DNA from: Candidatus Aminicenantaceae bacterium | GTDB taxonomy: Bacteria > Acidobacteriota > Aminicenantia > Aminicenantales > Aminicenantaceae | Reading direction: 5' to 3' | Assembly (NCBI GenBank): GCA_041862375.1 | Contig: JBGVTE010000141.1 | Location: 83,872-147,871, forward strand | Length of the DNA stretch: 64,000 nt | Notes under the pieces: generated by a model | Told to the model about the DNA's origin: nothing | Databases searched by the model: none | Seen by the model: only the letters and a program-made list of their open reading frames with translations | In this document: positions 1-64,000 of the stretch, piece after piece | Layout: every line of letters starts with the position of its first letter | Numbering within the stretch: the first letter of the stretch is position 1 | Program-made: the position numbers and the translations under genes

Positions 1-845
1 CCAGGAGTCTCCCAATCCCAAGGCCTTATGTTTGCTCCATCTATGCTTCTGTATCCAATTTCTGTGAGGATAATAGGTCTCTTCCATTTCTCATAAAAAG
101 CTTCGATTTCTTTAAGATAAGGCCACCAGGCAGCTAAAAGCTCGCTCAATTCGGGGTCTGTTTTATCGGTTAGGACAAAGTAGGAATCGATGCCGATATA
201 GTTGAGGTCATCCCAGAATTCAATCTGCAGATATTCCTGCCCCCAATTCGCTGCATAGCCCAGGGGACCTTCATAAATTTCTCTGACATTCTTAATGGTC
301 TCCCTCCATTCTAAGGTGTACTCTGATGTCGTCAATAACAGAAATTCGCAGCCGATGGAGAAGATTTCGACCCCTTCCTGTTGGGCGAGTTCTGCATAAG
401 CTTTTATCATATTTCGGTAGTTTTCAAACCAAATCTTCGTGTTCGTGGGCTGGAAAGTGCCGCGCCAGTCGCCGCTTTGAGCATCCACATGGGGCTTGAG
501 CATTACCTTTAGGCCGAGGCTATGAGCATACTGGATGGCATGCCTGATGCATTCATTCCTGGCAGTCCTCCCTTTATATTCAGGAAATATCTCGTTCGCA
601 TACCTGTCTTTTTGGTACAAGCTCGGCACCAGCTGAATCCATTCTGTGCAGGTGTTTTGGACGAGGATTTTGAGTGATTCATCTGAATGCAATGAGCAAT
701 ATTGATCAGACTGCCACGTCGGAAAGGCCATTCCTTTCTGGAAGGCAGAAGAATCTGAGGAGCTGGAGATGAGAATAAGAGTCGGAGTGATCATTAGTGT
801 CAAAAACAAAACAGCCCTGGATAATAGAGATAGTCTAGCATTCAT
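1..845 (-). CDS. Secreted TIM-barrel glycoside hydrolase, clan GH-A (GH5/GH113-like); N-terminal part only, C-terminus lies beyond the window start
   Basis: The reverse-strand translation begins at ATG (rc of 843-845) with a signal peptide (MNARLSLLSRAVLFLTLMITPTLIL...). It contains '...IWFENY...' and '...ILTEIGYRS...', matching the NE(acid/base) and TE-G(nucleophile) pattern of clan GH-A. It is absent from the ORF track only because it runs off the window edge. Confidence 0.6.
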   Translation of the reverse strand, partial: MNARLSLLSRAVLFLTLMITPTLILISSSSDSSAFQKGMAFPTWQSDQYCSLHSDESLKILVQNTCTEWIQLVPSLYQKDRYANEIFPEYKGRTARNECIRHAIQYAHSLGLKVMLKPHVDAQSGDWRGTFQPTNTKIWFENYRNMIKAYAELAQQEGVEIFSIGCEFLLLTTSEYTLEWRETIKNVREIYEGPLGYAANWGQEYLQIEFWDDLNYIGIDSYFVLTDKTDPELSELLAAWWPYLKEIEAFYEKWKRPIILTEIGYRSIDGANIRPWDWETP

Positions 846-1229
846 TTTTTTTCTCATTATTTGAATAGAGATTATACCTTTCTTTTTTGCCAAAGGCCAC
901 GATTTTATCATTTTTGAAGCTTTATCTGTCTACAGACAGTCTGGAGAAATTGATTCGCTGAGGAATTATTGATGTCAATTACCTCAAAAGGTACAGAAAA
1001 CACTCATTCGGATAAGAAAACTCACTCCCCAGAAAGGAATATTCATTGATGTTGGATAGAATTTTATCTTAAGAAGAAACAACAAGCCTAATCTTTACTG
1101 GTTTAAAATAATTCATGGTAGAATAATTATAGAAGCAAGCTGGTAGATAAAGTTTTCTCTTTGAAAATTCATTTTAAAACGATAAAATGAAATTTTAAAA
1201 GATTCAAAGATAGAAGAGGCGTTGAGAAA

Positions 1230-2276
1230 ATGATACCCTGGGTTGATATCAAATATAGATACAAGCAGTATGAGTACATGTGCCGTTCTGTCTACAAAGA
1301 TTTTAGACAGTTGATAAAAATTAATAAGAACGAATATAAAAAGTTTGAAGATAGCATTTTTATAAACAGGATTTACTTTGAGGTTACGAATATCTGTAAT
1401 GCCAAGTGTGTTTTTTGTGCATATCCTTCGGTTCAACATAAAAAAGGTGTAATGAAGTTCAAAACGTTCAAGAAGGCTGTTGATGAATATAGAAGGGCAG
1501 GAGGGAATATTATAAGTTTTACACCTACAGTTGGTGATCCCCTTCTCGATCCAGGACTTCTCGAGAAGATTCATTATGTAACAAGTCTCGAGGGCATAAA
1601 GAGAGTGTATTTTTACACTAACGGCATATTGCTCGGAAAGAATAAAATGTATGAGAAATTAATTGACTCTGGAGTTGATGTAATCCATTTGAGTATTCCT
1701 GAGACTAACAAAGAAATGTATGAAAAAATCTGCGGAGTAGAGATTTATGATACATTGATTCAAAATGTTCATAAATTGTTATCATATAACGAATCACAAG
1801 ATAATAAAGTTAAAATCAAGTTTGATTTCAGACCTGGTTCATACCCTAGTGAAGTCCTAAAGTCTCCTGATTTCATAGAGTACATTCAACCTTTTTTAGG
1901 TGATAGAGTTTGGTATGAATTTATGGTGGATTATGATAATTGGGGTGGTGTCGTTAAGAAGGAAGATCTAGTTGGAGTGATGAGGTTAAGAAGGAACCAG
2001 AAAGTGAAAATATTACCATGCATCAGAACTTTCGATGTCGCAATTTTATTTGATGGGAGTGTTCGTCTCTGTGCATGCAGGATAAAGTCCACAGAATTTG
2101 ATGATCTTGTTATCGGCAATATTCATAATGATTCTTTAGTGAACATATTTCATAGTGAAAAGACAAAGGAAATACGGCATAAATTTGTCAAGAAAGAATT
2201 ACCTGAAGTATGTAAAGATTGCGGTGTTTTTTTGCCTATAAAGAGAAAATTTTTAACAAAGAGATTACAATTTTAG
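1230..2276 (+). CDS. Radical SAM enzyme with a C-terminal twitch/partial-SPASM auxiliary Cys domain
   Basis: CX3CX2C motif 'TNICNAKCVFCAY' plus a 'GGNIISFTPTVGDPLLDP' glycine-rich SAM motif. The C-terminus has C-x11-G-x4-C-x-C ... C-x2-C (PCIRTFDVAILFDGSVRLCAC ... CKDCGVF). Confidence 0.8.
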   Translation: MIPWVDIKYRYKQYEYMCRSVYKDFRQLIKINKNEYKKFEDSIFINRIYFEVTNICNAKCVFCAYPSVQHKKGVMKFKTFKKAVDEYRRAGGNIISFTPTVGDPLLDPGLLEKIHYVTSLEGIKRVYFYTNGILLGKNKMYEKLIDSGVDVIHLSIPETNKEMYEKICGVEIYDTLIQNVHKLLSYNESQDNKVKIKFDFRPGSYPSEVLKSPDFIEYIQPFLGDRVWYEFMVDYDNWGGVVKKEDLVGVMRLRRNQKVKILPCIRTFDVAILFDGSVRLCACRIKSTEFDDLVIGNIHNDSLVNIFHSEKTKEIRHKFVKKELPEVCKDCGVFLPIKRKFLTKRLQF

Positions 2277-2476
2277 ATGATTCATAGGGCTTTTTCTCAG
2301 ATCATGCTCTCGTCCATGAACATGCAAATCCGATTATTATTTGTTAAATATCCTTGGAACAGTATTCCCTATATTCAGTCTTTGTGAATTTAAGAGGGAT
2401 AAGAATTTCTTTTTAGCCAAAGGCGACGAGTTTCTCATTATCTCTTTTCTATCTCCCTCTTGATTTAATGTCTCGT

Positions 2477-4522
2477 TTATTTTTTCTCCTTTAAATATTT
2501 CGCCAACCAGAGGTGAACCGTTTTCCACCAGAGCTTCGCATTTTGTGGTTTTTGAACGAAGTGGTATTCATCCGGAAAATAGAGCATCTTTGATGGGACA
2601 TTCTGCCGTTTAAGGCATGTAAAAAATTGAAATCCTTGAGCCACAGGAACGCGGAAATCATTCTGCCCATGGATGACTAAACAGGGTGTTTTAAAATATT
2701 CTACATAATTGCTCGGTGACCACTTTTCGTACATTTCTTTGTTAGTCCATGGCGTTCCTCTAAATTCCCATTCAGGAAACCAGAGTTCTTCAGTGGTTCC
2801 GTACATAGAACGAAGGTCGAAAACTCCAGCATGGGATATCAGGCAATTAAACCTGTTAGTGTGACCTTCAATCCAGTTAATCATGTACCCTCCATAAGAA
2901 GCTCCTGCTGCTGCCAGCCTATTTTCATCAATGAAATCATATTGCGAGAGAATATAGTCGAGACCCAGCATAATGTCCTTATAAGGCTTTCCACCCCAAT
3001 CGCCACTTATAGAATCAGTAAAAGACTGGCCGTATCCTGTACTGCCGTGAAAATTGATCATAGCAACAACGTAGCCTGGAGAGGCAAACATCTGGGCATT
3101 CCAGCGATAGTGGAAATTGTCTCCCCAAGCTCCCTGGGGGCCACCATGGATAAGCATGACGAGTGGGTATTTTTTGGATGAGTCAAAAGAGGGAGGTTTT
3201 ACCAGGAAACCGTGAACTTTATCTTTTTCTGCTCCCTCAAACCAAAATTCTTCTGCGGGATTCATCTCAAGTTTTGAAAGAAGCTCATGGTTTATATCTG
3301 TCAGTCTTTTGAGTTTTTTACTCCCCAAATCAAAGGAATACACATCGGCAGGAGAATTGATGGATTGTTTAAGGAAAATGATCTTTTTCCCATCAGGAGT
3401 AAGAGAAAGTGAGTTGAGAAAATTTCCTTCAAGAATTATTTCGATCTCTTTGTTTGCAACGTATATTTTGAACAAAATTCTTCTTCCTTTTTCTTGGGAA
3501 GTAAAATATATAGAAGCACTATCAGGTGACCAAAGAATTTCATCGACAGACAGATCTAAATTTGCTGTTAACTTTGTAATTTTCTTAGCTTCTCTATCAT
3601 AGAGCATTAGACTGTATTTATCAGCTTCAAATCCCGCCCTGGCCATCGCTCGGTAAGCAATGAAGCGGCCGGTGGGTGAATAGTGGGGGGAATTATCATT
3701 TGCCCTGTTAGTTGTGACTCGAGCAATATTTTCCTCGTTTATTGAGGTTGTGAAGAGATCGTTGTTTGTTCCGAGGGAAAGTTTTAACTCTGGGTCTGTG
3801 TTTCGGACAAAACAGATTTCCATTCCATCTGGAGAAAATGTATAATCGTGCCTGCTCCCCAAAGAAATGGGCGGACTGTCGTAGTCTCCAGATGCCACAT
3901 CAACTGCGTTTCCCCCCTTTTCGGGGATTACAAAGACATGGCTTCGTTTTCCGTCTTGCCAGTTATTCCAGTGGCGGAAAAGTAATGCTTCGAATACCTT
4001 GGCTTTTACTTTGCTTTTTTCTTTTTCGCTGTTTCTATTCCTGTTGCATTCATCGTCAGCACAATCAGGATAGACCGAAGAAGAAAATGCCAGATGTTTT
4101 CCAGAGGGCGACCAGATAACGCCAGAGGCTCCTGTGGAGATATCTGTCAAAGGATAAGCTTCACCGCCAAAGGGGGAGATGAGCCAGATTTGAGGATTTC
4201 CTTGTCTTGTGGAGATAAAAGCTATTTTTTTTCCATCAGGTGACCAGCGGGGATTGTAATCAGCTTTTTGACTCGAGGTTAGTATTCTTGATGTTCCCCC
4301 CGCGGCCGGGACAAGCCATATATCACTGTTGCTGCTGTTTTTTTCTGTATCCATAACAGTCACTACAAAGGCAATAAGGTCTCCATCGGGAGAAACCTGA
4401 GGGTCGCTCACTCTTTTTATTTGGATAAAATCATCAAAGACAATCGGCTCAGGTTGAGAATTAGCTGAGAGAAACAGACTTATGAGTAGGAAAAATGTAA
4501 AAAACAGGGATGATTTTTTCAT
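2477..4522 (-). CDS. S9-family serine peptidase (prolyl oligopeptidase / acylaminoacyl-peptidase type) with N-terminal TolB-like beta-propeller; secreted
   Basis: Signal peptide MKKSSLFFTFFLLISLFLSANS. Repeated 'WSPDGK(K/H)IAF' propeller motifs. C-terminal alpha/beta-hydrolase with 'GASYGGYM' nucleophile elbow (GxSxGG). Strong RBS (aaggagg) upstream. Confidence 0.85.
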   Translation of the reverse strand: MKKSSLFFTFFLLISLFLSANSQPEPIVFDDFIQIKRVSDPQVSPDGDLIAFVVTVMDTEKNSSNSDIWLVPAAGGTSRILTSSQKADYNPRWSPDGKKIAFISTRQGNPQIWLISPFGGEAYPLTDISTGASGVIWSPSGKHLAFSSSVYPDCADDECNRNRNSEKEKSKVKAKVFEALLFRHWNNWQDGKRSHVFVIPEKGGNAVDVASGDYDSPPISLGSRHDYTFSPDGMEICFVRNTDPELKLSLGTNNDLFTTSINEENIARVTTNRANDNSPHYSPTGRFIAYRAMARAGFEADKYSLMLYDREAKKITKLTANLDLSVDEILWSPDSASIYFTSQEKGRRILFKIYVANKEIEIILEGNFLNSLSLTPDGKKIIFLKQSINSPADVYSFDLGSKKLKRLTDINHELLSKLEMNPAEEFWFEGAEKDKVHGFLVKPPSFDSSKKYPLVMLIHGGPQGAWGDNFHYRWNAQMFASPGYVVAMINFHGSTGYGQSFTDSISGDWGGKPYKDIMLGLDYILSQYDFIDENRLAAAGASYGGYMINWIEGHTNRFNCLISHAGVFDLRSMYGTTEELWFPEWEFRGTPWTNKEMYEKWSPSNYVEYFKTPCLVIHGQNDFRVPVAQGFQFFTCLKRQNVPSKMLYFPDEYHFVQKPQNAKLWWKTVHLWLAKYLKEKK

Positions 4523-4685
4523 ATTTCCTCCTTTTTTTCGGATATAGTAAACAGTAATTAGTACAGCTTAAAGAGTCAAGTAGTATTTGGGATCAGGCGT
4601 TTTCATGAATCAATGTGTCGAAGCATGATGAAGAGTAGTGCTATTCACAACATTAAAGGCTTGATTCCGACGGCTTGAGCTAGCA

Positions 4686-4714
4686 TTGACAACCTCTTGC
4701 TTCGTTTCTATATT
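4686..4714 (+). promoter_or_regulatory. Putative sigma70-type promoter for the iPGM gene
   Basis: TTGACA (4686-4691), 17-nt spacer, TATATT (4709-4714); this precedes an aaaaaaggag RBS and the ATG at 4741. Confidence 0.3.
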
Positions 4715-4740
4715 ATAGGCTTATTAAAAAAGGAGCATGG

Positions 4741-6351
4741 ATGTTTAGTGAACGGATTCATAAATTAAATTCACGCTTGGTAGAAACGATGAAGAAGGCC
4801 TATCACGATGGCCAGGAAGATGAAGCTTTAGAACCCATGGTTAGAGTTGACGTGGGAGGGAATCCTCTTGGAAGACTTAAGAATGGAGACTATGTTATTT
4901 TTTATAATATCAGAGGAGAAAGAGAAGTCTATCTAACGCAAAGTTTCACTGATAAAGATTTCGACTATTTTCCTAGAAAAAAGAGCTTGAGCCTGAATTT
5001 CATCACTATGATTGAATACGATCCGCGTGTTGATGTAAAGGTTGCCTTTCCTTCTGAAAAAAAAATCAAGAATACTTTGGCTGAAGCCGTCTCAAATGCA
5101 GGATTACACCTTGTAAAAATTTCTGAATCAGAAAAGGCAATACATGTTGGCTTTTTCATGAACGGAAAGAACGAAGAAGTCTTTTCCCAAGAGGAGAGAG
5201 TAGTTGTTCCTTCTCCTCCTGAAGTTTCTTCCTATGCGGGTAATCCAGAAATGAGTGTTAAGGAAGTTACTCGAGAAATTTTTTCTAAGCTAAGAGACCC
5301 ATCTTGTCAGGCTATCATAGCTAATTTAGCTAATGTGGATGTGATTGGACATATTGAAAAAAAGCCTGCAGTTCTTAAAGCTGTGGAGGCAGTTGATTTT
5401 CATTTGGGTGAGATTATAAAAGAGTGCCAAGCTCAGAGAGCAACTCTTGTCGTAACGTCTGATCATGGGACAGTCGAAGAATGGCTCTATGATGATGGGA
5501 CTATTAACACCGGGCATACAAGAAATCCAGTCCCTTTCATTCTGGCTGATTTTTCTCCTGAAATGCAGGAGCCAGAATCTTTAGTTTTGAAGGAGAAAGG
5601 GGAGCTTGCTGATGTTGCCCCAACCGTTCTGGGATTGCTCGGAATAGATAAACCAGATGAGATGACGGGCGAAAGCTTACTTGAAACACTTCCTGACCAG
5701 AAGAAAAAGAGTGAAAAGCTACTACTTCTCATTCTCGATGGATGGGGGATGAGGGAAGAAAGCAAAGGTAACTTAATCGCAGAGGCAAAAACTCCCAATT
5801 TTGATGACCTGTGGAAACGATATCCACATTCCTTGCTCAAAGCTTCAGGAGAAGCAGTTGGCATGCCATCCCATACTGTAGGGAACTCTGAAGCTGGTCA
5901 TCTTCACCTGGGTACAGGAAGGCGTGTTGTTCTCGATCGAGTTAAGATTGATAACGCCATTCAGGATGGAAGTTTTTTTACTAATGAAGCGTTTCGTTGG
6001 GCGATGCAAGAAGCCAAACGGAACAATAAATCTCTTCATCTTCTGGGAATTGTCTCTCACTACAGCTCTCATGGTACTATCCGTCATCTTTTTGCCCTGC
6101 TTCGAATGGCGAAAAATATGGGATTAAAAGAAGTCTATGTTCATTCTTTGATAGGGAGAAGGGGAGAGAAGCCAGAAAGCGGCGCTCTATATGTAGAGAA
6201 AGTAGAGCAAATGTGTAAAGAATTATTGGTTGGCAGAGTAGTCACAGTTATGGGCAGATTCTGGGCTTTGGACAGGGAAGAGAACTGGGATCGAGTAGAG
6301 AAAGCTTACAGAGCCTTGGTATATGGAGAAGGAATTAGGGTGTACTCTTAG
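4741..6351 (+). CDS. gpmI: 2,3-bisphosphoglycerate-independent phosphoglycerate mutase, circularly permuted (C-terminal half first, N-terminal half second, in one ORF)
   Basis: Residues ~30-290 align with the C-terminal ~270-511 of canonical iPGM (YNIRGER, SEKAIHVGFF, ANVDVIGH, TSDHGT, TGHTRNPVP, LADVAPTVLGLLGIDKPDEMTGESLL). After a short KKKSEK linker, residues ~300-536 align with canonical 1-235 (LLLILDGWG, GNSEAGHLHLGTGR, HLFALL, GRR, WDRVEKAYRALVYGEG). Confidence 0.8.
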   Translation: MFSERIHKLNSRLVETMKKAYHDGQEDEALEPMVRVDVGGNPLGRLKNGDYVIFYNIRGEREVYLTQSFTDKDFDYFPRKKSLSLNFITMIEYDPRVDVKVAFPSEKKIKNTLAEAVSNAGLHLVKISESEKAIHVGFFMNGKNEEVFSQEERVVVPSPPEVSSYAGNPEMSVKEVTREIFSKLRDPSCQAIIANLANVDVIGHIEKKPAVLKAVEAVDFHLGEIIKECQAQRATLVVTSDHGTVEEWLYDDGTINTGHTRNPVPFILADFSPEMQEPESLVLKEKGELADVAPTVLGLLGIDKPDEMTGESLLETLPDQKKKSEKLLLLILDGWGMREESKGNLIAEAKTPNFDDLWKRYPHSLLKASGEAVGMPSHTVGNSEAGHLHLGTGRRVVLDRVKIDNAIQDGSFFTNEAFRWAMQEAKRNNKSLHLLGIVSHYSSHGTIRHLFALLRMAKNMGLKEVYVHSLIGRRGEKPESGALYVEKVEQMCKELLVGRVVTVMGRFWALDREENWDRVEKAYRALVYGEGIRVYS

Positions 6352-6440
6352 ACTGTATGGTATATACTAAGTGACCTGAAGCAGGGATTTAGTAGATACA
6401 AGTTAAGTGGGAAAGAGATATCAAAGATCAAGTAAAAATG

Positions 6441-6551
6441 GAAGCGTCTTTTTTTCCGTGATAAACGATAAACAAGCGAGCGTGCCTTAAAGCCGTATAC
6501 CTCCTTGCTAATGACTGCTTTAGCTCTCACCACGGAAAAAAAGATGATTAC
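6441..6551. repeat. Intergenic repeat element copy A (MITE/REP-like), with imperfect terminal inverted repeats
   Basis: The core 'aagcgagcgtgccttaaagccgtatac...atgactgctttagctc...cacggaaaaaaagatga' is shared with 32048-32124. It is flanked by the inverted pair 'tctttttttccgtg' (6447-6460) and 'cacggaaaaaaaga' (6530-6543). Confidence 0.5.
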
Positions 6552-6633
6552 AGTAATGATAACGCTTTGCTAAAGGAACTTTTTTCCTGATTAATCGTAC
6601 TTTATTTATTAGAATAAGAGTAAGAATTCTACC

Positions 6634-7545
6634 ATGAGTATTGAAGTAAAAGATATTCATTTTAGCTACGGAAAAGTCAAAGCACTTTCAGGAATTAATT
6701 TACACCTAGAGGAAGGAGCTATTGGCTTGCTGGGGCCCAACGGAGCGGGGAAAAGTACTCTCCTTAGGATTCTTCTCGGATTCCTCTTCCCTGATAAAGG
6801 GGCGGGAAGAGTGCTCGGTTATGACATAAAAGACGAGCAGCACCTCATTAGACGCTATGTAGGCTACATGCCCGAGGATGATTGTTTCATTCCTGGAATG
6901 GATGCAGTTACTTTCACTTCATATCTAGGAGAATTATCAGGAATGCCCCGCCAGGAAGCGATGAAGAGAGCTCATGAAGTTCTTTTCTATGTTGGCCTGG
7001 AGGAGGGCCGGTACCGCAAACTGGAAACATATTCAGTGGGAATGAAACAAAGACTCAAATTAGCTCAAGCTATAGTCCATGATCCCAAACTTCTCTTTCT
7101 AGATGAGCCTACGAGCAGCTTAGATCCTCAGGGAAGAAAAGAAATCTTGGAGCTCATAAAAGATATCTCTTCTAAAAAAGATATCCAGGTTTTAATATCT
7201 TCACATATCCTTTCTGATATCGAGTCAGCATGCTCTTATGTGGTAATTCTAGACAAAGGAAAATTGGCAGCTCAAGGAGAAATTAGTAAGCTTAAAGAAA
7301 TTAAATACAAACTTTATGAAATAAAAGTAAAAGGAGAATCGAGTGGGTTTCTTCAGAAGCTTAAAAAGAATGGATGCGGAGTAGAACAGACAGAGGATAT
7401 GGTCCTTAAAGTTTATATGCCTCCAAGTCAAAATCCTCAGGAAATTTTCAGTATTGCATTGGAAGAGAAGGTACAGATAAGACACTTCGTAAAAAGTCAG
7501 ACCACTCTCGAAGATTTGTTTGCTGAGGCAGTTGGAGTAGATTAA
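6634..7545 (+). CDS. ABC transporter ATP-binding protein (ABC-2 type, with C-terminal accessory domain)
   Basis: Walker A GPNGAGKST, signature YSVGMKQRL, Walker B LLFLDEPTSSLD; the stop overlaps the next start (ATGA). Confidence 0.9.
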   Translation: MSIEVKDIHFSYGKVKALSGINLHLEEGAIGLLGPNGAGKSTLLRILLGFLFPDKGAGRVLGYDIKDEQHLIRRYVGYMPEDDCFIPGMDAVTFTSYLGELSGMPRQEAMKRAHEVLFYVGLEEGRYRKLETYSVGMKQRLKLAQAIVHDPKLLFLDEPTSSLDPQGRKEILELIKDISSKKDIQVLISSHILSDIESACSYVVILDKGKLAAQGEISKLKEIKYKLYEIKVKGESSGFLQKLKKNGCGVEQTEDMVLKVYMPPSQNPQEIFSIALEEKVQIRHFVKSQTTLEDLFAEAVGVD

Positions 7546-8414
7546 TGACCATAAAAGAAAAAGGCTACACGCATTGGAAAGGAGGCCTAGAAGACAAAAA
7601 ACTTCCCTGGTTTCCAATCACACGCTTCGGGATAAAATCAACATTCAAGAAAAAATTCTTTAAGATTTTTTTCTTCGGCTCACTTATTCCCGCCTTAATT
7701 TTCCTTATAGGAATTTATATTTCTGAAAGATTAGAAGATTTCAGTTCTATGATTCAAAGACCAGAACAGTTACTAAATATTGATCCAGGTTACTTTAATT
7801 CCTATTTTACTGGAAGTTTTCTGCTGTTCATGATGGTTATGATTCTCATCTTTTGTGGAGCAGGGCTTATTTCAGATGATTTAAAACACAAGTCGCTTCA
7901 GTTGTATTTTTCAAGACCTATCAAAAAAAGCCATTATTTTTTGGGAAAAGCATCGGTCATATTTTTCTTCCTGTTCATGGTGACTTTAGTTCCTGGTCTT
8001 ATATTCATAATAATGAAACTTATTTTTTCTGGAAGTTTTAAATTTTTAGCCTCCTATCCATTTCTCCCTCTTTCTGTAGTTGGCTATTCTTTTTTAGTAA
8101 CAGGATTTTTTTCTCTCTATACACTATTTCTATCGTCTTTAAGTAAAAACAGAAGATATGTCGCCATTCTTATTTTTTCTGTATACTTATTTTCTGATAT
8201 TCTTTTTGGAATCTTCTATGGAATATTTAAAGATCAATATTTTTCCCTTCTTTCAATCCAAGCGAATTTACAGCAATTAGGGGCTTTTATTTTCAATCAA
8301 AAACTCCGTTATAATCCTCCCTGGTTTTATTCTTTTCTGATCCTTTTTGGTATTTCTCTTCTGGCAGCAATTTACTTAAAAAAGAAGGTCAAAGGAGTAG
8401 AGATAATAAAATGA
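7545..8414 (+). CDS. ABC-2 family transporter permease
   Basis: Polytopic hydrophobic protein of ~6 TM, translationally coupled to the flanking ATPase genes. Confidence 0.75.
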   Translation: MTIKEKGYTHWKGGLEDKKLPWFPITRFGIKSTFKKKFFKIFFFGSLIPALIFLIGIYISERLEDFSSMIQRPEQLLNIDPGYFNSYFTGSFLLFMMVMILIFCGAGLISDDLKHKSLQLYFSRPIKKSHYFLGKASVIFFFLFMVTLVPGLIFIIMKLIFSGSFKFLASYPFLPLSVVGYSFLVTGFFSLYTLFLSSLSKNRRYVAILIFSVYLFSDILFGIFYGIFKDQYFSLLSIQANLQQLGAFIFNQKLRYNPPWFYSFLILFGISLLAAIYLKKKVKGVEIIK

Positions 8415-9337
8415 CAGCCATCATAGAAGCTAAAGACCTGTCTAAGTGGTATGGAAATGTGCTTGGCTTGAGTGACGTATCCCTCAAGATTGAACCAGGA
8501 ATTACAGGTCTCCTTGGCCCTAACGGTGCAGGCAAGTCTACTTTTTTGAAGCTTATTACTGGTCAGATGAAGCCTAATATCGGCCAGGTTTTTATCAAGG
8601 GGCAAAAGGTGAGGAATAATTATTTCCTTTTTTCTGAAATTGGATTTTGCCCTGAGCAAGATAGTTTTTACGAAGAAATGTCCGGTCTGGAATTTCTGAT
8701 TAATCTTTTAAGACTTTATCATTTCTCTCCCTCAGAGATTGAAAGCAGAGCTCACTGGGCTCTTGAAATTGTTGAGCTCTCCAATGATAAAGATAGAGTA
8801 ATCAAGGCCTACAGCCGCGGCATGCGCCAGAGGTTAAAGTTTGCCCAAGCTATTGCCCATGATCCAGAGATCTTTGTGCTTGATGAACCCCTTAACGGCC
8901 TCGATCCCCTTGGCAGAAGAAAAATGATCCGCCTCATAAAAGAATACAAGGAAAAAGGAAAGACTCTTATTGTTTCAAGTCATATTTTGCCTGAGATAGA
9001 AGCTATGACTAAGACTATCATTCTTATTCATCAGGGAAAAGTCTTTGCCCAGGGAGATATTCACTACATAAGAGACCTGATTGATACTCACCCTCATATG
9101 ATTGCTATAAAATGCGACAATCCTCGACTTTTAGCTGAGAAATTCATTCACAAGGAATACGTCTTAAATGTCAAATTTGATGTCATGAAAGAATCTTTAT
9201 TGGTGGAGACCAATAATAGAGACAAATTTTTCAGCCTCCTGCCATCATTATTTATTGAGAACAAAATTGAAGTTGGAGAAATTACTTCTCCTGATGATAA
9301 TCTTCAAGCTGTCTTTGATTATCTGGTAGGGAAATAA
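8411..9337 (+). CDS. ABC transporter ATP-binding protein (second copy)
   Basis: GPNGAGKST, YSRGMRQRL, FVLDEPLNGLD. Confidence 0.9.
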   Translation: MTAIIEAKDLSKWYGNVLGLSDVSLKIEPGITGLLGPNGAGKSTFLKLITGQMKPNIGQVFIKGQKVRNNYFLFSEIGFCPEQDSFYEEMSGLEFLINLLRLYHFSPSEIESRAHWALEIVELSNDKDRVIKAYSRGMRQRLKFAQAIAHDPEIFVLDEPLNGLDPLGRRKMIRLIKEYKEKGKTLIVSSHILPEIEAMTKTIILIHQGKVFAQGDIHYIRDLIDTHPHMIAIKCDNPRLLAEKFIHKEYVLNVKFDVMKESLLVETNNRDKFFSLLPSLFIENKIEVGEITSPDDNLQAVFDYLVGK

Positions 9338-9338
9338 A

Positions 9339-10148
9339 ATGGCTGTTAAAGCTAAAAATTCTTTTGCGAATTTTCTTGCCTCGACTGGAGAAATTTTCTC
9401 TTTTTTCTTTTTTCTGGGGAAACGTGTTAAAAGGACAAAAATATTTCTCGTAATAAGCTTTTTGCCAGTTGTTATCGCTTTAATCATTAAATTCATTCAA
9501 TTTTTCAATCAGAATATTTCTATTCGCGGGATAACAATTTTTTCAAATATTATCATATTTTTTTATTTGCAGTTTTTAATTCTTATCCTTGCTCTCTTTT
9601 TTGGAACTTCTATTTGTTCAGAGGAGATAGAGGCGAAGACCCTTACTTACTTAACAACGAGACCCGTTCCTAAATCAGCCATTGTTTTGGGAAAATATGC
9701 AGCTTATACTCTGCTCATTATTTTGATGGTGAATATAGGGGTGGTTTTTTCTTTTATAGTTTTAAATCTAGACCATTTATTTGATTTTTCGCTTTACAGA
9801 ATATTATTCAGAGATATGGGAGTTTTGACTTTAGGTCTTGTCTGCTATACGGCTTTTTTTAATCTGATTGGTACTTTTTTGAAAAAGTCTATACTTTTCG
9901 GATTAATTTTTAGCTTTGGTTGGGAAAATGTTATCCAGTATTTTCCAGGTTCCACTCAACGGTTCACTATAGTCCATTATCTGAAATCCCTGCTTCCACA
10001 GCCAGGGAGCAGATTTTCTTTTCTCCTGTTTAGACTGGAACCAAGCCCTCATGTAAAAGCAGTAATTTTCCTCTTTCTGATGACAGGGATTTTTCTTGTC
10101 TTAGCCTGCCTTGTTTTTTCTCAAAAAGAATACATATTAGAAGATTAA
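9339..10148 (+). CDS. ABC-2 family transporter permease (second copy)
   Basis: Multi-TM hydrophobic protein immediately after the second ATPase. Confidence 0.7.
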   Translation: MAVKAKNSFANFLASTGEIFSFFFFLGKRVKRTKIFLVISFLPVVIALIIKFIQFFNQNISIRGITIFSNIIIFFYLQFLILILALFFGTSICSEEIEAKTLTYLTTRPVPKSAIVLGKYAAYTLLIILMVNIGVVFSFIVLNLDHLFDFSLYRILFRDMGVLTLGLVCYTAFFNLIGTFLKKSILFGLIFSFGWENVIQYFPGSTQRFTIVHYLKSLLPQPGSRFSFLLFRLEPSPHVKAVIFLFLMTGIFLVLACLVFSQKEYILED

Positions 10149-11137
10149 TAGCTTTCTACTTCTTCAGCTTTTTCTTTCTTCTTTTTGAGCTTTTCGATAA
10201 GTTGTTCTGGGATGCTGGCATGAATCTGTACAGCATCAGCTGATGATGTAATTTCAATGCTATCCAGCAATTCTCCGATATTCGGATCCTCTGTTACAGC
10301 CATGCTTCCCATAGCTTTCAAACCGTTTAAGAGATTGACGATATCTTTATTCTTGGCTTCATCTCTGCTTATAACTTTTATATCGGCAAGGATATTTTTA
10401 TCTTTGTAATCAAAGTAAATGGAGGTTGAAGTAACCGTTTCTAAAGTCTTGAGCATAGGATTTTCAGCTGACACCTTTTGCATTGTTTCAGGTGGAAATA
10501 GAATTGCAGCCCAGAATAAAGCGTCTTTGTTTGTTTTTTCAATTATGGCAGCAAGATTTTCGTTTGCAAGGACATTTTCACCCTTGTTCTGGTAAAGATC
10601 TATGACTACCTTCACGTCTTTTTCGGATCCTAAGACAATGTTTGAATCGTCGAGAAAAGCTCCTACTGGCTTCTTCACTTTATCTGGAGGGCTATAGATT
10701 GTAATTCCGTTATAATCTTCTTCAAGGAGCTCTGCTTCTTCTTTTTTTATCTTGTTGAGTAAAGTTTCTTTATCGTATTTAAGGTTTATGAGAAAGACAC
10801 CCTCAGCTCCGGCCTTTTTCTCTGCTTTCGCGATATCTCCTGTCAGACCACCAACGATAAGGTAAATATCCTTCTTGGGGTCAATTCCTGTTTCTTCAAC
10901 AAGCTTCTGATAATTTTCGTATGCCTTTTCCTCTTTAAGAAATTTGTCAATTAGTTCTGCCGACATTGCCCTGTGAATGTCAATAGCGATAACACCATTA
11001 ACATCTTTGGGAATAAGATTGAGCATGTCTTCTGCTTTGGCTGTACCTGCTGTAGGAGCAGAAGGCTTTTTGGCGCATACTGGGAAGAAAGCTAGAGAAA
11101 AGGTAAGTAATATTACAGGGACATGCAATTTTTTCAT
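10145..11137 (-). CDS. Secreted/lipoprotein-like hypothetical protein
   Basis: Signal peptide MKKLHVPVILLTFSLAFFPVC. Strong RBS (aaaaaaaaggaggatataaa). Convergent with the ABC block, overlapping it by 4 nt. Confidence 0.6.
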   Translation of the reverse strand: MKKLHVPVILLTFSLAFFPVCAKKPSAPTAGTAKAEDMLNLIPKDVNGVIAIDIHRAMSAELIDKFLKEEKAYENYQKLVEETGIDPKKDIYLIVGGLTGDIAKAEKKAGAEGVFLINLKYDKETLLNKIKKEEAELLEEDYNGITIYSPPDKVKKPVGAFLDDSNIVLGSEKDVKVVIDLYQNKGENVLANENLAAIIEKTNKDALFWAAILFPPETMQKVSAENPMLKTLETVTSTSIYFDYKDKNILADIKVISRDEAKNKDIVNLLNGLKAMGSMAVTEDPNIGELLDSIEITSSADAVQIHASIPEQLIEKLKKKKEKAEEVESY

Positions 11138-11413
11138 TTTATATCCTCCTTTTTTTTCTTGGATATGTATTTCTAATTGTGCTCTAGGAATATATCAGAA
11201 AGCAATCAGATTAGCAAATATTTTTTATTCATCACTCCTTACGAAGCAATTTTTCTCTAAGAACTAACATTCTGAGGTCTGTGGAGCTGTGATTTAGCTT
11301 CTTAGTTGTTAAAAATAAATCAGTTAGCTTGTTCTAACCCTAATTTTTAGTTGATTTATTCATTAAATATCATTAATGTTTTGCTTCATGGTAAGATGAA
11401 AGGAGGAAAGCCG

Positions 11414-13471
11414 ATGGTAAAAAAAGTGAGCTTTTTTCACTTTCTCTTCTTGACTTTTCTGCTCTTGGGAGCAGGAGGAGCAGAAAGACCTCTTGCTTCC
11501 AAAGGGCTTACTCAGGCACTTGTAGAGGAAGTCTCAGGTGAAATCGCTTTTAATTACACAGCCATAATCTCACGCTATGACCGAATTCAAGCTTCAGAGG
11601 GATGGCATGATGCAGCTTTAATGATAAAAAAAGAGCTTGAAAGGATTGGATATAAGGATGCAGTTATTGAAGGGTGGCCTTCGAATGGTTCGAGATTCTA
11701 CTATACATACCGAACTCCTATCGGCTGGAGGGCAAAATCTGCAGAACTGTGGATGGTAACTCCTAGAAGAGAAAAACTCTGTTCTTATGAGGAAATTCCC
11801 CTTACTCTTGTTAAGCATAGCAACTCTGCCGATGTTGAAGCTGAGCTGATTGATGTAGGAACTGGGGTGGGGGAGGAGTCCTATCGGGACAAAGACGTCA
11901 ATGGTAAGATTGTCCTAGCCACCGCTTACACAGGAGAAGTTATGAAAGATGCTGTGGTTAAACGGGGAGCCCTCGGAGTTGTTACCTGGTATCCTCCCGA
12001 GGTCAGGCCGGGCTATCCCAACATGATTCGCTACACTGCTATCTGGCCTACCTGGGAGGAGCGAAACGAGATTGGGTTTGGTTTTAATGTAAGTAAAGAT
12101 CAGGGTTGGCTTCTGAAGAAAATGCTTGATGAGGGTAAAAAAGTGGTCTTGAAAGTAAAAGTTGAAGCTGAATATTATGACAGCAGAATTGAAATTTTAA
12201 CAGCTTCCTTTACGGGAAGTGTTGAACCACAAAAAGAGGTCATGATTATAGGCCATCTCTGCCATCCTGCTCCCAGTGCAAACGATAATGCTTCGGGGAG
12301 CGGTGGCATGCTTGAGATAGCCCGGGCTTTGAAGGAAATGGTGGATAAGGGGCTGATTGATCCTCCCGGGAGAACAATTCGTTTTCTCTGGGTTCCAGAA
12401 TTTTACGGTACAGTTCCATATATCAAGTCTCACTTGGCGCGGACAAAAAATACCATTGCTGCCATTAATTGCGATATGATAGGCGAAGATCTCCATAAGA
12501 CAGGGGGAACATTTAACATTACATTAACACCGGATTCTATGCCCAGTTATCTCAATGATGTTGTTGTTAATTTTACTAAGTTAGCAGAGAGGTTGAATTT
12601 GAGAAGCATAAACGGAAGCCGCCATCCTTTTTCCTACAGGATAAGTCGTTTTAGTGGAGGGTCTGACCACTACATCTTCAACGATGGAAGCCTCAGAGTG
12701 CCCTCTGTTATGTTCGGACACGGAGATAGGTTCCATCACACCAGCCTGGATACTACTGATAAGGTTGATTCTTCCGAGCTCCGTCGAGTTTGCTTCATAT
12801 CGCTCGGTTCGTCCTACTATTTAGCCTCTGCTTCTTCTAAAGAAGCAGAGGATATGTCAATGCTCATTGTCCGCAACGGACTCTCTCGCCTCTCGGAAGA
12901 TTACCATGATTGTTTAGTTGGGATGGTTAATGCTAAAGATGTTCAAGAGCTTCAATCTGCCTATAAGCAGGTCTTGAATATAATAGAGCATTCATACTTG
13001 AGAGAGAGCCAAGCTTTGCGTTCTACCTTGATTTTTACTGAGGAAGATGAGGTGAAGGAGGATATAAAGGACCGCTCAAGCAGTTTGACTGCATTAAAAA
13101 ATACATTTAAGAAGGAAGTTGAAAAAGAGTACAAAAAACAGTGCCGGAAGTTAGGAGTAAAACTCCAGAAAATTTTTGTCTCTCCTGAGGAGAAGAGGTT
13201 AAAGAAGGTCGTTCCCGTAAGGGTTGAGAGCTTTGTCTGTCCTCTTCAAAGTGAGTATTTGGAGGCAAAGCTTGGAGAAGGAATACTCAAAAAGATTAAG
13301 ATTCGGAGGTTAGCTGCCTATGAGGCTTTGAATTTTGCAGATGGTCAAAGGAGTGTCTTTGATATCACACAAGCAATTTCTGCAGAGTATGGGCCTGTTG
13401 ATTATGAAAATGTTTATGATTTTTTTAAGATTCTTGAAAGTGCAGAACTGGTAAAATTAAAGAAAATTTAA
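11414..13471 (+). CDS. M28-family metallopeptidase with PA domain; secreted
   Basis: RBS aaggagga then ATG at 11414. Signal peptide. PA-like 'DVNGKIVLA'. Zn-site motifs 'HLCHPAPSANDNASGSG', 'CDMIGED', 'GGSDHYIF'. Confidence 0.75.
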   Translation: MVKKVSFFHFLFLTFLLLGAGGAERPLASKGLTQALVEEVSGEIAFNYTAIISRYDRIQASEGWHDAALMIKKELERIGYKDAVIEGWPSNGSRFYYTYRTPIGWRAKSAELWMVTPRREKLCSYEEIPLTLVKHSNSADVEAELIDVGTGVGEESYRDKDVNGKIVLATAYTGEVMKDAVVKRGALGVVTWYPPEVRPGYPNMIRYTAIWPTWEERNEIGFGFNVSKDQGWLLKKMLDEGKKVVLKVKVEAEYYDSRIEILTASFTGSVEPQKEVMIIGHLCHPAPSANDNASGSGGMLEIARALKEMVDKGLIDPPGRTIRFLWVPEFYGTVPYIKSHLARTKNTIAAINCDMIGEDLHKTGGTFNITLTPDSMPSYLNDVVVNFTKLAERLNLRSINGSRHPFSYRISRFSGGSDHYIFNDGSLRVPSVMFGHGDRFHHTSLDTTDKVDSSELRRVCFISLGSSYYLASASSKEAEDMSMLIVRNGLSRLSEDYHDCLVGMVNAKDVQELQSAYKQVLNIIEHSYLRESQALRSTLIFTEEDEVKEDIKDRSSSLTALKNTFKKEVEKEYKKQCRKLGVKLQKIFVSPEEKRLKKVVPVRVESFVCPLQSEYLEAKLGEGILKKIKIRRLAAYEALNFADGQRSVFDITQAISAEYGPVDYENVYDFFKILESAELVKLKKI

Positions 13472-13474
13472 GGA

Positions 13475-14044
13475 ATGATGAATATCAGGAAGATAAAAAC
13501 TCCTTTTCAGCAACTGGTACAGGCTCGTAGAAGTATTCGAAGGTTTATGGATAAGCCAGTAGAGAGGGAAAAGATACTGACTTGCATTGAAGCTGCCAGA
13601 CTGGCTCCTTCAGCAGATAATGTTCAGCCCTGGCGGTTTCTAATCATTGATGAGCCCGAGCTCATAGCCAAGTTCAGCAGAGAGGCTTTTTCGGGTATCT
13701 ACTTTCCCACTAAATTTGCAGCTAAAGCGCCAGTCATTATCATCATACTTGCACGCCTGGATATAATTGCTAACAGGATAGGGAAGCAAATCCAGAATAT
13801 TCACTTCTATCTGATTGATATAGGTATTGCAGGAGAGCATCTTGTGCTTCAGGCCGAAGAGCTCGGCCTGGGAACATGCTGGATTGGCTGGTTTAATCCT
13901 AGAAAAGCACGAAAATTTTTCAAGATTCCTCGAAAATACAAAATAGTATCTTTAATGGCTATGGGCTATTATGAAAAAAAACCTTCGAAAGTGAAAAAGC
14001 GAAAAAGGCTGGAAGAAATCACCTGGTTTAATACATTGCCTTAG
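13475..14044 (+). CDS. Nitroreductase-family protein
   Basis: RRSIRRF and NVQPWRF motifs; ~190 aa. Confidence 0.85.
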   Translation: MMNIRKIKTPFQQLVQARRSIRRFMDKPVEREKILTCIEAARLAPSADNVQPWRFLIIDEPELIAKFSREAFSGIYFPTKFAAKAPVIIIILARLDIIANRIGKQIQNIHFYLIDIGIAGEHLVLQAEELGLGTCWIGWFNPRKARKFFKIPRKYKIVSLMAMGYYEKKPSKVKKRKRLEEITWFNTLP

Positions 14045-14316
14045 TAATTGAAATTCTTGCCTTGTTATAAGAATTTCAGTAGGAAAGCCAGCGCAATCCC
14101 GATGCTTTGGCCTTGCGGTTTGCCAGGATCAAACGTTTTCGGGAAGACAAATCTCCTGCCGAGGCAGATACTATCCAGACGGTCTGGTCCATATTTAGTG
14201 AGAAAAGGCACGGAAAAGGAAATGCTTCTCTCTGAGAGTTGAAGAGAGTTAAAGATTGCAAATTTATTTTTTTAATATTAAAATTATAATTCGAAGTAAA
14301 TCGATTTAATCAGTAG

Positions 14317-14522
14317 AGTATTATTTGCTCTCGTCCTGACAAAGGGGTAACGCAAAATGATAAAGTACCTGATGTAATTCTTAGTTCGGTAGTAGCCGTC
14401 TTTCTCTTTATGAATATTATTTTTGTGATCACCCTTTTGAAAAAAGCCAACTCGATTGTCGATATTGCCTGGGGGCCCTGATTCATCCTGGTTGCGCTCT
14501 TAACTTTTCTCATGGCTTCCAA
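14317..14522 (+). pseudogene. Remnant of a DUF1295-family (steroid-5alpha-reductase-like) membrane protein gene
   Basis: Frame reads ...ILSSVVAVFLFMNIIFVITLLKKANSIVDIAWGP*FILVALLTFLMASKKK*. This matches the conserved N-terminus of DUF1295 ('DvaWglgF') and is interrupted by an in-frame TGA; the rest of the gene is missing. Confidence 0.45.
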
Positions 14523-14603
14523 AAAAAAGTAGAATGCTCTTGATGTTATTTGCGTTCGGGAAAGCTAAACTTTGCGTATTATTTATAAAAAGGAGTAAAG
14601 ACC

Positions 14604-15353
14604 ATGATAGGAAGAAGAACAAAAATCCTTGTGATCCTTTCGCTATTATTCTTTTCAGGATTTTCAAAAACACATGCGCAGTGGAAAATTGACCTGGAGA
14701 CAGGCGCTGTGTTCAGTGGATACAATAATGTCCGTATTCCTGGTGATACGGGAACTAAATTATCTTTTTCCAGAGACCTGAAAACAGACCTGAGTTATTT
14801 TTTCCGGTTTAGATTATGGTATCAGTTTCATTCTGGTCATAACATATCGCTTTTATATGCACCCCTAAGTCTTAAGGCTTCAGGCAGAGTTGATAAACCC
14901 GTTAGATTCACTGAGGAAGAATTCCCGCCAAATATACCTTTACACGGAGTTTATAGATTCAATTCTTACCGCTTGACTTATAGATACGATTTTATAAGGA
15001 AGAAAAACTTCAGGGCAGGGCTCGGCATAACAGCAAAAATACGAGATGCTGCAGTCAGCTTAGAAGGAAACAATAAAAAAGCTGAAAAAACAAACGTCGG
15101 CTTCGTTCCGCTCATAAACTTGAGAGTGGAATGGTTGCCTGCGAAGAAAATCGGTTTTTTACTGGAAGGCGATATGCTCGCAGCACCACAGGGAAGAGCC
15201 GAAGACGTTTTTGTTGGCCTTCAATTTCCTGTCAGTAAGAGTGTGAATTTGAAAGCTGGCTACAGGTTTATTGAGGGTGGTGCCGATGTAGCAGAAGTAT
15301 ACAATTTTGCCTTTCTCAATTTTATTGTAATCGGAACAGTTATCACTTTTTGA
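14604..15353 (+). CDS. Putative outer-membrane beta-barrel protein
   Basis: Signal peptide MIGRRTKILVILSLLFFSGFSKTHAQ. Alternating aromatic/hydrophilic pattern and a C-terminal ...VITF (terminal Phe). RBS aaaggag. Confidence 0.6.
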   Translation: MIGRRTKILVILSLLFFSGFSKTHAQWKIDLETGAVFSGYNNVRIPGDTGTKLSFSRDLKTDLSYFFRFRLWYQFHSGHNISLLYAPLSLKASGRVDKPVRFTEEEFPPNIPLHGVYRFNSYRLTYRYDFIRKKNFRAGLGITAKIRDAAVSLEGNNKKAEKTNVGFVPLINLRVEWLPAKKIGFLLEGDMLAAPQGRAEDVFVGLQFPVSKSVNLKAGYRFIEGGADVAEVYNFAFLNFIVIGTVITF

Positions 15354-15366
15354 ATCAAGATTATAG

Positions 15367-16839
15367 ATGAAAGTCTTATTGACAGGCGCAACCGGCTATG
15401 TGGGGCGAAGGCTCTGGGAAAAGCTCGAGCAAGACAAAACAACCTGTCTGCGTCTGTTTGTCAGGAACACAAAGAAACTTCACATAAATATCAATGCTGT
15501 AGAAGTTTTTGAAGGGAGCACATTTGATAGAGAATCACTGAAAAAGGCGCTTGCCGGTATCGACACTGCATATTACTTGATTCACTCAATGGGTGCCGGG
15601 AAAGGTTTCGATGAGCTTGACCGAATAAGTGCTGAAAATTTCCGGGACGAATGCATTAATGCTGGAGTAAGGAGGATAATTTACCTGGGAGGGTTGGGAG
15701 ATAAATCAACAGCGAGCAAGCACCTTCTCAGTAGAATTGAAACAGGTGAGATACTGAGTGCAAGACCTGACAAAATCCAGACTCTGTGGTTTAGAGCAGC
15801 TGTTATAATTGGTTCAGGCAGTGCAAGCTTCGAAATTGTTCGTCATTTAGTTCAGAAACTTCCTGTCATAGTGGCTCCCTGGTGGATTCGGACAAAGACT
15901 CAACCCATCGGAGTATCTGATGTGCTGGATTACCTCTACAAAGCAAAAAATGTGGCTGTTGGCGGGAACCTGGTTATCGATATTGGCTCGGAGCAGATAA
16001 GTTTTAAAGACATGCTGATAAGGGCGGCGAACGTTATGGATTTAAAAAGATATTTAATTCCAGTTCCATTTTTAACGCCCAGGCTATCATCTTTATGGCT
16101 GATCTTTGTGACTCCTGTAAATTATAGAATTGCAAGAGCCTTGATAGATGGCTTAAAGTCAGAAACAATACTCCAGAATGATAATGCAAAGAAGTTCTTT
16201 CTGGATATTGTTCCCGAGCCCTATGAAGAATCAGTAAAAAATTCTCTCAATGAAATCGAAAGCTCTCAGGTTATTAGCAGGTGGTGTGATAGCAGTGCAA
16301 AAGAAAAATGTGATATTAAGCATCTCGATCGAATTAGCGATGCTGTCTTTTCGTATAAAAAGGTGTATGAATTTGAAAATATTTCATCAGAAGAAGTGTT
16401 CGCCTCGATTCAGTCAATTGGAGGCAAGAGAGGATGGTCAAGATACGGGTTCTTCATGTTTTTGATAGGACTCGCTGACAAGGCATTTGGCGGGCCTGGC
16501 CTGAATAGAGGGAGGAGAGATCCTGTTAACCTGCGAATAGGGGATGGCCTGGATTTCTGCAAAGTGGTTGATCTGAAAGAGGGAAAAAGGCTTCTCCTTT
16601 TGTTGCAGATGAAAATCCCAGGAAAAGAGTGGATCGAATTTAATCTTGAAGAAAAGGCCCTAATGCTTACTGTCTACTTTCTTCCGAGGGGATTATATGG
16701 CCGGATTTACTGGCATATTTCAAAGCCACTTCACAATTTTATTCTCAGTGGCATCGCAGATAAAGTGATTGAGAGATCGCATTCGTTCTCTCGCCCAAAA
16801 AAGACTTCTGGGAAGTTTAATGACATGAGAATTAGTTAA
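15367..16839 (+). CDS. NAD(P)-binding SDR/NmrA-like epimerase domain fused to DUF2867-like C-terminal domain
   Basis: N-terminal Rossmann 'MKVLLTGATGYVGRRL'; length and two-domain architecture typical of this fusion. Confidence 0.8.
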   Translation: MKVLLTGATGYVGRRLWEKLEQDKTTCLRLFVRNTKKLHININAVEVFEGSTFDRESLKKALAGIDTAYYLIHSMGAGKGFDELDRISAENFRDECINAGVRRIIYLGGLGDKSTASKHLLSRIETGEILSARPDKIQTLWFRAAVIIGSGSASFEIVRHLVQKLPVIVAPWWIRTKTQPIGVSDVLDYLYKAKNVAVGGNLVIDIGSEQISFKDMLIRAANVMDLKRYLIPVPFLTPRLSSLWLIFVTPVNYRIARALIDGLKSETILQNDNAKKFFLDIVPEPYEESVKNSLNEIESSQVISRWCDSSAKEKCDIKHLDRISDAVFSYKKVYEFENISSEEVFASIQSIGGKRGWSRYGFFMFLIGLADKAFGGPGLNRGRRDPVNLRIGDGLDFCKVVDLKEGKRLLLLLQMKIPGKEWIEFNLEEKALMLTVYFLPRGLYGRIYWHISKPLHNFILSGIADKVIERSHSFSRPKKTSGKFNDMRIS

Positions 16840-16853
16840 ATAAGGAGTAATCA

Positions 16854-17276
16854 ATGGGCATATTACGGCTTGTTGTTTTATGGGTATTGTCTTTTATCTT
16901 CACGAGCATAATTGATGTGATCTGGCATCTTGTGATATTTGGCAAGCTCTATTCTCAAGGTATTAAGCCACTGGCACGAATGTCTGGCGATAATTTGGCT
17001 TTCAAGGCTTTTCCCGGCATTCTCTCACAAGTTCTTGTTGTTACATGCATTGTCTTTTTGGTGCTCTACAAGGCTCAAAAAGGCAACTTCCTCGAAGGAG
17101 CTCTGATTGGGGCATGTGCTGGAGTCTTAGCAATAACAGTCTACGGTGTCACAAATTACGCACTTTTTAAAGATTGGGGCCAAGACCTTACAATACTCGA
17201 GGTAGTCTGGGGTCCGATATTAGGAGGATTGAGCGGGATTTTTGTTGCCTGGACAAGCACTTTTATTTTGAAGTAA
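16854..17276 (+). CDS. Small integral membrane protein (hypothetical)
   Basis: 140 aa with ~4 TM segments; RBS aaggag; immediately downstream of the SDR/DUF2867 gene. Confidence 0.55.
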   Translation: MGILRLVVLWVLSFIFTSIIDVIWHLVIFGKLYSQGIKPLARMSGDNLAFKAFPGILSQVLVVTCIVFLVLYKAQKGNFLEGALIGACAGVLAITVYGVTNYALFKDWGQDLTILEVVWGPILGGLSGIFVAWTSTFILK

Positions 17277-17368
17277 AAAGAATATATGATTGTTCTCAGA
17301 AATATCATAATGTAAAATTTAGCATTCGATTCGGGGTCGAATAAATTTTTGGATTTTAAGGATTTTCG

Positions 17369-18097
17369 ATGTTTAAAAATCTCGAAAATAGAGCCTATCA
17401 TCAGAATGAAAATCCAGTAGTCGCTGAGTTGATTGGCGCATCGAAAAAATTTAAAGCTGGCGACATCGAAATTATTGCCTTGCAGAAAACTGACTTGACC
17501 CTGCAAAAAGGTGAACTTCTGTTGATCATCGGGCCTTCTGGATCAGGAAAGACCACGCTTCTTTCTTTGATCGGATGCGTTATCTATCCGACTGAAGGAT
17601 GCGTCTGCATACATGGCATAAACACAAAAGACTTACATGATAAAGAGCTGGCCAGGCTACGTCGGAGGGAGATCGGGTTTGTCTTTCAATATTTTAACCT
17701 GATTGCGCCCCTAAACTCCGAAGAAAACATAATGGTGCCTCTTCATTTGAACCGTTTATCAAAGGAAGAAGTCAGGCAGAAAGTTCAGCAGTCACTGAAT
17801 CTTGTCGGGCTAGATCACAGGAAGAAATCCCTCCCCAAGCAGCTTTCCGGCGGTGAGCAGCAGCGTGTCGCAATCGCGCGGGCACTGGTGTCCGATCCCT
17901 CTATCATCCTCTGTGATGAGCCGACTGCAATGCTGGATGCTGAATCCCTGGAAATCGTGATGAAGGAACTACGCGGGCTGGCCGATGCTGGTAAAGCCGT
18001 GGCCGTGGTCACCCACGACCCAAGGCTGGAAAGCTTTGCCGACAAGATCATCCATTTAGAAAACGGCAGAGTCACTGAAGATAAAAGGAAAAAGTGA
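17369..18097 (+). CDS. ABC transporter ATP-binding protein (LolD/MacB-ATPase-like)
   Basis: GPSGSGKTT, LSGGEQQRVAIARAL, ILCDEPTAMLD. GC content (~50%) is well above the flanking DNA. Confidence 0.9.
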   Translation: MFKNLENRAYHQNENPVVAELIGASKKFKAGDIEIIALQKTDLTLQKGELLLIIGPSGSGKTTLLSLIGCVIYPTEGCVCIHGINTKDLHDKELARLRRREIGFVFQYFNLIAPLNSEENIMVPLHLNRLSKEEVRQKVQQSLNLVGLDHRKKSLPKQLSGGEQQRVAIARALVSDPSIILCDEPTAMLDAESLEIVMKELRGLADAGKAVAVVTHDPRLESFADKIIHLENGRVTEDKRKK

Positions 18098-19098
18098 AAG
18101 CCATGAGAATTCGTGACTATAACTCAACTTGCAAGAGAAGGTCGAAGAAACCAATAATAGGAATCGTCAGCTGGTTCCTAGCCATTGTGGTGGCATTAAA
18201 CCTTACTGGGTGCCAGAAAGAAAAACCGGCCTCACAAGAAAGCCAACCCGCCATGGACTTTACTCCAAAACAGGTGGTGGGTCTTGGTCGTATCGAACCC
18301 GAGATGAAAATACTATCTCTCAACAGTGAGACCTCCGGAATCGTCACCAGGATAATCTTCCAACCCGGAAGTTTTGTAGCCAAGGGAGAGATTATTGTCG
18401 AACTTTCGAACGCGATAGAAAAAGCACGGCTGGAACAGGCGGAGGCCAAAGTCAAGTCTCAGATCTCCCGGATAGAAGCGGCAAGGGCGGAACTGGCTTC
18501 CATCAAGATCAAAACGGAAAACGCAAAGATAACCTTCGAGCGGGCCAAAACCCTCTACGAGCAGGATGCCGAAACGAAATTTAACTACGACCGGGCCAAA
18601 ACCGAATACGAATCGCTTGTTGAAGATGTCAAAAGGCTGGAAGCCGGCGTTGTCGCAGCCCAGAATCTGCTGAAGCAGTGCCAGGCCGACCACAGGCTGG
18701 CAAAAGCGGAATATGATCGGAAATTCATCAAGGCTCTGACTGAAGGAAGGCTCCTATCTCTGGACATTACCCTTGGGTCATTGGTCTCTCCTGATAAGCC
18801 CTTTGGAACTTTCGCACCGAAGAGTCCGCTGGTTGCCCGCTGTGAAATTGATGAGATGTTTGCCGCAGAGGTGAGTCTGGGACAGAAGGCATACGTGAGA
18901 AACCCGGGTATGACCGATACTTTGGCCTGGGGGCAGGTCTCCTTTGTAGGGCCCTATCTGAGAAAGAAGTCAATCTTCTCTGACGAGGTCGGTGACCTTG
19001 AGGACAGACGTGTCCGCGAAATTTGGATCAACTTGGATCCGGATGCAAAGCTACTTTATGGAACCCGGGTGGAGTGTGTGGTCATTCTTAAAAGGTAA
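18094..19098 (+). CDS. HlyD-family periplasmic adaptor (membrane fusion protein)
   Basis: N-terminal TM/lipoprotein-like anchor, long coiled-coil (ARLEQAEAKVKSQISRIEAARAEL...), beta-barrel C-terminus; 4-nt overlap with the upstream ATPase. Confidence 0.8.
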   Translation: MKAMRIRDYNSTCKRRSKKPIIGIVSWFLAIVVALNLTGCQKEKPASQESQPAMDFTPKQVVGLGRIEPEMKILSLNSETSGIVTRIIFQPGSFVAKGEIIVELSNAIEKARLEQAEAKVKSQISRIEAARAELASIKIKTENAKITFERAKTLYEQDAETKFNYDRAKTEYESLVEDVKRLEAGVVAAQNLLKQCQADHRLAKAEYDRKFIKALTEGRLLSLDITLGSLVSPDKPFGTFAPKSPLVARCEIDEMFAAEVSLGQKAYVRNPGMTDTLAWGQVSFVGPYLRKKSIFSDEVGDLEDRRVREIWINLDPDAKLLYGTRVECVVILKR

Positions 19099-19111
19099 TC
19101 AAGCTGGAATT

Positions 19112-20233
19112 ATGCTGCGTTTTGCTCTTCGCTTCATCAGCTACGACAAGCCTAAATCGATCGGTGTCATCTTGGGCATCGTAATCTCGATTTTCCTGGT
19201 CGGCCAACAGACAGGAATCTTCCTCTTCCTGACTGGAGCCATGTCATCTCTGGTCAACAACACAAAAGCCGACATCTGGGTGGTCGATAACAGGACGACA
19301 AACGTCAACGCCCTGGGGCCAATCGATATCCGAATCGGCTATCAGATCGAATCCCTTCCCGGTGTTAAAAAGGCCTATCCCCTGGTAATTGCAGGTGGTT
19401 CGGCTAAGTTCCGGGACGGGAAATCGGCTCCTGTCCAGATTATAGGCTCCCTGCCTCCCAGTTTCCGAGGAGGGCCCTGGAATATCGTCAAAGGCAGTCT
19501 TGATAACCTCATCGATGAGGGTGCAGTTTCGTCTGATGTCTTCGATAAGAAAAACCTGAATAACGCAGATCTGGGGACCCAGTTCGAGATCAACGGCAAG
19601 CGCGTCATAATAAGTGTCCAAACTAGGGGAGTGAGGAGCTTCGGTGGTATCTTTATTTTCACGACAGATTCAAGAGCCCGTGAGTTGGGAAAGATTCCCA
19701 AAAACAAGGTCAGTGCCTTCCTAATCGATGTGGAGGAAGGAGCGGATCCGCTAGCAATTCGTGACTACATCAACAGGACATTGTTCGGGGTGCGGGCTTG
19801 GACGAAAAAGGAATTTTCGAGGGCGACAGTCTCGACCATCCTCTCAACCAGCGGCATCGCCTTCTCAATCGGCACACTCATTATCTTTGCTGCTATATCG
19901 GGGATGATCATCATCGGTTTGACCATGTATTCAGCGGCTGTGGACAGGCTCCGGGACTACGGGACACTCAAGGCGATCGGAGCTGACAACACTTACATAC
20001 GAAACCTGATCTTGACTCAGGCTATCTTCTTTGCGCTCACAGGCTATGGGATAGCCATTATCCTCATCCAAGGATTTCAGAGAGGGATTGCTAACTCAGG
20101 CGTATTATTTAACTATAGTACAGCAATTAAAATCGCTTTCTTCATTGTTACTATCCTTATCTCCCTTGGTGGAGCAGCGTTTGCTATGCACCGTATAGCC
20201 AGGCTAGAGCCTGCTAGTGTATTCAGAGCATGA
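19112..20233 (+). CDS. FtsX/MacB-type ABC transporter permease
   Basis: Begins MLRFALRFISYDKPKSIGVILGIVISIFLVG (typical FtsX N-terminus). The ORF-track start at 18992 would overlap the MFP gene by 100 nt, so the ATG at 19112 is preferred. Confidence 0.8.
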   Translation: MLRFALRFISYDKPKSIGVILGIVISIFLVGQQTGIFLFLTGAMSSLVNNTKADIWVVDNRTTNVNALGPIDIRIGYQIESLPGVKKAYPLVIAGGSAKFRDGKSAPVQIIGSLPPSFRGGPWNIVKGSLDNLIDEGAVSSDVFDKKNLNNADLGTQFEINGKRVIISVQTRGVRSFGGIFIFTTDSRARELGKIPKNKVSAFLIDVEEGADPLAIRDYINRTLFGVRAWTKKEFSRATVSTILSTSGIAFSIGTLIIFAAISGMIIIGLTMYSAAVDRLRDYGTLKAIGADNTYIRNLILTQAIFFALTGYGIAIILIQGFQRGIANSGVLFNYSTAIKIAFFIVTILISLGGAAFAMHRIARLEPASVFRA

Positions 20234-20385
20234 CCTTAACTCGCACCTGGCATTCACAGCAATGACAAATAACAGAAATACGAAAATATGATATAAAATA
20301 CTATAAAGAAGAAGGCGGATGGGGAAGTGAAGAAGTAAGATGTAACTGTGATTATTGTTGATGGCGGGTTATTGAAAAGAGAAAT

Positions 20386-21504
20386 TTATCTTTTTTTCAC
20401 CTCATTAAGGGTTTCTTCGATGAGTGAAAGGCCGTTCAGTAAATATTCTTCCTCACTCCCGAATCCAAAACGGAGGTAATGGTCCATTTCAAAATGGTCT
20501 CCGGGAACGATGAGAACACTTTTTTCATGAATGAGCTTTTGTACTAGTTGAGTTGAGTTTATCTTTAGATTGTAACTTATAAAGGCGATAGCACCAGCTT
20601 GTGGTCGGACAAGATTGAGAATGCCATCTTGTTTATGAACCCATGATTCAAACAGAGCAAAGTTTGTTTTCAGGATGCTTTTTGTCCTTTCCAGTATTTT
20701 TTCTCGGTTGTGAGGAGTAAGAGCGATTTGAGCGAGCCGGTCACATAAAATACTCGGTGCTATGGTGGTGTAGTCATGGTAAGGCCATGTTCTTTTAATT
20801 AATTCTTCAGGCGCAACAATCCAGCCTATTCTCAAGCCAGGAAGACCGTAAGCTTTGGAGAGGCCATTGACCACAATAACCTTATCATATTTCCCATAAA
20901 AGCTTTGAGTTAACTTTCCCGCGAATTCTGCTCCCTGGTACACTTCATCAGCCAGAATCCAAGCTCCCGACGTGTCAGCACAATTTACTATGGTTTCCAT
21001 TGCCTCTTCGCTTAAAATAGCTCCAGTAGGATTATTGGGATTTGTAATAACAATCAGTTTTGTTTTATCAGTAACCAATTTCTTTAGCTCTTCCAAGTCA
21101 GGAGCCCAGTTTAAATTCTCCCTGAGGTAAAGAGGCTTTACAGAGGCTCCGAATCCCCTTAAGAGCCCCCACATTTGCATGTAATTGGGAAGCATGAAGA
21201 TAACCTCGTCGCCAGGCTCAATTTTACTCCAGATTGAGATAAAGTTGGCTTCAGCAGAACCATTTGTCACCAAGATATGTTCTTCTGAACTCTGAGCATA
21301 GAGTTTAGATATCAATTCTCTTAGTTCAGGTGTGCCGTTAGTCTGGCAATAGCCGAGCCTTAGCATTTGTATTTCCTCTAGTTCTTCTTGTGAAATAAAC
21401 TCTTGGAGAGAAAGAGGATGGACTCCACTTTCAGAAAGGTTATAAGAGACAACATTTTCCCAGACTGATTGCATTCGTTCCATTTTAAAAGGTTCTATTT
21501 TCAT
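20386..21504 (-). CDS. Class I/II PLP-dependent aminotransferase
   Basis: Fold-type I pattern with 'SKAYGLPGLRIGW' (PLP-Lys), ~370 aa. Confidence 0.85.
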   Translation of the reverse strand: MKIEPFKMERMQSVWENVVSYNLSESGVHPLSLQEFISQEELEEIQMLRLGYCQTNGTPELRELISKLYAQSSEEHILVTNGSAEANFISIWSKIEPGDEVIFMLPNYMQMWGLLRGFGASVKPLYLRENLNWAPDLEELKKLVTDKTKLIVITNPNNPTGAILSEEAMETIVNCADTSGAWILADEVYQGAEFAGKLTQSFYGKYDKVIVVNGLSKAYGLPGLRIGWIVAPEELIKRTWPYHDYTTIAPSILCDRLAQIALTPHNREKILERTKSILKTNFALFESWVHKQDGILNLVRPQAGAIAFISYNLKINSTQLVQKLIHEKSVLIVPGDHFEMDHYLRFGFGSEEEYLLNGLSLIEETLNEVKKR

Positions 21505-21526
21505 GACTGTATCCTTTCAGGAAATG

Positions 21527-22354
21527 TCAAATTTCAACCCTGAAAATCCCTTTAAGTACAAAACCAAAAATTATTGATAAGGCAAAATAGACGATAAGCC
21601 AGTGTATGCGCCAGCCGAAAAGATCCATGTTTTTTGATGGATACATTACTTCTACCGCTTTAACAGGTAAAGCTCCTGGTAGAGGAGCTTCACCCGGATT
21701 GTACATTTCATCGATAAAGTTCCGACTTACTTTGAGAGGAGAGATTTTAGTAAAGGATCTTTGAGCTACAGAAACTTTTTTTGTAAATTTCTGGTCGTTT
21801 ATCTCAAAATTAAGTATATGGAGACCTTTTTCTCTTGCTTTCAGCCTCCAGTTTATCTCATTTTCATCTTCAATCCTCAGAGGAGGAGTATCGATTATTA
21901 AAGCCTGAGATGCTTCAATAGCGATATCGAAATCTAAAGGATTTTGATACTCCTTTAATTTTACTTTTAAAATTGTTTCCTCTCCAGTCTTTAAAGATTG
22001 GTATCCAAACCAGAGATTAAGCTGAAATAGTATTAGCACAAGGGGAATTATCATTATCAACAGGGGTTTTACTGAGTAACTGAGATATTTTAGGTTATAA
22101 CGAAGGATTTTTCCCTGAGCCTTGAGTGTTAATCTCAGACTGTCTTTGAAAAGTCGAAGTTCGAGAAGGTGAGCTTTTATTTTATCTTTGACTTTTCTAA
22201 TTCCTTCCTGGTTGGATGCGAAACGGAAGATGAGAAGCATCATAAGTCCAGTCAGAAGCGAGATTAGAATCATGCCAAACCAAGGGCTTAGATTTCTAAA
22301 AGGCATAAAGATGAATTCAAATAATTTGCTGAAAAGCGAGTTAAAAAACCACAT
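21527..22354 (-). CDS. Hypothetical membrane protein (3 TM; coiled-coil between TM1 and TM2)
   Basis: Hydrophobic segments at ~25-43, ~97-117 and ~252-271 with a charged helical segment between; no family recognised. Confidence 0.55.
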   Translation of the reverse strand: MWFFNSLFSKLFEFIFMPFRNLSPWFGMILISLLTGLMMLLIFRFASNQEGIRKVKDKIKAHLLELRLFKDSLRLTLKAQGKILRYNLKYLSYSVKPLLIMIIPLVLILFQLNLWFGYQSLKTGEETILKVKLKEYQNPLDFDIAIEASQALIIDTPPLRIEDENEINWRLKAREKGLHILNFEINDQKFTKKVSVAQRSFTKISPLKVSRNFIDEMYNPGEAPLPGALPVKAVEVMYPSKNMDLFGWRIHWLIVYFALSIIFGFVLKGIFRVEI

Positions 22355-22373
22355 AATATAAGTTATGACTTTG

Positions 22374-22565
22374 TTATGAAATGTAACCGAGTCCTTTAAG
22401 CTTTTTCTTGATCTCTTCTTCAGAGCCTGATTCTTCTATTTTGGCAATCTCTTTTTCCAGACAGTGAGTGATAAACTCTTCTGGGGAAGAATAGCCTGAT
22501 AATTGGGCTAATTTTTTAACCTTGTCCAATAAATCTTTATCAATCTTAATTTTGGCTTTGCCCAT
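22374..22565 (-). CDS. Small ribbon-helix-helix-like protein (hypothetical)
   Basis: 63 aa, 'AKIKIDKDLLDKVKKLAQLSGYSSPEEFI...' beta-strand then helix-helix pattern; good RBS (aggag). Confidence 0.45.
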   Translation of the reverse strand: MGKAKIKIDKDLLDKVKKLAQLSGYSSPEEFITHCLEKEIAKIEESGSEEEIKKKLKGLGYIS

Positions 22566-22621
22566 GTATATCTCCTAAATTTATTTTTCTAGTTAATTTC
22601 ATTCTCGGTCTTTCTCATTAC

Positions 22622-24607
22622 TTAAAATACAGGTTTCCCGATCATCTCTTTTGGTTGCTCAATCCCGAATATAGAAAGGATTGTAGGAGTCAAATCATAA
22701 AGAGCAGGATATTCAGCCTTTACTTTTCTGTTAATAAAGAGAATTCCGGGTATAACACTTGAGTCCATGCAGTGATCTCCGCTCCATTTTTCAGTGTTGT
22801 CTTCAATGACATTTAGCGGAATTCGGCCGAGAGGTGTACTCCATGAAGCACGGTAACCACGGTTGTAGCCGACAATAATATCAGGGGCCTGCTCAACATA
22901 ACGGCCTTTGTAGATATCTTTTGCAGCGTAGGCTTTTAAAATCACCGCTTCACCTGTTTTCGGGTCCTTGGCCTTTTCCAGTTTTTGAATAATTTCTCTG
23001 ACCAATGCTTCCTTTTCTCCACCAGGTTTCACGATTCCTTCTCTTTCCCTCCCTTCTTGATTAATATAGAGACTGTTTATTCCATAAGCGTAAGCCTTTG
23101 TTTTTGACCAATTTGTGTTTAAGAAGAATTCTTCTCGGCCCTGTCTCCATCTATTGATGAGATTAAGGTATCCATTTTCTTTGAGCCATGTGTTTAAATT
23201 GAATGAGCGGCGGAATGGAGTAAAGCCATGGTCTGACATGACCATCAGGATAGTGTTTTTATCTGTCTTTTCCATTGCCTTTGCCAGAAATTTATCCATT
23301 TCAAGATAGATATTCTCAATTACTTTCCCGTATTTAGATGCAAGAGTGGAGTCGTACATAGGATGTTCCTTGTCTATAAGGCGCCAGAACATATGCTGCC
23401 GTTGGTCGGTGCTTGAGACATAGTAAAAAAGAAGTCCGGAGTCGAACCTCGATAATTCATGGTCAAACATCTCTTCTCTTTCCTTCAGCACAAAGTCGTC
23501 TATTTTAAGGAATTCATGTTCATCTAAAACACCGTGATCAAGTGCTTTAGTGTCAGCTGGTAAACCTTTAGTAAAGAAAGGCCCGAATTTCTTTTCGAGC
23601 TCCTCCGAGTAGCTTTTGGGTGTGGAAATGGGAAGAGCTGCATTTCCTGGGTCTATATTAATCGGAGAAACGTAAAGCTTAAAATGAGGACGGATTTGTT
23701 TAAGGTAAAACTGGCAAATTCCGCTTACGCTCTGGGTAGGAATCATAGAGAATCGAACTTTCTTCCACTCGCTCCATTCTCCTTCCTTAAGTATGAATTC
23801 GTTGTTTTGAATTAGAATCTTGGCTACAAGATTTACGGGATCGATAAAAACTTTGAAATCGATCGAGGATTCAGGCCGATCTTTTTTAAATGTATTCCGA
23901 GGACCGGGAAGCTTATCTTCAACTATATTATCAATCACAAATACTTCATGGATTCTTCCTCCTCCTATATCTTCCTTTAATTCTGTTGGCTCTGTTGTGT
24001 AGTAGTTAAAAATACCGTATGTGCCAAGGATATCCGGAGTGTTCATTCCGGAGATTGTTCTTTGCTTTGTGTGAACTGGAGGGTAATTGGATGGGATTTT
24101 AAAGATAGTAGCGGGGATATCGTATTCTTCAAGAATCTTCCAGAAGGCTTTTCCCTGACGGAGCTGTTTAACCTCTCCTCCGGAGAGGGGGAAGACATAA
24201 TCTCCGATTGTTATCGTCTTTTTTGCTTCTTCAGTTTGAGAAGAGGAAAACACAGGGAGATAATTTTCTGGATCTCGATGAATGAAGTCGAAAATTGCAT
24301 GGCCGCCGGGGTTAGTTCCTGTTATGAAATTTGACCAGGCTACCGGACTCTGAGGCGGATTGCTTGTGCGAAGTGCTTTAAAACTTCCTTCGCTTCTCAG
24401 GCGCTGGAAATGGGGAAGTTTTCCTTGGTCCATTAATATTTGGACAAGGTGAGGATCCATTCCGTCAAGCCCGAGAATTATTACTTTTTTTGATGTTTCC
24501 CTTTTTCCAAAGGCTCTTAAAAGGCGCTCTGAAGTTGTCCCTAAGGTAAAAATTGAACCTGCACTTAAGCTCAGTTTGATGAATTCTCTCCTGTTCAATT
24601 TATTCAT
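22622..24607 (-). CDS. Alkaline-phosphatase-superfamily enzyme (type I phosphodiesterase / nucleotide pyrophosphatase-like), Tat-secreted
   Basis: Tat signal MNKLNRREFIKLSLSAGS; metal-site motifs 'ILGLDGMDP' and 'MSDHGF'. Confidence 0.85.
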   Translation of the reverse strand: MNKLNRREFIKLSLSAGSIFTLGTTSERLLRAFGKRETSKKVIILGLDGMDPHLVQILMDQGKLPHFQRLRSEGSFKALRTSNPPQSPVAWSNFITGTNPGGHAIFDFIHRDPENYLPVFSSSQTEEAKKTITIGDYVFPLSGGEVKQLRQGKAFWKILEEYDIPATIFKIPSNYPPVHTKQRTISGMNTPDILGTYGIFNYYTTEPTELKEDIGGGRIHEVFVIDNIVEDKLPGPRNTFKKDRPESSIDFKVFIDPVNLVAKILIQNNEFILKEGEWSEWKKVRFSMIPTQSVSGICQFYLKQIRPHFKLYVSPINIDPGNAALPISTPKSYSEELEKKFGPFFTKGLPADTKALDHGVLDEHEFLKIDDFVLKEREEMFDHELSRFDSGLLFYYVSSTDQRQHMFWRLIDKEHPMYDSTLASKYGKVIENIYLEMDKFLAKAMEKTDKNTILMVMSDHGFTPFRRSFNLNTWLKENGYLNLINRWRQGREEFFLNTNWSKTKAYAYGINSLYINQEGREREGIVKPGGEKEALVREIIQKLEKAKDPKTGEAVILKAYAAKDIYKGRYVEQAPDIIVGYNRGYRASWSTPLGRIPLNVIEDNTEKWSGDHCMDSSVIPGILFINRKVKAEYPALYDLTPTILSIFGIEQPKEMIGKPVF

Positions 24608-26744
24608 TTTTTCTTTCCTTTTTGTCTTTGAAAAAATACCGGGGATTTATCAGGGAATTTCCGTCCATGTGTTGAGGGGCTTGAAAGCCGAATAACTCAA
24701 GAGCAGTGGGAGCTATGTCAATCAGGGATGGGGATTTGATTTTAATTTTCTTGGTACAGAAGAATACTCCTGGAACTATTCGAGGGTCTATGCAGTGGTC
24801 TCCACTCCAGGCTTTTGTATTATCATCGAAAGCACGATTATTTACTTTCCCTGTAACTGAGTCCCAGGAAATACGGTACCCCTCGTTGTATCCGATGATA
24901 AGGTCAGGGCAATGTTCCTTATAAGGACCTGGTGGAAGCTCATCCCTGTCATAGACTTTGTTAATTGCCACCTCTCCATGCATTTCATCCTTGAGGCCAC
25001 TCAATTTGCTGATAAGCTCTTCTTTTAAAGCCTGCGTTTCCTCACCAGGATTGACTATTCCCTTTGATTCTCTTCCTTTCTGGTTTATGTACAGACCACC
25101 CAGACCCAGTGCGTAAGCTTTGGTTCTTTCCCAGTCAACGTCTTTAAACCACTCATCGCTCACATCCTTTTCCTCGTTTAAAGATAAGTAACCTTTGATA
25201 TGAAGCCATGAGTTAAGGTTGACTCCTCGCCGGAACGATTTAAAACCGTGGTCAGACATGATGATTAGTAGGCTTTTAGTGTCAATTTCATTCCTGATTC
25301 TTCCTACCATTTCATCCATTTTTATGTAGAGGTCCTCAATTACTTTGTGATTCATCGTGGCTTGTCTGTCTTTCAGGGAAGGATTCTTGATGTCAAGATA
25401 TCGCCAGAACATATGCTGGATGCTGTCGGTTGTCTCAAAGACGCAGATAACAAGTCCCTTTTTTGTTTTCTCCATGGCATTGAAGAGCATATTTTCCCAT
25501 TCCTTATGATTGGCGTAAGTCAATTCCAGGAAAGCTTTTTCGCTGAGTATGTTTTCATTGAGAGCCCAAGTATCGTTAGCTTCGCCCAGTGTTATGAAGC
25601 TCCCCAGGAGTTTTGCCAGGTATATCGAGTAGATAAATGGATGGGAAATGGGAAGAGCCGGCTTTTCAGGGTCGATATTGAGTGGACTTAGATACATTTC
25701 AAAGTGAGGAGATATTTGAGAAATATAAAATTTGCAGATTGCTCTTATTTTCATGCCCCAACCAGGGCAGAAAGTGAGCTTCACCCAGTCAGAGAAGGTT
25801 TCTTTTTTCAAGATAAATTTTTTCCCAGATACTTCAACAAGTGCCTCCTCTTTTTCTCTATCTATAGTTATTTTAAGCGGAAGGCAAAGTTCTTCTTCTT
25901 TTTTTAAGAGAGAATTATCAGGGCCTGATATGTAAGTTTCAATCTCGTTTCCTTCGATTTTAACCGGAATTGTTATTCCTTCCTCCAGTTTCCTTAGATT
26001 TTCTTTGTCTGAAGTATAAAATGAGAAGGTTCCTTGACTTCCCTTGAGGTCAGGAGCACACATGCCAGAGAGGAGGTGGCCTGAGAATTTTTCAGGCGGA
26101 AATGTAATAGGAACTCTTAAGATAGTGCTAAAAATTCCTTTTTCTCCCAGGATTTTCCAGAAAGGAATGCTTCTGCGTAGTCCCTTGATTTCAGGTTTTG
26201 AAAGAGGAATGCTATATTTTCCGAAAGAAAGGACTCTCTTGGGCTTGCCGATTCTGGCAGAGGAGAGGTCAGGCAGATATGTTTTGGGATCTCGGCTGAG
26301 AAAATCAAAAATATTGTGTTTTGAAGGATTAGAACCTGTCATGAAAGAAGACCAGGCCACAGGAGATATAGCGGGAGTTGTCGTTTTAAGAGGAGTATAG
26401 GTTCCTTCGTCTTTAATCTTGGAGAAATTGGGAAGTTTACCTTCCGACATATATTTCTCCACAAGGGATGGTTCTAGGCCGTCGAGCCCGACTATTACCA
26501 GCTTGCTGATTTTACTCTTTTTGTAGGCTTTTTGCCCTCTTATTGTTCGCAAGAGAAAACGAAAGGGCCAGGATATAAAAGAGAAAATAGCCAGAAAAAA
26601 AGTTATAAAAAGAATGAGGAATGAAGAGAGGAAGGCAAAACCAGCTCCAGGGCCTATGTAAGCTTCAAGAGGAATGACAGCAGAGATTAAGAAAAGCATA
26701 AAAAGGCCAAATTTTCTATTCTTTCTAGAGATTTTTATCATCAT
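24600..26744 (-). CDS. Alkaline-phosphatase-superfamily enzyme paralog, membrane-anchored
   Basis: N-terminal TM segments, then 'VIVGLDGLEPSL' and 'MSDHGF'; overlaps the flanking paralogs by a few nt (operon). Confidence 0.85.
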   Translation of the reverse strand: MMIKISRKNRKFGLFMLFLISAVIPLEAYIGPGAGFAFLSSFLILFITFFLAIFSFISWPFRFLLRTIRGQKAYKKSKISKLVIVGLDGLEPSLVEKYMSEGKLPNFSKIKDEGTYTPLKTTTPAISPVAWSSFMTGSNPSKHNIFDFLSRDPKTYLPDLSSARIGKPKRVLSFGKYSIPLSKPEIKGLRRSIPFWKILGEKGIFSTILRVPITFPPEKFSGHLLSGMCAPDLKGSQGTFSFYTSDKENLRKLEEGITIPVKIEGNEIETYISGPDNSLLKKEEELCLPLKITIDREKEEALVEVSGKKFILKKETFSDWVKLTFCPGWGMKIRAICKFYISQISPHFEMYLSPLNIDPEKPALPISHPFIYSIYLAKLLGSFITLGEANDTWALNENILSEKAFLELTYANHKEWENMLFNAMEKTKKGLVICVFETTDSIQHMFWRYLDIKNPSLKDRQATMNHKVIEDLYIKMDEMVGRIRNEIDTKSLLIIMSDHGFKSFRRGVNLNSWLHIKGYLSLNEEKDVSDEWFKDVDWERTKAYALGLGGLYINQKGRESKGIVNPGEETQALKEELISKLSGLKDEMHGEVAINKVYDRDELPPGPYKEHCPDLIIGYNEGYRISWDSVTGKVNNRAFDDNTKAWSGDHCIDPRIVPGVFFCTKKIKIKSPSLIDIAPTALELFGFQAPQHMDGNSLINPRYFFKDKKERKNE

Positions 26745-26745
26745 T

Positions 26746-28038
26746 TTAGAAGCCCATTAGTTTTATCTCTGCTAAATCGGAGATCGAGAGATCGGGGCCG
26801 TAGTTTTTATCAGCCCAGAAAAAAGCATCGTCCCATGTGTGCATGCCTTGGAGATTGGTTCTGCCAAAAACTTCTTTTTTCTTGACAGAGCCTTTCATAT
26901 CGAATCCATATTCAGAGAGAACGAGTAAATCTGGTCCCTCGGAGAGATATGGGCCAGAATAAATCTCTTCAGCATCAAAAACTCTGCTGACTACTTTTTT
27001 ACCTTTGTATTCCAATTTTTCCAGTTCTTTTTTGATTTCCTCCTTTAATGCTTTTTTCTCAGGATTATTAACTGTACCTTTAGGAAACTTTTCTTTCAAA
27101 TTGAGGTAAATACGGTTTGGATCCAGGGCGAAAGCTTTACTTTGCTGAGATATTTCAGTCAGACTCTCAGGGGAAGAACTCTCGAATTTTAAATACCCCT
27201 TATCCACTAGCCAGGCATTAAGATAAACTTCCTGTTCAATTTCTGTGAAACCGTGGTCCGAAAGGAGGTAAAGTCCTTCATCGTCTTTATTTATATTTCT
27301 GAAAGAAGTAACTATATCGCCTATAATTTGGTCAATTTTTCGATAATAATCAAGGAAATTCTGATGGTAGATGTGGTTCTTATCTTTGTAGGCAGGCCAG
27401 AGGAAGTGGTGGAGCCTGTCAGTTCCTGTAATCACTAATTCAAAATAGTCCCAGTCTTCTTTCCAGAGAAAATTCCATGCTTTCTTTCTGCCCTCAAGAG
27501 TTTTTTCCAGCTCATTCCAGAGAAAGTCGTGATTTTCCCTGGATTTAAGGGTATCGATGTCTATCTGATAGCCCATTTTTTCAAGAGGATCTCTGTATTC
27601 AGAAGGGAAAACAGCTTTATCCAGGTCGAGAGCTACAAAACCTGATATCAATACTCCGTTAATTTTTCTGGCTGGATATGTCGAAGGTTGGTTGATGATT
27701 ATACATCTTAGATTCTTTTTTCCAAGAACATCCCAGAATGTTTCTTTTTTTAGGTCGAGAAAATTGGGGAAGCGAAGCTCGTAAGAGTTTTTTTTGAGGT
27801 CTGTAAAGCCGAAGATTCCGTGAGTAGCGGGATTTGTTCCTGTCATGAAATTTGTCCAACTTACAGCAGAGATCTCTGGAAGGCTAGCTTTTATTTTGTG
27901 AAGGTGGCCTGAATTGATAAGTTCTGCTGTGGCCGGCATTATCCCTTTTTGAGCGAGTTCCCGGAGCAGAGAGTAGGGGACACCATCTAATCCTATGACA
28001 CAAACACGGTTTTTGTGTTTCTTCTTAAGGAAAACCAT
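26746..28038 (-). CDS. Alkaline-phosphatase-superfamily enzyme paralog, cytoplasmic (no signal)
   Basis: 'VCVIGLDGVPYSL', 'LSDHGF'; 430 aa. Confidence 0.85.
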   Translation of the reverse strand: MVFLKKKHKNRVCVIGLDGVPYSLLRELAQKGIMPATAELINSGHLHKIKASLPEISAVSWTNFMTGTNPATHGIFGFTDLKKNSYELRFPNFLDLKKETFWDVLGKKNLRCIIINQPSTYPARKINGVLISGFVALDLDKAVFPSEYRDPLEKMGYQIDIDTLKSRENHDFLWNELEKTLEGRKKAWNFLWKEDWDYFELVITGTDRLHHFLWPAYKDKNHIYHQNFLDYYRKIDQIIGDIVTSFRNINKDDEGLYLLSDHGFTEIEQEVYLNAWLVDKGYLKFESSSPESLTEISQQSKAFALDPNRIYLNLKEKFPKGTVNNPEKKALKEEIKKELEKLEYKGKKVVSRVFDAEEIYSGPYLSEGPDLLVLSEYGFDMKGSVKKKEVFGRTNLQGMHTWDDAFFWADKNYGPDLSISDLAEIKLMGF

Positions 28039-28073
28039 GTAGATAGACTATTATAAACTTAAGGTTTAGGTTG

Positions 28074-30194
28074 TCAATTTGAGCTGAGGATTATTCTGGC
28101 ATCGACTATTGTACATCCTTTTCCTTTCTCATGAACGATCAAAGGATTTAAATCTAATTCTTTGATTATTTCGAAGTCTGTAACAAACTGAGATAATCTC
28201 TTTAAACACTCTTCTATAGCCTGAAGGTCAAAAACCGGCCCGCCCCTAAAACCCTTGAGTATCTTGTGGGTTTTTGTTTTATTAATCATCATTGTGGCGG
28301 TAAGCTCTCGAATGGGTGCCAGCCTGAAAGTGACATCTTCTAAAGCTTCAACGTAAATACCTCCCAAACCAAACATTAATATAGGGCCAAACTGCGGGTC
28401 CCTGTTCATGCCCAGGATCACCTCTTTTCCTTGAGGAGCCATTTCTTCTATGATCATTCCTGTTATGTGAGCTTTTGGTTTTTTGGAGAGGATATCTTTA
28501 ATTATTTCCTTATAAGCGTGGCGGAGTTCACTCTGATTTTTTATGTTGAGCTTTACTCCTCCATAGTCAAATTTATGAAGAATATCAGGTGAGACAATTT
28601 TTAATACTACGGGGAAGCCAATTTTTCGAGACTCTTCCAACGCCTCTCTTTCATTTTTTACAAGAGCAGATTTAATCACTGGAAAATGATAAGCATTGAG
28701 AACCTGATAAGCTTCATATTCAAACAGAGAAAAACGGCCTTCTCGTTTAACGGAGTCGATGATTTTCTGAGCTTTTACTTTGTTTACTTTGAATCTCTTA
28801 ATTCCTGTTTTCGGTCGTTGTAGCCACCACGTATATTTGCTCATTTCAGAAAGTACTCTGGCTGCTGATTCAGGGAACCTGTAATCAGGTATGCCATTTT
28901 CCTCGAGGATTTCGATGCCTTTCGAAACATCGTAGACTCCCAAAAAACAGCATAAAACAGGTTTTTTAAATTGTTTGGATGTTTTTACGATTGAAGTTGC
29001 TATTTTTTCAACGTTGGTTATAGCGGTGGGAGTGAGAATAACTATTGAAGCGTGAACATTTTTATCTTGCAAGATTTTCCTGAGAGTGGCTTCATAGCGA
29101 TCATACTGAGCGTCAGCAATCAGATCAACTGGATTAAGGTAGCTTGCTGTAGGAGGAAGGATTTTCTTCAGAGCACTGCGTGTGTTTGAGCTGAAAGGAG
29201 CTATATTTAAGCCGTAGTGAATACATGAATCTGTCGCAAGGATTCCAGGGCCTCCGGAGTTGGTGACGATGGCTACATTTTTTCCTCGAGGTAGATGCTG
29301 GCTGGAGAAAGCTTTTACATAGTCAAATAATTCCTCAATGGTCTCTACTCTAAGAACACCACACTGATCAAAAATTGCGTCATAAACTCTGTCAGAGCCT
29401 GCTAGAGAACCTGTATGGGAAGAAGCTGCCCTAGCTCCTGACAATGTGCGCCCAGCTTTAAGGGCAATGATAGGCTTGGGTTTTGAGCCATTGCTCGTAA
29501 TTTCACGAGCTATTGACATAAATTTTCTTCCATCAACAAGGTCTTCGAGATACATCATGATAACATCAGTCTTTGGGTCGTTTTTTAAATAGAGTAGAAG
29601 TTCATTCTCGGTAAGACCTGCTTTATTCCCCATGCTGATAAATTTTGAGAAGCCTATATTGGATTCCTTCGCATATTCAAGAATAGCTACACACAGAGCG
29701 CCACTCTGAGAGATAAAAGCTATGTTTCCCTGTTTCGGAAACATCATGCCGAAGGTAGCGTTTAAGGATAACTTGGGATCTGTGTTAATAACACCTAAAC
29801 AATTAGGGCCTACAAGAGAGATATCGTATTCCCTAATGAGTTTTTGGACTTTTTTCTCCAGCTCTACGCCCGATCCGCCTATTTCTTTAAAGCCTGCCGA
29901 AATTATTATGGCGCCTTTAATTCCCTTCTGATTGCATTCCTCTATAATTGAAGGCACGATGTTACTCGGGACTAGGATGACAGCGAGATCAACTTCATCT
30001 GGAATGTCCGTAACTCCTGGGTAGGATTTTATTCCGAGAATACCTTTTGCTTTCGGATTTACAGGATAAACAATCCCTTGAAAGCGGCTGCCAATAACAT
30101 TTGCCAAAAGAGCATGGCCTACACTTTTTGGCTTCCGTGAAGCTCCGATTACAGCTACAGATTTAGGGTAAAAAATAGAGTTTAATTTTTCCAT
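28074..30194 (-). CDS. Acetate--CoA ligase (ADP-forming), fused alpha/beta subunits
   Basis: N-terminal CoA-binding 'SVAVIGASRKPKSVGHALLANV', succinyl-CoA-synthetase-like middle domain, C-terminal ATP-grasp; 706 aa, typical of the fused archaeal-type enzyme. Confidence 0.9.
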   Translation of the reverse strand: MEKLNSIFYPKSVAVIGASRKPKSVGHALLANVIGSRFQGIVYPVNPKAKGILGIKSYPGVTDIPDEVDLAVILVPSNIVPSIIEECNQKGIKGAIIISAGFKEIGGSGVELEKKVQKLIREYDISLVGPNCLGVINTDPKLSLNATFGMMFPKQGNIAFISQSGALCVAILEYAKESNIGFSKFISMGNKAGLTENELLLYLKNDPKTDVIMMYLEDLVDGRKFMSIAREITSNGSKPKPIIALKAGRTLSGARAASSHTGSLAGSDRVYDAIFDQCGVLRVETIEELFDYVKAFSSQHLPRGKNVAIVTNSGGPGILATDSCIHYGLNIAPFSSNTRSALKKILPPTASYLNPVDLIADAQYDRYEATLRKILQDKNVHASIVILTPTAITNVEKIATSIVKTSKQFKKPVLCCFLGVYDVSKGIEILEENGIPDYRFPESAARVLSEMSKYTWWLQRPKTGIKRFKVNKVKAQKIIDSVKREGRFSLFEYEAYQVLNAYHFPVIKSALVKNEREALEESRKIGFPVVLKIVSPDILHKFDYGGVKLNIKNQSELRHAYKEIIKDILSKKPKAHITGMIIEEMAPQGKEVILGMNRDPQFGPILMFGLGGIYVEALEDVTFRLAPIRELTATMMINKTKTHKILKGFRGGPVFDLQAIEECLKRLSQFVTDFEIIKELDLNPLIVHEKGKGCTIVDARIILSSN

Positions 30195-30251
30195 TGTCTG
30201 ATCCTTTCAGTGTATAAAGTGAGAGTTAATTTTTTTGCCTGGCTAAAGTAT

Positions 30252-30971
30252 TTATTCCTTTTGCTGATTCTCTTTTTCCTTTTCTTCAGGAGGATTAAAA
30301 GCTTTTAAGACGTGTTCGAGGAAAGTTTCCTCAGGTACAGCACCTTCCACAGCAGTTTTTTCGTTGATTATTGTCTTGGGAACTCCAAATACGTTGTATT
30401 TTTGTGAAAGATGAGGGAATTCGGAGGATTCTACCATATCAGCCTTTATATGGGGGGATTCGAGTGCGAATTGATGTCCAAGTCTTACAGCCATAGGACA
30501 GTAAGGGCATGTGGGTGTAACAAAAACTTGAATATGTATATCTTTATTAATGGCTTTGAGGGAATCTTTAGTTTTTTGGCTGAGACTGGTTTTTCCTTTT
30601 GAGGCATCTATGATAGCTTCAATGAGACTGGCGTATTCGTATCCAGAGGGAATTCCAAAAAATCTTATTCCAAAATCTTCCTCACCCATCACAACTATTG
30701 CTGGAATTTTATCTATTCCGTACTCTGCGGCTTTTTCCTTGTCTCCCACGAAATCGTATATAGTAAGATTTATTTTGTCTGAAAGAGAGCTTACTTCTTC
30801 GAGGAGCTGTCTTACTTCTTTACAGTAGAGACATTCCTGTCCCTTGAGATGTTCAGGCAGAACCAGCCGGCTTGGTTCCTGAGTGAAAAAGAGGAAAGTA
30901 ACTGGGCTTTCCAGCTCCTCATTAAATTTTTTGGTAGTAGCATCGATAACCTCTTTATTTAACATTTCCAT
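30252..30971 (-). CDS. Glutaredoxin-like protein disulfide oxidoreductase (two thioredoxin-fold units, two CxxC)
   Basis: 'CLYCKE' and 'CPYCPM' active sites in tandem Trx folds, as in the Pyrococcus PDO family. Confidence 0.85.
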   Translation of the reverse strand: MEMLNKEVIDATTKKFNEELESPVTFLFFTQEPSRLVLPEHLKGQECLYCKEVRQLLEEVSSLSDKINLTIYDFVGDKEKAAEYGIDKIPAIVVMGEEDFGIRFFGIPSGYEYASLIEAIIDASKGKTSLSQKTKDSLKAINKDIHIQVFVTPTCPYCPMAVRLGHQFALESPHIKADMVESSEFPHLSQKYNVFGVPKTIINEKTAVEGAVPEETFLEHVLKAFNPPEEKEKENQQKE

Positions 30972-31033
30972 TTGTGTACTCCTGAAATTCTTTTTTTATT
31001 TTAAATTTCTCCGCTCTAAAAATCAATAAACAA

Positions 31034-31056
31034 TGGGGTCAGGCTTTCATAACTTT
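31034..31056 (-). repeat. 23-nt dispersed repeat (rc of 'aaagttatgaaagcctgacccca')
   Basis: Perfect 23/23 match to 52503-52525 on the opposite strand. Confidence 0.5.
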
Positions 31057-31178
31057 GATAATTCTATCAGAATTTATACATTAAGTTCTGACGTTGTTAC
31101 ACAATCAAAAGATTGTAGACATGAAATGCATTAATTAAACAGATTATGAGTTCTTAAAACCTAAGAAAATATGAGAAG

Positions 31179-31547
31179 TTATTGGATTTCTTTTCCGAAT
31201 GGAGTAAGGGCTAGTGAGGCTAATTTTATATGTTGCTTGGCAAAAGGTATTCCTATGATTGTTATTGCACATAAGAAAGCAAAAGCAATATGAGTTAAAG
31301 CAATCCAAATACCTCCAATGAGAATCCAGAAAATATTCAGTATTATGTTTAAGCATCCTGTGTAGGACTCTTTTGCAACGACTTTTTTTCCAAACGGCAC
31401 CAGCGCAAGTATGGATAATTTAAAGCATTGAAATCCAAAGGGAATACCGATTATGGTTAAACACATGATCACGCCGCTAATGAGGTATTCAATAAAAATA
31501 ATGAATCCCCCCAAAATAATCCATAGTATGTTTCCCAAGATACTCAT
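31179..31547 (-). CDS. yccF: YccF-family (DUF307) inner-membrane protein
   Basis: Internal duplication with 'TIIGIPFGFQCFKLSILALVPFGK' and 'TIIGIPFAKQHIKLASLALTPFGK'. Confidence 0.8.
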   Translation of the reverse strand: MSILGNILWIILGGFIIFIEYLISGVIMCLTIIGIPFGFQCFKLSILALVPFGKKVVAKESYTGCLNIILNIFWILIGGIWIALTHIAFAFLCAITIIGIPFAKQHIKLASLALTPFGKEIQ

Positions 31548-31565
31548 GACTTCCTCCCTGTATCT

Positions 31566-31946
31566 CTACTTAACAGTGAAATACTCTGAAAATGAAACAT
31601 CTTTTCCAGGACTAATGATGTCTTTACAATAGTTATACAAGATAGAACCATAGGCCATCTTTCCATCCAGATTAATTTCTACAATTATATACGAATTTAA
31701 CAGAGATTTGTTTGCCTGCTCATTAAAAATAAAACAAGCGAGGGGAGTATGCGGTGAATAAGGTCGTGTGAAGGAAAGCTTGGGCAGTGGATTCAAAAAC
31801 ACGCAACTTTTTCCCAGCGAGCAAGGGATCAGGATTGTCATTAAGGTGAGCAGTGGAATAGATTTTATGCTTTGGGCATCTTTTCGTAATAAAGCCTGAT
31901 CCCAGAACCATGCCCGCTCAACCTTCAAGCAGTTTTTTACACACAC
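31566..31946 (-). CDS. Hypothetical protein (weak call; 5' part overlaps a repeat region)
   Basis: ORF only; no motif recognised; the upstream third coincides with intergenic repeat sequence. Confidence 0.25.
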   Translation of the reverse strand: MCVKNCLKVERAWFWDQALLRKDAQSIKSIPLLTLMTILIPCSLGKSCVFLNPLPKLSFTRPYSPHTPLACFIFNEQANKSLLNSYIIVEINLDGKMAYGSILYNYCKDIISPGKDVSFSEYFTVK

Positions 31947-32124
31947 ATGCGGGGTCTCAGGCTTCGTTATTCATGTTACGCCAGGGGCTAGATTCTTGCT
32001 TTCGGCTTCCATTCCTGATGAAGCCTGATCCCAGAGTCGCTGGGACAAAGCGAGCGTGCCTTAAGCCGCATACTTCATCACAGATGACTGCTTTAGCTCC
32101 TATCAGAGAAAGAAGGATGCTCAC
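31899..32124. repeat. Composite intergenic repeat region (copy B of the 6441-6551 element plus 'aagcctgatcccaga' direct repeats)
   Basis: 'aagcctgatcccaga' at 31899-31913 and 32021-32035. The core at 32048-32124 ('aagcgagcgtgccttaagccgcatac...atgactgctttagctc...gaaagaaggatgctcac') matches 6475-6551. Confidence 0.45.
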
Positions 32125-32176
32125 ATATATTAAATATATTACATATATTAATAAGTTTTTGAAGAAGAACGCAGAA

Positions 32177-33535
32177 ATGGGGTATAATCCTATGTTTTTT
32201 AAAATGAGTTACTATTGGATAAAATGTCTGGTATTTTTTCTTTGCCTTAATCTCGCTTCATTCTTAGCTATTGCAAAACCTAATGATTCAAATGGACAAG
32301 AGGGAAAAGCTGAAGTAACTGTTGAGCTTGGCATCGATTCTTTAGAGAGAAAGTATTACAGACCTCAGCTCAGGTTTGACATACCCTTGAAATTTGGTCT
32401 TCTCTTTCTTGAGTCGATGTATTACCAGAGAATAAACAGTAAGCTTCAAGGTGAAGTTGATTTCTGGCTCCGGGCAGGTTTGATGAGAAACATCTCAGAT
32501 AGTGTTACTTTTGAAGCTAGCGCTAACCATATGTGCAGGCACTATTTTTCCAGATATTATCCAGATGCTTATGATTTCAATGAATTAATAGGCAGGTTCT
32601 GGCTCGAGAAAAAGAGGTATATACTAGGTTTCGGCCTGGGAACCTATTTCGGAGGAACTGCTGATTATAAGGGCTTAGCGGTTTTTAATTGTCAATTGCC
32701 AAGCATTCTTGACTCAGAGTTTTCTTTATCCGCTGAGATAAAGCTCGTGAACTTCGATGAGATTGTCTATGAGTTGGAGATTTCTGCAGCTTTAGACGAA
32801 AGTGCAGATTTATTTGTTAGGAACACCAAGCATTATGAATACAGGAACACAACTTATATAGGGATGAGGTTTAAATCAGGAGAAAATGGAAATAGCCCTG
32901 TTGATTATATGAGGTTTGGCGCTGGTTTTTATCCCTTTGATGACGACTATCAGGCTGTTGTTACAAAAAAAGTTATATTTGAATTCTTCAAAAATACCCA
33001 TACCAGAGCGCTTTTCACTCTCGATACTGTAATTCCTGTACTGCGCAGCAGGGTTTTTCTGCGCAGGTTTAAGCCTGAACAAATTAGACATCCTCTATCA
33101 GTAGAGTATGAAAAGAAAGCCACTGATAATCTTTTTGTATATGGCTACTGCGAGTACGATCTTGTGATGCCGATTGATGAAGATCTCGAATTTGAGTCAA
33201 GCCTAGGAATTGGTGCTGGACTAAGAAACCAGTACAACTTTGATTTGCTTATAAGGAAATTCAGGTTCGAATTTTACGGTGGCTATAATTTCACCCATAA
33301 TTATGACTTTGGAGCTAACATTGGCTACAATACTGTACAGAAACCTTTTAATGTTGGTTTGGAGGTACATCTGAGATTCAATTCTGAAAAATCACAAAAT
33401 ATTTTTAGATTTTTTTGTGAGTTTGGGAATGAAGTGATGATTCGGCCTTTTGTTGGAGTAGAGCAGATAGTGTATTTTAATTCAGATAAACAATCTAATC
33501 ATAGATTTTTATTTGGCGTTGAATTATTCAAATGA
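32177..33535 (+). CDS. Secreted hypothetical protein (aromatic-rich, possibly OM-associated)
   Basis: Signal peptide ...MSYYWIKCLVFFLCLNLASFLAIA. The start is uncertain (ATGs at 32177/32192/32204); the ORF-track start at 31910 lies in repeat DNA. Confidence 0.6.
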   Translation: MGYNPMFFKMSYYWIKCLVFFLCLNLASFLAIAKPNDSNGQEGKAEVTVELGIDSLERKYYRPQLRFDIPLKFGLLFLESMYYQRINSKLQGEVDFWLRAGLMRNISDSVTFEASANHMCRHYFSRYYPDAYDFNELIGRFWLEKKRYILGFGLGTYFGGTADYKGLAVFNCQLPSILDSEFSLSAEIKLVNFDEIVYELEISAALDESADLFVRNTKHYEYRNTTYIGMRFKSGENGNSPVDYMRFGAGFYPFDDDYQAVVTKKVIFEFFKNTHTRALFTLDTVIPVLRSRVFLRRFKPEQIRHPLSVEYEKKATDNLFVYGYCEYDLVMPIDEDLEFESSLGIGAGLRNQYNFDLLIRKFRFEFYGGYNFTHNYDFGANIGYNTVQKPFNVGLEVHLRFNSEKSQNIFRFFCEFGNEVMIRPFVGVEQIVYFNSDKQSNHRFLFGVELFK

Positions 33536-33660
33536 TATTAACATTTGTTTCCATGAGCCATATAATTTGAGCTTCTTTTCAGAAAATTTTTTTCAGTCAC
33601 CCAATCTTGTCTCTGTTTTTGTCTTTCCTCGCGTAAAACGAAATAGTTACCCTTCCAAAT

Positions 33661-33855
33661 GGGAATATCTCGTTTTCCATGATTGCTATACTCTTTTTAA
33701 GGATGAGTCCTGTCACGGTGCGTCCCCCGTCCATCATCGCTCCACCCATCTCCCAGTGGGGCCCTTCCGCTGCGGGCGTTGCGGGGGAGCGCACTGTGTC
33801 ACCCATCCTCTTTTAATGAGGAAGAGAACCATTACATGGGAAACGAGATACTCAC
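33661..33855. other. GC-rich nested-palindrome element (structured ncRNA or MITE)
   Basis: Outer inverted repeat 'gggaatatctcgttttccatg' (33661-33681) / 'catgggaaacgagatactcac' (33835-33855). Inner inverted repeat 'gtcacggtgcgtcccccg' / 'cgggggagcgcactgtgtcac'. The core is ~65% GC in a ~38% GC genome. Confidence 0.4.
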
Positions 33856-34069
33856 TCTGCCATATAAAAGCTTGTAGCCTTTTAGAGGATATGCTATATT
33901 CAATTTTTGTAATTGGAAATCGGAAATAGTTCTATTTTCAAGAAAATCTTCCATCCGATGAGGATTTTCATTCTTGATTCTGAAATTTCTTATTTTAAAA
34001 ATAAGCGATAAACAAAGAAAGAATACAAGGAAAATAGAGCCATCCCTCAAATCGTAAAAGGAGATAATC

Positions 34070-34510
34070 CTGCTGACGGAAAAAGCTAAAGTAAGCTGCC
34101 TCTATTGCAGCGCTATAAATAATTATCCACTCGATGCAGCAGGGAAAAAGGTGGTGTGTGGCCGTTGTAAAAAAATGCTTCCTGTCCCGGGTGAAGTAAT
34201 CGAGCCTTCGCCAGAACAAGTAGCAAATCTCATCCAGAATTCCGGGTTTCCGCTTCTAATAGATTTTTATTCTCCTACCTGTGCACCCTGCCATATGATG
34301 CATCCTATGGTTAAGTCTCTTGCCAAAAGGAGGCAGGGAGAAATTATGGTTGTAAAATTTAATGTAGACAACTACCCAGAATTAGCAGTTAAATTTGGCA
34401 TTCAAGGCGTTCCCACCTTTGTTATCTTCTACAAAGGTTATGAAAGAGGCAGAACGACTGGAGCGATGGCTGAAGCAGATTTTTCCCTCTGGGTCGCAAG
34501 CAAAGTCTGA
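34070..34510 (+). CDS. trxC: Thioredoxin 2-like (N-terminal CxxC...CxxC zinc-ribbon plus Trx domain)
   Basis: 'VSCLYCSAINNYPLDAAGKKVVCGRCKKML' parallels the TrxC Zn-finger; 'DFYSPTCAPC' is the Trx active site. No in-frame ATG exists between the upstream stop (34055-57) and the Zn-finger. A start at CTG 34070 (after GGAG at 34058-61) is assumed, with GTG 34151 as an alternative. Confidence 0.7.
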   Translation: MLTEKAKVSCLYCSAINNYPLDAAGKKVVCGRCKKMLPVPGEVIEPSPEQVANLIQNSGFPLLIDFYSPTCAPCHMMHPMVKSLAKRRQGEIMVVKFNVDNYPELAVKFGIQGVPTFVIFYKGYERGRTTGAMAEADFSLWVASKV

Positions 34511-34691
34511 TGGATCATATTCGGCCTTTCATAAACAATCACGAGCACTATCTCCTCCTGTCAATTATCAGGGAGCTTCGAGGTGTTGAAATAAATATTA
34601 TATTAATAAATAGATTATAGAATGATGAGGTAACAAAAGTTTAAATATTTTTGTTATAGAATATGAATTCAAAATTATTTGGAGGTTATGG

Positions 34692-36224
34692 ATGAAACAT
34701 TATTTCAAACCCATCACACGAAGAAAGTTTTTAAAAGCAGGAGTTACAGGCGGAGCTGTAATCGCTACGCTCCCAGTCTGGAAACTTTTTTCTTTCACTA
34801 CGCCTTCTTCAGATTTCCATGTCAATCCTGCGATTAATCTTTCCAAGGAAATACTTGAGAAGCTCATTAGGATTGCTCTGGAGCGGGGAGGTGAGTTTGC
34901 AGAAGTTTATTGTGAATACAGTGTGCAAAATCAGATTTATCTCGAGGAAAACAAGATTTACGGAGCTGGAAGAGGAGTGGATATGGGGGTCGGAATTCGA
35001 GTTCTCCACGGTGAAAAAACGGGTTATGCATACTGTGATGATTTAAGTTTTGAAAAATTGAAAAAAACAGCAGAGGTTGCTAGCCATATTGCTGCTGAAG
35101 GGGAATTAAAAGAGTCAGTCGGATTGAAATCTTTCGAAGTTCCATCCTATTACATGGTTAAAACTTCTCCCGACAGTATCACTCCTAAGGATAAGGCAAA
35201 GCTCCTCTGGAAAGCGAACGAGATCGGAAGAGCATATGACAAGAGAATCAACCAAGTTAATGTTGGATTTTCCGATAGCAACAAGAAAATTATCATCGCC
35301 AATTCTGAGGGAACATGGGTTGAAGATATGCAGACAATATCACGACTTCTGGTTAGTATCAATGCTATTGAGGGGAGCAAGAGAAGCCGCGGTTATGCTT
35401 ATAAAGATGGTACATTGGGATATGAGCATTATGATGAAAGCGTAGCTGAAGAGCTGGCAAAAGAAGCAGGAAGAATAACCATCGCCATGCTTCCAGCAGA
35501 AAATGCTCCTGCAGGTGAATATCCAATAGTAATGGCTAAAGGATACTGTGGAACATTTTTCCATGAGGCAATCGGACATAGCTTGGAGAGTGACGGAATC
35601 AGAAAAAAAACTTCCTGTTTCTGGGATAAAAAAGGGGAAAAGATAGCTACAGAGATTGCTTCTCTGGCTGATGATGGGACAGTACCTGGAGCGAGAGGTT
35701 CTATTAATGTTGATGACGAAGGAACCGCAAGTCAGAAGACTATCCTTATCGACAGGGGAATATGCGCCGATTTTCTTTTTGACAGGTTAAACGCCAAATT
35801 AATGAAGGCTAATTTAACAGGTAACGGAAGAAGAGAATCTTATCAACACTATCCTCTTTCCAGAATGACTAACACATACTTGATGCCTGGGGAGGATGAT
35901 CCTGAAGATATTGTAAGATCTGTTAAAAAAGGAATTTATGTAGCTCGAATCGGAGGAGGAAATGTAACCTGGGTAACAGGAAGATTTGTGTTCTCTGTTC
36001 CCGAAGGATACCTAATTGAAGATGGCAAAATCACAAAATCCCTTAAAGGGATCCAACTCATGGGAAGCGGCCCAGAAGTATTAAAGAATATTGTCATGGT
36101 AGGTCCTGACTTAGAAATTTTGGGCGGAGGGACCTGTGGCAAAGATGGACAGGGAAAACCAGTTTCTGATGGGAATCCAACCTTGAAAGTTTCCAAAATA
36201 ACCATCGGTGGCGCAAAGGTTTAA
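34692..36224 (+). CDS. tldD: TldD-family metalloprotease with Tat signal
   Basis: Tat motif 'TRRKFLKAGVTGGAVIA'; 'FHEAIGHSLE' HExxxH active site. Confidence 0.9.
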   Translation: MKHYFKPITRRKFLKAGVTGGAVIATLPVWKLFSFTTPSSDFHVNPAINLSKEILEKLIRIALERGGEFAEVYCEYSVQNQIYLEENKIYGAGRGVDMGVGIRVLHGEKTGYAYCDDLSFEKLKKTAEVASHIAAEGELKESVGLKSFEVPSYYMVKTSPDSITPKDKAKLLWKANEIGRAYDKRINQVNVGFSDSNKKIIIANSEGTWVEDMQTISRLLVSINAIEGSKRSRGYAYKDGTLGYEHYDESVAEELAKEAGRITIAMLPAENAPAGEYPIVMAKGYCGTFFHEAIGHSLESDGIRKKTSCFWDKKGEKIATEIASLADDGTVPGARGSINVDDEGTASQKTILIDRGICADFLFDRLNAKLMKANLTGNGRRESYQHYPLSRMTNTYLMPGEDDPEDIVRSVKKGIYVARIGGGNVTWVTGRFVFSVPEGYLIEDGKITKSLKGIQLMGSGPEVLKNIVMVGPDLEILGGGTCGKDGQGKPVSDGNPTLKVSKITIGGAKV

Positions 36225-36234
36225 AAGGAGGTGC

Positions 36235-37581
36235 ATGATGGATTATAAATTATTAGCAGAAAAAATTGTAAAAGAGGCAATAAATTCAGGAGCAGAAGAG
36301 GCAGAGGCATACGTAGAGAATGAAAGAGAATTTGAGCTTTCCATCAGGAATGGCGATGTAGAAAACATAAAACAGGCGACATCTAAAGGGATAGGGTTGA
36401 CAGTTTTTAAAGAAAAAAAGCTTGGATTTTCTTATACATCTGATTTTTCAGAGCAATCCCTTAAAGAATTCATTAAGAAAACCATTCAACTCTCACTTGT
36501 TGCTGACTCGAAGCCATGGAATGGTCTACCAGATTTCGAAAAAGGGAAGACAAGGGATTTTGATTTATACGATACTTCAATTCCTGAAATTCTAGATGAA
36601 AAGAAAATAAAGATTGCCAAGGAAGTAGAGAGAATTGCCCTTGCCTATGACAAGAGAATTACCAAGACAGATGGAGGATACTTCGGAGACTCTGAGAGAG
36701 AGACAATAATTGTCAATTCCAAAGGAATTTCTCATTCATGCAAAAGAACAGGAGTCTATTTTGGCGTATCAGTAGTGGCAGGAGAAGGAAATGAGATGCA
36801 GTCTGGAGGCTGGGGAAGCTCGAAGAGGCACTTTAAAGACTTGGATAGTATCGAGTTCGTTGCCAAAAAAGCTGGTAAGAGAGCGGTTGAAAAACTTGGA
36901 GCAAAACCTGTTCCTACCCAAAAAGCACCTGCTGTTTTTGACCGTTATTCATCAGCTGCATTCTGGGCTGGAATCTTGTTTGCTATGAATGGAGATAGTG
37001 TTTACAAGAAAACCACATTCCTGACCGATTATCTTAACAAGCCCATTGCTTCTGAGTTAATAACAGTCGTAGATGATCCAACTATCCTGAGGCATGTTTC
37101 CTCTATTCCTTTTGACGGAGAAGGAAACATAACCAGAAAGAATATTCTCATTGACAAGGGAATTCTTAAGATGTTCATCTACGATTCAATCACTGCTCGA
37201 AAGGCTGGTGTCAAAGTCAATACTATGGCTCGAAGGGGCAGCTTCCGCTCTCCAGCATCCGCCAGTTTTTTGAATGTTATAGTTCAGAATGGCGATGAAG
37301 GTCGTGAGAAAATTATCTCTGGGATAAAAAATGGTTTTTATGTAACAGGGCTCAGAGGAATTGGTACTGATATTCCTACCGGAAATTATTCCTGCGGTTC
37401 TTCAGGATTTTGGATAAAGGACGGGGAGATTGCATTTCCTGTAGATGGTGTTACCCTTGGAGGAAATGTACTTGATATACTTAAGAATATTGAAGTTGTG
37501 GCTGATGACCTTGACATGAGAGGAGGCTTGAACAGCCCCACGTTTAAAATATCTGAGATGGCAATCGGAGGGAAAAAGTAA
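36235..37581 (+). CDS. pmbA: PmbA/TldE-family protein (TldD partner)
   Basis: Homologous fold to the tldD product without HExxxH. RBS aaaaggagg then ATG at 36235; the ORF-track start at 36208 overlaps tldD. Confidence 0.85.
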   Translation: MMDYKLLAEKIVKEAINSGAEEAEAYVENEREFELSIRNGDVENIKQATSKGIGLTVFKEKKLGFSYTSDFSEQSLKEFIKKTIQLSLVADSKPWNGLPDFEKGKTRDFDLYDTSIPEILDEKKIKIAKEVERIALAYDKRITKTDGGYFGDSERETIIVNSKGISHSCKRTGVYFGVSVVAGEGNEMQSGGWGSSKRHFKDLDSIEFVAKKAGKRAVEKLGAKPVPTQKAPAVFDRYSSAAFWAGILFAMNGDSVYKKTTFLTDYLNKPIASELITVVDDPTILRHVSSIPFDGEGNITRKNILIDKGILKMFIYDSITARKAGVKVNTMARRGSFRSPASASFLNVIVQNGDEGREKIISGIKNGFYVTGLRGIGTDIPTGNYSCGSSGFWIKDGEIAFPVDGVTLGGNVLDILKNIEVVADDLDMRGGLNSPTFKISEMAIGGKK

Positions 37582-37587
37582 TAGCAA

Positions 37588-38934
37588 TTATTTATAAAGC
37601 TTCTCACGGGATATCTCTATTGCTAGGTTGAACTCGCCAGCAAGAACTTGTGCAGCCACTGAAGCAGCAAACTCTCTGGCAGTTTTTATGCCCATAATCC
37701 TCAGTGCTTCGCGACCACCAGGGGAGATAAATCCTTCTCGAGATGATACAGTCCCCACTTCTATATTAGGAAGTTCCACTCCATAAATAAGATCTCCTTT
37801 TTCAGCTCTGGCATATATGCTTTGGAAAGAAGAAACAAGGCAACTTTGGGGATTGACTTTGGCTGCTTTGTAAATAGCCGGTATTATTTCTCCTCCCATA
37901 CCTGAATAGAATTGACAGCCTAATTTTTGTGCGCCTGTGCAGTCTAACTCAACAAAAGAGAGGAGCTTCTCTGCATCAATTCCTATGAACTGTTCAATGT
38001 CCTGCATAGGAACCTTAACCTGAGCAGATGCATATCTTCCCCGTTTATTTCGAGGGCTTGGCTTTAGATCGCCATCATACCCTTGTGCTATTACGCTTAA
38101 CTCATATTCTATGCCAATTTTTTGAAACTGCACCTCGATCAGCTTTTTAGCATACCCCACAGCGCCACTTATCGCGCCATGTCCCCTGAAGTTTACAAAG
38201 TCAGAGGCAAAATCTACATAGAGAATAAAGCCCCTTTGGTTTTCGACTTCTAAAAATTCCACAAAGCTGATTCGGCCTCCAAATTCTGACATCTTTTTAT
38301 TCATCCCGATTTTAAGCTCTGGCAGGAGTGCTTCAATTGTGCTGAGTGCTTTTTTTCGTAATTGTTCTTTTTTAAATATATATCCAAGGCACCGGGCCGC
38401 TCTACCGAACTCTGAGACTTTAACCTCAGCTCCACCAAAAGTGTTGATTATGTAACATCCCCTCGTTACCCCGATAGGTCCTAATCCTGTTCCGTAAATA
38501 AGAAGATTTGTGAACTCTTTCTCGACATCACCCTTCACTTTTATTCTTCCAGCATAGGAGTAATAATCTTCGCTTCCTCCGATGTAGTTGTTGACAAGAG
38601 GGGAGTATTTACCAAGGGATTTCAGCGGAGAGCCGCAGATTGTGCACGTAAGCTTGCTATCCAATGCATCGAGTTCCCAGAAAATGTTATCTCTTTCGCA
38701 CTGGTAATGGATCTTATAAGGTTTCTCAGATATGCGGATGAATTCGAACTTCTCTCCTGTTTCCTTTTCAATAAATTTCTGTCTGCATAATGCAGCGATT
38801 GAATAATTATCAGGAGGAAGTATTCCGATATTTGTCGCTATTTCTTCTTCTACTTTCCAGGGAGGGAGTTTTCCCAATTTCAATTGTTCAACACACTCTT
38901 GAATGGCGATTTTTTCTTTATAGCTATTTTTCAT
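37588..38934 (-). CDS. HMG-CoA reductase-like domain protein, divergent (Zn-ribbon-like N-terminal region; lacks canonical GTVGG and C-terminal catalytic-His flap)
   Basis: C-terminus 'EVGTVSSREGFISPGGREALRIMGIKTAREFAASVAAQVLAGEFNLAIEISREKLYK*' aligns with HMGR 'E(I/V)GTVGG...LAGELSL.AALAAGHLV'. The protein ends where the His-containing flap would begin. Confidence 0.55.
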   Translation of the reverse strand: MKNSYKEKIAIQECVEQLKLGKLPPWKVEEEIATNIGILPPDNYSIAALCRQKFIEKETGEKFEFIRISEKPYKIHYQCERDNIFWELDALDSKLTCTICGSPLKSLGKYSPLVNNYIGGSEDYYSYAGRIKVKGDVEKEFTNLLIYGTGLGPIGVTRGCYIINTFGGAEVKVSEFGRAARCLGYIFKKEQLRKKALSTIEALLPELKIGMNKKMSEFGGRISFVEFLEVENQRGFILYVDFASDFVNFRGHGAISGAVGYAKKLIEVQFQKIGIEYELSVIAQGYDGDLKPSPRNKRGRYASAQVKVPMQDIEQFIGIDAEKLLSFVELDCTGAQKLGCQFYSGMGGEIIPAIYKAAKVNPQSCLVSSFQSIYARAEKGDLIYGVELPNIEVGTVSSREGFISPGGREALRIMGIKTAREFAASVAAQVLAGEFNLAIEISREKLYK

Positions 38935-39032
38935 GCCCTTTTTCCCCTAAAAGTCTTATATCAGACAAGAAATATGAAGTCAAAATATATTGTGTTATTT
39001 ACAAATAATAATTATTATTATATAGTAATTAT

Positions 39033-39479
39033 ATGATATTAAAAGGTAAGCAATTAACAGTAGATTTTTTAAGAGCCAAATGTAAAGAGCATAATCTCAA
39101 AGTGACTCCACAACGTGCTGCAATTTTCGAGGAATTACAAATGTCAAATGATCACCCCAGTGCAGATGTGATTTATCGTAGAGTCAAAAAGATCTTTCCT
39201 TACATCTCGTTTGATACAGTATACAGGACACTTATAACCTTTGATAAAATCGGAATAATCACTGTGGTTGAAGGTTACGGTGAACCAAAACGCTTCGATT
39301 CAAACTTTGAGACACATCATCATTTCAGGTGTTTAAAGTGTAATACCATAATGGATTTCTGGGATGAATCTTACGATAACATAGACATTCCAGAAAAACT
39401 TAATAAACAGTGTACAGTACTTAACAAGAAAGTTATCCTAGAAGGCATTTGTGAAGAATGTAGGAAAAAAATATTATAA
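39033..39479 (+). CDS. Fur-family transcriptional regulator (PerR/Fur-like)
   Basis: wHTH N-terminus 'TPQRAAIFEEL', then 'HHHFRCLKCN' and 'CEEC' metal sites. Confidence 0.85.
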   Translation: MILKGKQLTVDFLRAKCKEHNLKVTPQRAAIFEELQMSNDHPSADVIYRRVKKIFPYISFDTVYRTLITFDKIGIITVVEGYGEPKRFDSNFETHHHFRCLKCNTIMDFWDESYDNIDIPEKLNKQCTVLNKKVILEGICEECRKKIL

Positions 39480-39544
39480 TGCGTACGAAAAGCAAAAGAT
39501 GAAAAATAAACAAATTAAAGACAGTATGGATAGGAGAAATTGAC

Positions 39545-40774
39545 ATGGAAATCGCAAAAAGAATTATTATCTTTACCGCAGTTCTTTCATTAGTTTTGTC
39601 TATTGGAAGTAATGAAAGAGCCAAGTTTTCACCTAAAGAGCAATTGGGGAAGAGATTGTTTTTTGATACGAATCTTTCCACCCCGAGGGGACAAGCTTGT
39701 GCTTTTTGTCATAGTCCTGAGGCTGGCTGGACTGGACCAGATGGAGCTGTTAACAAATCAGTGGCAATCTACGAGGGTGCAGTGCATGGGCGCTTTGGGA
39801 ACCGTAAACCTCCCTCTGCTGCCTATGCCGGAGACAGTCCTAAGTTGTACCGGGATGATGAGGGAAATTTTATCGGTGGTATGTTCTGGGACGGAAGGGC
39901 ATCAGGAGATGTCTTAGGAGATCCGCTTGCTGAGCAAGCTATGGGGCCATTTCTTAATCCGCTCGAGCAGAACAATCCCGACAAGAAGAGAGTTATAATG
40001 CAAGTGCGCAATTCAGATTATGCACAACTATTTGAGAAAGCATGGAGACCTGAATCAATCGATTGGGAGGGAGATATCGACGGGACATATGAAAAGATAG
40101 CTTTCTCTATTGCTGCCTATGAGAGGTCGGCTGAGGTCAATCCGTTCAGTTCAAAATTTGATGATTTCTGGAGGAAGGCCACATCTACTATGCTCAAAGT
40201 GGAAATAATTGATGAGTCGAACTGGAAAAACTATGAGAATATGGGATTAAATGAGAATGAACTCAAGGGCCTTATACTGTTTAATACAAAGGGTAAATGT
40301 TCAAATTGCCATGTTTTAACATCCGGAGACGACAAGCCTCCTTTATTCACAGATTTTACCTACGATAATCTGGGAGTTCCCAAGAATCTGAAAAATCCTT
40401 TCTACAGTCTGAATGAAAAATGGAATCCTGATGGAAAGGATTGGGTGGATAATGGTCTCGGAGGATATCTTGAAAAAACAGATAAATATGCAAAATTCGC
40501 GGCTGAGAACTACGGGAAACACAAAGTTCCAACCCTTCGTAATGTTGATTTAAAACCCAACAGCGACTTTGTCAAAGCATACATGCACAATGGTTTCTTT
40601 AATAGTCTCAAGGATGTTGTACGCTTCTACAACACACGAGATGTGGCTGATGCAAACTGGTCTCCACCTGAAATCAGAAAAAATGTTAATAAAGATGAAA
40701 TGGGAAGCCTGGGTTTAACGTCTGAAGAAGAAGAGGCCATTGTTACATTCATGAAGACTCTTACTGATAAATGA
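39545..40774 (+). CDS. Di-heme cytochrome c peroxidase family protein
   Basis: Signal peptide; heme motifs 'CAFCH' and 'CSNCH'; ~410 aa. Confidence 0.85.
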   Translation: MEIAKRIIIFTAVLSLVLSIGSNERAKFSPKEQLGKRLFFDTNLSTPRGQACAFCHSPEAGWTGPDGAVNKSVAIYEGAVHGRFGNRKPPSAAYAGDSPKLYRDDEGNFIGGMFWDGRASGDVLGDPLAEQAMGPFLNPLEQNNPDKKRVIMQVRNSDYAQLFEKAWRPESIDWEGDIDGTYEKIAFSIAAYERSAEVNPFSSKFDDFWRKATSTMLKVEIIDESNWKNYENMGLNENELKGLILFNTKGKCSNCHVLTSGDDKPPLFTDFTYDNLGVPKNLKNPFYSLNEKWNPDGKDWVDNGLGGYLEKTDKYAKFAAENYGKHKVPTLRNVDLKPNSDFVKAYMHNGFFNSLKDVVRFYNTRDVADANWSPPEIRKNVNKDEMGSLGLTSEEEEAIVTFMKTLTDK

Positions 40775-40865
40775 GTGTTGAGCATTTTTGCCAACATCCT
40801 TGCAAGAAAAAATGTAAAAAAATATTAAAAACGACATGATAGAATCAGGAAGATAGGAGGAAAGA

Positions 40866-41633
40866 ATGAAGAAGAAATTAATAATCTTTACAACCTTATT
40901 ATTTCTGATCTTAGTTTCTAATTCATATTCTCAGTTTTATAAAGTTTACGGTTATGCAACGAGAGCGGAGGATGAAGCTGAAATTTCGTTGTGGACATCT
41001 TATATCAGCCAAAGCGACCATTATCATTCCTTTTTTGACAAAAAAGTCAAAAGAGAGGGGCTATGGGCTCATTCAGTAGAGCTTGAGTACGGAGTTACAG
41101 ATCGTTTTACTGTGGCAATCTATATTGATTTCGAAAATCCTTCTGGAGAAAGCCTCAAGCATATCCGAACAAATGCAGTGTTTTTCAGATACAGAATTGC
41201 CGAAAAAGGCTCATTCCTGTTTGACCCTGCCATCTACCTCGAATATTACATTCCGAGAAAGGATTACAGGGATTATGAAGAATTTGAAGCCAGGCTGATC
41301 TTAGAAAGAGATATGGGAGATTTCAGGCTTATTCTCAATCCAATTTTTGAAAAAAAGACAAGCGGGAGCTTGGTCAGTCAAGGATTTGAGTTTAATTACG
41401 CCGCAGGTTTCTACTACAGGAAATTTCACAGTGTTCAACCAGGAATTGAATTTCATGGAAAAATGGGAGAAATGAGTGAAAACATTCCCTTGGAAGAGCA
41501 GCGGCATTTCTTATTTTCTACGCTAGATTTCAAGTTCGGTCCAGGATTTCACTGGCACATTGGAACCGGGATTGGTTTAACAGACAAGAGTGATAAACTT
41601 ACTATCAAGAGTATCTTATCATTTAAATTTTAA
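40866..41633 (+). CDS. Putative outer-membrane beta-barrel protein
   Basis: Signal peptide MKKKLIIFTTLLFLILVSNSYSQ; ends ...SILSFKF (C-terminal Phe); amphipathic strand pattern. Confidence 0.6.
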   Translation: MKKKLIIFTTLLFLILVSNSYSQFYKVYGYATRAEDEAEISLWTSYISQSDHYHSFFDKKVKREGLWAHSVELEYGVTDRFTVAIYIDFENPSGESLKHIRTNAVFFRYRIAEKGSFLFDPAIYLEYYIPRKDYRDYEEFEARLILERDMGDFRLILNPIFEKKTSGSLVSQGFEFNYAAGFYYRKFHSVQPGIEFHGKMGEMSENIPLEEQRHFLFSTLDFKFGPGFHWHIGTGIGLTDKSDKLTIKSILSFKF

Positions 41634-42335
41634 TTAAGAAAAAACTGTTCCCCTGCTGATTTCTTCTAATAAGTTAATTCTTTTTTTATGTTCGGCGGGC
41701 ATCTCTTTGAAAGTATACACATTACCATCTTTTATGGTCACTGCTTGGGTGGCTAATTCCACAAATGGTTCGATAAAATGAGAGACTACTACGATTACAG
41801 TGCCAGCAGTGTTTTGCTGATGAATCCAATTAAGAATTTCTTTTTGAATTTTGCGGTCCATTGCTTCTAAGGGCTCATCGAGAAGAATATGCTCAGGAGT
41901 GCCAATGAAGGCAGCAGCAAAGACAGCCCGCCTTCTCTGGCCAAGAGAAAGTTCACGAACGGAACGGTTAGAAAGATTTAAGAGGCCAAAAAAGTCCAAT
42001 GCCTCTCTGCCTCTTTCGAATGGTTCCCCTCTAAGTCGGCAGACAAGGTTAAGAATTTCTTTTAATGTGGCATAAGGAGATAAATCAGGTTGCTCAGGAA
42101 GATAAGCAAGGCTTTTCCTGGCAGTAACTTCATCCTTCCAGAGATCATGGCCATTGATAGTAACCTTTCCTGTGTCAGGCTTTTCAACGCCTGCGGCAAG
42201 TTTCAGAAGAGTGCTCTTTCCACAACCATTCGGGCCAAGCAGTAGAGTAAGTCCAGGGGAGAGTTCAAGATTGATATTATCCAGAATTAGTTCATCTTTC
42301 TCATAAGAAAAAGAAGCTTTCTTAAAATGGATCAT
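41634..42335 (-). CDS. ABC transporter ATP-binding protein (small, CcmA-like size)
   Basis: GPNGCGKST, LSLGQRRRA, ILLDEPLEAMD. Confidence 0.85.
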   Translation of the reverse strand: MIHFKKASFSYEKDELILDNINLELSPGLTLLLGPNGCGKSTLLKLAAGVEKPDTGKVTINGHDLWKDEVTARKSLAYLPEQPDLSPYATLKEILNLVCRLRGEPFERGREALDFFGLLNLSNRSVRELSLGQRRRAVFAAAFIGTPEHILLDEPLEAMDRKIQKEILNWIHQQNTAGTVIVVVSHFIEPFVELATQAVTIKDGNVYTFKEMPAEHKKRINLLEEISRGTVFS

Positions 42336-43591
42336 TATTCACTCCATGAGAGAGAATCTCCTGCAGCAAGATGGTGCAGTTCAAGCCAGCGACTTACCTT
42401 TTGCGTTTGTTCTTCCTTTGCTGCTTTATTCAATGCCGGGAGTGTCATGGATAAAAAGCCAAGCGAAGCAAGAGGAATAAGGCATAACAGGAGTGCAAAC
42501 GGTATGCCAATCACGAGAATCCTGCCAGAGGCTCCCCACCGTGATTCAGGTGCCCTTCGGATTGCGCTTGAGGCGTAAAGTGAGAGCAAGGGTAGGCTTG
42601 CAATAAGAGGAAATATTATTCTTATATTCATAATCCCCAAAGTGATAAACAGAGGAATTGTGTGAAGGGCCAGGAAAAGCGAATCAATCGCAATTCTCCG
42701 CTTGGCTGACCAGGGCAAGGAGCGAATCCAAGGCCAGGGAGGCCTCCGTGAGGCTAGAATATTCGCGAAGGATGCACAGAAAACAATAATGCTCAAGGCA
42801 CCGCCAAAGCTAAGAGCTCTTAAAGATAGCAACGGATTGAAGTTGTTATTAGAGAGGAAAAGTGAAGTGGCGCCAATTATTATTGAAGAGAGCGTCCAAG
42901 GAAGGAAGAGCCTCAGTCGAAGAGCCCTCCACCCAATTGACACAATAAGCAATGAGCCTTTAAAGGCTCTGAGCAATCGATAGTGTCGTTTCTTTAGAGA
43001 AAGAGGCCCTGAAATCACATCTCCAATAAATATCAGAATTACGCCTGCTGGGAGGAATTGAAAATTTGCGGAAGAGACAAGGATACAAGCCAGGGCTGTT
43101 AGCGGGCTTGAGATGAGCCTTCTTTTAACAGGCAAAACACACTGGGCAGATGCCAAGCCGAGTAAAGGTAATCCCACTAAATAAGCCGCGACTGAAACTC
43201 GATGTTGCACGCAGGCTATAATGACAAGAGCGGCAATGATGGCCAGAATTGGGAACTGTGCAATAAAAATAGCGAATCCTGCCAGCCGACGGTTTGTGGT
43301 GCTTCCAACGGGAAGGTGACGGATCCACCCGTTGAGTCCCAGACAGACTCTGGGGGCTGCGATTTTTGCAATACTAAGGCAGATCAGAGTAGAGAACACT
43401 CCTGTGATCAAGAAATTGCTTTGGATTAGAGCAGCTATAACTGCATGGAAAAGTTCTGGTCTTAGCAAGTAATAGAGAGCAAAAATAGTTGTAACTATAG
43501 GAATGAATGTTCTTAGGGCGAGGCGGCTCCCAACACTCATGTGAAAACGGAGGAATGCCAAACCAGAGTTATTTCCCTCCAGCTTTCTCAT
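42335..43591 (-). CDS. Polytopic membrane protein, probable permease partner of the 41634 ATPase
   Basis: ~10 hydrophobic segments; stop/start overlap with the ATPase gene. The ORF-track start (TTG 43663) is replaced here by the first ATG (43591), which avoids overlap with the divergent peptide ORF. Confidence 0.6.
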   Translation of the reverse strand: MRKLEGNNSGLAFLRFHMSVGSRLALRTFIPIVTTIFALYYLLRPELFHAVIAALIQSNFLITGVFSTLICLSIAKIAAPRVCLGLNGWIRHLPVGSTTNRRLAGFAIFIAQFPILAIIAALVIIACVQHRVSVAAYLVGLPLLGLASAQCVLPVKRRLISSPLTALACILVSSANFQFLPAGVILIFIGDVISGPLSLKKRHYRLLRAFKGSLLIVSIGWRALRLRLFLPWTLSSIIIGATSLFLSNNNFNPLLSLRALSFGGALSIIVFCASFANILASRRPPWPWIRSLPWSAKRRIAIDSLFLALHTIPLFITLGIMNIRIIFPLIASLPLLSLYASSAIRRAPESRWGASGRILVIGIPFALLLCLIPLASLGFLSMTLPALNKAAKEEQTQKVSRWLELHHLAAGDSLSWSE

Positions 43592-43645
43592 TAGAAAGCT
43601 TATAACAGAGCGAAAATACGAAGTCAAATCAAAAGGAGGATAACC

Positions 43646-43786
43646 ATGATGACAAAAGATCAAGAGAAGTCAGAAGAGCAGATAAAAAAAGAAGATGCTA
43701 TGAAAAAAGTTGCCTGGCTTCCCGACATCAAACTGATTGCCAGACATAACGATGATTACAATATTTACCTCCTATTCAATAATTAA
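43646..43786 (+). CDS. 46-aa peptide ORF (candidate rSAM substrate/precursor)
   Basis: Strong RBS aaaaggagga 6 nt upstream. MMTKDQEKSEEQIKKEDAMKKVAWLPDIKLIARHNDDYNIYLLFNN: charged leader-like N-terminus, W/Y-containing C-terminus. First ORF of a peptide / membrane / rSAM series. Confidence 0.35.
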   Translation: MMTKDQEKSEEQIKKEDAMKKVAWLPDIKLIARHNDDYNIYLLFNN

Positions 43787-43848
43787 ATTTGATTATTTTT
43801 TCAATGGCTGATATTCTTATTCAACTAAATAAAGGAAGGAGTGACGCT

Positions 43849-44211
43849 ATGGCAGCACAAAGTGATAGTCATCAAAGCAATCAAAATTCTCAAAAGAGAG
43901 CGCTTGATAAGAAGTTGGACGCTATCGGCTGGGGATTGTTTCTTATCGTGATTGGTTGTCTGTGGCTTGTACCCGAAAAGACATTTCCGGAAAGTACCTG
44001 GCTTATTGGGACAGGGATTATCATACTGGTTCTCATGGCAGTACGCTATCTCTACAGTATCAAGATCAGCGGGTTCTGGCTTGTCCTGGGCATAATTGTC
44101 CTGGCCTTTGGGATAAGCGATGTCTTTGGTCTGAACATTCCAGTCTTTCCCATATTGATTATCATCTTTGGTGCAAGTATTATCCTCAAGCCGTTGTTAA
44201 AGAAATCGTAG
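43849..44211 (+). CDS. Small integral membrane protein (3-4 TM)
   Basis: RBS aaggaaggag then ATG at 43849; hydrophobic helices (GWGLFLIVIGCLWLV..., GIIILVLMAV..., FWLVLGIIVLAFGI..., VFPILIIIFGASIIL). Confidence 0.55.
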   Translation: MAAQSDSHQSNQNSQKRALDKKLDAIGWGLFLIVIGCLWLVPEKTFPESTWLIGTGIIILVLMAVRYLYSIKISGFWLVLGIIVLAFGISDVFGLNIPVFPILIIIFGASIILKPLLKKS

Positions 44212-44223
44212 GGAGGAGGGGAT

Positions 44224-45335
44224 TGACAATTCTTGCTGTGAAAGAAGAATTAAAAAAAGAGGTCAACTACAGTAAGGTACTGAGCGAGTCTCTAAAAATC
44301 TTTTTTAAAGATGCCTTACGGATAACGCTTAGAAAGCCATCACAGGCGTATTTTTTCTTCCGAACAATAAAGTGGCAGAAGAAAGCTGCCCGAGTTAGGT
44401 CAAAATGGGAACAGGAAGGTATACATGTGCCGCCAATCATGATTTTCAGTATTACTAACAGGTGTAATCTCCATTGCAAAGGTTGCTATCATCAAGCATT
44501 ACAGCGATCATCGAAGCAAGAAATGAGTAGTGACAAATTAAGAAGTATTATCTCCGAAGCAAGAGAACTTGGCATTTCTTTTATTGTACTTGCAGGAGGT
44601 GAGCCTCTGGTCCGCCCAGAGATTACAGATATTGTCAAGAGATTTCCTGAAATCATCTTCCTTGTTTTCACCAATGGCCTGCTCATTGATGATGAATTGC
44701 TGGTGAAGCTTGAGAAACTGAATAATTTTGTCCCCGTAATTAGCCTAGAGGGATATAAAGAAGATACAGATGGACGAAGAGGCAAAGGAGTTTATGAGAG
44801 CCTTTTGAATATAATCAAGAAGATAAAGGGGAGTGGTATCTTTTGGAGTGTCTCTTTGACTGTGACAAGATCAAACTTCTCATCAGTCATGGATTACCAG
44901 TTCATAAAAACCTTAACTGACCTTGGATGCAGACTGTTTTTCTTTGTCGAGTACACCCCGATCAAGGAAGGAACAGAAGACTGGCTCCTCACCGATGAGC
45001 AAAGAGGCAGTCTTCTGAGAATGAGAGATTCGTTTCGCTCAGAATTTAAGGCTCTTTTCATTGCTGTTCCTGGCGATGAAGAGGAAATTGGAGGCTGCCT
45101 GTCTGCTGGCCGGGGTTTTGTACATATCAGTGCAGAAGGAGATGTCGAGCCGTGTCCCTTTGCTCCCTATTCTGATACTAACCTGAGGGATTCATCACTC
45201 AAGGAGGCCTTGAAGTCTAGATTTCTCAGGAAAATTCGTCAAAACCATGAACACCTGAGTGAAGCTGAAAGTGGCTGTGCCCTCTGGATAGAGCGTGAAT
45301 GGGTACGTTCTTTGCTACATACGAAGGAACTTTAG
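44224..45335 (+). CDS. Radical SAM enzyme with twitch-type auxiliary-cluster domain
   Basis: RBS gggaggagggga then TTG at 44224. 'SITNRCNLHCKGCY' (CX3CX2C). 'LAGGEPLVRPEI'. C-terminal 'GGCLSAGRGFVHISAEGDVEPCPF' (C-x13-G-x4-C) plus one further Cys. The ORF-track 5' extension to 43956 is the off-frame shadow of the membrane gene. Confidence 0.8.
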
Positions 45336-45413
45336 TAAAAGATTTTTTTGACTATCGGGAAGGAACCTCTGCTGTTTTTACAGCACCTTAATTAACTGAT
45401 AATAGAGATGATA

Positions 45414-45443
45414 ATGCCGAAGAGGGGAATCGAGCCCCTGTGG
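45414..45443. repeat. Degenerate copy of the tRNA-Leu 3' end (att-like remnant)
   Basis: 'atgccgaagaggggaatcgagcccctgtgg' versus the tRNA's 'atgccgaagaggggactcgaacccctacga' at 48808-48837 (~25/28 identical, same orientation). Confidence 0.5.
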
Positions 45444-45632
45444 TTTTGTAACTTTTTTAAATTCAAGTATTTGTGACGTATGTTGTTGATTATACAAAAA
45501 ATCATACTTTGAATTGTTTTAAGTTGTTTTAAGCTATTTTGAAACTTTTTGCATCCAAATGGTCCCAAAATGGTCCCAAGCCTGTCTTGAACACATCGCA
45601 TGAGCGATCAAAAGGGAATTAAAATCCTCTAT

Positions 45633-48023
45633 TCATTCATACCGCAGGGAATCCACCGGATTGAGGGTGGCGACTTTTATGGCATGGAAAGAAACTGTGG
45701 CAAGGGCGAGGAACAGAGCCAAAAGAGAAGATAGGATGAAAATCCATAAGCCTATGGGAGTCCGGTAGGCGAAATTCTGAAGCCATTGAGTCAAAACAAA
45801 ATAGGCAATAGGCCAGGCAATGGTATTGGCGATCACTACACACTTTGTGAACTCTCTAGATAACATTAAGACGATTCCAGAGACCGAAGCCCCCAGTACC
45901 TTACGGATTCCGATCTCTTTGGTCTTCTGCTCGGCTGCAAAGGACACTAAGCCCAGAAGACCCATACAGGCTACAGATAGTCCTAGAAGGGCGAACAAGC
46001 CGAATATCCGGCTGCGAGTTTCTTCAGTCATGTACAATCTGTTGAAATCTTCGTCCAGGAAGAAGTATTCAAAAGGCTGGCCCGGAAACAATTTGTTCCA
46101 AGTCCCTTTAGCGAATGATAGAATCTCTCTGAGGTCGATTGTATTTACATTTAGGGTGATCATTTCCAGTGGGCTCCACTGAGACGGTACAGCAAATTCA
46201 AAAACCATAGGCCCGATAACAGTCTGAAGGCCTTGAAAATGGAAATCCCTGGTCACTCCAATGATGGAATCAACATTGTCCTCTGGTCCAACAACGAGCT
46301 TCTGTCCGAGAGCTTCTTCTGGTAATGCCCATCCAAAGTGTTTGACCGCAGCTTCATTGAGTATGCATGCCTGTGCATCTGTGGCACCATGGTATCCTTG
46401 AAAATTTCTTCCTGCAATGAGTTCGATCCCGTATTCTGGTAGAAAATCTTCGTCAACAACGAGATGTTTCATTTCCACAGCATACTCCTCTGTCAGCTCA
46501 AGTTTATGCACACCCCAATTTTCGATTTTCCCCCCTGGAACCGAGGAAGATACTGTGACTCCTCGTACTAAAGAGGACAAGAGAAATTCTGATTTGACTA
46601 CTGATTTTTTTTCTTTTAGACCTGCGCCTATTGCCGAGATAATCAGTTTTTCCTCTTTTTCAAACCCGAGAGATGCATTTTTCATATAATCTATCTGGCT
46701 GTACATCACCAGAGTGCAAATAATCAGGCCAACTGAGATAGCAAACTGTAGAATAACTAGGATCTGCCTCATTAGAGAGCGGTTGCGGCCTCCTCCTTTT
46801 GTTCCCTGAAGGATGCTGACAGGATTGAATCTCGAAAGGAAAAAAGCCGGATAGCATCCAACTCCTACTCCGATCAACAGGGTACACGCCAAGAGCATCA
46901 GAAACATCATAGGCTGGAAAACACCAACAAACAGAATCTCCATACCAAAGGCTTTTTTAAAGTATGGCATGGACAGATATGTCAATCCCACAGACAGCAC
47001 AACTGCACCCAAAGCAATAATAGAGGATTCCAACAAGAACTGCCGGATGATTTGGGATCTCTGGGCACCTATCACTTTGCGCATCCCCACCTCTCGGCTC
47101 CGATGGATGGATTTTGCAGTTGCCAGGTTGATGAAATTCAAGCATGCGATCAGAAGAGTGAGCAGGCCTACGGCAGAAAAGATCAGGATATAAGATTTGT
47201 TTCCTGGAGGCTTAAGCTCATGCTGAAGTCGGGAATTCAAATGGATTCCTGTTACACGTTGGAGATAATGAGATCGCTGAAAAGGAAAATTCTTTCCCAG
47301 AAAACTGTCTGAAATGTTTCTAATCTTGGAACCAAAGGCATCAACATCTGCACCTGGCATAAGCTTGACATAGGTATAAACCCTGGATATCGTCCAGGAA
47401 CGCTCCTCATCCTCAGTATAAAATTTCTTTAGCGAGGCAATAAAGTCATAGTGCAGGTGTGAATTGACTGGTGCATTTTGTGCAATCCCGATTATCTCAA
47501 AGTCTGTGTTGTTGATCTGGATGGATTTACCTAAAAGATCCTCCGAATCTATATATTTCTCAGCCATTTGTTCTGTTAGGATTATAGTGTTGGATCTTGC
47601 CAGCTCAAGGACAGGTCCTCCCTTGAGAAGTGGTATGTGGAAAATATCGAAGATTTCAGGCTCTGCAGCAATGAGTCCATTTTCGTAGAAAGCTTTATCA
47701 CCATATCGCACAAGCACTCGGTGCTTTTTGCCCAAACGCCCGATCGATTCGATTTCGTTGTATCGTTCTTTGACAACATCAGCCACCGGAAATGATATTA
47801 GGGGAATGGATTCCTCAAATGCTTCACCTTTCCAAGTGCATGCGATTCTGTAAATACGATCCGCATCATTGTGGTAGCGGTCATAGCTAAATTCGTGCTG
47901 CACATACAGAAAAATATACAGACAGCAGGTTATTCCTATCACCAATCCAATGATGTTTATGAGAGAATATCCTTTATGTCTCTTGATATTTCTTAAAGCG
48001 ATTTTTATATAGTTTTTAAACAT
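45633..48023 (-). CDS. Large FtsX/MacB-family ABC permease (duplicated 4-TM + periplasmic-domain modules), no cognate ATPase adjacent
   Basis: Start 'MFKNYIKIALRNIKRHKGYSLINIIGLVIGI' (ATG at 48023), typical of this family. ~800 aa with two FtsX modules. The ORF-track 5' extension to 48278 overlaps padR. Confidence 0.8.
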   Translation of the reverse strand: MFKNYIKIALRNIKRHKGYSLINIIGLVIGITCCLYIFLYVQHEFSYDRYHNDADRIYRIACTWKGEAFEESIPLISFPVADVVKERYNEIESIGRLGKKHRVLVRYGDKAFYENGLIAAEPEIFDIFHIPLLKGGPVLELARSNTIILTEQMAEKYIDSEDLLGKSIQINNTDFEIIGIAQNAPVNSHLHYDFIASLKKFYTEDEERSWTISRVYTYVKLMPGADVDAFGSKIRNISDSFLGKNFPFQRSHYLQRVTGIHLNSRLQHELKPPGNKSYILIFSAVGLLTLLIACLNFINLATAKSIHRSREVGMRKVIGAQRSQIIRQFLLESSIIALGAVVLSVGLTYLSMPYFKKAFGMEILFVGVFQPMMFLMLLACTLLIGVGVGCYPAFFLSRFNPVSILQGTKGGGRNRSLMRQILVILQFAISVGLIICTLVMYSQIDYMKNASLGFEKEEKLIISAIGAGLKEKKSVVKSEFLLSSLVRGVTVSSSVPGGKIENWGVHKLELTEEYAVEMKHLVVDEDFLPEYGIELIAGRNFQGYHGATDAQACILNEAAVKHFGWALPEEALGQKLVVGPEDNVDSIIGVTRDFHFQGLQTVIGPMVFEFAVPSQWSPLEMITLNVNTIDLREILSFAKGTWNKLFPGQPFEYFFLDEDFNRLYMTEETRSRIFGLFALLGLSVACMGLLGLVSFAAEQKTKEIGIRKVLGASVSGIVLMLSREFTKCVVIANTIAWPIAYFVLTQWLQNFAYRTPIGLWIFILSSLLALFLALATVSFHAIKVATLNPVDSLRYE

Positions 48024-48229
48024 GGCTAAATTCCAATAAATAGTTGATCGGATAAGAAATGGCAGGGGCTGAAAAATTTGCCAAGTATACCATATATCCG
48101 CTTTGAATCGACCTCTTTCCGAAAGGATCATACGGTATTCTTCTTCCGTGTCGCCTAGGATGCCGGTCTTTTTGGAAGATGAAAGAATGCTGAGAATTCT
48201 TTCAGCGAATTTTGAAGGCGAAGTTCTTT

Positions 48230-48565
48230 TCATCTGCTGGTTTTCTCTCCCCAAATTAGCTCTGTGTATCCATCCCATATTTTTTTCTGCATTTCATAGG
48301 CATGTTTGAGCGCCGTGTTGCCCTCGGATGTAAGGGTATAATAGATCCGACTTCGGCCTCCTCTCTCTGGTTTGGATTCTCCTGTGAACCGTTTGACATA
48401 TCCCTTTTTAGTCAGTTGTTCTAGAATAAAATAGAGTGTGCCGTAGGGTAGGGCTTTACCTGTGTTTTTTTGGAGGTGGCGTTTTATAGCAACTTCATAG
48501 GCATTGTCTTTAAGCCGCAGGATGGTTAAAAGCAATGTTTCTTCAGCTTTGGTTAATTCTCTCAT
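48230..48565 (-). CDS. PadR-family transcriptional regulator
   Basis: 'MRELTKAEETLLLTILRLKDNAYEVAIKRHL...YGTLYFILEQLTKKGYV' wHTH signature. Confidence 0.8.
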   Translation of the reverse strand: MRELTKAEETLLLTILRLKDNAYEVAIKRHLQKNTGKALPYGTLYFILEQLTKKGYVKRFTGESKPERGGRSRIYYTLTSEGNTALKHAYEMQKKIWDGYTELIWGEKTSR

Positions 48566-48809
48566 ATGAGATCCTTTTTCGTAGGAATACAAGTAACTTG
48601 TAGATATTTATATTAAATATACGAGTTTCTTGAAAAAAAGGTTTCTTTTTTTAAAAAAAAATTTGTGAGGAGATATGACCTGTCCCCTGATCAGGTATTT
48701 TCTTTAAGGTTTAAGATTCCATATTTTGAGTATGGAGTAAATTTTAGGTGATTTTTTTAAGACCTGACGAGAAAATTCACCTAAGTTATTGATAATAAAG
48801 AAGATGGAA

Positions 48810-48896
48810 TGCCGAAGAGGGGACTCGAACCCCTACGAGCTAAAACGCTCACATGGCCCTCAACCATGCGTGTCTACCAAATTCCACCACTTCGGC
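48810..48896 (-). tRNA. tRNA-Leu (anticodon GAG), long variable arm
   Basis: rc reads GCCGAAGTGGTGGAATTTGGTAGACACGCATGG-TTGAGGG-CCATGTGAGCGTTTTAGCTCGTAGGGGTTCGAGTCCCCTCTTCGGCA. Cloverleaf with 7-bp acceptor, anticodon loop UUGAGGG, T-loop GGTTCGAGTCC. CCA is not encoded. Confidence 0.9.
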
Positions 48897-48912
48897 ATAA
48901 ATTCTGGGAGGC

Positions 48913-49296
48913 TTATTTTTTATTCTCTTTTGCCTGGTTGCTCTGCTTTTTATCCTGCTGTTCCTTTGGCTCTTGAGCTTTCTGTTTTGTGGGTTCTTTC
49001 TTGGTTTCCGTAACCGCTGGCGCTTCCTTAGCAGGCACTTCTTCACCTTTTACAACAGATTTTGTTCCTTTTTCTGAAAGGAACCAGAAACCCATTGAAG
49101 TTATCATAAAAAGAATTGCACAGACTGTGGTTGTTTTGGAAAGGATAGTTGCTGCACCTCTGGGGCCAAAGACTGTCTGGCTACCAGCGCCACCGAAAGC
49201 TCCAGCTAAGTCAGCAGATTTGCCTGATTGAAGAAGAACAGCAATAATGAGAATAAAACAGACAATGATGTGAATTGTTAGGAGTAATGCACTCAC
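48913..49296 (-). CDS. secG: Preprotein translocase subunit SecG
   Basis: 'LLQSGKSADLAGAFGGAGSQTVFGPRGA' SecG signature, Lys/Glu-rich tail; immediately downstream of tpiA (conserved synteny). Confidence 0.8.
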   Translation of the reverse strand: MSALLLTIHIIVCFILIIAVLLQSGKSADLAGAFGGAGSQTVFGPRGAATILSKTTTVCAILFMITSMGFWFLSEKGTKSVVKGEEVPAKEAPAVTETKKEPTKQKAQEPKEQQDKKQSNQAKENKK

Positions 49297-50081
49297 TTTT
49301 TATCCTTGTATGCTTTTATTCCTTCTTTAGTTATTTGAATAAAGGAGTCTGCCTTTAGCGATGCTCCTCCAACTAAAGCTCCGTTTATGTTCTTTTCTTT
49401 TAATAAAGAGTACGTATTTTCTGGCTTAACAGAACCGCCGTAGAGAATTATAGCATAGGAGGCAATTTCATTTCCATATTTTTCTACGAGTTTATCTCTT
49501 ATAAAGCTGTGAACTTCTTCTGCCTGAGCTGGTGTGGCAGTTAGACCAGTACCGATAGCCCAAATAGGCTCATATGCGATTATGATTTGTCTCATGTTTT
49601 CTTTTTCCAGCCCTTCTAATCCAGTATTGATCTGGGTTTCGACTTTCTCTATAGTTTTTTCTTGCTCCCGCTCTTCTATCGACTCTCCAATACACATGAT
49701 TGGATTTAGTTTATAAGTTAATGCAGCTTTGACTTTTTTATTTACTGTTTCATCTGTTTCTCCAAAATACTGGCGCCTCTCTGAATGGCCAATAACCACG
49801 TACTGACAGCCTGCATCTTGAAGCATCGGGGGAGATATTTCTCCTGTGTATGCTCCTTTTTCTTCCCAGAAGAGATTTTGAGCACCGAGCTTAATTGAGC
49901 TTCCTTCAAGTGTTTTTCTTACCTCAGCCAACGCTGTGAAAGGGGGGATAACCACAATCTCTGCTTCAGCCAATTCATTCGCAGCTTCTTTTATGTTATC
50001 TACGAGAGAAACAGCCTCGGCGATATTTTTATGCATTTTCCAATTTCCAGCTATAAATGATCTTTCGTTATTAATTGTCAT
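49293..50081 (-). CDS. tpiA: Triosephosphate isomerase
   Basis: 'GNWKMHK', 'IAYEPIWAIGTG', 'GGSVKPEN'. Confidence 0.95.
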   Translation of the reverse strand: MTINNERSFIAGNWKMHKNIAEAVSLVDNIKEAANELAEAEIVVIPPFTALAEVRKTLEGSSIKLGAQNLFWEEKGAYTGEISPPMLQDAGCQYVVIGHSERRQYFGETDETVNKKVKAALTYKLNPIMCIGESIEEREQEKTIEKVETQINTGLEGLEKENMRQIIIAYEPIWAIGTGLTATPAQAEEVHSFIRDKLVEKYGNEIASYAIILYGGSVKPENTYSLLKEKNINGALVGGASLKADSFIQITKEGIKAYKDKK

Positions 50082-50082
50082 T

Positions 50083-51264
50083 TTATTTCTCCGATAAGAC
50101 TTCGAGGCCAGGCAGGATTTCCTTGGCTAGAAATTCCAAGGAGGCACCTCCGCCTGTCGAAATATGTGAAATTTTTTCGCTGATGCCTGCTTTATAAACT
50201 GCTGCTACTGAATCTCCTCCTCCTACTATGGATAAGGCATTAGTTGCAGCAACTGCTTCAGCTATTCTCATAGTTCCGTGAGAAAATTTATCAATCTCAA
50301 AAACACCCATGGGACCATTCCAGAAAATTGTCTGGGCATTCTTTATGATTTCTTGGTATTCTTCCACAGTTTTTGGACCGATATCGAGAGCCATTAAATC
50401 AGGGGGAATCGGAAAGGACTCCACAATCTTTGTTTCTGCACTTGCATCTGGCTCAGCAGCAACAATATGGTCTGAGGGGAGATAAACGTTAACATTTTTC
50501 TGTTCGGCTCTTTCAAGAAGAAGGCGGGCAAGATCTGTTTTATCCTCTTCAACACGGGAGCGGCCAACTTCAAAGCCCTGAGCTCTGAAAAATGTATAGG
50601 CCATAGCTCCCCCTATGAGGATATTGTCTGCCTTATCAAGTAGATTTTCGATTACTGGGATTTTGTCCGAGACTTTTGCTCCTCCGAGAATGGCAATGTA
50701 TGGTTTTTTAGGAAAATGAACCGCTTTACTCAAATATTCAACTTCTTTTTCAACGAGAAATCCTGCTACTGATTTTTCTACATACCTGGTTATCCCAACG
50801 ACTGAAGCGTGGGCCCGGTGACATGCGCCAAAGGCGTCATTAACGTAGTATTCAACATCTCGAGCCAAATTTTGAGAAAAGTAATTATCATTATCTGTTT
50901 CTCCGGGGTGAAACCTGAGGTTTTCGAGGAGAAGAATATGATTCTCTTTGAGTTCTTTCTTTAATCTGTTTACTTCCTCTCCTATGACATCAAGAGCAAG
51001 AATGACCTCCTTAGAGACTAATTCGGAGAGACGCTCAGCTACCGGTTTTAGGCTGAGTGCAGGATTGTATTTACCTTTAGGACGACCTAAGTGGGAAGCA
51101 ATTATCAATTTTGCCTTTTGGTCGAGAAGATAGTTAATCGTTGGCAGGGCCGCCTTTATGCGCGTGTCATCCCTTATTACTAAATTTTCATCCAGGGGAA
51201 CATTGAAATCGACACGAAGAAAAACCTTTTTTCCTTTGAAATCCAAGTCTTTAAGAGAAAGCAT
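50083..51264 (-). CDS. pgk: Phosphoglycerate kinase
   Basis: Start 'MLSLKDLDFKGKKVFLRVDFNVP' (ATG at 51264; the ORF-track extension to 51324 overlaps gap); 'ILGGAKVSDKI'. Confidence 0.95.
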   Translation of the reverse strand: MLSLKDLDFKGKKVFLRVDFNVPLDENLVIRDDTRIKAALPTINYLLDQKAKLIIASHLGRPKGKYNPALSLKPVAERLSELVSKEVILALDVIGEEVNRLKKELKENHILLLENLRFHPGETDNDNYFSQNLARDVEYYVNDAFGACHRAHASVVGITRYVEKSVAGFLVEKEVEYLSKAVHFPKKPYIAILGGAKVSDKIPVIENLLDKADNILIGGAMAYTFFRAQGFEVGRSRVEEDKTDLARLLLERAEQKNVNVYLPSDHIVAAEPDASAETKIVESFPIPPDLMALDIGPKTVEEYQEIIKNAQTIFWNGPMGVFEIDKFSHGTMRIAEAVAATNALSIVGGGDSVAAVYKAGISEKISHISTGGGASLEFLAKEILPGLEVLSEK

Positions 51265-51272
51265 GGCTCCAT

Positions 51273-52292
<1,020 letters not shown>

Positions 52293-52343
52293 TCATTTTT
52301 CTAATTAACATAATTATTAGTTTAAATCAAATGCCAGGCTCGG

Positions 52344-52375
52344 TATCGCTGATGCTCGCTATCGCTGATGCTTGC
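52344..52375. repeat. Tandem 16-mer direct repeat (x2)
   Basis: 'tatcgctgatgctcgc' 52344-52359 and 'tatcgctgatgcttgc' 52360-52375, upstream of gap. Confidence 0.4.
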
Positions 52376-52502
52376 TCTATCAGGCACCAGCAAGCTCCAC
52401 CTACATCTACACTGCCAGGCTTTTATAACATCTCTGTTTGGATATATCAGCCTTGTAAAAGAAAATTTTTGGACTTTTAGGGAAAGGCGATTGGAAGTTA
52501 TA

Positions 52503-52525
52503 AAAGTTATGAAAGCCTGACCCCA
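52503..52525 (+). repeat. 23-nt dispersed repeat 'aaagttatgaaagcctgacccca'
   Basis: Identical to the rc of 31034-31056; related 'cctgaccc(c/t)agagtgg' at 54021-54035 and 'aagcctgatcccaga' at 31899/32021. Confidence 0.5.
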
Positions 52526-52531
52526 GTGAAT

Positions 52532-53728
52532 TTAGAAGAGGTGAAAAACGAACATAGTCGAAGCACTGAGCAGGGCTACACTGAAGTTATCATCTACACC
52601 TAAAGGTAATACTTCTGAAGTTGTGGCAACCATTGCTCCTGTTAGATACACATGGAGGGGGAGGGAGGTGAACTGGAGCATGATGTATCCTGATATGAGA
52701 CAGGCATTAAAGTGAGCTAAGCTTCCTTCAAATGTTTTTTCGAATATTTTTGTTCGACCAAAGAGGAGGCCAAAAAATTTGCTGAAGAAATCACCGAATA
52801 TCAGGTAAGAGATTGCTAGAGTAGCAATGTTCCTCTCAAAGAGAAGAATCGTTAAAAAGCAGGCAAAGAGAAATAGGGTTATCGAAGAGAATTTCTTGTA
52901 TTCTTTTGACTTATAAAGGTCTTTTACGTTTTGGAAGAAAAATATATTTATCTTTTTAGAAAAAAGCCTGATTAAATCAAGGAGGAGAAAGAAAATAACA
53001 ATACTTCCGATGAGAACCAACGTCTCTTTTTTATCGGTTTTCATGTAATTAACAATTAAAAGTACTGCCAGAGGCCTTAAATAAAGACGCCAATTTAACT
53101 CTTTTTTAGCTTTTTCAGATGGAGGCTTCAAGAGTTTTTCGTGACGGATATTAAGGATGTTTATAAGGAGGATATAAACAATAACCCCCAAGATAAATAT
53201 CTGATAAATCTGAAAAGGGGAAAATACAATGATGAATATCCCCAGAAGAGGAAGGATGGTTATTCCAACTACCTCTCCTTTTTTTGCTATGTAAGAAAAC
53301 GAGATAACAGCGATCGTCAGAAGGATGAGCGTTTCGTAAGGAAGCCAATTCCTTGCGTAAAAGAGAATTAAGTAATAGATCAAGATCGCAGTGGCTGTGG
53401 CTACACCCTGTCCTCCTCTGAATTTTAGATAAAAGGGAAAGACATGACCTGCAATTGCTGCAAATCCTGCTAGATTGACACAGAGAAGCGGAGCTCCCAA
53501 GACATGAGCTATATACATGGCCAAAAGGCCTTTTGAGATATCGAATGAAGCTGTAATTAGGGCCGGTACTGGACCCAGGGTTTTATAGGTATTTACGGTT
53601 CCTGCATTTCGTGTGCCGTGTTCCCTGATATCTATTTTTTTTAGTATTTTCCCTAAAATGTAAGAAGGGGAGATAGATCCGAGGATGTAGCCTACTAATA
53701 AGCAGATTTTCCAAACCATGAACTCCAT
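52532..53728 (-). CDS. plsY: Glycerol-3-phosphate acyltransferase PlsY fused to a C-terminal CTP_transf_1-family (dolichol-kinase/phytol-kinase-like) domain
   Basis: N-terminal ~200 aa carry the PlsY motifs 'HGTRNAGTVNTYKTLG' and 'GHVFPFYLKFRGGQGVATA'. The C-terminal ~190 aa carry 'GDFFSKFFGLLFGRTKIFEKTFEGSLAHF' (CTP-dependent polyprenol/lipid kinase motif, no CdsA PGHGG). Confidence 0.75.
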   Translation of the reverse strand: MEFMVWKICLLVGYILGSISPSYILGKILKKIDIREHGTRNAGTVNTYKTLGPVPALITASFDISKGLLAMYIAHVLGAPLLCVNLAGFAAIAGHVFPFYLKFRGGQGVATATAILIYYLILFYARNWLPYETLILLTIAVISFSYIAKKGEVVGITILPLLGIFIIVFSPFQIYQIFILGVIVYILLINILNIRHEKLLKPPSEKAKKELNWRLYLRPLAVLLIVNYMKTDKKETLVLIGSIVIFFLLLDLIRLFSKKINIFFFQNVKDLYKSKEYKKFSSITLFLFACFLTILLFERNIATLAISYLIFGDFFSKFFGLLFGRTKIFEKTFEGSLAHFNACLISGYIMLQFTSLPLHVYLTGAMVATTSEVLPLGVDDNFSVALLSASTMFVFHLF

Positions 53729-54077
53729 AGGAGATATTTGATATTTACCTTTTATCGATGAGGGTGATGGAGAATAGATAATTCATAGTAACTTTGGTTT
53801 GAATGTAATTTGGCTATGAAATATTATAATTAATAAAAAATAATTTCAAGGAATAAGTCCATATGTAAGGATCTTTTTTATAATAAAATCTCTATATCAC
53901 GGGAAAAAAGATACCTCAAATCCATGGTTATAACTTTTTGCGTGGAAATATGATATATGAATGTGTGAGCAGAACAAAGGAGTTCTCAAACATCATTTAA
54001 AATAAGTTAAAAGTGTAGACCTGACCCTAGAGTGGTTTTGTGGTAAAATTTTCACTCAACGCGGATAAATATTTGAA

Positions 54078-54116
54078 AGGTATAAAAATAAGGTATAAAA
54101 ATAAGGTATAAAAATA
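54078..54116 (+). repeat. Tandem 13-mer x3 'aggtataaaaata' directly upstream of the nnr RBS
   Basis: Three perfect tandem copies at 54078-54090, 54091-54103 and 54104-54116, then 'aaggagtctccATG'. Each copy contains a TATAAAAAT extended -10-like hexamer. Confidence 0.6.
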
Positions 54117-54127
54117 AAGGAGTCTCC

Positions 54128-55681
54128 ATGAAAATACTAAATTCAGCACAAATGAAAAATATCGACCGAACAGCTATCGAAGAAATAGGAATTATCGGAC
54201 CGATTTTGATGGAAAATGCAGGATTGCAGATTTTAGAGGCTTTAAGAAGTAAATTTCCCAAACCTCAAAAAGAGACAATTGTTGTTGTTGCAGGAAGAGG
54301 GAACAATGGCGGCGATGGTCTTGTTGTCGCTCGACACCTCTTCAACCAAGGCTGCAAGATTCAAGTTCTTATCATAGGGACAAAAGATAAGGTAAAGGGA
54401 GATGCAGCGCTCAATTTAGGAATAGCCGAGAAAATAGGCGTTGAAATATGTGAAATTGCTTCTGATGAAGATTGGAAGCATCATAGAGAGAAAGTTCTTC
54501 AATCAACTATTCTTATCGATGCCGTATTTGGAACTGGACTTTCTAAGCCGGCTGAAGGTCTTTATGTAAAAGTCATCGAGGGTATAAATAAATCAAAAGC
54601 TTTTAAAATAGCAGTTGATATTCCTTCAGGTCTTTCAACTGATACGTATCACATCATCGGGCCCTGTGTGAAGGCAGATTTAACGGTAACATTAGCTGCA
54701 CCTAAGATTGCGCATGTATTTCCCCCAGCTGAGGAATGTATAGGAGAATTAGTAGTGGCAGATATAAGTATACCATTGTCTCTCTTTGATGATGATAGTT
54801 TGAAGCTGGAATTGGTGGAAAAGAAGAGCCTTGTGCCCTATTTTGATAAACGGAAAAAGGATACTCATAAAGGAACCTATGGACATCTTTTTATAATTTC
54901 AGGCTCGCTTGGCAAAACCGGGGCTGCTGTTATGGCAGCGAAAGCTGCTCTCAAGATGGGAGCAGGCCTGGTGACAGTGGGTACTCCCCGGAGTTGCCTC
55001 TCTCTTGTGGCTCGCTCCATGGTGGAATTAATGACAGAGCCATTAGCAGAAACAGAAGAAAAAACAATCTCTCACGATGCTCTAGAAAAAACGTTGACTC
55101 TTCTTGAAGGGAAGGATGCTCTCCTCATTGGCCCTGGAATTTCTACCAATGAATCAACCTCTGAATTTGTTTTATCCCTCATTCCAAAAATTAAGTTGCC
55201 AGTTGTTATTGATGCTGACGGTCTGAACATTCTGGCTTCGAATCCTGAACTTCTGAAAGCTTTAGAGCAGACTGCCATTTTAACTCCTCATCCTGGAGAA
55301 TTTGCCCGGCTCATTAATCGTTCAACTAGAGAAGTTTTGGAGAGTAAGTTAGAGCTTGTTCCCGAATTTTCATATAAATACCGAGTTTATCTTATACTAA
55401 AAAGCTATAAGACTCTTATTTCAACTCCAGAAGGCAATGTATTTATCAATCCCACTGGAAATCCAGGAATGGCCACGGCTGGCTCAGGTGATGTCCTGAG
55501 TGGGATGGTTGCTTCCATGGTTATCCAGGAGAAAAATTTACTTGATGCAATCCTGGCCGCTGTTTACGTCCATGGATTATGCGGAGATATTGGAGCACAA
55601 AGGCTGGGAGAGAAATTCTTGACTGCTTCAAACATGATCAGGTATATACCTCGAGCTTTAAAAAATATGGAGGAGAATTAA
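54128..55681 (+). CDS. nnr: Bifunctional NAD(P)H-hydrate repair enzyme Nnr (epimerase + ADP-dependent dehydratase)
   Basis: YjeF-N 'VVVAGRGNNGGDGLVVARHL'; C-terminal carbohydrate-kinase-like domain 'GNPGMATAGSGDVLSG'. Confidence 0.9.
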   Translation: MKILNSAQMKNIDRTAIEEIGIIGPILMENAGLQILEALRSKFPKPQKETIVVVAGRGNNGGDGLVVARHLFNQGCKIQVLIIGTKDKVKGDAALNLGIAEKIGVEICEIASDEDWKHHREKVLQSTILIDAVFGTGLSKPAEGLYVKVIEGINKSKAFKIAVDIPSGLSTDTYHIIGPCVKADLTVTLAAPKIAHVFPPAEECIGELVVADISIPLSLFDDDSLKLELVEKKSLVPYFDKRKKDTHKGTYGHLFIISGSLGKTGAAVMAAKAALKMGAGLVTVGTPRSCLSLVARSMVELMTEPLAETEEKTISHDALEKTLTLLEGKDALLIGPGISTNESTSEFVLSLIPKIKLPVVIDADGLNILASNPELLKALEQTAILTPHPGEFARLINRSTREVLESKLELVPEFSYKYRVYLILKSYKTLISTPEGNVFINPTGNPGMATAGSGDVLSGMVASMVIQEKNLLDAILAAVYVHGLCGDIGAQRLGEKFLTASNMIRYIPRALKNMEEN

Positions 55682-55759
55682 GGTAAGAATTGTCGCTGGC
55701 AGTAGATAAAATTATAAGTAGAAGCTCGAAAAGAAATAAAAGTAAGTCAAAACTTTAAA

Positions 55760-56200
55760 GTGCTTAAGATGTCAAAGAGTAGGCAAAGAGAGGAGAATTA
55801 TATAACAAACTCTGAGCATGAGACTTTTCTCCTCGGCAAGAAACTGGCTGAGAGTTTTAGAGGTGAAGAAGTTGTTCTCTTAATTGGTGAACTTGGAGCG
55901 GGGAAAACAGTTTTTACCAAAGGTATAGCTTCGGGTCTGGGGCTCAAGGATATCCATCAAGTCTGCAGTCCCTCTTTTACTCTGGTTAACATCTACCGAG
56001 CAAAGCACGTCATTTATCATGTTGACCTCTATCGTCTTGAAAAAAGTGAGGAAATCATCGATTTAGGCTGGGAAGATTTCCTCGGACAGGGAGTTATTGT
56101 TGTCGAGTGGGCTGAAAAAATTGCATTTAAACTGGAAGCAATAAAGGCTATTTTCAAGGTAGGAAAAGAATATCAGAGAGAAATAAAAATACTGAGTTAA
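55760..56200 (+). CDS. tsaE: tRNA threonylcarbamoyladenosine biosynthesis ATPase TsaE
   Basis: 'GELGAGKTVFTKG', 'CSPSFTLVNIY'; adjacent to nnr (common synteny). Confidence 0.85.
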   Translation: MLKMSKSRQREENYITNSEHETFLLGKKLAESFRGEEVVLLIGELGAGKTVFTKGIASGLGLKDIHQVCSPSFTLVNIYRAKHVIYHVDLYRLEKSEEIIDLGWEDFLGQGVIVVEWAEKIAFKLEAIKAIFKVGKEYQREIKILS

Positions 56201-56204
56201 GATT

Positions 56205-56849
56205 TTACCTTTGCTTTCTTCCTTCCTTCTCAATTGCTTTAACTAATTCTCTTGCTGTATGTCTGATGTTTTCAGAAGTCAATATTGCAGAGACAACTGC
56301 CACGCCATCAGCGCCAGCTTTAATAGTGTCTCCTGCGTTTTCGGAATTAATTCCGCCTATAGCTAAGACTGGAATTTTTACTTCTTTTGTTATGTTTTGA
56401 AGGCCTCTGAGGCCAAGGAGAGGCCTTAAATTTTTTTTGGTTTGAGTAAAGAATACAGGACCTGCCCCCAGGTAATTTGCTCCGCCTTTTTCAGCGTCTG
56501 TGGCTTCTTTGACTGTATTGACAGAGACTCCGATAAGTTTGTTCGCGCCCATAATTTTTCGGGCAAAAAAAAGAGGTAAGTCACGCTGACCAAGGTGAAC
56601 TCCCTCTGCCTCACACGATAAGGCAATGTCTATTCTATCGTTAATGATTAAGGGAATATTTTTTGCCTTTAGAATCTCTGCTGACTTTTGTCCAATTTCA
56701 AGGAATTCTCTGGTCTTGAGTTTTTTTCCTCTGAGCTGAACAATGGTGACTCCCCCTTCAACAGCTTCTGAGATACAGGAGATGATATTTTTTTCTCCAG
56801 CAACCTCAGCATCTGCTACGAGGCAAAGTTTCCAATCGATATTTTTCAT
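56205..56849 (-). CDS. thiE: Thiamine-phosphate synthase
   Basis: TMP-TENI barrel motifs 'VQLRGK', 'LIINDRIDIAL', 'GVHLGQRDLP', 'IGVSVNTV', 'YLGAGPVFFTQTK', 'VLAIGGI'. Confidence 0.9.
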   Translation of the reverse strand: MKNIDWKLCLVADAEVAGEKNIISCISEAVEGGVTIVQLRGKKLKTREFLEIGQKSAEILKAKNIPLIINDRIDIALSCEAEGVHLGQRDLPLFFARKIMGANKLIGVSVNTVKEATDAEKGGANYLGAGPVFFTQTKKNLRPLLGLRGLQNITKEVKIPVLAIGGINSENAGDTIKAGADGVAVVSAILTSENIRHTARELVKAIEKEGRKQR

Positions 56850-57124
56850 GAACTTATGTTCATAAGGCTAATTAATTTTAAAATAAGGTCATCTTAAAAA
56901 ATTATAACAAGTCGAGTACATTCAAACAAGATATCATTGCTTCATGTTAGAATCACATTTTTCATAAAGTTAAAAATGAGATATAAGCCACATACCCACG
57001 CTTTTCTTTCCTTATCACGGAAAAAAAGATGCTTAGCTTCCATTCAAGCGAATTGAAATAGGGGTGCAATTTTAGTATATATATAAGTTTAGAATATTGA
57101 TAGAAATTAAAGGAGCAGCAAAAA

Positions 57125-58174
57125 ATGAACATAATCACTGATATAGCAAATTTTATTTTGGCCAATGTTTATTTGAAATTCCTCTTTGTTACAGTCATTG
57201 CCATTATTGTTGCTTTCTTAGCTAAGGTTATCTTAAGAAATGTATTGAAGCCTCTTACTAAAAAAACCAAGACCAAGGTTGATGATTTGGTCATTAAGAG
57301 TCTTTCTTCTATAATTTTCTACATCGTTTTAGTATTGGGCTTCAGGATTGCTCTCCAGTTTTTTAAATTGAAGACAACTGTTTACAATAGTTTGATTGAT
57401 ACGCTGTTGATAATTGTTATATCCGTTTTTTTTACCAGAATTATTCACAATTTTGCCCACCAATGGATGAAGGAATGGAAGTTTAAGACAAAAGGATCTG
57501 CAGATGAAAGACTTATCCCCTTACTCCAAAAAATTTTAAAGGCAGTAGTCATCATTTTAGCTATAATTTTTATTTTTAGTGCCTGGCATATAAACATAAG
57601 TCCTCTTTTAGCTACCGCAGGAATTGCAGGTCTTGCTGTCGGCCTGGCTGTTAAAGATAGCCTGGCCAATATCCTTGGTGGTCTTCAGCTCGTTTTAGAT
57701 AAAACTTTCAAAGTAGGAGATAAGGTAGAGTTAGAGTCAGGAGAACTGGGAGTTATTTTAGATATCGGTTTGAGAAGCACAAAATTAAGGACTTATGATA
57801 ATGAGGTAATATTTATCCCGAACGGTGCCCTGGCTAATGCTAAGATAAAAAATTACACTCACCCTGATTTATCAATTCGAGTTAATGTTAATTTTGGCGT
57901 TGTATACGGTTCTGATACAGAAAGAGTAAGACAGGTTGTTTTGGAAGCAATCCAGAAAATAGATACGGTCCTTGAAGATCCCCCCTCAGAAGTCATTTTC
58001 ACAAAAATGTCAGATTTTTCACTTGATTTTATAGCCAGAGCCTGGGTTAAGTCTTATACAGAAGCTTATTCCACGTGGCTTAAGATGACAGATGAAATAT
58101 ACAATGCATTAAATAAAGCTAATATAGGAATTCCATTCCCCACTCATACGGTGTACAGCAAAAAGGTTGATTAG
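57125..58174 (+). CDS. MscS-family mechanosensitive channel
   Basis: N-terminal TM helices, then conserved MscS beta-domain 'FKVGDKVELESGELGVILDIGLRSTKLRTYDNEVIFIPNGALANAKIKNYT'. Confidence 0.85.
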   Translation: MNIITDIANFILANVYLKFLFVTVIAIIVAFLAKVILRNVLKPLTKKTKTKVDDLVIKSLSSIIFYIVLVLGFRIALQFFKLKTTVYNSLIDTLLIIVISVFFTRIIHNFAHQWMKEWKFKTKGSADERLIPLLQKILKAVVIILAIIFIFSAWHINISPLLATAGIAGLAVGLAVKDSLANILGGLQLVLDKTFKVGDKVELESGELGVILDIGLRSTKLRTYDNEVIFIPNGALANAKIKNYTHPDLSIRVNVNFGVVYGSDTERVRQVVLEAIQKIDTVLEDPPSEVIFTKMSDFSLDFIARAWVKSYTEAYSTWLKMTDEIYNALNKANIGIPFPTHTVYSKKVD

Positions 58175-58307
58175 AAAAGATATACTGCGAGCGAGAGTTA
58201 ATAGCGTTAAAAATCTGAACGGTAGCGAATCCATCCCCAAATGCCCCTTATATGAATAGCTTTATTTAATCACGGTTTTGGATATGCACTCGGACCTCCT
58301 TTATTTG

Positions 58308-58336
58308 TTGACATAAGATTACTTTTATTCTTAAAT
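58308..58336 (+). promoter_or_regulatory. Putative sigma70-type promoter upstream of apt
   Basis: TTGACA (58308-58313), 17-nt spacer, TTAAAT (58331-58336). Confidence 0.3.
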
Positions 58337-58368
58337 TAAAACAAATTTGCTTCAGAAAGGATTCAAAG

Positions 58369-58905
58369 ATGATCACACAGGCCAAAAATAAGATATGTGA
58401 GGTAAAGGATTTCCCCAAGCCAGGAATAGGATTTAAAGATATCACTCCTTTAGTACAGGATGCAGGCTGCTACAATCATGTAATCGATAAGATTGCTGCT
58501 TGGGCAAAGGAAAGAGAGCCTGAGATTGTAGCTGGAATTGAGTCAAGAGGATTCATCTTTGCAGCTCCTGTGGCCCATCATTTAAAGCTAGGTTTGTCCA
58601 TAATAAGAAAAAAAGGAAAACTTCCTCGTAAAACAGTATGTGTTCGTGCTCCGAATGAGTATGCATTAGAGTACTTTGAAATGCATACTGACAGCATTCT
58701 TCCCTCCCAGAGAGTTCTTATAGTTGACGACCTCATAGCCACTGGTTCATCTTCTATTGGCGCTATTGACCTGATAAAGAAGTTGGGAGGGAAAATAGTT
58801 GGATTTGTTTCAGTGGTAGAACTGAGTTTTTTAAAGGGAGTAGAGTGCATCAAGAAAGCTCATCCAGATGTGGAAATTCTTAGCTTGATTCAATTTGAAA
58901 AATAG
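58369..58905 (+). CDS. apt: Adenine phosphoribosyltransferase
   Basis: 'VAGIESRGFIFAAPVA', PRPP-binding 'VLIVDDLIATGSS'. Confidence 0.9.
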   Translation: MITQAKNKICEVKDFPKPGIGFKDITPLVQDAGCYNHVIDKIAAWAKEREPEIVAGIESRGFIFAAPVAHHLKLGLSIIRKKGKLPRKTVCVRAPNEYALEYFEMHTDSILPSQRVLIVDDLIATGSSSIGAIDLIKKLGGKIVGFVSVVELSFLKGVECIKKAHPDVEILSLIQFEK

Positions 58906-58914
58906 GGGGAAATA

Positions 58915-60237
58915 GTGAATTTTTTAGATCGTTTTTTCAAGCTCCAAGAAAATAATACAACGCTGAGGCAAGAATTAGTGGGTGGGACAACTACGTTTAT
59001 GACTCTGTCTTATATTATTTTTGTTCAGCCTGCTATCCTCTCGGCAACCGGGATGGATAAAGGCGCAGTCATGTTTGCCACCTGTATATCCAGTGCATTG
59101 GCTACCCTGTTGATGGGTCTTATAGCGAAATATCCGATTGCATTAGCTCCTGGTATGGGCCTCAACCTCTTCTTCGCAGTTAGTGTTTGCGGCACAATGG
59201 GATACTCGTGGCAGGTTGCCCTGGGAGCTGTCTTCATATCAGGGTCTATTTTCATTATCCTCTCTCTACTTGGAGTATGGGAGACATTAGTAGCTGCTGT
59301 TCCTGATTCTCTCAAACACGCCATTGCAGTAGGAATAGGGCTTTTTATAGCTCTTGTTGGGCTTGAGTATGGAGGGATTGTGGTTGATACACCAGGAGTC
59401 TTGGTAGGCTTGGGAGACCTGACAAGTAAGCCTATTGCTCTCGTTTTATTCGGGGTAGTTCTTACTGCGGCGCTCATGGCACTTAGAGTCCCTGGAGCTA
59501 TTCTTATAGGAATCTTAGCTACTGCAGTGCTCGGTATTCCGCTTGGAATAGTTAAATACCACGGTATACTGGCTTCTCCTCCGAGCGCTTTGCCTACTTT
59601 ATTCAAGTTAGATATCTTGGGTGCCTTAAAAACAGGGCTTATAACTGTGATTTTTACTTTTTTCTTCATTGACCTTTTCGACACAATGGGAACACTTATT
59701 GGGGTGAGTGCTCCTGCTGGGTTTCTCAAGGAAGGGAAACTTCCTCGGGCAAACAAGGCTATGCTTTCCGATGCTGTTGGAACAGTAAGCGGTGCGTTCC
59801 TTGGAACCTCGACAGTCACAAGCTATATCGAGAGTATAACAGGAATAGCCCAAGGTGCGAGAACAGGATTGGCTAATGTATTTACGTCTCTCCTATTCTT
59901 TGTTGCTCTTTTTTTCAGTCCTTTAGTTGAGATGGTAGGAGGAGAATACGTCTACAAGGACATGGTTCTCCGTCCTGTGATTGCTCCTCCCTTAATCATC
60001 GTTGGTTATTTGATGATGAGATGTGTTGCCTACATAGATTGGGAGGATTTAACTGAAGCAATTCCTGCCTTTTTAACTATTATAATTATGCCGTTGGCTC
60101 TCAGCATTACAGAAGGAATTGCTTTCGGATTTATTTCGTATTCTCTCTTGAAGCTTGTTACAGGAAAGGGAAGGGCAGTTCACTGGGTAATTTACCTTTT
60201 TGCTGTGCTGTTTGTGGTTCGTTATTTGATTAAATAA
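58915..60237 (+). CDS. NCS2-family purine permease (AzgA-like adenine/guanine/hypoxanthine transporter)
   Basis: 'ELVGGTTTFMTLSYIIFVQPAIL...ATCISSALATLLMGLIAKYPIALAPGMGLN'; directly downstream of apt. Confidence 0.85.
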   Translation: MNFLDRFFKLQENNTTLRQELVGGTTTFMTLSYIIFVQPAILSATGMDKGAVMFATCISSALATLLMGLIAKYPIALAPGMGLNLFFAVSVCGTMGYSWQVALGAVFISGSIFIILSLLGVWETLVAAVPDSLKHAIAVGIGLFIALVGLEYGGIVVDTPGVLVGLGDLTSKPIALVLFGVVLTAALMALRVPGAILIGILATAVLGIPLGIVKYHGILASPPSALPTLFKLDILGALKTGLITVIFTFFFIDLFDTMGTLIGVSAPAGFLKEGKLPRANKAMLSDAVGTVSGAFLGTSTVTSYIESITGIAQGARTGLANVFTSLLFFVALFFSPLVEMVGGEYVYKDMVLRPVIAPPLIIVGYLMMRCVAYIDWEDLTEAIPAFLTIIIMPLALSITEGIAFGFISYSLLKLVTGKGRAVHWVIYLFAVLFVVRYLIK

Positions 60238-60369
60238 GCAAGAAAAAAGGCTTCAAGATATAGTTAATAAAGAGGGTAAACTCCAGAGATAAAGCTTAAA
60301 TCATACGAGTTATCGAATATCAGAAATAACCAACTGTCCAAGGTTTTAAGAAAGGAGATCATTAAACTT

Positions 60370-62139
60370 ATGATGGAAAAAAAACTGGAATCAAAGAGAA
60401 TTAATTTAATCATTGCTTTTTTAATAATCATTATTACTGGCACGTGTGCCCGGATTCCGCATAAACCCCAGCTATTTTTTGGCCCGGGAGAGGGAAAGTG
60501 GGTAAATAAAACAATGGAGAAAATGACTATAGAGGAAAAGATCGGGCAGATGGTGGTATTGCGGTATTCAGGCTACTTTGTTAACAGAGACAGTGATTAC
60601 ATAAAAAGGCTTGAATCGTTAATTGTGGAGCGAAAAATCGGAGGCTTAATTCTTTCTGGAGGAGAGGCGTACGAAACCGCCTATTTGACGAACATGTTCC
60701 AGAATATGGCAAAAACACCATTACTTATTGCTTCAGACTTCGAAAGGGGAGCAGGGAATCAGATTAGAGGAGCTACTAAATTTCCCCCTCTGATGGGTAT
60801 TGGAGCGACTGGTTCAGAAGAGCTGGCTTATCAAATGGGGAAAATTACTGCTGTTGAAGGAAGAGCCATGGGAATTCATGTGACATATGCTCCTGTGGTC
60901 GATGTTAATATCAATCCCATAAATCCCATAATAAATGCCCGGTCCTTTGGAGAGGATCCAGAGCAGGTAAGCCTCTTGGCAAAGGCGTTCATAAGGGGCT
61001 GTCAGGAAAATGGTCTAATAGCCACAGCCAAGCATTTCCCTGGTCACGGGGATACTGATCTCGATTCCCACAGTCACCTTCCGACTGTAAATGCTGATCG
61101 AGAACGCCTGGAAAAAGTGGAGCTCTATCCTTTTAAACAGGCCATTGAGGCTGGTGTTCAGGCCATTATGACAGCTCATATTCACCTCCCTGCCCTTGAT
61201 TCCACACCAGACCTTCCCGCCACTCTTTCTCCTGTGATCCTTACAGAACTTTTAAGAAAAAGGCTTCGTTTTAAAGGAATAGTTGTTACTGATTCCATGG
61301 GAATGGGAGGAGTTACTACACTTTACGGCCCCGAGGAGGCGGCAATGATGGCTGTCAAGGCTGGAGTTGATATGGTGCTTCTTCCCCCTAAACCTGAGCA
61401 GGTTATTGGTGCGCTCATCAAGGCAGTCTCATCAGGGGATATTTCTGAAAAAAGAATTGATGTTTCTGTGAAAAGAATTCTTGAAGCAAAAGCACGCCTT
61501 GGGCTTCATAGGGAGAGATTAGTGGAAATGGATTCTATTGGCACGATTGTAGCTTCCAAAGCACATCTTCAGCAGGCTGCAAGAACATTTGAGCACTCAG
61601 TAACTCTTGTGAAAAACGACGAAGAGGTTCTTCCTATTTCTAACTCAACAGAAAAAATTGCTGTCTTTTCCTTAAGCAGTGACCCCGGGAGTTATTATGC
61701 AGGCAGGAGTTTTGTCAGTGAGGTACAAAAAAGATGTCCTTACCTAATTAGTTTCTACGCTGATTGTTATACTGGGGACGAGTTTATCAAGCAAGGAGTA
61801 GAAAACGCTTCAAATGCACAGGTGGTTATTTGTGCTCTTTTCTCTAGTCTTCGAGCGTGGAAGGGGAGTGTAGACCTCGAGCCGAGGCATATTCAACTCG
61901 TCAAAGAATTAGCTAAAGGTCCTTATCCAGTTTCCGTGGTTTCATTTGGAAGTCCATATTTTTTACGCCATTTTCCTGAAGTCGATTCATACCTCTGCGC
62001 CTACCGGGATACACCACAAGCTCAGGAGGCTGCAGCCAAAGCCCTTTTTGGGGAAATAGAAGTTAAGGGGAAATTACCTGTGACTCTTCCAGGCCTCTAT
62101 CCTATAGGTCATGGTCTGGTTTTACAAAAAAGCGAGTAA
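60370..62139 (+). CDS. Glycoside hydrolase family 3 (NagZ-like beta-hexosaminidase / beta-glucosidase), lipoprotein-like N-terminus
   Basis: 'KHFPGHGDTDLDSHSHLP' GH3 signature, 'GIVVTDSMGMGG'; N-terminal 'IIITGTCA' lipobox-like. Confidence 0.85.
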   Translation: MMEKKLESKRINLIIAFLIIIITGTCARIPHKPQLFFGPGEGKWVNKTMEKMTIEEKIGQMVVLRYSGYFVNRDSDYIKRLESLIVERKIGGLILSGGEAYETAYLTNMFQNMAKTPLLIASDFERGAGNQIRGATKFPPLMGIGATGSEELAYQMGKITAVEGRAMGIHVTYAPVVDVNINPINPIINARSFGEDPEQVSLLAKAFIRGCQENGLIATAKHFPGHGDTDLDSHSHLPTVNADRERLEKVELYPFKQAIEAGVQAIMTAHIHLPALDSTPDLPATLSPVILTELLRKRLRFKGIVVTDSMGMGGVTTLYGPEEAAMMAVKAGVDMVLLPPKPEQVIGALIKAVSSGDISEKRIDVSVKRILEAKARLGLHRERLVEMDSIGTIVASKAHLQQAARTFEHSVTLVKNDEEVLPISNSTEKIAVFSLSSDPGSYYAGRSFVSEVQKRCPYLISFYADCYTGDEFIKQGVENASNAQVVICALFSSLRAWKGSVDLEPRHIQLVKELAKGPYPVSVVSFGSPYFLRHFPEVDSYLCAYRDTPQAQEAAAKALFGEIEVKGKLPVTLPGLYPIGHGLVLQKSE

Positions 62140-62185
62140 ATAAGTATCTCCAATAAGGGACTTTAATCAGGGGAAAGTTCTACTT

Positions 62186-63769
62186 TTATTTTATGAATAA
62201 CTTTGGCAAGAAAATTAGAAATACAACAAGACATATTGTGTAGATAATTAAGGCGGAATAAGATATCTTCCAGATAGATTTTTCTTTGGGGATTTTTATT
62301 TTAAGGGAGCTTTTAAAAGACTGCTGGACCAGGTGGCTTCCGATAAAGATAATTGATACTGTGAGTAAAAATCCGATCGCGTTCCACCACATCCATGATA
62401 CCGAGGGTATAAATAACCAGAGGATGAGGTTGATTGTAACTCCTCCTGCAAGACCGATGATTGCTGGAATGGGTTTAGCCTTTGGATAAATAATCCCGAG
62501 CAAGAAGACGGCAAAAATTGGGCCGTAAAAAGTTGATCCTATTTTGTTTATCGCCTCGACGATAGTAGCAGAGATGTCATCGACGAGAAATGCGAAACAA
62601 ATGCAAAAAATTCCCCAAAAAAACGTAAATATTTTTGATAGCTTAATTTCTTCTCGATGTGTAAGTCTTTTTTTCTTGATTTTCTTATAGATATCCTCTA
62701 ATGAAGCAGCACTTAAAGAGTTGATTGAGGAATCGAGAGATGACATGGCTGCTGCCATGATGGCAATGAAGATAAGCCCGACAACTCCTGAAGGCAGTTT
62801 TTCAATAACAAACGTAGGCAGGAGATAATCATAGTTTCCTTGGGGAAGTTTTTCCATGAATTCAGTATGTTGGACAACATACGTGCCTAAAATTAATCCA
62901 ACAGTACAATATGTAAGAACCACAGGGAAGCGGAAGAGGCCGTTAAAAAGGAGGCTCCGCTTGCAATCTTTTAGACTCCTGGCTGAAAGCTCTCTCTGAA
63001 CTTGGCTCTGGTCACAACCGTAATAAGAAGCGTAGAGGAAGAAACCTCCAAAGAATAGGGGCCAGAAGCCGTAGTCTTGGCTGTCACCAAGGCCATGAAC
63101 AGTGAAGTCTACAGCTTTAAACCTAGCTGGGTCCAAGTGCTGAGAAAGAGCACTCCAACCCCCGATAATATGCAATCCTGCTAAGCCAATCACAACTATT
63201 CCTGCTAATATGATTATCATTTGAATAGTGTCTGATATTATATCAACGTGAATTCCTCCAAAGAGCTCGTAGACCATTGCTGCTGCTCCGATGAGCACAA
63301 TAGTTATCCAGAGAGAAATATGAAGTACTACTGAGAGAACAATTGCAGCTGCATAAACAGTAACTCCTGTGGCTAATCCTCGGCTCAATTGAAAAACAAG
63401 GCTCATTATAATCCTTGTCCTGGAATCGAAGCGTCTTTCCAAGTATTCATAAACACTGATTATTCTGAGGGAATGGAAAACAGGAAAGAGAAATGCCATG
63501 ATTACAACCATGGCTAAAGGAAGAGAGAGCTCATACCCTAACCATATCATGCCTCCACCGGGCTTGAGAGCAACAAAAGCTGGGGCAGAGATGAAAGAGA
63601 TTGCTCCGAGTTGGGTGGCCATCGTTGAAAAACCGATAGGAAGCCAGGGAAGCCTTCTTCCCGCCAGGTAGTAATCTTCCGATGATTTTTGCTTGAGACC
63701 CAGCCACCATCCGAGAAATATAAGGCCACCTGTATAGACGATCATGATGATCCAGTCGAGGGGCGTCAC
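62186..63769 (-). CDS. Sodium:solute symporter family (SSS) transporter
   Basis: GTG start; 'YYLAGRRLPW', 13-14 TM; typical SSS N-terminus. Confidence 0.85.
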   Translation of the reverse strand: MTPLDWIIMIVYTGGLIFLGWWLGLKQKSSEDYYLAGRRLPWLPIGFSTMATQLGAISFISAPAFVALKPGGGMIWLGYELSLPLAMVVIMAFLFPVFHSLRIISVYEYLERRFDSRTRIIMSLVFQLSRGLATGVTVYAAAIVLSVVLHISLWITIVLIGAAAMVYELFGGIHVDIISDTIQMIIILAGIVVIGLAGLHIIGGWSALSQHLDPARFKAVDFTVHGLGDSQDYGFWPLFFGGFFLYASYYGCDQSQVQRELSARSLKDCKRSLLFNGLFRFPVVLTYCTVGLILGTYVVQHTEFMEKLPQGNYDYLLPTFVIEKLPSGVVGLIFIAIMAAAMSSLDSSINSLSAASLEDIYKKIKKKRLTHREEIKLSKIFTFFWGIFCICFAFLVDDISATIVEAINKIGSTFYGPIFAVFLLGIIYPKAKPIPAIIGLAGGVTINLILWLFIPSVSWMWWNAIGFLLTVSIIFIGSHLVQQSFKSSLKIKIPKEKSIWKISYSALIIYTICLVVFLIFLPKLFIK

Positions 63770-63781
63770 AGAAGAGCCTTA

Positions 63782-64000
63782 TTCTTTTTTATCCCAGTTT
63801 TCTATCAGATATGGCTTTAATATTTCAAATTCAAGGCAAATTTTTTCTATTTCTTCTTCAGCTTCTTGGTTACTCATGTCTCTTGTCTTCTGCACATATG
63901 ACGCAATGAAGCCAAAATAGAAGGGAATCATGGATTCGAGAACTAAAGGAAGACTCATCTCTATGAATACATGTTTGAATCTATTGTAGAAGCAGATATA
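63782..64000 (-). CDS. Hypothetical protein, C-terminal part only (gene continues beyond window end); stop 12 nt upstream of the SSS transporter start
   Basis: The reverse frame is open from the window end and terminates in ...EEEIEKICLEFEILKPYLIENWDKKE*; the tight spacing suggests co-transcription with the symporter. Confidence 0.4.

Follow-up and report, generated by a model that had tools for sequence, protein, structure and literature searches.

The open reading frame at positions 4741-6351 of the window, by which we mean the whole 64-kb stretch of Candidatus Aminicenantaceae DNA analyzed here, is a circular permutant of the cofactor-independent, metal-dependent phosphoglycerate mutase (iPGM, EC 5.4.2.12). 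iPGM serves as a textbook example of an enzyme with two domains and a hinge, and is a drug target in parasites and bacteria. In our literature search nothing turned up on a permuted iPGM, on an Aminicenantes phosphoglycerate mutase or on a link between iPGM and sulfotransferases; the initial annotation likewise knew of no natural permutation in this family. Other organisms have the permuted form as well: databases already contain a large family of such proteins spanning several phyla, whose members are inconsistently labeled 'alkaline phosphatase family protein' (the NCBI name of the window protein), 'sulfatase-like', 'hypothetical' or iPGM.

Order of the iPGM segments

A phmmer comparison with the Bacillus stearothermophilus iPGM (1ejj) gives an E-value of 4.3e-120 spread over two out-of-order stretches: residues 15-314 of the window protein align with chain residues 218-509, and residues 326-532 with chain residues 5-211. 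Identity to canonical iPGM is about 40% across both halves. Both iPGM domains are recovered by Pfam well over the cut-offs, with positions 1-129 of iPGM_N (PF06415, 193.9 bits) at aa 403-531 and positions 62-252 of Metalloenzyme (PF01676, 192.4 bits) at aa 103-304. Positions 212-504 of TIGR01307 map to aa 12-314, and the score of 491.5 bits for this model (cut-off 330.65) is reached only by summing two non-colinear stretches; NF003897 yields 386.9 bits against a cut-off of 862. When the window is searched by tblastn with a canonical iPGM, the two swapped segments are returned and no other match. The canonical linear order is phosphatase (1-76), transferase (77-310), phosphatase (311-511), where the transferase limits are those of the B. 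stearothermophilus iPGM structure. The order observed here is instead transferase-B, phosphatase-B, linker, phosphatase-A, transferase-A. These alignments bear out the initial annotation, which had read the frame as a single-gene permutation with swapped rather than normally ordered halves. Its placement of the break point inside the transferase domain also holds; the position, however, is canonical ~212-217 and not ~235/270, and its residue map of the two halves was somewhat off and is replaced by the 1ejj alignment given above. The gene and its parts are as follows, with canonical residue numbers in parentheses.

4686-4714, + strand: sigma-70-like promoter candidate, TTGACA-17 nt-TATATT (11 of 12 consensus matches, 27 nt upstream of the ATG); putative, called solely by consensus scan
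4730-4735, + strand: Shine-Dalgarno-like AAGGAG, 5 nt before the ATG, read from the sequence
4741-6351, + strand: complete open reading frame with ATG start, 536 aa plus stop, encoding the circularly permuted iPGM-family protein
4741-5058, + strand: aa 1-106, second half of the transferase domain (~218-310) by alignment to 1ejj; carries R58 and R61 (R261, R264) in the clade-specific motif YNIRGEREV
5059-5682, + strand: aa 107-314, C-terminal part of the alkaline-phosphatase-like phosphatase domain (~311-509) by Pfam and 1ejj alignment; carries K132/H135 (K336/H339), D200/H204 (D403/H407), D241/H242 (D444/H445) and H259 (H462)
5683-5715, + strand: linker ETLPDQKKKSE(K), aa 315-325(326), connecting the former C- and N-termini
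5716-5931, + strand: aa 326-397, N-terminal part of the phosphatase domain (5-76) by 1ejj alignment; carries D333 (D12, metal ligand), S383 (S62, phospho-acceptor) and H387 (H66)
5932-6348, + strand: aa 398-536, first half of the transferase domain (77-211), with iPGM_N profile positions 1-129 at aa 403-531; carries H444 (H123) in SHYSSHG, R474 (R153) and G475 (D154) in IGRRGEKPESG, and R506 and R512 (R185, R191)

In canonical iPGM the transferase domain is inserted within the phosphatase domain, so that the rotation turns the phosphatase domain into one contiguous insert within a split transferase domain. The 11-residue linker connects the old termini, the new ones lie at canonical ~212-217, within a surface loop of the transferase domain, and both inter-domain hinges are kept. 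An AlphaFold2 model of the window protein is confident (pLDDT 88.6, pTM 0.85), and a structure search with this model returns iPGM structures as the best matches, among them 1EJJ of B. stearothermophilus, 3NVL of Trypanosoma brucei and 5KGL of Caenorhabditis elegans. In this structure prediction, which had been proposed as a check on domain topology, the protein retains the three-dimensional fold of iPGM. As to the origin of the permuted gene, we infer that gpmI was duplicated in tandem, or fused, in frame and that both outer ends were then lost. Unusually long matches (P0122, P0184 and others) were considered as duplication intermediates; all proved to be ordinary iPGMs with extensions.

Conservation of the permuted gene

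The same order is found in more than 240 protein clusters from Aminicenantes, Anaerolineae and metagenome-assembled genomes labeled as other phyla. At least 120 of Aminicenantes type match at 65-74% identity and 97-100% coverage, and at least 120 clusters of Anaerolineae type have the permuted order. Single colinear matches to the permuted protein occur in 20 genomes and 80 metagenome loci. The search of related genomes called for in the initial annotation recovers hundreds of homologs that follow the permuted order colinearly within one alignment. The linker varies in sequence and in length (5-17 aa) across the family and is in frame always. More than 100 alignment columns are invariant, every catalytic residue among them, and to judge from these sequences the gene is under strong purifying selection. 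Together with the intact catalytic core, this argues for a functional protein and not a pseudogene, as had been suggested earlier.

We give practically no credence to the idea of an artefact or pseudogene, that is, a mis-assembled or decayed gpmI tandem duplication in which two partial copies read through by chance: mis-assembly of tandem duplicates is possible in general, but an independently made Logan assembly (L116) matches the window at 100% identity over positions 262-6526 (6265 bp), order and break point are common to over 240 clusters and 100 loci drawn from many studies, the variable linker stays in frame, the flanks hold no leftover iPGM fragments (tblastn, within the window) and the fold is predicted with confidence. 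The identical assembly, the conserved single reading frame and the lack of extra iPGM fragments rule out an assembly mis-join, a frameshifted tandem duplicate and a fusion of two partial genes. A protein identical to that of the window (P0001) is also present in an NCBI metagenome-assembled genome of Candidatus Aminicenantaceae.

Active site

All metal ligands and the Ser nucleophile of iPGM (D12, S62, D403, H407, D444, H445, H462) are present. Their counterparts D333, S383, D200, H204, D241, H242 and H259, which the initial annotation had already recognized, are invariant among 91 family members. Nine residues contact 2-phosphoglycerate or 3-phosphoglycerate in the B. stearothermophilus enzyme: S62, H123, R153, D154, R185, R191, R261, R264 and K336 (PMC3886921). 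Eight of these nine are kept, and the ninth, D154, corresponds to G475. All 25 main-clade sequences examined have Gly at this position, as does the window gene, whereas 119 of 123 canonical representatives have Asp.

The Asp of DGRD had seemed to be the only substitution, but nine near-invariant pocket positions are changed: D151G, G152R, D154G, G121S, V122S, S124G, D263E, A265E and T341x are fixed in the clade of the window gene, at positions that are 86-99% conserved among the 123 canonical representatives. At the level of motifs, DGRD becomes GRRG(E), DGGVHS becomes HYSSHG and RxDRA becomes RGERE.

The following mechanism may be proposed by analogy with iPGM. Two metal ions would be held by D333, D200, H204, D241, H242 and H259, and would activate S383, which accepts the phosphoryl group of the substrate. 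In the transferase domain, H444, R474, R506, R512, R58, R61 and K132 would hold the substrate, and the phosphoryl group would go back to the neighboring hydroxyl. The window protein is probably an active phosphomutase.

Relatives of the window protein

Canonical GpmI/GpmM enzymes have PF01676, PF06415, the metal ligands and the Ser in common with the window protein; the latter differs in its order, rotated at ~212-217 with inverted nesting, in its altered D154, DGRD, DGGVHS and RxDRA, and in that its relatives lack a glycolytic context. The clade of the window gene sits on a long stem branch in our tree. Deep permuted relatives (P0127; P0149 from Candidatus Desulfofervidus; P0226 from Limnochordia; P0156, P0188 and others) show the same permutation at about 40% identity, and form a common clade with the window's clade in 50 of 50 bootstrap replicates. 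They share with it eight derived columns, including xxSSHG and RGERE, but keep DGR and have Ser at D154. Their contexts are specialized: a HAD-X-apgM-PRK kinase arrangement, an ABC importer, and a 2401-aa PPDK_N protein.

A small permuted group (P0126, P0422-P0426; also P0148 and P0123) shares with the window protein its break point, a similar linker length and the same two domains. Unlike the window protein, however, it retains SD.GVHS, DGRD, FNFR.DRAR and NPDMVGHTG, and it is placed among canonical iPGMs in the tree; its nearest relatives are canonical 510-aa enzymes (47-53% identity), against ~42% identity to the window protein. One member, P0126, is coupled to pgi with a 4-nt overlap. These canonical motifs and the pgi coupling suggest that permutation probably arose more than once, the small group being probably a separate event; monophyly of all permuted sequences was obtained in 1 of 50 neighbor-joining bootstraps.

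Archaeal-type iPGM (apgM) and phosphopentomutase (DeoB) also possess an alkaline-phosphatase-like metallo-core, a Ser/Thr nucleophile and a cap domain. Their matches to the window protein are weak, however: the likeness, of about 30-40 bits, does not extend beyond the phosphatase core, and their cap domains are unrelated to iPGM_N.

Gene neighborhoods

The window contains a gap-pgk-tpiA-secG cluster at 48916-52274 on the minus strand which, as the initial annotation had observed, lacks gpmI and eno; no enolase or other type of mutase was found within the 64-kb window. In the window and near related loci, we found no apgM, E. coli-type GpmA or canonical iPGM except for the apgM beside P0127, and gap, pgk, tpiA or pgi adjoin a related gene at P0126 only. 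A second iPGM-like match at L011, considered as a second mutase, is a 597-aa membrane protein of the alkaline-phosphatase superfamily and not apgM.

Synteny around the permuted gene is conserved within lineages only, with none detected across phyla. It is conserved in Aminicenantes, and in Anaerolineae the gene lies among ribF, truB, rbfA, infB and nusA. Phosphoesterases of the His_Phos_1, PHP and NPP types are recurring neighbors in relatives. In at least four subclades, the permuted gene (X) is flanked by genes for PAPS synthesis, sulfotransferase (ST) or pAp phosphatase.

L005/L037: cysD-cysNC-X-ST
L004: ST-X-HAL2 nucleotidase (TIGR01330, 284 bits, cut-off 267)
L038: transporter-PHP-cysC-sat-X-ST
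L010: sat/cysC-X-wzx
L087/L107, L078 and L036: further loci with a sulfate-activation/sulfotransferase context

Glycolytic mutase or new role

We lean slightly towards an iPGM-like mutase serving as the housekeeping enzyme of Aminicenantes, for which the best single substrate guess is 3-phosphoglycerate/2-phosphoglycerate. A housekeeping character is suggested by the gene's own promoter-like site and ribosome binding site, by synteny in Aminicenantes, by the ribF/truB/rbfA/infB/nusA neighbors in Anaerolineae, and by the presence of gap, pgk and tpiA with no other mutase in the window. The permuted architecture is also compatible with a glycolytic role, since P0126, permuted and with canonical motifs, overlaps pgi. 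We counted against this role the replacement of D154 and of neighboring near-invariant positions, the long stem branch, the lack of a glycolytic neighbor in ~104 related loci, the PAPS-synthesis, sulfotransferase and pAp-phosphatase genes and the phosphoesterases found there instead, the apgM-type gene beside a more distant permuted relative, NCBI names without gpmI, and the missed NF003897 cut-off. The initial annotation had put the gene forward as the glycolytic mutase candidate and apparently the only iPGM; from a 64-kb window that role is no more than a candidate one, and the neighborhoods of close relatives lead repeatedly to PAPS/pAp metabolism and phosphoesterases rather than to glycolysis.

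Several of these observations would also fit a neofunctionalized paralog, which we regard as possible but doubtful. Such an enzyme would keep iPGM chemistry (metal-activated Ser, phospho-enzyme) and act, as a mutase or as a dedicated phosphatase, on a different and probably more anionic C3-acid or nucleotide phosphoester, for example sulfated phosphoglycerate or pAp/PAPS, leaving glycolysis to another enzyme. Replacement of D151, G152 and D154 in the clade removes two Asp and adds one Arg; the DGGVHS loop is altered as well, and the eight shared derived columns lie near the active site, on top of the long stem branch. Operon-like siting between sulfate-activation genes and a sulfotransferase recurs in several gene orders in at least four subclades, and in the deep clade P0127 adjoins genes for an apgM-type mutase, a HAD phosphatase and a PRK-family kinase. 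However, the sulfation context is seen in ~12 of ~104 loci, none of Aminicenantes type, and this in a biased sample, the 80 metagenome loci having been picked by similarity to L004. Moreover, eight of nine substrate contacts are kept, and neighbors are mostly unrelated or housekeeping, as is typical of true gpmI too.

More specifically, we may tentatively hypothesize, while holding it rather unlikely, that the large permuted clade, which includes the window gene, acts in small-molecule sulfation or pAp metabolism as a new enzyme and not as a glycolytic mutase, the permutation marking a new activity that was derived from a core glycolytic enzyme and spread across phyla by gene transfer. In a concrete model, the sulfotransferase would sulfate the free hydroxyl of 3-phosphoglycerate, and the permuted enzyme, whose pocket has lost two Asp and gained an Arg, would then remove or shift the phosphate to give sulfoglycerate. 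Such a route would run parallel to the glucosyl- and mannosyl-3-phosphoglycerate synthase/phosphatase pathways.

A hydrolytic phosphatase that has lost the transfer step, its phosphoserine intermediate being resolved by water (with 3PG, 2PG or phosphoserine-like compounds as substrates), appears quite improbable. In the unrelated dPGM superfamily, members annotated as mutases have repeatedly proved to be phosphatases. Here the alkaline-phosphatase core is intact, phosphoesterases are often found beside relatives, and D154, normally a substrate contact (PMC3886921), is Gly. Yet conservation across the whole transferase domain, all five Arg, the Lys and the His included, matches that of the phosphatase domain, which argues against a phosphatase-only enzyme, as substrate re-orientation would then be needless.

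Implications

Given its inconsistent annotation and its abundance in Aminicenantes and Anaerolineae, the permuted family may cause metabolic reconstructions of these uncultured lineages to miss the glycolytic step or to credit it wrongly. The natural permutant also illustrates that iPGM tolerates inverted domain nesting, and the same surface loop probably served for permutation on more than one occasion. The permuted iPGM therefore provides a natural experiment on folding order, on hinge mechanics and on the duplication-truncation route and, if the remodeled pocket and sulfation-cassette context reflect a new substrate, may point to an unrecognized pathway.

The permuted gene

The window contains an unbroken ORF of 536 codons, starting with ATG, whose product is a cofactor-independent phosphoglycerate mutase (iPGM) with its two halves in reversed order:

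4741-6351 (+): permuted iPGM gene
5 nt before the ATG: Shine-Dalgarno-like AAGGAG (consensus match only)
4686-4714: promoter-like TTGACA-17-TATATT (consensus match only)
aa 315-325: linker ETLPDQKKKSE, joining the old C-terminus to the old N-terminus

Three independent comparisons show the reversal. Against solved structures, phmmer matched the protein to Bacillus stearothermophilus iPGM (1ejj, the source of canonical numbering) in two stretches (E = 4.3e-120), residues 326-532 corresponding to chain positions 5-211 and residues 15-314 to 218-509. In Pfam, the first part of the iPGM_N profile (positions 1-129) falls at residues 403-531 and the last part of the Metalloenzyme profile (62-252) at residues 103-304, while positions 212-504 of TIGR01307 map to residues 12-314. 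The new termini lie at canonical ~212-217, in a loop between two transferase-domain helices. The initial annotation, which described a permuted iPGM, was therefore right in kind, its residue numbers being off by some tens. We regard the permutation as virtually certain. Our literature searches found no paper on a permuted iPGM, in line with the initial annotation, which was aware of no such description; permuted sequences already have entries in public databases, where their names are generic or automatically assigned.

That the gene is an artefact or a pseudogene is extremely improbable, given an identical protein in an NCBI MAG of Candidatus Aminicenantaceae (P0001, 156.5-kb contig), identical DNA in a separately generated Logan assembly, and colinear homologues in clusters and genomes. 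The Logan assembly (run SRR29975710) is 100% identical to window 262-6526, which spans the whole permuted gene and the junction, where a mis-join had been the concern. The best 120 database clusters (65-74% identity, 97-100% query coverage) each align in a single stretch, so the permuted order is common to them, and a second search seeded with a Chloroflexia member added at least 120 further clusters of the same order. A scan of species-representative genomes gave 20 loci, in each of which tblastn aligned one colinear segment; the same permutation, which it had been proposed to seek in related genomes, is thus present in these loci and in at least 240 protein clusters. Three of the 20 are Aminicenantes-like (64-67% identity), and the remaining 17 (51-57%) carry MAG labels, as deposited, of Anaerolineae/Chloroflexia, Thermodesulfobacteriota, Desulfobacterales, Syntrophobacteria, Polyangiaceae and Chitinispirillaceae. 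A metagenome scan gave 490 confirmed matches, of which 80 loci were kept by similarity to L004. No leftover iPGM fragments were found in the flanks of the gene when the window was searched. Among over-long matches in the 150 best representatives, the 12 checked included no duplication intermediate.

Some labels call for caution. The MAGs of loci L001-L003 are deposited as 'uncultured Eubacteriales', and their permuted gene and synteny are clearly Aminicenantes-type; 'Polyangiaceae' and 'Chitinispirillaceae' (L004, L005) look doubtful because the genes group with Chloroflexi-type sequences.

Phylogeny of permuted sequences

An exhaustive search covered 1.84 billion cluster representatives, and the best 150 were classified by number of aligned stretches: 16 are single-stretch (permuted) and 134 multi-stretch (canonical). 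The break point is the same in every permuted sequence, with a linker of 5-17 residues. For tree building by neighbour-joining, permuted sequences were rotated to canonical order and aligned with 123 canonical representatives. One long-stem clade, recovered in 50/50 bootstrap replicates, holds 33 of the 37 permuted sequences. Its main part comprises the window gene with Aminicenantes-type and Anaerolineae-type sequences; its deep part (~40% identity) includes Candidatus Desulfofervidus, Limnochordia and others. The other four (P0123, P0126, P0148, P0174) are placed among the canonical enzymes. P0126 is most similar to five permuted clusters (75-85% identity), beyond which come only canonical 510-aa iPGMs (47-53%). 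P0126 is closer to these than to the window protein (only ~42%), which speaks for permutation having arisen independently at least twice at the same loop, a count that neighbour-joining does not settle.

P0174 is a giant repetitive multi-domain protein (5027 aa, 15.6-kb Logan contig) with a complete permuted iPGM domain embedded at residues 3855-4372. In Candidatus Desulfofervidus-type contigs (L025-L028), the gene for a 2401-aa PPDK_N/P-loop protein shares its final 44 nt with that of a permuted homologue.

Fold and active site

Structure prediction, suggested as a check in the initial annotation, was confident: AlphaFold2 with 91 family sequences reached pLDDT 88.6 and pTM 0.85, against a pLDDT of 74 in a first run with 21 close homologues. 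In canonical iPGM, two hinge peptides join the phosphatase domain to the transferase domain (PMC5382265); the permutant retains both hinges but reverses which domain is the insert.

The metal ligands and nucleophile, noticed by eye at the outset, are indeed present and invariant across the permuted family: canonical D12 (window D333), S62 (S383), D403/H407 (D200/H204), D444/H445 (D241/H242) and H462 (H259). Bacillus iPGM has nine 2-PG/3-PG contacts: S62, H123, R153, D154, R185, R191, R261, R264 and K336 (PMC3886921). Eight are kept (S383, H444, R474, R506, R512, R58, R61, K132); the ninth, D154, is G475. The Asp of DGRD had been thought the only substitution, but a comparison of 123 canonical representatives with 25 main-clade sequences and the deep clade reveals further changes.

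Pocket positions in canonical and permuted sequences
D151: 122/123 canonical; main clade G in 25/25
G152: 122/123 canonical; main clade R in 25/25
D154: 119/123 canonical; main clade G in 25/25; deep clade Ser or Gly
V122: 106/123 canonical; main clade all Ser; deep clade all Ser
D263: 119/123 canonical; main clade all Glu; deep clade Glu in 7/8
T341: 118/123 canonical; lost in main clade

Eight columns are derived characters shared by the main and deep parts, the four outliers having the canonical state. The replacement motifs (S[HF]YSSHG, GRRGE.P.SG, RGERE, DHGTVE.W) are themselves invariant, which argues that the pocket has been remodelled under selection and is not decaying. The net change is the loss of two acidic side chains and the gain of one Arg beside the substrate. 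We consider it almost certain that the window protein is active, as a phosphoryl-transfer enzyme dependent on metal and Ser.

Other genes in the window and related loci

1230-2276 (+) and 43956-45335 (+): two radical SAM/SPASM-domain genes
17369-20233 (+): MacB-like module (ABC ATPase; HlyD-like adaptor, GTG start 18094; FtsX/MacB permease)
22622-28038 (-): three tandem paralogous PF01663 (type I phosphodiesterase/nucleotide pyrophosphatase) genes of 661, 714 and 430 aa
28074-30194 (-): adjoining ADP-forming acyl-CoA synthetase
37588-38934 (-): 448-aa ORF, weak match to HMG-CoA reductase only (52.6 bits)

The first radical SAM gene precedes the permuted gene by two genes, an arrangement repeated in the independent Logan assembly (L116). 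With a G+C content of about 50%, versus about 40% in the rest of the window, the MacB-like module may be a horizontally acquired island. In L110, an NPP gene lies 1.6 kb ahead of the permuted gene, and its product shares 44% identity with the 661-aa PF01663 protein over nearly the full length of the latter; the 430-aa paralogue shows ~25-26% identity to the NPP genes that immediately follow the permuted gene in L079 and L083. An Aconitase X gene is convergent to the permuted gene in 14 Anaerolineae-like loci.

Gene context and function

A tentative possibility is that the substrate has changed, perhaps in connection with PAPS-dependent sulfation. Unbiased neighbour clustering shows sulfate-activation and sulfotransfer genes adjoining the permuted gene, in orders that vary by locus.

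Sulfation genes around the permuted gene (X)
L005, L037: cysD, cysN/C, X, sulfotransferase; in L005, a TauE/SafE permease after a 99-aa ORF
L004: sulfotransferase, X, HAL2-type 3'(2'),5'-bisphosphate nucleotidase (TIGR01330, 284 bits; cut-off 267)
L038: SLC13-like transporter, PHP protein (best NCBIfam match 3',5'-nucleoside bisphosphate phosphatase), APS kinase, ATP sulfurylase, X, sulfotransferase, FAA-hydrolase-family protein
L010: sat/cysC, X, flippase, pyruvyl transferase
L087, L107: divergent APS kinase
L078, L036: sulfotransferase nearby

Such contexts occur in at least four subclades of the permuted tree, and by rough expectation a once-per-genome gene would lie within ±3.5 kb by chance in well under 1/100 loci. 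However, the 80 metagenome loci in this survey are those kept by similarity to L004, many of the contigs are short, no Aminicenantes-type locus among those examined has a sulfation context, and the window contains no sulfation genes. PHP neighbours also occur in L015, L019, L065 and L069-L071. Compact cassettes enclosing the permuted homologue (L004, L005, L010, L036, L037, L038, L050, L078, L087, L107) comprise cysD/cysN/cysC or sat/cysC, a Sulfotransfer_3 enzyme and a HAL2- or PHP-type pAp phosphatase, some also with an SLC13-like transporter or TauE/SafE permease.

Recurrent same-strand neighbours include further phosphoesterases. In five loci of one subclade (L066, L068, L072, L080, L086), a His_Phos_1 protein is encoded 21 nt downstream (the ORF called in L086 overlaps the permuted gene); it is closest to the MSMEG_4193 'putative phosphomutase' family (TIGR03848, 186 bits, cut-off 204). 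An NPP-type phosphodiesterase is the neighbour in five loci.

On balance, we lean towards the window protein still being a 3PG/2PG mutase; a role as phosphatase only is improbable. The catalytic machinery is retained together with nearly all of the substrate contacts, and each locus examined has a single copy of the gene. Aminicenantes show very strong conservation of the gene and a fixed gene order (S9 peptidase, permuted gene, two ABC systems); in Anaerolineae it lies among ribF, truB, rbfA, infB and nusA. Published reconstructions infer Aminicenantes to be glycolytic (PMC4897734). The 64-kb window carries gap-pgk-tpiA-secG and no enolase, apgM, dPGM or second iPGM. Against this reading, glycolytic neighbours occur in 0 of ~104 main-clade loci; true gpmI genes often lie in unrelated contexts. 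In the deep clade, P0127 belongs to an operon-like row (L023, 66-6874: HAD hydrolase, P0127, apgM-type mutase, PRK-family kinase, LacI regulator, KduI), which fits poorly with a redundant glycolytic mutase; two different mutase-like genes are adjacent there, accompanied by a kinase and a phosphatase. P0126, a permuted protein that keeps the canonical motifs, has its gene translationally coupled to pgi, so that permutation in itself is compatible with glycolysis.
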